Shown one piece after another: positions 1-26,221 of a stretch of 26,221 nucleotides of DNA. Position 1 is the first letter of the stretch. Each line of letters begins with the position of its first letter. The notes beneath the pieces are model-generated. The model saw nothing but the letters and a program-made list of their open reading frames with translations, did no database searches and was not told the origin of the DNA. The stretch spans positions 1 to 26,221 of the forward strand of contig CAXXGJ010000015.1 of assembly GCA_963677895.2 (NCBI GenBank), read 5' to 3'. Position numbers and translations under genes: made by a program. Origin of the DNA: Treponemataceae bacterium. GTDB lineage: Bacteria; Spirochaetota; Spirochaetia; Treponematales; Rectinemataceae.

Positions 1-554
1 TCGCAGCATGCGAGGAGCTGAAGGCAGGAAATGCAAATTTCGACCTAGGTGATGGTTATAAGGCATCATTTGTACTTCCGGACATCGGGAAGCCCTATGT
101 AGTGGAGGATGCATATACTGCGCACACAAATACCGGACTGTTTACACCCTATGGCTTTACAATATCCTCTGACGGTATCGAATTGGCATCCCTGAAAATG
201 TATGTGTATTCCAGCCCACAATTATATCCCGCACCAAAGGCCAGTACAGAGGCTTCTACAATACCTGAAGTTTTGGGTCCAAGGATTATAACACCTGAAA
301 CCATAAGCGGTGCTCTTGGATATGTTGGCTATGATCTGCAAATAGGTGCAACAGGGACGGATACAAACAATGCCATGACTGGTTTCTTCCGATGCTTCCC
401 AGGAGCGCAGAGTGAGTTGGTTATTTCTAAGGAGAGCCTGAAAGGTACAGTTGAGGTTTCTGGCGAGACAAGCGGGCTCCCTGCATCTGTACTGTCGTTG
501 CAAGTTTTCAATTCTATGGTAGACAGCATTAAGGTATCGGGACCAGGTATTTAG
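1..554 (+). CDS. Secreted hypothetical protein, 5'-truncated at the window edge (full copy at 12895-13506)
   Basis: Identical to the C-terminal part of the 203-aa ORF at 12895-13506. Confidence 0.85.
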   Translation, partial: AACEELKAGNANFDLGDGYKASFVLPDIGKPYVVEDAYTAHTNTGLFTPYGFTISSDGIELASLKMYVYSSPQLYPAPKASTEASTIPEVLGPRIITPETISGALGYVGYDLQIGATGTDTNNAMTGFFRCFPGAQSELVISKESLKGTVEVSGETSGLPASVLSLQVFNSMVDSIKVSGPGI

Positions 555-566
555 GAAGTTAGATTC

Positions 567-580
567 ATTTTCTTTTTTTT
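567..580 (+). terminator. Oligo-T archaeal-type terminator candidate
   Basis: attttctttttttt shortly after the stop codon at 554. Confidence 0.45.
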
Positions 581-909
581 GATATAAGCATCGATATAAT
601 TCGATTTTCGGACACAATCCGGGAATGATTAATGGCAAAACCAGAACCAAGAATGCTGCTCGTTTTTTTGGACGTTTGCCATCCATTTTGAAAGGATTGT
701 GGAAGAATTTGGAGGAATAGTGTGTCATAATATCACATTAGGATAGCTTCAAAGACCTCGAAAGCTCGACTTATTAGGATTTAGTGCAATCACATGCATT
801 AGCCGATATGGACCCGAAAATAGTCGAACATTTTTCGAGCAATTATAGAATGTTCAGGGGGGGCAGGCGAGCTAACCTGTTTTTGAGTTGGTATATCACG
901 AACTGATAC

Positions 910-926
910 AAAGGTTTTTCGTTAGA
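910..926 (+). promoter_or_regulatory. Conserved upstream element AAAGGTTTTTCGTTAGA (copy A)
   Basis: 41 bp before GGAGG (951-955), with ATG at 963. Near-identical copies at 1285, 1515 and 12383. Confidence 0.7.
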
Positions 927-962
927 ACCTCCAATCTTAAAAGAAGATAACGGAGGGATTTA

Positions 963-1271
963 ATGAAGAAAATAATACTTGCAGTACTCTTACTGCTATC
1001 ATTGGCCATATCATTAGATATTGTGCCAGCAATAGATGTAGGCGCGGAACATTCAGGCGCGATGTTAGGGCTTACAGATCAAAGCACCTCGACAGCTTAC
1101 ACCACACTTGGCACCTGTGATTATATCGGGAACAGCAACACGCATAAGTTCCATGTGCCGAGCTGTTCTTGGGTGCCGAAAATAAATCCCGAGCATGAGG
1201 TTTGTTTCTCAAGTGCTAGCAGTGCAATAGCTGCTGGATATGCTGCCTGCAAGAAATGCAATCCTGCCTAA
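963..1271 (+). CDS. Secreted protein with a C-terminal Ada-type metal-binding (Ada_Zn_binding-like) domain
   Basis: Signal peptide MKKIILAVLLLLSLAIS. YIGNSNTHKFHxPSC...F...AIAAGYxACKKCNP is the typical Ada metal-binding signature often found fused to thermonucleases. GGAGG RBS present. Confidence 0.85.
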   Translation: MKKIILAVLLLLSLAISLDIVPAIDVGAEHSGAMLGLTDQSTSTAYTTLGTCDYIGNSNTHKFHVPSCSWVPKINPEHEVCFSSASSAIAAGYAACKKCNPA

Positions 1272-1284
1272 TGGTCAATCACCC

Positions 1285-1301
1285 AAACCTTTTTCGTTAG
1301 A
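1285..1301 (+). promoter_or_regulatory. Conserved upstream element AAACCTTTTTCGTTAGA (copy B), with no intact downstream gene
   Basis: Followed by GGAGG at 1323-1327 but only very short ORFs. About 55 bp of similarity to the leader at 12383-12445. Confidence 0.6.
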
Positions 1302-1514
1302 TCTTCTATAATGAATTCTACAGGAGGAATTATCAAACGAATATGACCCATACAAAGACACGTCAGTATTTATAACTTCGACGTTCCCCTGGGATGAAGG
1401 CACCCTTTCTCTGCTCAAGACGATTCACATTGAGAAGATCAATTCCACTTCTTAGCTTCGCTTGTGGGATTTCCTTTTTTCACCAAAGAGTGCAATGAGT
1501 TCTTTTAAGGTCCA

Positions 1515-1531
1515 AAAGGTTTTTCGTTGGA
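1515..1531 (+). promoter_or_regulatory. Conserved upstream element AAAGGTTTTTCGTTGGA (copy C)
   Basis: 37 bp before GGAGG (1552-1556), with ATG at 1563. Confidence 0.7.
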
Positions 1532-1562
1532 TACATCTATGTCAAATGCATGGAGGAATTGC

Positions 1563-2066
1563 ATGAGAATAATGATTGGCGTCGTAATATTGGTAGCTTC
1601 ATTGATATCATTAATGGCAACTGCATCTGCAGTTGAAATTGTTAGAGTAGATAATTTCAATTTATCAGTAGATTTCGGCGAATCACATGCTGAAATATCG
1701 CCCACATCGCCTTATATGGTAAACGAGTTAAACATTGCATCGGTTAAATTCTCCGCAGACAACGCAACAGGAATTATTGCCATAGGCAAAACGCCTGGTT
1801 CAGAGCCTCATTCCATTTTAGTAAGCAACTGCAAAAGAGTTCTAGAGCTAATAATGAAGCAAACCAATGTCAATGTGGACGTAACGCCATACGAAGATGG
1901 GTTCATTGGGACAGGTGAAGACCTAGCTACCGGGTCACCGACGTATGGAATCTTAAAGCCAGATGATGCAGAGTTTGGAAGAGCATCTCGCGTATTAATT
2001 GCGATAGCAACTTCAAAGGACGAAAGAAAGATTAAAAGCATAATAGCGAGCGTAAAATCAGCATAA
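1563..2066 (+). CDS. Secreted hypothetical protein (start revised to ATG 1563)
   Basis: GGAGG RBS 6 nt before ATG 1563. Signal peptide MRIMIGVVILVASLISLMATASA ends in an AxA cleavage site. Confidence 0.85.
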   Translation: MRIMIGVVILVASLISLMATASAVEIVRVDNFNLSVDFGESHAEISPTSPYMVNELNIASVKFSADNATGIIAIGKTPGSEPHSILVSNCKRVLELIMKQTNVNVDVTPYEDGFIGTGEDLATGSPTYGILKPDDAEFGRASRVLIAIATSKDERKIKSIIASVKSA

Positions 2067-2156
2067 TTCAGTGAATTTCGTCTTTGCGGGTTTTATAATA
2101 TTCCTTTTTTGTACAACTAACGCGATTTATTTCTAAAGTATCTAATCATAACCTAA

Positions 2157-2440
2157 TTCCACAAAACCGATATGCGTAAAATCCCATAGCGCACAATGGT
2201 GATTATCGAGCTAGAAACATATTCATAACTCGGTGTGAATTAAATTCAAGGCCAGAGCATATCGGTTTTGCACCAAGATTATAACTTTCGGTTTTGGCTA
2301 CTGGTAGCGATTGCAAAAGACCTTTCTTTTTTCGATCATTTCATAGTTTATGTGCATGGAGAGCCGGTTTTGACCATGTTTCCCCGCGAATGGATTACAT
2401 CAAATCAGTATAAGCTTTATTGATGCTGTTTTGTGGAATG
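2157..2440. repeat. Intergenic cluster of (C)GGTTTTG / GTTTTGTGGAA repeats in both orientations
   Basis: caaaaccgatatgc (2162-2175) and gcatatcggttttg (~2258-2271) form a perfect 14-bp inverted repeat. ttccacaaaac (2157) is inverted relative to gttttgtggaa (~2428). Extra cggttttg copies at ~2289 and ~2365. Confidence 0.55.
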
Positions 2441-2656
2441 TGTCACTGAAATTAGTACAAGGCAACAGTATTAACTTTATTAAGAAAGTTCTTAGAATAA
2501 TACTTATACAGGCAATTTTCCTATCACGATTTAATCAATCATGTTGTGGATATATTTATCTTGGTTTAGGTTTCCCATAAGGTAGCAAGAGGTAGTCCTA
2601 TTAATATGAAGCTAAAATGCTAATAGCATCAAACCGAAAAAGGGGAGAATAAATAT

Positions 2657-3067
2657 ATGAATGATTTTATGATAGGGGATAATCTTAGAGATATAATTAT
2701 CGGTGTAATCGGATCTCTTATCGGAGCAGCTTTTGTATTCTTTGCATCACGCGGCTGGAAATTTACGAGCGACTTACGCGAAAAAGCTAAACTAGAGCTC
2801 ATGCAAGAAAAATCCGAGTGGAACAATGGAGGGCAAATTGGTCAGCAAAGAATTACTAATAAATACTTATTTGAAATATTAAAATTTATCCTATTTGGTA
2901 GTTTATTTTCAAGTATTCCATTAATAATATCAGCTTTCTCTATAATGGATGGAATGATAACATCTACCAGTCCCGTTATTTTTTACGTATTATCTGGCTT
3001 TGCCTCACTAGCTTCCTTTTATTGGGGGTTAGGGAAAGTAATCAGATACAGAAATTTATCCTCCTAA
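2657..3067 (+). CDS. Hypothetical membrane protein (about 3 TM helices), AT-rich cargo gene
   Basis: 136-aa ORF with hydrophobic segments IIIGVIGSLIGAAFVFFA, FILFGSLFSSIPLIISAF and VIFYVLSGFASLASFYWGL. Confidence 0.8.
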   Translation: MNDFMIGDNLRDIIIGVIGSLIGAAFVFFASRGWKFTSDLREKAKLELMQEKSEWNNGGQIGQQRITNKYLFEILKFILFGSLFSSIPLIISAFSIMDGMITSTSPVIFYVLSGFASLASFYWGLGKVIRYRNLSS

Positions 3068-3363
3068 TAATTTTGTGGCAAAAATACCGCAAACTGATAA
3101 GCAGCAACCACATTACAAGATCAAGGGTGGCAACAATTTTAACCGCTAGACGCTGATTACCTCGCGCCAATTGGCACGAAAAATCATCATTCTGTAATGC
3201 GATAGGCTCCGAAAAAAAATAAGACCTTCGGCCTAGATTGCCGCGCGCCCTTGGCCGGTAGCGGCGGCGATCAGAGCAACAGGCCCGGCACGTCGGGCTA
3301 ATCGCTACATCCTCTCCTATGTGGCCGAGAGATATAGGCCATTTGGACCAGTAAAGCTAAACC

Positions 3364-3390
3364 TGATCACTACATTATCTTATGTGATCA
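3364..3390. promoter_or_regulatory. Operator-like inverted repeat TGATCAC-N13-GTGATCA immediately upstream of the RHH/coiled-coil gene
   Basis: tgatcactacattatcttatgtgatca, ending 2 nt before ATG 3393. Confidence 0.6.
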
Positions 3391-3825
3391 CTATGAGGAT
3401 TTATGCTGAGGCTACTGATCAGTTGCTAAAAGAGATCAACCAAGCGGTCAAAGAAAAAGGAATTGGTAAGACCCAAATAGTTCTTGAAGCCCTTGATCAG
3501 TACCTACATGGTAGTGATCATGGAGAGCTTGCAAAAGCTAGGTCCGAGCTGGAAAAGACCAAAGGAGACCTAGATAAAAGTTGGTTCGAGATCACTAGGT
3601 TAAGGTCTGAGATCACAGCTATTAAAGCTGATTTAGAAAAGATAAGATCACTAGCTGAAAGGCTCCAGCAAGAGAGTGATCTACTAAAGAAAACTGCTGA
3701 TCAAGCACACATAGACCTTGAATTGTCGCGACGTGATCACGAGCATGCACTAGACACCATACGACAAGACCGGGAACAGATCAGTATGTTATCTGCATTG
3801 ACTCATCAGTTGACAGAGAAGATCA
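3365..3825. repeat. Dispersed GATC(A) repeat array (14 sites) overlapping the RHH/coiled-coil gene
   Basis: GATC at 3365, 3386, 3417, 3434, 3495, 3516, 3590, 3611, 3646, 3678, 3699, 3735, 3779 and 3821. 13 of the 14 are GATCA. Confidence 0.8.
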
Positions 3826-3890
3826 CGCCTGCGCTGCCACCAAGCCAGGAAGAGGCCAAAAAGAAAGGATGGTGGCAGTTCTGGAGATGA
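3393..3890 (+). CDS. RHH-like DNA-binding domain + coiled coil + aromatic C-terminal tail (KKKGWWQFWR); candidate partition/stability protein
   Basis: From ATG 3393, MRIYAEATDQLLKEINQAVKEKGIGKTQIVLEALDQYL fits a strand-helix-helix pattern. The middle is heptad-rich and the tail is amphipathic. Confidence 0.8.
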   Translation: MRIYAEATDQLLKEINQAVKEKGIGKTQIVLEALDQYLHGSDHGELAKARSELEKTKGDLDKSWFEITRLRSEITAIKADLEKIRSLAERLQQESDLLKKTADQAHIDLELSRRDHEHALDTIRQDREQISMLSALTHQLTEKITPALPPSQEEAKKKGWWQFWR

Positions 3891-3897
3891 AGAGTTG

Positions 3898-4425
3898 ATG
3901 GAACTTAGTACTTTGGCTGATATTGGAGTAGCTCTTGCGACCTTATTTTTGGCTATCATAACGAGCTTAACTATTAGAGAAACGCGTCTGCAGCAAAAAA
4001 AAGATCGTTTACATAAAGAAATGACGTTATTAGTTGGGCAATTACATATCCACATGGACAGCGATTTATTATTTGGTACAACGGAACTTAATAATCGACC
4101 TAACCGAGATAGAACCACAGATCAAGACTGGAAAATGTATTTTAATTTTTGGGATAATATTGAAATTAATATGTATTTAGCGGACAGGGATTTATTAAGA
4201 GCGCTGAAAAACCACATTGACGCAAAAAATGATTATTGGAATTGGGCGAGAAGCAATGGACTCTTAATATTTAACGCTAATAACGAGTACAAACAGAAAA
4301 TGCAGTGGATCAAGACTACAAGAAATGCTTTGGACAAGGAAACCAATAGAAGATATGAAAACCTAAAGAAAGAAATCGATGAACTTGAACAAAGGCCTTG
4401 GTATCATTTCTGGAAATGCCACTAA
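3898..4425 (+). CDS. Hypothetical protein with an N-terminal TM anchor and C-terminal PWYHFWK tail
   Basis: ~175-aa ORF with TM segment IGVALATLFLAIITSLTI. AT-rich. Starts 7 nt after the upstream stop. Confidence 0.8.
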   Translation: MELSTLADIGVALATLFLAIITSLTIRETRLQQKKDRLHKEMTLLVGQLHIHMDSDLLFGTTELNNRPNRDRTTDQDWKMYFNFWDNIEINMYLADRDLLRALKNHIDAKNDYWNWARSNGLLIFNANNEYKQKMQWIKTTRNALDKETNRRYENLKKEIDELEQRPWYHFWKCH

Positions 4426-4694
4426 GAGAAGGCCCCTCGCAGTCTCCGCGTGATCGAATCCTTTGGATACTCAACAACAGCGGCGGCAAGATGGACAGGA
4501 GCACCTTAAGGCGGCGCATGGGGACAGGCCATGAAAGGTCACAGTTTTATAGTTTTAAGACACATATATTGATAGGTGAAATATTCTATGCTGTGGAACC
4601 TTGTAAAGAAGATTATAAAAATACACCTTCTCGTGATTGGCTTGATAGCTCTTCTGTGTTTCTTGAAAAAGAAGCACCATTGCTGCTGCCATAA
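4416..4694 (+). pseudogene. Probably disrupted small wHTH gene (MPLREGPSQSPRDRILWILNNSGGKMDRSTLRRRMG...)
   Basis: ATG 4416 overlaps the end of the previous gene. The first ~36 codons are GC-rich and look like HTH helices 1-2. The sequence then switches abruptly to AT-rich, apparently unrelated DNA at ~4530. Confidence 0.5.
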
Positions 4695-4717
4695 TGATAA
4701 AGAATAGACAACCATTT

Positions 4718-4770
4718 TTACCGCCTAGGAAGAAGCAAAGAAAAAGAGCTGGTGGCGGTTCTGGAAATGA
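4718..4770 (+). pseudogene. Remnant 3' end of a paralogue of the 3393-3890 gene (LPP/EEAKKKSWWRFWK*)
   Basis: ttaccgcctag-gaagaagcaaagaaaaagagctggtggcggttctggaaatga aligns with ctgccaccaagccaggaagaggccaaaaagaaaggatggtggcagttctggagatga, with a 4-nt deletion. Confidence 0.75.
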
Positions 4771-4775
4771 GGAGA

Positions 4776-4982
4776 TCACCCTTCCAGCCAGAACTCCTGT
4801 GGCCACAGCCCGCCCTCTTCACAGCAGGTTTCTTGAGAGTGGACTTCCTCAAAGCGATTATGGATCATCTCATCAACCTCCGACAGCCTGACCCCAAACA
4901 CCTCAGCCAGGATCTCCCTTGCCGCTTCCAGCTCCATAGCCTTTTGACTCATTGCCTTATGTGGCCTGAAGACTCCTGCCAT
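4776..4982 (-). CDS. Small acidic hypothetical protein (MELEAAREILAEVFG...GLWPQEF)
   Basis: 68-aa helical ORF convergent on the WWRFWK remnant. It resembles small proteins I recall from Methanothrix elements (unverified). AT-rich promoter-like sequence lies upstream at ~4990-5010. Confidence 0.6.
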   Translation of the reverse strand: MAGVFRPHKAMSQKAMELEAAREILAEVFGVRLSEVDEMIHNRFEEVHSQETCCEEGGLWPQEFWLEG

Positions 4983-5082
4983 GAAGAGCTTATTCTACGT
5001 ATAAGGTTAAGTAATTTGGCCGGAAAACAATATCAATAGGCCATTTTTTCATAAAGGGAAAGCTTGAATATCATACAAAGAG

Positions 5083-5547
5083 ATGAATGAGACCATGAGA
5101 CGAACCAGAGCCTTCTTTATGCTGTCTATGCTGCTCCTGATCACCCTGGCAGCAGGCGCGCCGGATGAGGCCATGGGAAGAGTTTCAAAGGTTGTGGATG
5201 GTGACACCTTCGACGTTACCCTAGATAGCCATGATAGCCGGATCTCCGAGGACATCATCAGGGTCCGGCTTGCAGACATTGACACGCCGGAAGTTCGCGG
5301 GCCGAAAGCATGCGAAGCTGGGAAGAAGGCATCAGCCTACACGAAAAAATGGCTTTTAGGTAGAACAGTATCCTTGGACCTTGATGATAAGACCGGCAAG
5401 GTAAAAAACTATGGAATATGGCGATGGGTGGCGGTTTGCTATCTGCAGGATGGCCGGAACTTCAATAAGATGCTTGTGGATGCCGGCCACGCCGTGATAA
5501 AAGACTTCAAAAATAATGAGTTCGATCCTGGGAGCTGGTGGAGCTAA
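5083..5547 (+). CDS. Secreted thermonuclease (staphylococcal nuclease/SNase family)
   Basis: Signal peptide plus motifs VVDGDT, VRLADIDTPE and NKMLVDAGHA. The real start may be ATG 5095. Confidence 0.92.
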   Translation: MNETMRRTRAFFMLSMLLLITLAAGAPDEAMGRVSKVVDGDTFDVTLDSHDSRISEDIIRVRLADIDTPEVRGPKACEAGKKASAYTKKWLLGRTVSLDLDDKTGKVKNYGIWRWVAVCYLQDGRNFNKMLVDAGHAVIKDFKNNEFDPGSWWS

Positions 5548-5792
5548 GAATAGATCGCTCTGGCGTCCTTCAAGGTCTCCATGGCTCGCTCTCCTGTGGG
5601 TGATGTCTTATAGATAATCCCATCCTCCTGGATGGCCTCGATAAGCCCCTTTTCTTGCAGTAAAGTGAGATATGGCCCTACGGTCTTAAAATTCAATCCA
5701 GCTTGATAAACAACCCTGGTCTTATTAGCACCTTCGCGACATGTATCGAGAATTTGGACTATGATCTGATCTTTTTCCCTTTTCGGAAGCAT
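5544..5792 (-). CDS. Archaeal winged-helix transcriptional regulator (HTH_45-like)
   Basis: Pattern R...II..IL..C..GANKTRVVYQAGLNFKT...YL..L...GLI.....Y.TSP.G. The stop overlaps the thermonuclease stop. Confidence 0.88.
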   Translation of the reverse strand: MLPKREKDQIIVQILDTCREGANKTRVVYQAGLNFKTVGPYLTLLQEKGLIEAIQEDGIIYKTSPTGERAMETLKDARAIYS

Positions 5793-5800
5793 AACATAGG

Positions 5801-5880
5801 TAAGTATTTTATATACTTATTAATGTTTCCTTCTTATGTAACCGGGCCACATAAGATAATATCGAAGCGTTACATAAGAA
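5801..5880 (-). promoter_or_regulatory. Promoter/operator of the wHTH gene: TATA box inside a 7-bp IR, plus an upstream 12-bp IR
   Basis: taagtat-tttat-atactta (5801-5819) contains TATATAAA on the minus strand. ttcttatgtaac (5831-5842) and gttacataagaa (5869-5880) form a perfect IR. Confidence 0.6.
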
Positions 5881-6017
5881 CGGGCCGATTGTGGCTTTAT
5901 ACATGCAAAATTATAATTTCTGTAATGCCTTATAATCAACGATCTCAGGCAAAGATGATAGTTAAGGACTGGCTAGAAATCGCTTGAAGGTCGATTATTG
6001 ATTGCTGTCCTGTGGCA

Positions 6018-6263
6018 TTAAAGGCTATGTCCGAGATAAAGCGCAAAATGTCCTATGATGAGAAGATCCGATGCATAGACAAGAACCCTGACCACAAGAG
6101 GATCTTCATTTAGCGTATGTTCGCAGAAGGATATCACCCACCGAGAGATGATTATCATGAGAATTACCACTAGCATGGTAAGGCAGAAGATAACGAAATG
6201 TGCGATTAGGCTTACCATGTAGGGCTCGACAATCAACCAAACCTCTTGGTGAACGTTGAACAT
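6018..6263 (-). CDS. Small membrane protein (2 TM helices)
   Basis: 81-aa hydrophobic ORF. On the minus strand GAGGTGA lies directly before the ATG, and AAAACTTATAA is ~25-35 nt upstream. Confidence 0.75.
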   Translation of the reverse strand: MFNVHQEVWLIVEPYMVSLIAHFVIFCLTMLVVILMIIISRWVISFCEHTLNEDPLVVRVLVYASDLLIIGHFALYLGHSL

Positions 6264-6674
6264 TCACCTCAGATATATCTGTCATATAGTTATAAGTTTT
6301 TTTTCTTTAGATTGTTTTTATATATACTGTTTATTTTTTAATATATATTATAACTAAGAGAAACGCTATGCACTAAACTAATAACAGTTGTTTAAAAAAA
6401 TTTTTTTCTACCTGAGAATCCTTAGACTTCGATTGTGCGCGAAGCTCTATAAGTTGCCTAGATTTAGTTCATTTGTTGATTCGTTTACATGCCATGTAAA
6501 TTATCAATCAATTTCTGACCTATTACTTCGATGTCTCTTCATATCGGTTCATTATTATTCTCCTATCCACTAAGCACTATAGAAATATCAGTAAGTCACC
6601 TGATATTTTAGGATCGGTGCAAGGAAGTTTGTGTCTCTTATCCTCTATTCTCTAAAATTAATTGATCGTTGACG

Positions 6675-7199
6675 TCAATGAATTTGTACCTTCAAGCGAA
6701 GCACTTTCTCCCTGGCATCGCCAGGCCTAGCATGAAGTTCATAGCGGCGCATGTCCAGCTTTACCAGAAGGCGTGTCATTGTGGCCCGGTCAATGCCTAG
6801 AATGTGTTCCAGTTGCTTCAATGTGGTAGGCCCGCGGCTCTTCAGCACTTCATCTATTTTCGCGATTCTGGCAACGGTCTTCTCTCCTGATGGTGTCGGA
6901 GCCTTGACCAGTTTGGCGATTATGTTATCTATCTCGGAGATGGCATCAAAAGAATCGTCGGTTCGTGCTCCCTGCAGACGCACCTCGCGGCGCAAGGCGG
7001 CTATTTCCTGCCTATCCTGGTCTCTCTCTTCTCGGAGCCCCATAACCTCATCCTGCAAAGGCTGGAAGGCTTCTTGGATGAGGCCCCGGAGCTGTGATAA
7101 GGAGAGTGTGATAGATGGTTCTGAAGGCGATACGGGAAAATCGGCTTGCATCGCTGTGGACGCAAAGCTATTTATCTTAGCTAAGGCTATTTCTGACAT
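6675..7199 (-). CDS. Coiled-coil protein with a C-terminal MarR-like winged helix
   Basis: Heptads LQDEVMGLREERDQDRQEIAALRREV. C-terminal IDEVLKSRGPTTLKQLEHILGIDRATMTRLLVKL...DAREKVLRL. AGGTGA RBS upstream. Confidence 0.85.
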   Translation of the reverse strand: MSEIALAKINSFASTAMQADFPVSPSEPSITLSLSQLRGLIQEAFQPLQDEVMGLREERDQDRQEIAALRREVRLQGARTDDSFDAISEIDNIIAKLVKAPTPSGEKTVARIAKIDEVLKSRGPTTLKQLEHILGIDRATMTRLLVKLDMRRYELHARPGDAREKVLRLKVQIH

Positions 7200-7229
7200 A
7201 AGGTATTCACCTGCACGGTGTTTTCTCCT

Positions 7230-7252
7230 GTCAGGAGTTCGCAGCTCCTGAC
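7230..7252 (-). other. Stem-loop in the 5' leader of the MarR-like gene
   Basis: gtcaggagt-tcgca-gctcctgac: 8 perfect base pairs, extendable outward (tcc/gga). Confidence 0.5.
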
Positions 7253-7413
7253 CGGAAACCAGTTTTTTATTACTACTATTATTTTGGCAAAGATTATTTC
7301 AAATCATTTTAAAGCTATGCCTAGATAAGCTCATATTCGGTCAGTGACAACCCGCAAGCTGGCATTGTGTTTCACCAAAACCGTGCCAAAGGGCGGGGGT
7401 AATCCCTGTCCTT

Positions 7414-7563
7414 CTAATTACTTGCATGATGCTCTAAGTATTCTTTAATCGCATCCGCGATCACGCCAGATTGTGAGCCTCTAAGTGTTCCTTTTGTCTT
7501 CACGATATACTCTTTCAGCCTCTGGTTAATCTCGGGGGTAATATCAGCACTGACTTTAGGCAT
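7414..7563 (-). CDS. Ribbon-helix-helix (CopG/Arc-like) protein, 49 aa; not in the ORF track
   Basis: Translates to MPKVSADITPEINQRLKEYIVKTKGTLRGSQSGVIADAIKEYLEHHASN. Canonical AAAGGTTATATAG box ~23-35 nt upstream on the minus strand. Confidence 0.85.
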   Translation of the reverse strand: MPKVSADITPEINQRLKEYIVKTKGTLRGSQSGVIADAIKEYLEHHASN

Positions 7564-7585
7564 GTTAGAACATAAGATCTTAGCT

Positions 7586-7628
7586 CTATATAACCTTTAC
7601 TTCTTTAATAGACTAAACTCTTAAATAC
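7586..7628. promoter_or_regulatory. Back-to-back archaeal promoters for the RHH (minus) and SWIM (plus) genes
   Basis: Minus strand AAAGGTTATATAG (7586-7598). Plus strand AAACTCTTAAATAC (7615-7628), followed by a GGTGA RBS before ATG 7661. Confidence 0.7.
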
Positions 7629-7660
7629 TAAAAAGACTATGTTCCTATCGGTGAAACGCA

Positions 7661-8020
7661 ATGTCTGGAAAAGTATTAGTTCAAGTTGAAACCCCAAAAA
7701 CGCAATCCATCGATGCTGTGAAAACGCTATTGGCCTACGTTGGCCGCGCAAGTGATCCGCTACCCTCGGACGTGAGCCTTGATAATGGCCGTGTGGTGTT
7801 GATCCTGTCCAATAAAAAGGACTGTTTTTATGTGGCCACACCGCGAGCATGTTCTTGCCCGGCGCATACCTGGCATCCGGGCCAATCATGCAAGCATCAG
7901 AGAAAGTTCTTTCCACAATCGGAGGCGGCTAAAACCGTCTCTGCTAACGAACCTCTGATTAAGCGAGGCGGATTTAGGCCGGTGGACACCATGCCAGGAG
8001 AGGAGAAGGTGGCGGCATAG
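7661..8020 (+). CDS. SWIM zinc-finger protein
   Basis: Y.AT...CSCPA.......CKH matches the SWIM CxC-xn-CxH motif. Confidence 0.85.
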   Translation: MSGKVLVQVETPKTQSIDAVKTLLAYVGRASDPLPSDVSLDNGRVVLILSNKKDCFYVATPRACSCPAHTWHPGQSCKHQRKFFPQSEAAKTVSANEPLIKRGGFRPVDTMPGEEKVAA

Positions 8021-8077
8021 ATGGCCATCACTTCTTTTTGGCGGTGTCGGAGCTGCCCGTGGGTGTGGCTGGATTGA
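8021..8077 (+). CDS. Possible 18-aa CxxC micro-ORF (MAITSFWRCRSCPWVWLD)
   Basis: The ATG directly follows the SWIM stop, with an AAGGTGG RBS-like sequence upstream. Confidence 0.3.
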   Translation: MAITSFWRCRSCPWVWLD

Positions 8078-8512
8078 GCGGTACTAAAAAGGAATAATCG
8101 CAGCGATTTTTCAACCGCCGCGCACGGCCTGAGTTCTCTAGCGAGTTATTCTTCAGTTTGCCGCGCACACACTCTTTCAACAATGTATTTAAATTGTACG
8201 CATAATTTGACTGTTAATTCCATTCTGTAGCGTGTTATGAAGTCGATTAGACGATAGATAGCGATTTTGGAAATATTCTTCATCATGATGGTGTAAAAAG
8301 AATGCTAGTAGATATTACATATATGATACATAGATAGTATGTATGTATGTAGGTAGGTATGTAATGTGAGTAAAATATTTGCACTAAAATCGCATTATGC
8401 AAAATTGACGGTCGACCGTTTAATTCAAACAGTCGGTTAACATTTAACTTGACACTTTATGTCAAATTTAACACGTAATTATTCTGACTACGGTTCCGTA
8501 TTCATTGAAAAA

Positions 8513-8573
8513 TGTGCCACTTTGGCGCATGTGCACCACTTTGGTGCACTTATTTGGGGGTTAAGCTTAAATC
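8513..8573 (+). promoter_or_regulatory. Tandem palindromic operators and TATA box of the rep operon
   Basis: tgtgccactttggcgca (8513-8529) and the perfect IR gtgcacca-ctt-tggtgcac (8531-8549). AAGCTTAAAT at ~8563-8572. AGGTGA RBS before ATG 8606. Confidence 0.65.
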
Positions 8574-8605
8574 GTCTCATGACATTCCCTTCCCTAGGTG
8601 ATTCT

Positions 8606-8752
8606 ATGAGAATGGAAGAAATTAATGCAAAAATTCCGATAGAGTCGAGGTTAGCGATTGAAAAATTCGCTATACAGCGAGAAATTTCGCTCGGAGCAGC
8701 CACCAGACACTTTCTGAAAGTTGGAATTCAGGCGGCGGGCGTGGTTGGTTGA
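8606..8752 (+). CDS. Ribbon-helix-helix (CopG-like) copy-number regulator candidate, 48 aa (start revised to 8606)
   Basis: MRMEEINAKIPIESRLAIEKFAIQREISLGAATRHFLKVGI fits the RHH pattern. It is the first gene upstream of rep. Confidence 0.75.
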   Translation: MRMEEINAKIPIESRLAIEKFAIQREISLGAATRHFLKVGIQAAGVVG

Positions 8753-8889
8753 TACCGAAAATAGAAAATGTGCCCGGAAAGGGTGTTAGCGCACCCTCGC
8801 CGCGCGTTGCTGTCGCCTCTGTCTACCTCCGAGAGGTCTACCTATGAGTAAGGCTCTTCTCAAATTTAACACTTCCCACAGAGGATACT

Positions 8890-9159
8890 ATGCCACATGC
8901 TAGCGATAGCAAGACCTCTGTCATTCCCGACGGTCTCAGAACCGAGGGTAATGAGGGCGAAAAGCATCAACGTGTGCATATCCCACGCGATAAAGCCAAA
9001 TCTCTGACATGGTTGCCCTGGAAGTCCAATAACCAAGAACACGGCTTGATACGCCACAAGTTCAGCGCTAACGGCACCATCACTGAAATGGGAGATAGAG
9101 CGCCGGTTATTCGCAGGAAACCCAAAAGTGTCTCTTCAAGGCAGTGGGAGGCGGTCTAA
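8890..9159 (+). CDS. Basic hypothetical protein in the rep operon
   Basis: 89-aa ORF with a GAGGA RBS. Its 3' end contains the GGAGG for the next ORF. Confidence 0.55.
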   Translation: MPHASDSKTSVIPDGLRTEGNEGEKHQRVHIPRDKAKSLTWLPWKSNNQEHGLIRHKFSANGTITEMGDRAPVIRRKPKSVSSRQWEAV

Positions 9160-9160
9160 A

Positions 9161-9289
9161 ATGATCGCCACCACAAAACAATCTAAACTAATATTTAAAA
9201 AGATCTCCAAAAAGCGATCACAGGAGCCTTGCAAGCTATTCACGTTCTTGAAAATTATTTGGAAGACATTGAGGAGCGAGAATAGATGA
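9161..9289 (+). CDS. 42-aa basic ORF translationally coupled to rep; not in the ORF track
   Basis: MIATTKQSKLIFKKISKKRSQEPCKLFTFLKIIWKTLRSENR. GGAGG upstream. The TGA overlaps the rep ATG (ATGA). Confidence 0.55.
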   Translation: MIATTKQSKLIFKKISKKRSQEPCKLFTFLKIIWKTLRSENR

Positions 9290-12123
9290 CCAATGTTCCC
9301 GAATGCTTCAACACTCCAAATGCTGGATTCGTGCTCCTCCCGACAGGGATTAAATTCCCACCCATCGAGAAGGAATGGCAGAAGAAGCCCCATACTTTCG
9401 CAGAGGCGCAGGCTCACCGGGGAAACGTGGGTGTATTGGCCGGCAAAGCGGACATCGGCCTTGATAAAGACAACCCCGCAGCTTTTGAAGGTCTGGAGCT
9501 GCCCACCACGACCAGGTGGGAAACCCGCCCAGGCCGGTATGGGATGAGATTCAAGCTCTCCGACAACGTGACAGAGGCCCTGGCTACCATCGGCAAGAAG
9601 GCTGATTTGGCACAGATATATCTCTACCGCGATGGGAAGCAATGTGGAGAGATAAAACTTCAGAGATCTTATCAGATCATCCCACCGTCATTTAAACCAC
9701 TTGAAGATGGCACGCGCGCAGATTATAAGATGCTTGACTCCAGCCCACCGGCTACTATCACCCTGGCGCATCTCCTGGCCGATCTTCAGGCAATCGGAAT
9801 AACCTTCTCTTCCAAGCTGGAAGCCAACGCCGCCAAACTGGAAGACATCGGCAAGAAGGCCCACCACATACGAATAGAGAGCGATGAAACCCGAACCCGG
9901 CGCTATGCAGAGGCGGCACTCCGCGATGAAGTATTGACCCTGGCAGGCACCCCCGAAGGCAACAGGAATAGGCAACTTAATGATTCGGCTTTCAATCTTG
10001 GTCAATTCGTAGCTGTTGGACTGCTAAGTGAGGATGAGGTAATCTCCGAGCTGACGAGAGCGGCAGAAAATACCGAGCTGCCCACTGAGGAGATCCGAAA
10101 AACTATCATTTCCGGGCTGGAAGCTGGAAAGCAGCACCCCAGGGAGATACCAACCGCAGAGGAAACCCCGACACCTGAAAACCTAAACAATCTCTTTGCC
10201 AACGATCCCAAGGGGGCCATCAAAAGCCCTGCATTTCTCCGAGCACTGGCAATGCTCAAAGAATCTGACCCCTTTGAGTACGAACTGCTGAAAGAAAAGA
10301 TAGCATCTAATAAAACGCTGAAAGGCGTTTCCAAGAAAACAATAGATGTGATGGTCGAAAGACACGCACCGAAAGCAGAAGAAGCGGATGAGGCCGGGCC
10401 TGAGATACCCGAGGATATACTCACTGAAGCGAACCAAGTACTCGACGAGGGCAGAGGGTTTGAGTATGCTTATGAGGTCTGGCAGAAGCGACACCACGGC
10501 GACGGGAATCTAGGAAAGGGGTTATTCCTATCCATTGGCGGCCAGTCCTGCCTATCATCAAAAGGGGTACATATCCATGCTTGCGGTCCGAGAGGATCCG
10601 GAAAGAGCGATGGTGCCGAGAAGGGGGCCGAGGAGATCCCTGCAGAATATCTCTTGGTAGGCAGTGCAAGTCCAAAAGCATTGTACTACCTGGGCGCAAG
10701 GTTGCCACCCGGTGCCGTGGTCTATCTGGATGATATCGGCTGGAATGACCAGGCCGCCCAGATGTTCAAGACATGCACCACATTTTACAAGGAAGGTGCA
10801 ACCCATACAGTAGTGGTTGATCAGGAGATCAGGCAGTTCAAGACTGCACCCAGGATTATCTTTTGGCTGACCACGGCAGACGACCAGACAGATGAACAGA
10901 TCAGGGACCGGCTGCTAAGGATCGATACTACAGAAGACCCTAAGCACACGAAGGCCGTGATAGATTTTATCTTCCAGCAAAGGAAGAGCGGCGCGGCTTC
11001 CTTCGACCCCAGGGAGCTGGAGGTTTGCCGGGCGATTATTCATCTTCTGAAGCAGGTATTCATTGACGTTGTTATTCCCTTCTCCGACAAGATCAGGTTT
11101 GAAGGAGATCCGAGAGGAGCAACCATATTCGCGGATCTAGTATCCTCATTTGCCGTCTGGAGACATCGCATAAGGGCGCATGACAGCAACGGTGCCATAA
11201 TCGCCTGTTACGAGGACTACAAGGACGCAGAGACCTTCTTCAATGCCATAAAAGGCCATGGTGACACCAAATACACCCCAAGAGAGCTTAAGGTTCTGCA
11301 AGCCATCAAAGACCTACATGGAGTGGCTACTCGTGAGATGGTAAGCAAAAAGACTGGACTATCCAAAGGCGATTTGTCAGATATCTTGAATGGGCGTAGT
11401 CGTGATGGTCAAGCCAAATATGGATTATTCCACAAGTGCGCTGCCTTAACTGAGGATGAGGAAGGGACATCAATCCAGATCGAAGACGTAAAGAAAACCC
11501 GAACCAGTGTTAAGAAAAAGATACTACGATTGCCGCCAGACTACGACACCTTATCAGCTTATGGCAAGGCCGTATATCTTGCAGACGAAACCACAATCAA
11601 GCGGACTTGTTCGGCAAGTTCGGAGCAGTTCGGCACGAGTTCGGAAATCAAAAACAAGTTCGGCAAAGATCTAGTTCGGTTGTTCGTAGAATATAATATA
11701 ATAAGAGAGAAGAGAACTAACGTACACAAACTCTCTCCTTGTGTGGATGGAATAAAATTAAAAAAAATATCTTTTTCACGCCAGGAGCAAAAAATCAACG
11801 AACTGCCGAACTTTGTGCCGCTAGATAATGGTTTGCCTTTACGAACCGATGTCGAACAATGTCGAACCACGCCGAACCAGTCATTAGATAGCGATTTACC
11901 AACAATGTCAAAGAGAGATATGCCTATTCCAACCGGGCCATCCGGTGAGATCAGAATAGCGGCAATGTCCGAGTATGGCATAGCTGGATGGGTCAATCCT
12001 TCGAAGGTTGCCGCCAAACTCCATATCGAGCTGGAAGAGGTCGTAACCTGGCTGGAAGCAAATTATCAGCCCTACACCCTGGCGGATGGCTCAACCGGAT
12101 ATAAGCAGAAAGCGACAGCATGA
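9286..12123 (+). CDS. rep: Replication protein: N-terminal Prim-Pol (AEP-like) + PriCT-like helical domain + AAA+/MCM-like P-loop helicase + wHTH
   Basis: N-terminal K.P..K.WQ, GNVGV, GLDKD and Y.I.PPS motifs. EGNRNRQLNDSAF...EIRKTIISG is PriCT-like. Walker A GPRGSGKS (10585-10608), Walker B VVYLDD (10717-10734), Arg-finger-like QIRDR, and HTH ATREMVSKKTGLSKGDLSDIL. Confidence 0.85.
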   Translation: MTNVPECFNTPNAGFVLLPTGIKFPPIEKEWQKKPHTFAEAQAHRGNVGVLAGKADIGLDKDNPAAFEGLELPTTTRWETRPGRYGMRFKLSDNVTEALATIGKKADLAQIYLYRDGKQCGEIKLQRSYQIIPPSFKPLEDGTRADYKMLDSSPPATITLAHLLADLQAIGITFSSKLEANAAKLEDIGKKAHHIRIESDETRTRRYAEAALRDEVLTLAGTPEGNRNRQLNDSAFNLGQFVAVGLLSEDEVISELTRAAENTELPTEEIRKTIISGLEAGKQHPREIPTAEETPTPENLNNLFANDPKGAIKSPAFLRALAMLKESDPFEYELLKEKIASNKTLKGVSKKTIDVMVERHAPKAEEADEAGPEIPEDILTEANQVLDEGRGFEYAYEVWQKRHHGDGNLGKGLFLSIGGQSCLSSKGVHIHACGPRGSGKSDGAEKGAEEIPAEYLLVGSASPKALYYLGARLPPGAVVYLDDIGWNDQAAQMFKTCTTFYKEGATHTVVVDQEIRQFKTAPRIIFWLTTADDQTDEQIRDRLLRIDTTEDPKHTKAVIDFIFQQRKSGAASFDPRELEVCRAIIHLLKQVFIDVVIPFSDKIRFEGDPRGATIFADLVSSFAVWRHRIRAHDSNGAIIACYEDYKDAETFFNAIKGHGDTKYTPRELKVLQAIKDLHGVATREMVSKKTGLSKGDLSDILNGRSRDGQAKYGLFHKCAALTEDEEGTSIQIEDVKKTRTSVKKKILRLPPDYDTLSAYGKAVYLADETTIKRTCSASSEQFGTSSEIKNKFGKDLVRLFVEYNIIREKRTNVHKLSPCVDGIKLKKISFSRQEQKINELPNFVPLDNGLPLRTDVEQCRTTPNQSLDSDLPTMSKRDMPIPTGPSGEIRIAAMSEYGIAGWVNPSKVAAKLHIELEEVVTWLEANYQPYTLADGSTGYKQKATA
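11609..11877. repeat. Candidate replication origin inside rep: 7 GTTCG(G) iterons, an AT-rich core, then 6 inverted CGAAC iterons
   Basis: GTTCG at 11609, 11618, 11628, 11639, 11658, 11674 and 11682. CGAAC at 11799, 11807, 11842, 11853, 11863 and 11873. Between them lie aatataatataataagagagaagag and ataaaattaaaaaaaatatcttttt. Confidence 0.75.
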
Positions 12124-12382
12124 TCCTTCTATTCAGGAAGCTTGAAGCGTCCTATCGCGTCCACTCCCCCCAAAAAAAATCCCAAACCCATATCAGCAGC
12201 GGAAATACAATAATCCGAAACGTCCGTGATCCATCCTGATATTAGGAAAAAGAGAAGCAAGAGACGCAAATGGTTACAGAAAAACAGGACGTTTTGGACT
12301 TCCTAAACCTCCAATATGGCATTTCGATAGGTATGCAGAGCAAAGCCGGCGGTTTGCATCATTGCATCAGAGCGTGGAACCC

Positions 12383-12399
12383 AAAGGCTTTTCGTTAGA
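12383..12399 (+). promoter_or_regulatory. Conserved upstream element AAAGGCTTTTCGTTAGA (copy D)
   Basis: 44 bp before GGAGG (12427-12431), which precedes the two-gene secreted-protein operon. Confidence 0.7.
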
Positions 12400-12460
12400 T
12401 CCTTTAATTCAATTATGAAATATGTAGGAGGTATTATCAACGAATGCACGAATAACGGTC

Positions 12461-12889
12461 TTGGCCGCCCTTTTGATAGTCGGTACATTATTTACACCCG
12501 CAACCGCACTTACCGATGATGAAAAAACAATTGTTGAGGTGGTGGGAACCAAAACACTTATGGACATCGATTCAATCACATTTGCTCTTGTAGAAATCGA
12601 CTATGGGAATACTATGAACATGTGGTTTGTCCCCAAAAGCTCAGACGAAGACACCCTTATAAATTCGATAGGTAGCACTGTAGGTGTTTACGTTGGTGCT
12701 TGCAAGTCGTATCCAGATATATCAGACCTAAATCTTATGGTAGGAACGAAATCCACCGTGGCCGGTAAGATGTATTGCAAAAGAGCGTGGGCTGATGAAG
12801 TCAGTCAAAACACAGATGGTTCCTATAATACAAATGAGATGGGACTAGTAGCACTAAGAGTTCTCGGAACCTTCAAAAAGACATCTTAA
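12461..12889 (+). CDS. Secreted hypothetical protein (start codon uncertain)
   Basis: Signal-peptide-like (RITV)LAALLIVGTLFTPATA, followed by a ~125-aa globular domain. Confidence 0.8.
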   Translation: MAALLIVGTLFTPATALTDDEKTIVEVVGTKTLMDIDSITFALVEIDYGNTMNMWFVPKSSDEDTLINSIGSTVGVYVGACKSYPDISDLNLMVGTKSTVAGKMYCKRAWADEVSQNTDGSYNTNEMGLVALRVLGTFKKTS

Positions 12890-12894
12890 CTACG

Positions 12895-13506
12895 GTGAGA
12901 TTAATGAAACAATGGATTATGATATTAATGCTATTTGCCGTTAGCATCTCGATCGCAGCATGCGAGGAGCTGAAGGCAGGAAATGCAAATTTCGACCTAG
13001 GTGATGGTTATAAGGCATCATTTGTACTTCCGGACATCGGGAAGCCCTATGTAGTGGAGGATGCATATACTGCGCACACAAATACCGGACTGTTTACACC
13101 CTATGGCTTTACAATATCCTCTGACGGTATCGAATTGGCATCCCTGAAAATGTATGTGTATTCCAGCCCACAATTATATCCCGCACCAAAGGCCAGTACA
13201 GAGGCTTCTACAATACCTGAAGTTTTGGGTCCAAGGATTATAACACCTGAAACCATAAGCGGTGCTCTTGGATATGTTGGCTATGATCTGCAAATAGGTG
13301 CAACAGGGACGGATACAAACAATGCCATGACTGGTTTCTTCCGATGCTTCCCAGGAGCGCAGAGTGAGTTGGTTATTTCTAAGGAGAGCCTGAAAGGTAC
13401 AGTTGAGGTTTCTGGCGAGACAAGCGGGCTCCCTGCATCTGTACTGTCGTTGCAAGTTTTCAATTCTATGGTAGACAGCATTAAGGTATCGGGACCAGGT
13501 ATTTAG
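12895..13506 (+). CDS. Secreted (possibly lipo-) hypothetical protein
   Basis: MKQWIMILMLFAVSISIAAC signal. GGTGA upstream of ATG 12904. Begins 5 nt after the previous stop and spans the copy 1/2 junction. Confidence 0.85.
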   Translation: MRLMKQWIMILMLFAVSISIAACEELKAGNANFDLGDGYKASFVLPDIGKPYVVEDAYTAHTNTGLFTPYGFTISSDGIELASLKMYVYSSPQLYPAPKASTEASTIPEVLGPRIITPETISGALGYVGYDLQIGATGTDTNNAMTGFFRCFPGAQSELVISKESLKGTVEVSGETSGLPASVLSLQVFNSMVDSIKVSGPGI

Positions 13507-13914
13507 GAAGTTAGATTCATTTTCTTTTTTTTGATATAAGCATCGATATAATTCGATTTTCGGACACAATCCGGGAATGATTAATGGCAAAACCAGAACC
13601 AAGAATGCTGCTCGTTTTTTTGGACGTTTGCCATCCATTTTGAAAGGATTGTGGAAGAATTTGGAGGAATAGTGTGTCATAATATCACATTAGGATAGCT
13701 TCAAAGACCTCGAAAGCTCGACTTATTAGGATTTAGTGCAATCACATGCATTAGCCGATATGGACCCGAAAATAGTCGAACATTTTTCGAGCAATTATAG
13801 AATGTTCAGGGGGGGCAGGCGAGCTAACCTGTTTTTGAGTTGGTATATCACGAACTGATACAAAGGTTTTTCGTTAGAACCTCCAATCTTAAAAGAAGAT
13901 AACGGAGGGATTTA

Positions 13915-14223
13915 ATGAAGAAAATAATACTTGCAGTACTCTTACTGCTATCATTGGCCATATCATTAGATATTGTGCCAGCAATAGATGTAGGCGCGGA
14001 ACATTCAGGCGCGATGTTAGGGCTTACAGATCAAAGCACCTCGACAGCTTACACCACACTTGGCACCTGTGATTATATCGGGAACAGCAACACGCATAAG
14101 TTCCATGTGCCGAGCTGTTCTTGGGTGCCGAAAATAAATCCCGAGCATGAGGTTTGTTTCTCAAGTGCTAGCAGTGCAATAGCTGCTGGATATGCTGCCT
14201 GCAAGAAATGCAATCCTGCCTAA
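13915..14223 (+). CDS. Secreted Ada metal-binding domain protein (copy 2)
   Basis: Identical to 963-1271. Confidence 0.85.
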   Translation: MKKIILAVLLLLSLAISLDIVPAIDVGAEHSGAMLGLTDQSTSTAYTTLGTCDYIGNSNTHKFHVPSCSWVPKINPEHEVCFSSASSAIAAGYAACKKCNPA

Positions 14224-14514
14224 TGGTCAATCACCCAAACCTTTTTCGTTAGATCTTCTATAATGAATTCTACAGGAGGAATTATCAAACGAATATGACC
14301 CATACAAAGACACGTCAGTATTTATAACTTCGACGTTCCCCTGGGATGAAGGCACCCTTTCTCTGCTCAAGACGATTCACATTGAGAAGATCAATTCCAC
14401 TTCTTAGCTTCGCTTGTGGGATTTCCTTTTTTCACCAAAGAGTGCAATGAGTTCTTTTAAGGTCCAAAAGGTTTTTCGTTGGATACATCTATGTCAAATG
14501 CATGGAGGAATTGC

Positions 14515-15018
14515 ATGAGAATAATGATTGGCGTCGTAATATTGGTAGCTTCATTGATATCATTAATGGCAACTGCATCTGCAGTTGAAATTGTTAGAGT
14601 AGATAATTTCAATTTATCAGTAGATTTCGGCGAATCACATGCTGAAATATCGCCCACATCGCCTTATATGGTAAACGAGTTAAACATTGCATCGGTTAAA
14701 TTCTCCGCAGACAACGCAACAGGAATTATTGCCATAGGCAAAACGCCTGGTTCAGAGCCTCATTCCATTTTAGTAAGCAACTGCAAAAGAGTTCTAGAGC
14801 TAATAATGAAGCAAACCAATGTCAATGTGGACGTAACGCCATACGAAGATGGGTTCATTGGGACAGGTGAAGACCTAGCTACCGGGTCACCGACGTATGG
14901 AATCTTAAAGCCAGATGATGCAGAGTTTGGAAGAGCATCTCGCGTATTAATTGCGATAGCAACTTCAAAGGACGAAAGAAAGATTAAAAGCATAATAGCG
15001 AGCGTAAAATCAGCATAA
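14515..15018 (+). CDS. Secreted hypothetical protein (copy 2)
   Basis: Identical to 1563-2066. Confidence 0.85.
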   Translation: MRIMIGVVILVASLISLMATASAVEIVRVDNFNLSVDFGESHAEISPTSPYMVNELNIASVKFSADNATGIIAIGKTPGSEPHSILVSNCKRVLELIMKQTNVNVDVTPYEDGFIGTGEDLATGSPTYGILKPDDAEFGRASRVLIAIATSKDERKIKSIIASVKSA

Positions 15019-15608
15019 TTCAGTGAATTTCGTCTTTGCGGGTTTTATAATATTCCTTTTTTGTACAACTAACGCGATTTATTTCTAAAGTATCTAATCA
15101 TAACCTAATTCCACAAAACCGATATGCGTAAAATCCCATAGCGCACAATGGTGATTATCGAGCTAGAAACATATTCATAACTCGGTGTGAATTAAATTCA
15201 AGGCCAGAGCATATCGGTTTTGCACCAAGATTATAACTTTCGGTTTTGGCTACTGGTAGCGATTGCAAAAGACCTTTCTTTTTTCGATCATTTCATAGTT
15301 TATGTGCATGGAGAGCCGGTTTTGACCATGTTTCCCCGCGAATGGATTACATCAAATCAGTATAAGCTTTATTGATGCTGTTTTGTGGAATGTGTCACTG
15401 AAATTAGTACAAGGCAACAGTATTAACTTTATTAAGAAAGTTCTTAGAATAATACTTATACAGGCAATTTTCCTATCACGATTTAATCAATCATGTTGTG
15501 GATATATTTATCTTGGTTTAGGTTTCCCATAAGGTAGCAAGAGGTAGTCCTATTAATATGAAGCTAAAATGCTAATAGCATCAAACCGAAAAAGGGGAGA
15601 ATAAATAT

Positions 15609-16019
15609 ATGAATGATTTTATGATAGGGGATAATCTTAGAGATATAATTATCGGTGTAATCGGATCTCTTATCGGAGCAGCTTTTGTATTCTTTGCATC
15701 ACGCGGCTGGAAATTTACGAGCGACTTACGCGAAAAAGCTAAACTAGAGCTCATGCAAGAAAAATCCGAGTGGAACAATGGAGGGCAAATTGGTCAGCAA
15801 AGAATTACTAATAAATACTTATTTGAAATATTAAAATTTATCCTATTTGGTAGTTTATTTTCAAGTATTCCATTAATAATATCAGCTTTCTCTATAATGG
15901 ATGGAATGATAACATCTACCAGTCCCGTTATTTTTTACGTATTATCTGGCTTTGCCTCACTAGCTTCCTTTTATTGGGGGTTAGGGAAAGTAATCAGATA
16001 CAGAAATTTATCCTCCTAA
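15609..16019 (+). CDS. Hypothetical membrane protein (copy 2)
   Basis: Identical to 2657-3067. Confidence 0.8.
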   Translation: MNDFMIGDNLRDIIIGVIGSLIGAAFVFFASRGWKFTSDLREKAKLELMQEKSEWNNGGQIGQQRITNKYLFEILKFILFGSLFSSIPLIISAFSIMDGMITSTSPVIFYVLSGFASLASFYWGLGKVIRYRNLSS

Positions 16020-16344
16020 TAATTTTGTGGCAAAAATACCGCAAACTGATAAGCAGCAACCACATTACAAGATCAAGGGTGGCAACAATTTTAACCGCTA
16101 GACGCTGATTACCTCGCGCCAATTGGCACGAAAAATCATCATTCTGTAATGCGATAGGCTCCGAAAAAAAATAAGACCTTCGGCCTAGATTGCCGCGCGC
16201 CCTTGGCCGGTAGCGGCGGCGATCAGAGCAACAGGCCCGGCACGTCGGGCTAATCGCTACATCCTCTCCTATGTGGCCGAGAGATATAGGCCATTTGGAC
16301 CAGTAAAGCTAAACCTGATCACTACATTATCTTATGTGATCACT

Positions 16345-16842
16345 ATGAGGATTTATGCTGAGGCTACTGATCAGTTGCTAAAAGAGATCAACCAAGCGGT
16401 CAAAGAAAAAGGAATTGGTAAGACCCAAATAGTTCTTGAAGCCCTTGATCAGTACCTACATGGTAGTGATCATGGAGAGCTTGCAAAAGCTAGGTCCGAG
16501 CTGGAAAAGACCAAAGGAGACCTAGATAAAAGTTGGTTCGAGATCACTAGGTTAAGGTCTGAGATCACAGCTATTAAAGCTGATTTAGAAAAGATAAGAT
16601 CACTAGCTGAAAGGCTCCAGCAAGAGAGTGATCTACTAAAGAAAACTGCTGATCAAGCACACATAGACCTTGAATTGTCGCGACGTGATCACGAGCATGC
16701 ACTAGACACCATACGACAAGACCGGGAACAGATCAGTATGTTATCTGCATTGACTCATCAGTTGACAGAGAAGATCACGCCTGCGCTGCCACCAAGCCAG
16801 GAAGAGGCCAAAAAGAAAGGATGGTGGCAGTTCTGGAGATGA
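16345..16842 (+). CDS. RHH + coiled coil + WWQFWR protein (copy 2)
   Basis: Identical to 3393-3890. Confidence 0.8.
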   Translation: MRIYAEATDQLLKEINQAVKEKGIGKTQIVLEALDQYLHGSDHGELAKARSELEKTKGDLDKSWFEITRLRSEITAIKADLEKIRSLAERLQQESDLLKKTADQAHIDLELSRRDHEHALDTIRQDREQISMLSALTHQLTEKITPALPPSQEEAKKKGWWQFWR

Positions 16843-16849
16843 AGAGTTG

Positions 16850-17377
16850 ATGGAACTTAGTACTTTGGCTGATATTGGAGTAGCTCTTGCGACCTTATTT
16901 TTGGCTATCATAACGAGCTTAACTATTAGAGAAACGCGTCTGCAGCAAAAAAAAGATCGTTTACATAAAGAAATGACGTTATTAGTTGGGCAATTACATA
17001 TCCACATGGACAGCGATTTATTATTTGGTACAACGGAACTTAATAATCGACCTAACCGAGATAGAACCACAGATCAAGACTGGAAAATGTATTTTAATTT
17101 TTGGGATAATATTGAAATTAATATGTATTTAGCGGACAGGGATTTATTAAGAGCGCTGAAAAACCACATTGACGCAAAAAATGATTATTGGAATTGGGCG
17201 AGAAGCAATGGACTCTTAATATTTAACGCTAATAACGAGTACAAACAGAAAATGCAGTGGATCAAGACTACAAGAAATGCTTTGGACAAGGAAACCAATA
17301 GAAGATATGAAAACCTAAAGAAAGAAATCGATGAACTTGAACAAAGGCCTTGGTATCATTTCTGGAAATGCCACTAA
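16850..17377 (+). CDS. TM-anchored hypothetical protein (copy 2)
   Basis: Identical to 3898-4425. Confidence 0.8.
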   Translation: MELSTLADIGVALATLFLAIITSLTIRETRLQQKKDRLHKEMTLLVGQLHIHMDSDLLFGTTELNNRPNRDRTTDQDWKMYFNFWDNIEINMYLADRDLLRALKNHIDAKNDYWNWARSNGLLIFNANNEYKQKMQWIKTTRNALDKETNRRYENLKKEIDELEQRPWYHFWKCH

Positions 17378-17646
17378 GAGAAGGCCCCTCGCAGTCTCCG
17401 CGTGATCGAATCCTTTGGATACTCAACAACAGCGGCGGCAAGATGGACAGGAGCACCTTAAGGCGGCGCATGGGGACAGGCCATGAAAGGTCACAGTTTT
17501 ATAGTTTTAAGACACATATATTGATAGGTGAAATATTCTATGCTGTGGAACCTTGTAAAGAAGATTATAAAAATACACCTTCTCGTGATTGGCTTGATAG
17601 CTCTTCTGTGTTTCTTGAAAAAGAAGCACCATTGCTGCTGCCATAA
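17368..17646 (+). pseudogene. Disrupted small wHTH gene (copy 2)
   Basis: Identical to 4416-4694. Confidence 0.5.
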
Positions 17647-17727
17647 TGATAAAGAATAGACAACCATTTTTACCGCCTAGGAAGAAGCAAAGAAAAAGAG
17701 CTGGTGGCGGTTCTGGAAATGAGGAGA

Positions 17728-17934
17728 TCACCCTTCCAGCCAGAACTCCTGTGGCCACAGCCCGCCCTCTTCACAGCAGGTTTCTTGAGAGTGGACTTCC
17801 TCAAAGCGATTATGGATCATCTCATCAACCTCCGACAGCCTGACCCCAAACACCTCAGCCAGGATCTCCCTTGCCGCTTCCAGCTCCATAGCCTTTTGAC
17901 TCATTGCCTTATGTGGCCTGAAGACTCCTGCCAT
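17728..17934 (-). CDS. Small acidic hypothetical protein (copy 2)
   Basis: Identical to 4776-4982. Confidence 0.6.
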   Translation of the reverse strand: MAGVFRPHKAMSQKAMELEAAREILAEVFGVRLSEVDEMIHNRFEEVHSQETCCEEGGLWPQEFWLEG

Positions 17935-18034
17935 GAAGAGCTTATTCTACGTATAAGGTTAAGTAATTTGGCCGGAAAACAATATCAATAGGCCATTTTT
18001 TCATAAAGGGAAAGCTTGAATATCATACAAAGAG

Positions 18035-18499
18035 ATGAATGAGACCATGAGACGAACCAGAGCCTTCTTTATGCTGTCTATGCTGCTCCTGATCACCCTG
18101 GCAGCAGGCGCGCCGGATGAGGCCATGGGAAGAGTTTCAAAGGTTGTGGATGGTGACACCTTCGACGTTACCCTAGATAGCCATGATAGCCGGATCTCCG
18201 AGGACATCATCAGGGTCCGGCTTGCAGACATTGACACGCCGGAAGTTCGCGGGCCGAAAGCATGCGAAGCTGGGAAGAAGGCATCAGCCTACACGAAAAA
18301 ATGGCTTTTAGGTAGAACAGTATCCTTGGACCTTGATGATAAGACCGGCAAGGTAAAAAACTATGGAATATGGCGATGGGTGGCGGTTTGCTATCTGCAG
18401 GATGGCCGGAACTTCAATAAGATGCTTGTGGATGCCGGCCACGCCGTGATAAAAGACTTCAAAAATAATGAGTTCGATCCTGGGAGCTGGTGGAGCTAA
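18035..18499 (+). CDS. Secreted thermonuclease (copy 2)
   Basis: Identical to 5083-5547. Confidence 0.92.
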   Translation: MNETMRRTRAFFMLSMLLLITLAAGAPDEAMGRVSKVVDGDTFDVTLDSHDSRISEDIIRVRLADIDTPEVRGPKACEAGKKASAYTKKWLLGRTVSLDLDDKTGKVKNYGIWRWVAVCYLQDGRNFNKMLVDAGHAVIKDFKNNEFDPGSWWS

Positions 18500-18744
18500 G
18501 AATAGATCGCTCTGGCGTCCTTCAAGGTCTCCATGGCTCGCTCTCCTGTGGGTGATGTCTTATAGATAATCCCATCCTCCTGGATGGCCTCGATAAGCCC
18601 CTTTTCTTGCAGTAAAGTGAGATATGGCCCTACGGTCTTAAAATTCAATCCAGCTTGATAAACAACCCTGGTCTTATTAGCACCTTCGCGACATGTATCG
18701 AGAATTTGGACTATGATCTGATCTTTTTCCCTTTTCGGAAGCAT
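18496..18744 (-). CDS. Winged-helix regulator (copy 2)
   Basis: Identical to 5544-5792. Confidence 0.88.
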   Translation of the reverse strand: MLPKREKDQIIVQILDTCREGANKTRVVYQAGLNFKTVGPYLTLLQEKGLIEAIQEDGIIYKTSPTGERAMETLKDARAIYS

Positions 18745-18969
18745 AACATAGGTAAGTATTTTATATACTTATTAATGTTTCCTTCTTATGTAACCGGGCC
18801 ACATAAGATAATATCGAAGCGTTACATAAGAACGGGCCGATTGTGGCTTTATACATGCAAAATTATAATTTCTGTAATGCCTTATAATCAACGATCTCAG
18901 GCAAAGATGATAGTTAAGGACTGGCTAGAAATCGCTTGAAGGTCGATTATTGATTGCTGTCCTGTGGCA

Positions 18970-19215
18970 TTAAAGGCTATGTCCGAGATAAAGCGCAAAA
19001 TGTCCTATGATGAGAAGATCCGATGCATAGACAAGAACCCTGACCACAAGAGGATCTTCATTTAGCGTATGTTCGCAGAAGGATATCACCCACCGAGAGA
19101 TGATTATCATGAGAATTACCACTAGCATGGTAAGGCAGAAGATAACGAAATGTGCGATTAGGCTTACCATGTAGGGCTCGACAATCAACCAAACCTCTTG
19201 GTGAACGTTGAACAT
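18970..19215 (-). CDS. Small membrane protein (copy 2)
   Basis: Identical to 6018-6263. Confidence 0.75.
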   Translation of the reverse strand: MFNVHQEVWLIVEPYMVSLIAHFVIFCLTMLVVILMIIISRWVISFCEHTLNEDPLVVRVLVYASDLLIIGHFALYLGHSL

Positions 19216-19626
19216 TCACCTCAGATATATCTGTCATATAGTTATAAGTTTTTTTTCTTTAGATTGTTTTTATATATACTGTTTATTTTTTAATATATAT
19301 TATAACTAAGAGAAACGCTATGCACTAAACTAATAACAGTTGTTTAAAAAAATTTTTTTCTACCTGAGAATCCTTAGACTTCGATTGTGCGCGAAGCTCT
19401 ATAAGTTGCCTAGATTTAGTTCATTTGTTGATTCGTTTACATGCCATGTAAATTATCAATCAATTTCTGACCTATTACTTCGATGTCTCTTCATATCGGT
19501 TCATTATTATTCTCCTATCCACTAAGCACTATAGAAATATCAGTAAGTCACCTGATATTTTAGGATCGGTGCAAGGAAGTTTGTGTCTCTTATCCTCTAT
19601 TCTCTAAAATTAATTGATCGTTGACG

Positions 19627-20151
19627 TCAATGAATTTGTACCTTCAAGCGAAGCACTTTCTCCCTGGCATCGCCAGGCCTAGCATGAAGTTCATAGCGGC
19701 GCATGTCCAGCTTTACCAGAAGGCGTGTCATTGTGGCCCGGTCAATGCCTAGAATGTGTTCCAGTTGCTTCAATGTGGTAGGCCCGCGGCTCTTCAGCAC
19801 TTCATCTATTTTCGCGATTCTGGCAACGGTCTTCTCTCCTGATGGTGTCGGAGCCTTGACCAGTTTGGCGATTATGTTATCTATCTCGGAGATGGCATCA
19901 AAAGAATCGTCGGTTCGTGCTCCCTGCAGACGCACCTCGCGGCGCAAGGCGGCTATTTCCTGCCTATCCTGGTCTCTCTCTTCTCGGAGCCCCATAACCT
20001 CATCCTGCAAAGGCTGGAAGGCTTCTTGGATGAGGCCCCGGAGCTGTGATAAGGAGAGTGTGATAGATGGTTCTGAAGGCGATACGGGAAAATCGGCTTG
20101 CATCGCTGTGGACGCAAAGCTATTTATCTTAGCTAAGGCTATTTCTGACAT
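19627..20151 (-). CDS. Coiled coil + MarR-like wHTH protein (copy 2)
   Basis: Identical to 6675-7199. Confidence 0.85.
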   Translation of the reverse strand: MSEIALAKINSFASTAMQADFPVSPSEPSITLSLSQLRGLIQEAFQPLQDEVMGLREERDQDRQEIAALRREVRLQGARTDDSFDAISEIDNIIAKLVKAPTPSGEKTVARIAKIDEVLKSRGPTTLKQLEHILGIDRATMTRLLVKLDMRRYELHARPGDAREKVLRLKVQIH

Positions 20152-20365
20152 AAGGTATTCACCTGCACGGTGTTTTCTCCTGTCAGGAGTTCGCAGCTCC
20201 TGACCGGAAACCAGTTTTTTATTACTACTATTATTTTGGCAAAGATTATTTCAAATCATTTTAAAGCTATGCCTAGATAAGCTCATATTCGGTCAGTGAC
20301 AACCCGCAAGCTGGCATTGTGTTTCACCAAAACCGTGCCAAAGGGCGGGGGTAATCCCTGTCCTT

Positions 20366-20515
20366 CTAATTACTTGCATGATGCTCTAAGTATTCTTTAA
20401 TCGCATCCGCGATCACGCCAGATTGTGAGCCTCTAAGTGTTCCTTTTGTCTTCACGATATACTCTTTCAGCCTCTGGTTAATCTCGGGGGTAATATCAGC
20501 ACTGACTTTAGGCAT
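20366..20515 (-). CDS. 49-aa RHH protein (copy 2)
   Basis: Identical to 7414-7563. Confidence 0.85.
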   Translation of the reverse strand: MPKVSADITPEINQRLKEYIVKTKGTLRGSQSGVIADAIKEYLEHHASN

Positions 20516-20612
20516 GTTAGAACATAAGATCTTAGCTCTATATAACCTTTACTTCTTTAATAGACTAAACTCTTAAATACTAAAAAGACTATGTTCCTAT
20601 CGGTGAAACGCA

Positions 20613-20972
20613 ATGTCTGGAAAAGTATTAGTTCAAGTTGAAACCCCAAAAACGCAATCCATCGATGCTGTGAAAACGCTATTGGCCTACGTTGGCCGCG
20701 CAAGTGATCCGCTACCCTCGGACGTGAGCCTTGATAATGGCCGTGTGGTGTTGATCCTGTCCAATAAAAAGGACTGTTTTTATGTGGCCACACCGCGAGC
20801 ATGTTCTTGCCCGGCGCATACCTGGCATCCGGGCCAATCATGCAAGCATCAGAGAAAGTTCTTTCCACAATCGGAGGCGGCTAAAACCGTCTCTGCTAAC
20901 GAACCTCTGATTAAGCGAGGCGGATTTAGGCCGGTGGACACCATGCCAGGAGAGGAGAAGGTGGCGGCATAG
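20613..20972 (+). CDS. SWIM zinc-finger protein (copy 2)
   Basis: Identical to 7661-8020. Confidence 0.85.
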   Translation: MSGKVLVQVETPKTQSIDAVKTLLAYVGRASDPLPSDVSLDNGRVVLILSNKKDCFYVATPRACSCPAHTWHPGQSCKHQRKFFPQSEAAKTVSANEPLIKRGGFRPVDTMPGEEKVAA

Positions 20973-21557
20973 ATGGCCATCACTTCTTTTTGGCGGTGTC
21001 GGAGCTGCCCGTGGGTGTGGCTGGATTGAGCGGTACTAAAAAGGAATAATCGCAGCGATTTTTCAACCGCCGCGCACGGCCTGAGTTCTCTAGCGAGTTA
21101 TTCTTCAGTTTGCCGCGCACACACTCTTTCAACAATGTATTTAAATTGTACGCATAATTTGACTGTTAATTCCATTCTGTAGCGTGTTATGAAGTCGATT
21201 AGACGATAGATAGCGATTTTGGAAATATTCTTCATCATGATGGTGTAAAAAGAATGCTAGTAGATATTACATATATGATACATAGATAGTATGTATGTAT
21301 GTAGGTAGGTATGTAATGTGAGTAAAATATTTGCACTAAAATCGCATTATGCAAAATTGACGGTCGACCGTTTAATTCAAACAGTCGGTTAACATTTAAC
21401 TTGACACTTTATGTCAAATTTAACACGTAATTATTCTGACTACGGTTCCGTATTCATTGAAAAATGTGCCACTTTGGCGCATGTGCACCACTTTGGTGCA
21501 CTTATTTGGGGGTTAAGCTTAAATCGTCTCATGACATTCCCTTCCCTAGGTGATTCT

Positions 21558-21704
21558 ATGAGAATGGAAGAAATTAATGCAAAAATTCCGATAGAGTCGA
21601 GGTTAGCGATTGAAAAATTCGCTATACAGCGAGAAATTTCGCTCGGAGCAGCCACCAGACACTTTCTGAAAGTTGGAATTCAGGCGGCGGGCGTGGTTGG
21701 TTGA
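21558..21704 (+). CDS. CopG-like RHH protein (copy 2)
   Basis: Identical to 8606-8752. Confidence 0.75.
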   Translation: MRMEEINAKIPIESRLAIEKFAIQREISLGAATRHFLKVGIQAAGVVG

Positions 21705-21841
21705 TACCGAAAATAGAAAATGTGCCCGGAAAGGGTGTTAGCGCACCCTCGCCGCGCGTTGCTGTCGCCTCTGTCTACCTCCGAGAGGTCTACCTATGAG
21801 TAAGGCTCTTCTCAAATTTAACACTTCCCACAGAGGATACT

Positions 21842-22111
21842 ATGCCACATGCTAGCGATAGCAAGACCTCTGTCATTCCCGACGGTCTCAGAACCGAGGG
21901 TAATGAGGGCGAAAAGCATCAACGTGTGCATATCCCACGCGATAAAGCCAAATCTCTGACATGGTTGCCCTGGAAGTCCAATAACCAAGAACACGGCTTG
22001 ATACGCCACAAGTTCAGCGCTAACGGCACCATCACTGAAATGGGAGATAGAGCGCCGGTTATTCGCAGGAAACCCAAAAGTGTCTCTTCAAGGCAGTGGG
22101 AGGCGGTCTAA
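21842..22111 (+). CDS. Basic hypothetical protein (copy 2)
   Basis: Identical to 8890-9159. Confidence 0.55.
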   Translation: MPHASDSKTSVIPDGLRTEGNEGEKHQRVHIPRDKAKSLTWLPWKSNNQEHGLIRHKFSANGTITEMGDRAPVIRRKPKSVSSRQWEAV

Positions 22112-22112
22112 A

Positions 22113-22241
22113 ATGATCGCCACCACAAAACAATCTAAACTAATATTTAAAAAGATCTCCAAAAAGCGATCACAGGAGCCTTGCAAGCTATTCACGTTCT
22201 TGAAAATTATTTGGAAGACATTGAGGAGCGAGAATAGATGA
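22113..22241 (+). CDS. 42-aa ORF coupled to rep (copy 2)
   Basis: Identical to 9161-9289. Confidence 0.55.
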   Translation: MIATTKQSKLIFKKISKKRSQEPCKLFTFLKIIWKTLRSENR

Positions 22242-25000
22242 CCAATGTTCCCGAATGCTTCAACACTCCAAATGCTGGATTCGTGCTCCTCCCGACAGGG
22301 ATTAAATTCCCACCCATCGAGAAGGAATGGCAGAAGAAGCCCCATACTTTCGCAGAGGCGCAGGCTCACCGGGGAAACGTGGGTGTATTGGCCGGCAAAG
22401 CGGACATCGGCCTTGATAAAGACAACCCCGCAGCTTTTGAAGGTCTGGAGCTGCCCACCACGACCAGGTGGGAAACCCGCCCAGGCCGGTATGGGATGAG
22501 ATTCAAGCTCTCCGACAACGTGACAGAGGCCCTGGCTACCATCGGCAAGAAGGCTGATTTGGCACAGATATATCTCTACCGCGATGGGAAGCAATGTGGA
22601 GAGATAAAACTTCAGAGATCTTATCAGATCATCCCACCGTCATTTAAACCACTTGAAGATGGCACGCGCGCAGATTATAAGATGCTTGACTCCAGCCCAC
22701 CGGCTACTATCACCCTGGCGCATCTCCTGGCCGATCTTCAGGCAATCGGAATAACCTTCTCTTCCAAGCTGGAAGCCAACGCCGCCAAACTGGAAGACAT
22801 CGGCAAGAAGGCCCACCACATACGAATAGAGAGCGATGAAACCCGAACCCGGCGCTATGCAGAGGCGGCACTCCGCGATGAAGTATTGACCCTGGCAGGC
22901 ACCCCCGAAGGCAACAGGAATAGGCAACTTAATGATTCGGCTTTCAATCTTGGTCAATTCGTAGCTGTTGGACTGCTAAGTGAGGATGAGGTAATCTCCG
23001 AGCTGACGAGAGCGGCAGAAAATACCGAGCTGCCCACTGAGGAGATCCGAAAAACTATCATTTCCGGGCTGGAAGCTGGAAAGCAGCACCCCAGGGAGAT
23101 ACCAACCGCAGAGGAAACCCCGACACCTGAAAACCTAAACAATCTCTTTGCCAACGATCCCAAGGGGGCCATCAAAAGCCCTGCATTTCTCCGAGCACTG
23201 GCAATGCTCAAAGAATCTGACCCCTTTGAGTACGAACTGCTGAAAGAAAAGATAGCATCTAATAAAACGCTGAAAGGCGTTTCCAAGAAAACAATAGATG
23301 TGATGGTCGAAAGACACGCACCGAAAGCAGAAGAAGCGGATGAGGCCGGGCCTGAGATACCCGAGGATATACTCACTGAAGCGAACCAAGTACTCGACGA
23401 GGGCAGAGGGTTTGAGTATGCTTATGAGGTCTGGCAGAAGCGACACCACGGCGACGGGAATCTAGGAAAGGGGTTATTCCTATCCATTGGCGGCCAGTCC
23501 TGCCTATCATCAAAAGGGGTACATATCCATGCTTGCGGTCCGAGAGGATCCGGAAAGAGCGATGGTGCCGAGAAGGGGGCCGAGGAGATCCCTGCAGAAT
23601 ATCTCTTGGTAGGCAGTGCAAGTCCAAAAGCATTGTACTACCTGGGCGCAAGGTTGCCACCCGGTGCCGTGGTCTATCTGGATGATATCGGCTGGAATGA
23701 CCAGGCCGCCCAGATGTTCAAGACATGCACCACATTTTACAAGGAAGGTGCAACCCATACAGTAGTGGTTGATCAGGAGATCAGGCAGTTCAAGACTGCA
23801 CCCAGGATTATCTTTTGGCTGACCACGGCAGACGACCAGACAGATGAACAGATCAGGGACCGGCTGCTAAGGATCGATACTACAGAAGACCCTAAGCACA
23901 CGAAGGCCGTGATAGATTTTATCTTCCAGCAAAGGAAGAGCGGCGCGGCTTCCTTCGACCCCAGGGAGCTGGAGGTTTGCCGGGCGATTATTCATCTTCT
24001 GAAGCAGGTATTCATTGACGTTGTTATTCCCTTCTCCGACAAGATCAGGTTTGAAGGAGATCCGAGAGGAGCAACCATATTCGCGGATCTAGTATCCTCA
24101 TTTGCCGTCTGGAGACATCGCATAAGGGCGCATGACAGCAACGGTGCCATAATCGCCTGTTACGAGGACTACAAGGACGCAGAGACCTTCTTCAATGCCA
24201 TAAAAGGCCATGGTGACACCAAATACACCCCAAGAGAGCTTAAGGTTCTGCAAGCCATCAAAGACCTACATGGAGTGGCTACTCGTGAGATGGTAAGCAA
24301 AAAGACTGGACTATCCAAAGGCGATTTGTCAGATATCTTGAATGGGCGTAGTCGTGATGGTCAAGCCAAATATGGATTATTCCACAAGTGCGCTGCCTTA
24401 ACTGAGGATGAGGAAGGGACATCAATCCAGATCGAAGACGTAAAGAAAACCCGAACCAGTGTTAAGAAAAAGATACTACGATTGCCGCCAGACTACGACA
24501 CCTTATCAGCTTATGGCAAGGCCGTATATCTTGCAGACGAAACCACAATCAAGCGGACTTGTTCGGCAAGTTCGGAGCAGTTCGGCACGAGTTCGGAAAT
24601 CAAAAACAAGTTCGGCAAAGATCTAGTTCGGTTGTTCGTAGAATATAATATAATAAGAGAGAAGAGAACTAACGTACACAAACTCTCTCCTTGTGTGGAT
24701 GGAATAAAATTAAAAAAAATATCTTTTTCACGCCAGGAGCAAAAAATCAACGAACTGCCGAACTTTGTGCCGCTAGATAATGGTTTGCCTTTACGAACCG
24801 ATGTCGAACAATGTCGAACCACGCCGAACCAGTCATTAGATAGCGATTTACCAACAATGTCAAAGAGAGATATGCCTATTCCAACCGGGCCATCCGGTGA
24901 GATCAGAATAGCGGCAATGTCCGAGTATGGCATAGGTCGTAACCTGGCTGGAAGCAAATTATCAGCCCTACACCCTGGCGGATGGCTCAACCGGATATAA
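22238..25000 (+). CDS. rep: Replication primase-helicase (copy 2), C-terminus frameshifted by a 56-bp deletion
   Basis: Identical to copy 1 up to ...SEYGI. The deletion junction is at 24935/24936. Confidence 0.8.
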   Translation: MTNVPECFNTPNAGFVLLPTGIKFPPIEKEWQKKPHTFAEAQAHRGNVGVLAGKADIGLDKDNPAAFEGLELPTTTRWETRPGRYGMRFKLSDNVTEALATIGKKADLAQIYLYRDGKQCGEIKLQRSYQIIPPSFKPLEDGTRADYKMLDSSPPATITLAHLLADLQAIGITFSSKLEANAAKLEDIGKKAHHIRIESDETRTRRYAEAALRDEVLTLAGTPEGNRNRQLNDSAFNLGQFVAVGLLSEDEVISELTRAAENTELPTEEIRKTIISGLEAGKQHPREIPTAEETPTPENLNNLFANDPKGAIKSPAFLRALAMLKESDPFEYELLKEKIASNKTLKGVSKKTIDVMVERHAPKAEEADEAGPEIPEDILTEANQVLDEGRGFEYAYEVWQKRHHGDGNLGKGLFLSIGGQSCLSSKGVHIHACGPRGSGKSDGAEKGAEEIPAEYLLVGSASPKALYYLGARLPPGAVVYLDDIGWNDQAAQMFKTCTTFYKEGATHTVVVDQEIRQFKTAPRIIFWLTTADDQTDEQIRDRLLRIDTTEDPKHTKAVIDFIFQQRKSGAASFDPRELEVCRAIIHLLKQVFIDVVIPFSDKIRFEGDPRGATIFADLVSSFAVWRHRIRAHDSNGAIIACYEDYKDAETFFNAIKGHGDTKYTPRELKVLQAIKDLHGVATREMVSKKTGLSKGDLSDILNGRSRDGQAKYGLFHKCAALTEDEEGTSIQIEDVKKTRTSVKKKILRLPPDYDTLSAYGKAVYLADETTIKRTCSASSEQFGTSSEIKNKFGKDLVRLFVEYNIIREKRTNVHKLSPCVDGIKLKKISFSRQEQKINELPNFVPLDNGLPLRTDVEQCRTTPNQSLDSDLPTMSKRDMPIPTGPSGEIRIAAMSEYGIGRNLAGSKLSALHPGGWLNRI
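24561..24829. repeat. Candidate origin iteron arrays (copy 2)
   Basis: Identical to 11609-11877. Confidence 0.75.
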
Positions 25001-25356
25001 GCAGAAAGCGACAGCATGATCCTTCTATTCAGGAAGCTTGAAGCGTCCTATCGCGTCCACTCCCCCCAAAAAAATCCCAAACCCATATCAGCAGCGGAAA
25101 TACAATAATCCGAAACGTCCGTGATCCATCCTGATATTAGGAAAAAGAGAAGCAAGAGACGCAAAATGGTTACAGAAAAACAGGACGTTTTGGACTTCCT
25201 AAACCTCCAATATGGCATTTCGATAGGTATGCAGAGCAAAGCCGGCGGTTTGCATCATTGCATCAGAGCGTGGAACCCAAAGGCTTTTCGTTAGATCCTT
25301 TAATTCAATTATGAAATATGTAGGAGGTATTATCAACGAATGCACGAATAACGGTC

Positions 25357-25785
25357 TTGGCCGCCCTTTTGATAGTCGGTACATTATTTACACCCGCAAC
25401 CGCACTTACCGATGATGAAAAAACAATTGTTGAGGTGGTGGGAACCAAAACACTTATGGACATCGATTCAATCACATTTGCTCTTGTAGAAATCGACTAT
25501 GGGAATACTATGAACATGTGGTTTGTCCCCAAAAGCTCAGACGAAGACACCCTTATAAATTCGATAGGTAGCACTGTAGGTGTTTACGTTGGTGCTTGCA
25601 AGTCGTATCCAGATATATCAGACCTAAATCTTATGGTAGGAACGAAATCCACCGTGGCCGGTAAGATGTATTGCAAAAGAGCGTGGGCTGATGAAGTCAG
25701 TCAAAACACAGATGGTTCCTATAATACAAATGAGATGGGACTAGTAGCACTAAGAGTTCTCGGAACCTTCAAAAAGACATCTTAA
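25357..25785 (+). CDS. Secreted hypothetical protein (copy 2)
   Basis: Identical to 12461-12889. Confidence 0.8.
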   Translation: MAALLIVGTLFTPATALTDDEKTIVEVVGTKTLMDIDSITFALVEIDYGNTMNMWFVPKSSDEDTLINSIGSTVGVYVGACKSYPDISDLNLMVGTKSTVAGKMYCKRAWADEVSQNTDGSYNTNEMGLVALRVLGTFKKTS

Positions 25786-25790
25786 CTACG

Positions 25791-26221
25791 GTGAGATTAA
25801 TGAAACAATGGATTATGATATTAATGCTATTTGCCGTTAGCATCTCGATCGCAGCATGCGAGGAGCTGAAGGCAGGAAATGCAAATTTCGACCTAGGTGA
25901 TGGTTATAAGGCATCATTTGTACTTCCGGACATCGGGAAGGCCCTATGTAGTGGAGGATGCATATACTGCGCACACAAATACCGGACTGTTTACACCCTA
26001 TGGCTTTACAATATCCTCTGACGGTATCGAATTGGCATCCCTGAAAATGTATGTGTATTCCAGCCCACAATTATATCCCGCACCAAAGCGCAGTACAGAG
26101 GCTTCTACAATACCTGAAGTTTTGGGTCCAAGGATTATAACACCTGAAACCATAAGCGTGCTCTTGGATATGTTGGCTATGATCTGCAAATAGGTGCAAC
26201 AGGGACGGATACAAACAATGC
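25791..26221 (+). pseudogene. Frameshifted, edge-truncated copy of the 12895-13506 gene (probably sequencing errors)
   Basis: +1 G at ~25941 and -1 G at ~26158 relative to the intact copy. Confidence 0.6.
25849..26221. repeat. Partial third copy of the unit start, with indel errors
   Basis: Matches ~1-373 except for an extra G (~25941), ggcc>gcgc (~26089) and a missing G (~26158). Confidence 0.95.

Follow-up and report, generated by a model that had tools for sequence, protein, structure and literature searches.

Known Single-Protein and RHH-Based Partition Systems

RocS from Streptococcus pneumoniae and Par of pSK1 from Staphylococcus aureus appear, by architecture, to be the closest analogues of the protein described here. 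Both consist of a DNA-binding head, a coiled coil, and a C-terminal hydrophobic/basic tail, and neither has a cognate ATPase (PMC11500499, PMC10135026). Membrane binding by RocS requires oligomerization and is multivalent (PMC11500499). The present protein has the same overall plan. However, the head of RocS and pSK1 Par is a MerR-type wHTH, whereas the N-terminus here matches ribbon-helix-helix (RHH)/CopG. In addition, the present family belongs to archaeal elements, has no DUF536 match, and has its sites spread across the coding sequence, with a motif that differs from lineage to lineage. With the wHTH and DUF536 tests failing, the protein is an analogue by architecture and not a member of these systems.

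The StbA/stbS system of R388 combines single-protein, NTPase-free segregation with autorepression and has repeats with an 11-bp cycle; the centromere repeats of both StbA and ParR are helically phased (10.1101/2022.04.29.490116). StbA differs from the present protein in its PadR-like HTH, in the location of its repeats in promoters, and in the nucleoid rather than membrane association that is proposed in that text (10.1101/2022.04.29.490116). How single-protein systems such as pSK1 Par, StbA, and RocS work is called unresolved in these reports (PMC11500499, 10.1101/2022.04.29.490116).

ParZ from Borrelia burgdorferi is a centromere-binding protein that is reported to bind within its own gene (PMC9712426). 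It is a precedent for own-gene binding, which is represented here by a sequence signature. In contrast to the present protein, ParZ is chromosomal and recruits ParA via an N-terminal peptide, and the account of its own-gene binding specifies no motif (PMC9712426).

The RHH centromere binders of type Ib and II systems (omega2, ParG, and ParR, as well as the archaeal SegB and HpaB) resemble the present protein in combining an RHH fold with short-repeat arrays over their own promoter. The omega2 heptad, (T/A)ATCAC(T/A) (PMC4627068), resembles the GATCAC found here. Omega2 (PMC4627068) and HpaB (PMC13722703) are RHH centromere binders of ParA-type systems. In contrast to the present system, these proteins work with a ParA or ParM NTPase and have their arrays in promoter DNA; the texts compared mention no long coiled coil ending in a Trp tail for them. 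The locus examined here has the RHH domain and the promoter repeat array of this group and lacks an adjacent ParA or ParM operon gene. The KfrA family is absent among the matches listed in the Pfam and family scans of the window and the family proteins. Taken together, the comparisons of sequence suggest a new form of single-protein, membrane-tail partition with a lineage-specific, centromere-like array inside its own gene.

The Plasmid and Its Host

The window, i.e., the whole stretch of 26,221 nucleotides analyzed here, comprises two copies of a 12,952-bp unit and the short start of a third. One circular-plasmid unit occupies positions 1–12952 and is followed by the second copy, and read assemblies of two studies agree with it: their runs each give the unit as a single 12,982-base contig, with the joint 12952-to-1 included and with zero differences. 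Because the joint was recovered as one contig in the runs of two studies, the unit is a free circular plasmid. One of these runs may be the source sample. As the circle is doubled in the assembly, a second identical array and gene are found at 16316–16842 (plus strand). Small indels in the second unit (~24930–25000) cut the replicase ORF to 920 aa and probably result from misassembly of the duplicated circle.

The GC content of the plasmid is 0.44 versus 0.54–0.59 in the large contigs of the source genome (G000), the 16S genes of which give a full-length match of 1544 bits to the bacterial model, scored on the bacterial model alone. The gene is present in 0/68 other genomes of the family of G000. 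The genome loci with a relative number 25, of which 20 are labeled Methanotrichaceae, Methanothrix, or Methanosaeta, one Methanocellaceae, one Methanosarcinales, and three belong to bacterial bins. Among 72,556 annotated plasmids, the sole match is pGP6 of Methanothrix soehngenii (42% identity); the pGP6 member, MCON_RS14915, is annotated as “hypothetical protein,” and the strain is cultured. The literature covered, with most subscription journals and supplements outside its scope, yielded nothing on this family or on pGP6 partition. Most likely, the window is a Methanotrichaceae plasmid misplaced in a bacterial bin, a host assignment that draws on the labels of the relatives, pGP6, and GC content.

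In runs X4 and X5, the contigs over window positions 1–14000 are fragmented and have many loose ends at GATC, as in proximity-ligation libraries. Among the matches listed, one unbranched contig of X4 (3140–3830) spans most of the array, and in X5 the depth among covered bins is lowest at 3270–4203.

The RHH/Coiled-Coil/Trp-Tail Protein

The gene (3393–3890, plus strand) encodes a 165-aa protein, and its ATG at 3393 fits the starts of the homologs. A GTG start at 3321 (189 aa) is disfavored, given an in-frame stop within 60 nt upstream of the start in 83/101 homologs. A single-protein search returned 126 matches, and 476 sequences have E ≤1e-10 among 8000 profile-scored candidates, although some of the weak matches may be generic coiled coils. 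The family set used below was reduced from 121 loci to 109 full-length genes, 101 unique genes (most of them from Methanotrichaceae elements), and 20 clusters at 62% identity.

Residues 1–40 (3393–3512, plus strand) form an RHH domain with the strand RIYAE. A 75-sequence profile matches CopG-family RHH chains with E values of 6e-5 and 0.004, Pfam RHH_1 matches 19 of the 75 members, and Foldseek places CopG at first rank (probability 0.96, E 0.2). Residues 41–147 (3513–3833, plus strand) are modeled by AlphaFold2 as one continuous helix, with a pLDDT of 92–98 over most of its length, and represent the coiled coil; coiled-coil families give many matches for the protein family. The other modeled helices span residues 9–22 and 26–39, and the tail is of low confidence (pLDDT 53–63). 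This tail, LPPSQEEAKKKGWWQFWR (3834–3890, plus strand), is a putative membrane anchor whose coding sequence is nearly devoid of motif sites. A WWxFW tail with basic residues is present in 93/101 genes; at 0.41, its hydrophobic moment is modest and ranks 49th among 155 windows. An RHH-like N-terminus followed by a long coiled coil and a KKKGWWQFWR-type tail had been proposed from the letters of the DNA, and all three parts are recovered by these profile, structure, and conservation data.

Two C-terminal fragments give zero Pfam matches to DUF536 (PF04394) with an E threshold of 10, and this domain is not among the best 25 of the 215 families matched by the 75 members. The ESM Atlas gives DUF536 similarity for the C-terminal part at a lead-level score of 0.78. 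In the same atlas, Bacillota clusters pair a NikA-like RHH with DUF536 (scores of 0.84–0.86, leads only) and may be bacterial counterparts. Indel lengths in the family show no clear pattern of multiples of 7 residues.

The GATC(A) Array of the Window Gene

The array, a putative centromere, extends over 3365–3824 and harbors 14 GATC sites (3365, 3386, 3417, 3434, 3495, 3516, 3590, 3611, 3646, 3678, 3699, 3735, 3779, and 3821), 12 of which are in the coding sequence. The sequence-only reading had described 14 GATC, including 13 GATCA, with four pairs at a distance of 21 bp and one at 42 bp, a palindrome TGATCAC-N13-GTGATCA before the ATG, and sites in all three frames; every coordinate was verified, the 42-bp pair being 3779/3821, the palindrome lying at 3364–3390 and the frames of the coding sequence holding 6, 1, and 5 sites. 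The expectation of about 2 sites by chance was only partly upheld. It agrees with a base-composition null (1.85) and with the background of the element (2.25), but a null in which the protein is fixed gives 8.0, and the lower figure overstates the case because the protein itself favors GATC.

Against the synonymous shuffles within the gene, the coding sequence has 12 GATC versus 8.0 (p 0.018). GATCA occurs 11 times versus 4.7 in synonymous-codon shuffles, with 0/20,000 shuffles as high and a family-wise p of 0.002 over all 1024 5-mers, and TGATCA is realized at 5/5 places where the protein could encode it. The enrichment of GATCA thus survives the synonymous-codon shuffle, which had been set beforehand as the check that could refute a signal at the DNA level. 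The densest 500-bp segment of the plasmid is the array, with 14 GATC versus ≤8 elsewhere. Among the sites in the gene, 10/12 are conserved in 10 or more of 12 clade members, a count from which L004 is left out on account of an internal deletion. The 21-bp spacing within the window gene alone is only suggestive, with p values of 0.0003 under random placement, 0.026 under synonymous shuffles, and 0.11 given the number of sites; a 10.5-bp phasing test of the same gene gives a p of 0.157.

The two TGATCA sites that lie 21 bp apart before the ATG (3364–3390) constitute a putative operator and the start of the array, and the proximal one overlaps what we take, from the consensus, to be the Shine–Dalgarno/ribosome-binding position. 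Immediately upstream, a BRE/TATA-like block (3347–3363, plus strand), degenerate here and ACCAGAAAAAATATAGC-like in most clade members, is presumably an archaeal promoter, a role that we assign from the archaeal consensus. A sigma-70 promoter scan gives 4 sites versus 3.7 expected. Because similarity among clade members ends ~60 nt before the start codon, to which upstream stretch it is confined, promoter and gene look like a portable cassette. Farther upstream, positions 3240–3300 are GC-rich with short inverted repeats that are not common to the other clade members.

Two further claims are not supported. The second motif said to be interleaved with the array (AGACC/GGTC, CTAG) dissolves on inspection: AGACC has a family-wise p of 0.15 and 0–2 copies in 12 other clade members, and CTAG has a p of 0.31. 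The suggestion that GATC methylation modulates binding is not supported as a general role, given that most motif classes of the family have no GATC.

Motif Arrays Across the Family

A lineage-specific array of a 5–7-bp motif, helically spaced and conserved at silent sites, covers the gene and 100–200 bp upstream in this family, mostly on small elements without ParA. The feature is real, and the family as a whole supports it more strongly than the window does by itself. The lineages use about ten different motifs, including TGATCA, TGATAG, TGCACC, TGCGCC, and TGCATAA.

To avoid circularity, the top 5-mer was taken from positions −120 to −14 only and then ranked in the gene. It falls in the top 6 of 512 in 69 of the 98 genes with enough upstream DNA (29/98 fail) and, by cluster, in 15/20; with one gene per cluster, a count suited to the non-independence of related genes, 12/20 pass. 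The controls pass far less often, i.e., in 4/415 neighbor ORFs, 81/3241 ORFs of G000, and 3/211 charge-rich ORFs. In a stricter test, 13/20 cluster representatives reach a family-wise p of 0.05, with the 5-mer also upstream in 11 and absent there in 2. Genes of cluster 1 (e.g., L005) have a second 5-mer, CGCGA (8 versus 1.6, family-wise p <0.003), which adjoins GATC sites and is absent upstream.

The motif density per kb is ~1–4 in the flanks, reaches 15 and then 49 in the two 100-nt bins immediately upstream of the gene, and is 20, 50, 29, 20, and 5 across the fifths of the gene, fading before the stop codon; the motif was chosen from the gene, such that the flanking values alone are independent. 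With a motif that is likewise partly gene-defined, the densest point is on the gene in 52/52 loci of at least 6 kb. Spacings peak at 10/11, 21, 31/32, 42, 52/53, and 63. The best-fitting period, 10.6 bp, is the same upstream and within genes, and spacings that are not a multiple of 3 have a period of 10.6–10.7. Per-gene phasing beats the synonymous null (p 0.05) in only 3/19 representatives, because the amino acid pattern already carries the phasing. Non-palindromic motifs occur in both orientations and in 2–3 frames.

Silent sites provide a further line of evidence. Codon-matched silent-site identity is 0.92–1.00 inside motifs versus 0.68–0.82 outside in 7/7 clusters tested, which were those large enough, with L004 and L100 left out. 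In most clusters, coding capacity is highest for the cluster's own 6-mer, most or all of which is used, and other motifs are seldom realized; for example, TGCACC in L010 uses 8.2 of 8.2 per 100 aa, and TGATAG in cluster 11 uses 5.0 of 7.9.

The motif tracks the type of RHH strand. GATC-core motifs occur with RIYAE, RVYAE, or RVYSD, and TGATAG with KRIYAE; TGCACC pairs with RIYAP or RVYAP, TGCGCC with RIHAP, and TTCACCG with RVYGL; TCACC pairs with RVYAV, TGCATAA with RVTVS, TGAATC with RTSVT, and ATACC with KIAVS. The prediction that each homolog would be enriched in its own motif, co-varying with the RHH strand, is borne out in gene and upstream DNA, though confounded with descent. In trees of 42 of the 101 proteins, motifs follow clades and deep forks are open. 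A strand-to-motif code is therefore suggested at most, being inseparable from descent since the motif tracks the clade; KRIYAE and LRIYAE strands are paired with different motifs.

A class-wide search gave matches in 33/392 genomes, many of them fragments, and 11 new near-full-length genes. Three genes outside the motif-defining set (pGP6, L131, and L132) carry the motif expected from their strand, at ranks 3, 3, and 1. The best 500 bp of pGP6 hold 24 GATC versus ≤6 elsewhere, with spacings of 10, 11, 20–22, and 32; the pGP6 gene itself has 17 GATC versus 12.5 expected (p 0.009), with a family-wise p of 0.058 for its 5-mer. L133 fails the top-1 test, and CACCG/GCACC is present in its gene and upstream.

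Proposed Mechanism

On balance, the locus is best read as a one-gene plasmid partition (positioning) cassette in which promoter and coding sequence together would form the centromere, probably tethered to the membrane. The component claims differ in strength. The protein very probably binds its own array, and it is quite likely that the system works without a dedicated ATPase; the array probably serves inheritance, and the tail more likely than not binds the membrane. We infer binding, repression, membrane contact, and segregation. Points against this reading include the modest hydrophobic moment and low model confidence of the tail, the lack of a DUF536 match, the 29/98 genes that fail the upstream test, the few representatives with significant phasing of their own, and the overlap of the proximal upstream site with the Shine–Dalgarno position.

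It is hypothesized that RHH dimers bind the motif (WGATCA here) in a cooperative manner along a single face of the double helix, beginning at the promoter and continuing through the coding sequence. This coating would both repress the gene and assemble the centromere complex. The coiled coil of ~107 residues, which at the standard helix rise of 0.15 nm is ~16 nm long, would project the Trp/basic tails. As reported for RocS, the tails would bind the membrane only when clustered, which would anchor plasmid copies to the growing membrane and distribute them along it with no ATPase encoded by the plasmid. A heptad corresponds to 21 nt and two DNA turns, so a coiled coil could be written as a phased array of sites, and motif switches may let co-resident elements escape incompatibility. 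Only tentatively can the family be proposed as a previously undescribed device, namely, a 0.6-kb cassette that would be promoter, operator, centromere, and protein gene at once and would tether methanogen plasmids and plasmid-like viruses to the membrane without an NTPase or partner. This tentative proposal includes a protein that is rewritten at each change of RHH specificity, giving about ten natural protein–site pairs.

The inheritance of small archaeal plasmids without ParA is poorly known. The family would offer an archaeal RHH version of the single-protein systems, with one member on pGP6 of a cultured strain. It would also be a clear example of dual coding, with a protein sequence molded by an array for DNA binding. 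Synonymous recoding could separate the centromere from the protein, and swaps among the ~ten motif classes could yield a natural RHH recognition code. If the cassette stabilizes plasmids, its 0.6 kb and orthogonal variants could serve methanogen vectors.

Genomic Context and a Possible Partner

Neither ParA nor ParM is encoded among the 16 ORFs of the window or the 17 ORFs of pGP6, as searched with Pfam (ParM by Pfam scans only). With the closed unit in the read assemblies, this bears out the free circular plasmid without ParA on which the sequence-only reading had built. Across 100 loci (739 neighbor ORFs), a ParA-type Walker A is found in 3, at a distance of 2.2–6.7 kb, and one is Pfam-confirmed; the absence of ParA across loci is a lower bound because many loci are short fragments. 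ParA and tyrosine-integrase models match 0/15 records (14 viral and pGP6), whereas the controls match in 14/14 genomes.

The conserved backbone neighbor (6675–7199, minus strand) encodes a coiled-coil protein with a C-terminal wHTH, as judged from weak HTH matches. It is found on pGP6 and in 31/41 loci whose downstream sequence extends for 4 kb or more; overall, it occurs in 47/100 loci and 11 clusters. It is possibly a second component or partner, which counts against a one-gene reading. A 945-aa Walker-A protein (9286–12123, plus strand) resembles large ORFs of related elements and is a putative primase-helicase replicase, with zero family matches for the ORF. The other neighbors vary and include toxin–antitoxin genes, genes for terminase and portal proteins, and replicase-like ORFs of several unrelated kinds (65/70 cluster representatives were scanned for this annotation). 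Six virus-like carriers (L109, L113, L114, L118, L119, and L121), ~14–15 kb where near complete, have terminase, portal, or head-morphogenesis genes and neither integrase nor ParA; they are candidate plasmid-prophages of Methanotrichaceae.

The frequency of the wHTH neighbor raises the alternative that the array is a centromere and that the tail recruits a protein partner, i.e., a host ParA or MinD or this neighbor, rather than lipid. Such an adaptor would accord with the modest hydrophobic moment of the tail, with Borrelia ParZ, which combines own-gene binding with a requirement for ParA (PMC9712426), and with the unknown partner that the authors of RocS suspect (PMC11500499). However, the neighbor is missing in 10/41 long loci and is otherwise at a variable distance on the opposite strand, ParA is rare and distant, and the RHH begins at residue 1–3, leaving no omega-type N-terminal activating tail. 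An adaptor role is accordingly considered unlikely, and tethering to the membrane itself remains the preferred reading.

Chromosomal Copies and Possible Autoregulation

Eight copies are in a chromosomal context, L012 from the first set and L135, L138, L139, L140, L144, L149, and L156, with L10e, GatD, Fae, FmdE, pheRS, prenyltransferase, and cytochrome bd genes as neighbors; L138–L140 represent one syntenic site common to three genomes. None of the eight passes the upstream-gene test (ranks 54–512). L139 has a GATC excess (12 versus 7.3, p 0.005) that is poorly phased. In L138 and L156, the 5-mers that are enriched occur 0 times and once upstream, respectively. The intact copies retain the RHH and Trp tail and have no clear array, which counts against the partition reading. 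Because the chromosomal copies fail the motif test, the array goes with extrachromosomal life, while the protein persists without it. These copies are possibly domesticated, e.g., as a chromosome tether or anti-plasmid factor.

The persistence of the protein on chromosomes, with one upstream GATC retained in three copies, fits autoregulation as the sole function, in which the array would act as a long operator or a roadblock, holding down the level of a membrane-active protein (e.g., an exclusion factor), and would have no role in segregation. The sites also flank the putative promoter and ribosome-binding site, and RHH proteins such as CopG are repressors. In contrast, an array of ~500 bp with up to 24 sites, which has reshaped the amino acid sequence and is lost on chromosomes, goes far beyond what autorepression needs, and autoregulation alone is improbable next to the partition reading.

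Improbable Readings: Replication Control, Delivery, and Mutational By-Product

Initiators such as lambda O and RepA_N carry the origin in their own coding sequence. The phased sites could likewise be iterons of an origin inside the gene, as the helical phasing, the single array per element, and the peak of density on the gene (for the partly gene-defined motif) would allow. However, the same gene clade occurs with different replicase-like ORFs that are kilobases away (NrS-1-type, AEP-TOTE, DUF3854/DUF927, and the window type), and initiators are not known for a membrane-type tail or a long coiled coil, which makes replication control quite improbable.

Highly improbable, too, is a delivery role, in which the complex would bring the element to the membrane not for division but for transfer, loading into vesicles, or packaging into virions. 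Terminase and portal proteins are encoded by several carriers, and StbA links segregation and conjugation (10.1101/2022.04.29.490116), but the window plasmid and pGP6 are without capsid or conjugation family matches, and the virus-type carriers have no integrases, fitting plasmid-like maintenance.

Least probable of all is an unbound mutational by-product of a coiled coil grown by duplication and gene conversion of 21-nt heptads that held the motif by chance: the tallest in-gene spacing peaks are indeed 21, 42, and 63, and amino acid content explains part of the excess (8 of 12 GATC under the null), but motif and period also occur in upstream DNA and in the RHH-coding fifth, the 10/11 and 31/32 spacings shift frame, both orientations occur, silent positions are better conserved within motifs than in the same codons elsewhere, and charge-rich control genes pass in only 3/211.

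Cargo Genes

Downstream of the gene, the window retains a remnant of a homolog's 3′ end (4718–4770, plus strand), EEAKKKSWWRFWK-stop, located 3′ of a cargo ORF. Extra WWxFW-stop tails are found within 3 kb downstream, beyond cargo genes, in 15/72 loci, as if cargo had been gained by recombination at the tail-coding sequence. The cargo ORF at 3895–4425, directly 3′ of the gene, also has a tail of this kind at its end, PWYHFWKCH, which it may have acquired from a homolog. A AAAGGTTTTTCGTTAGA-type repeat is located between secreted-protein cargo genes at 910–941, 1285–1316, 1515–1546, and 12383–12414 and may be a promoter, terminator, or cassette junction.
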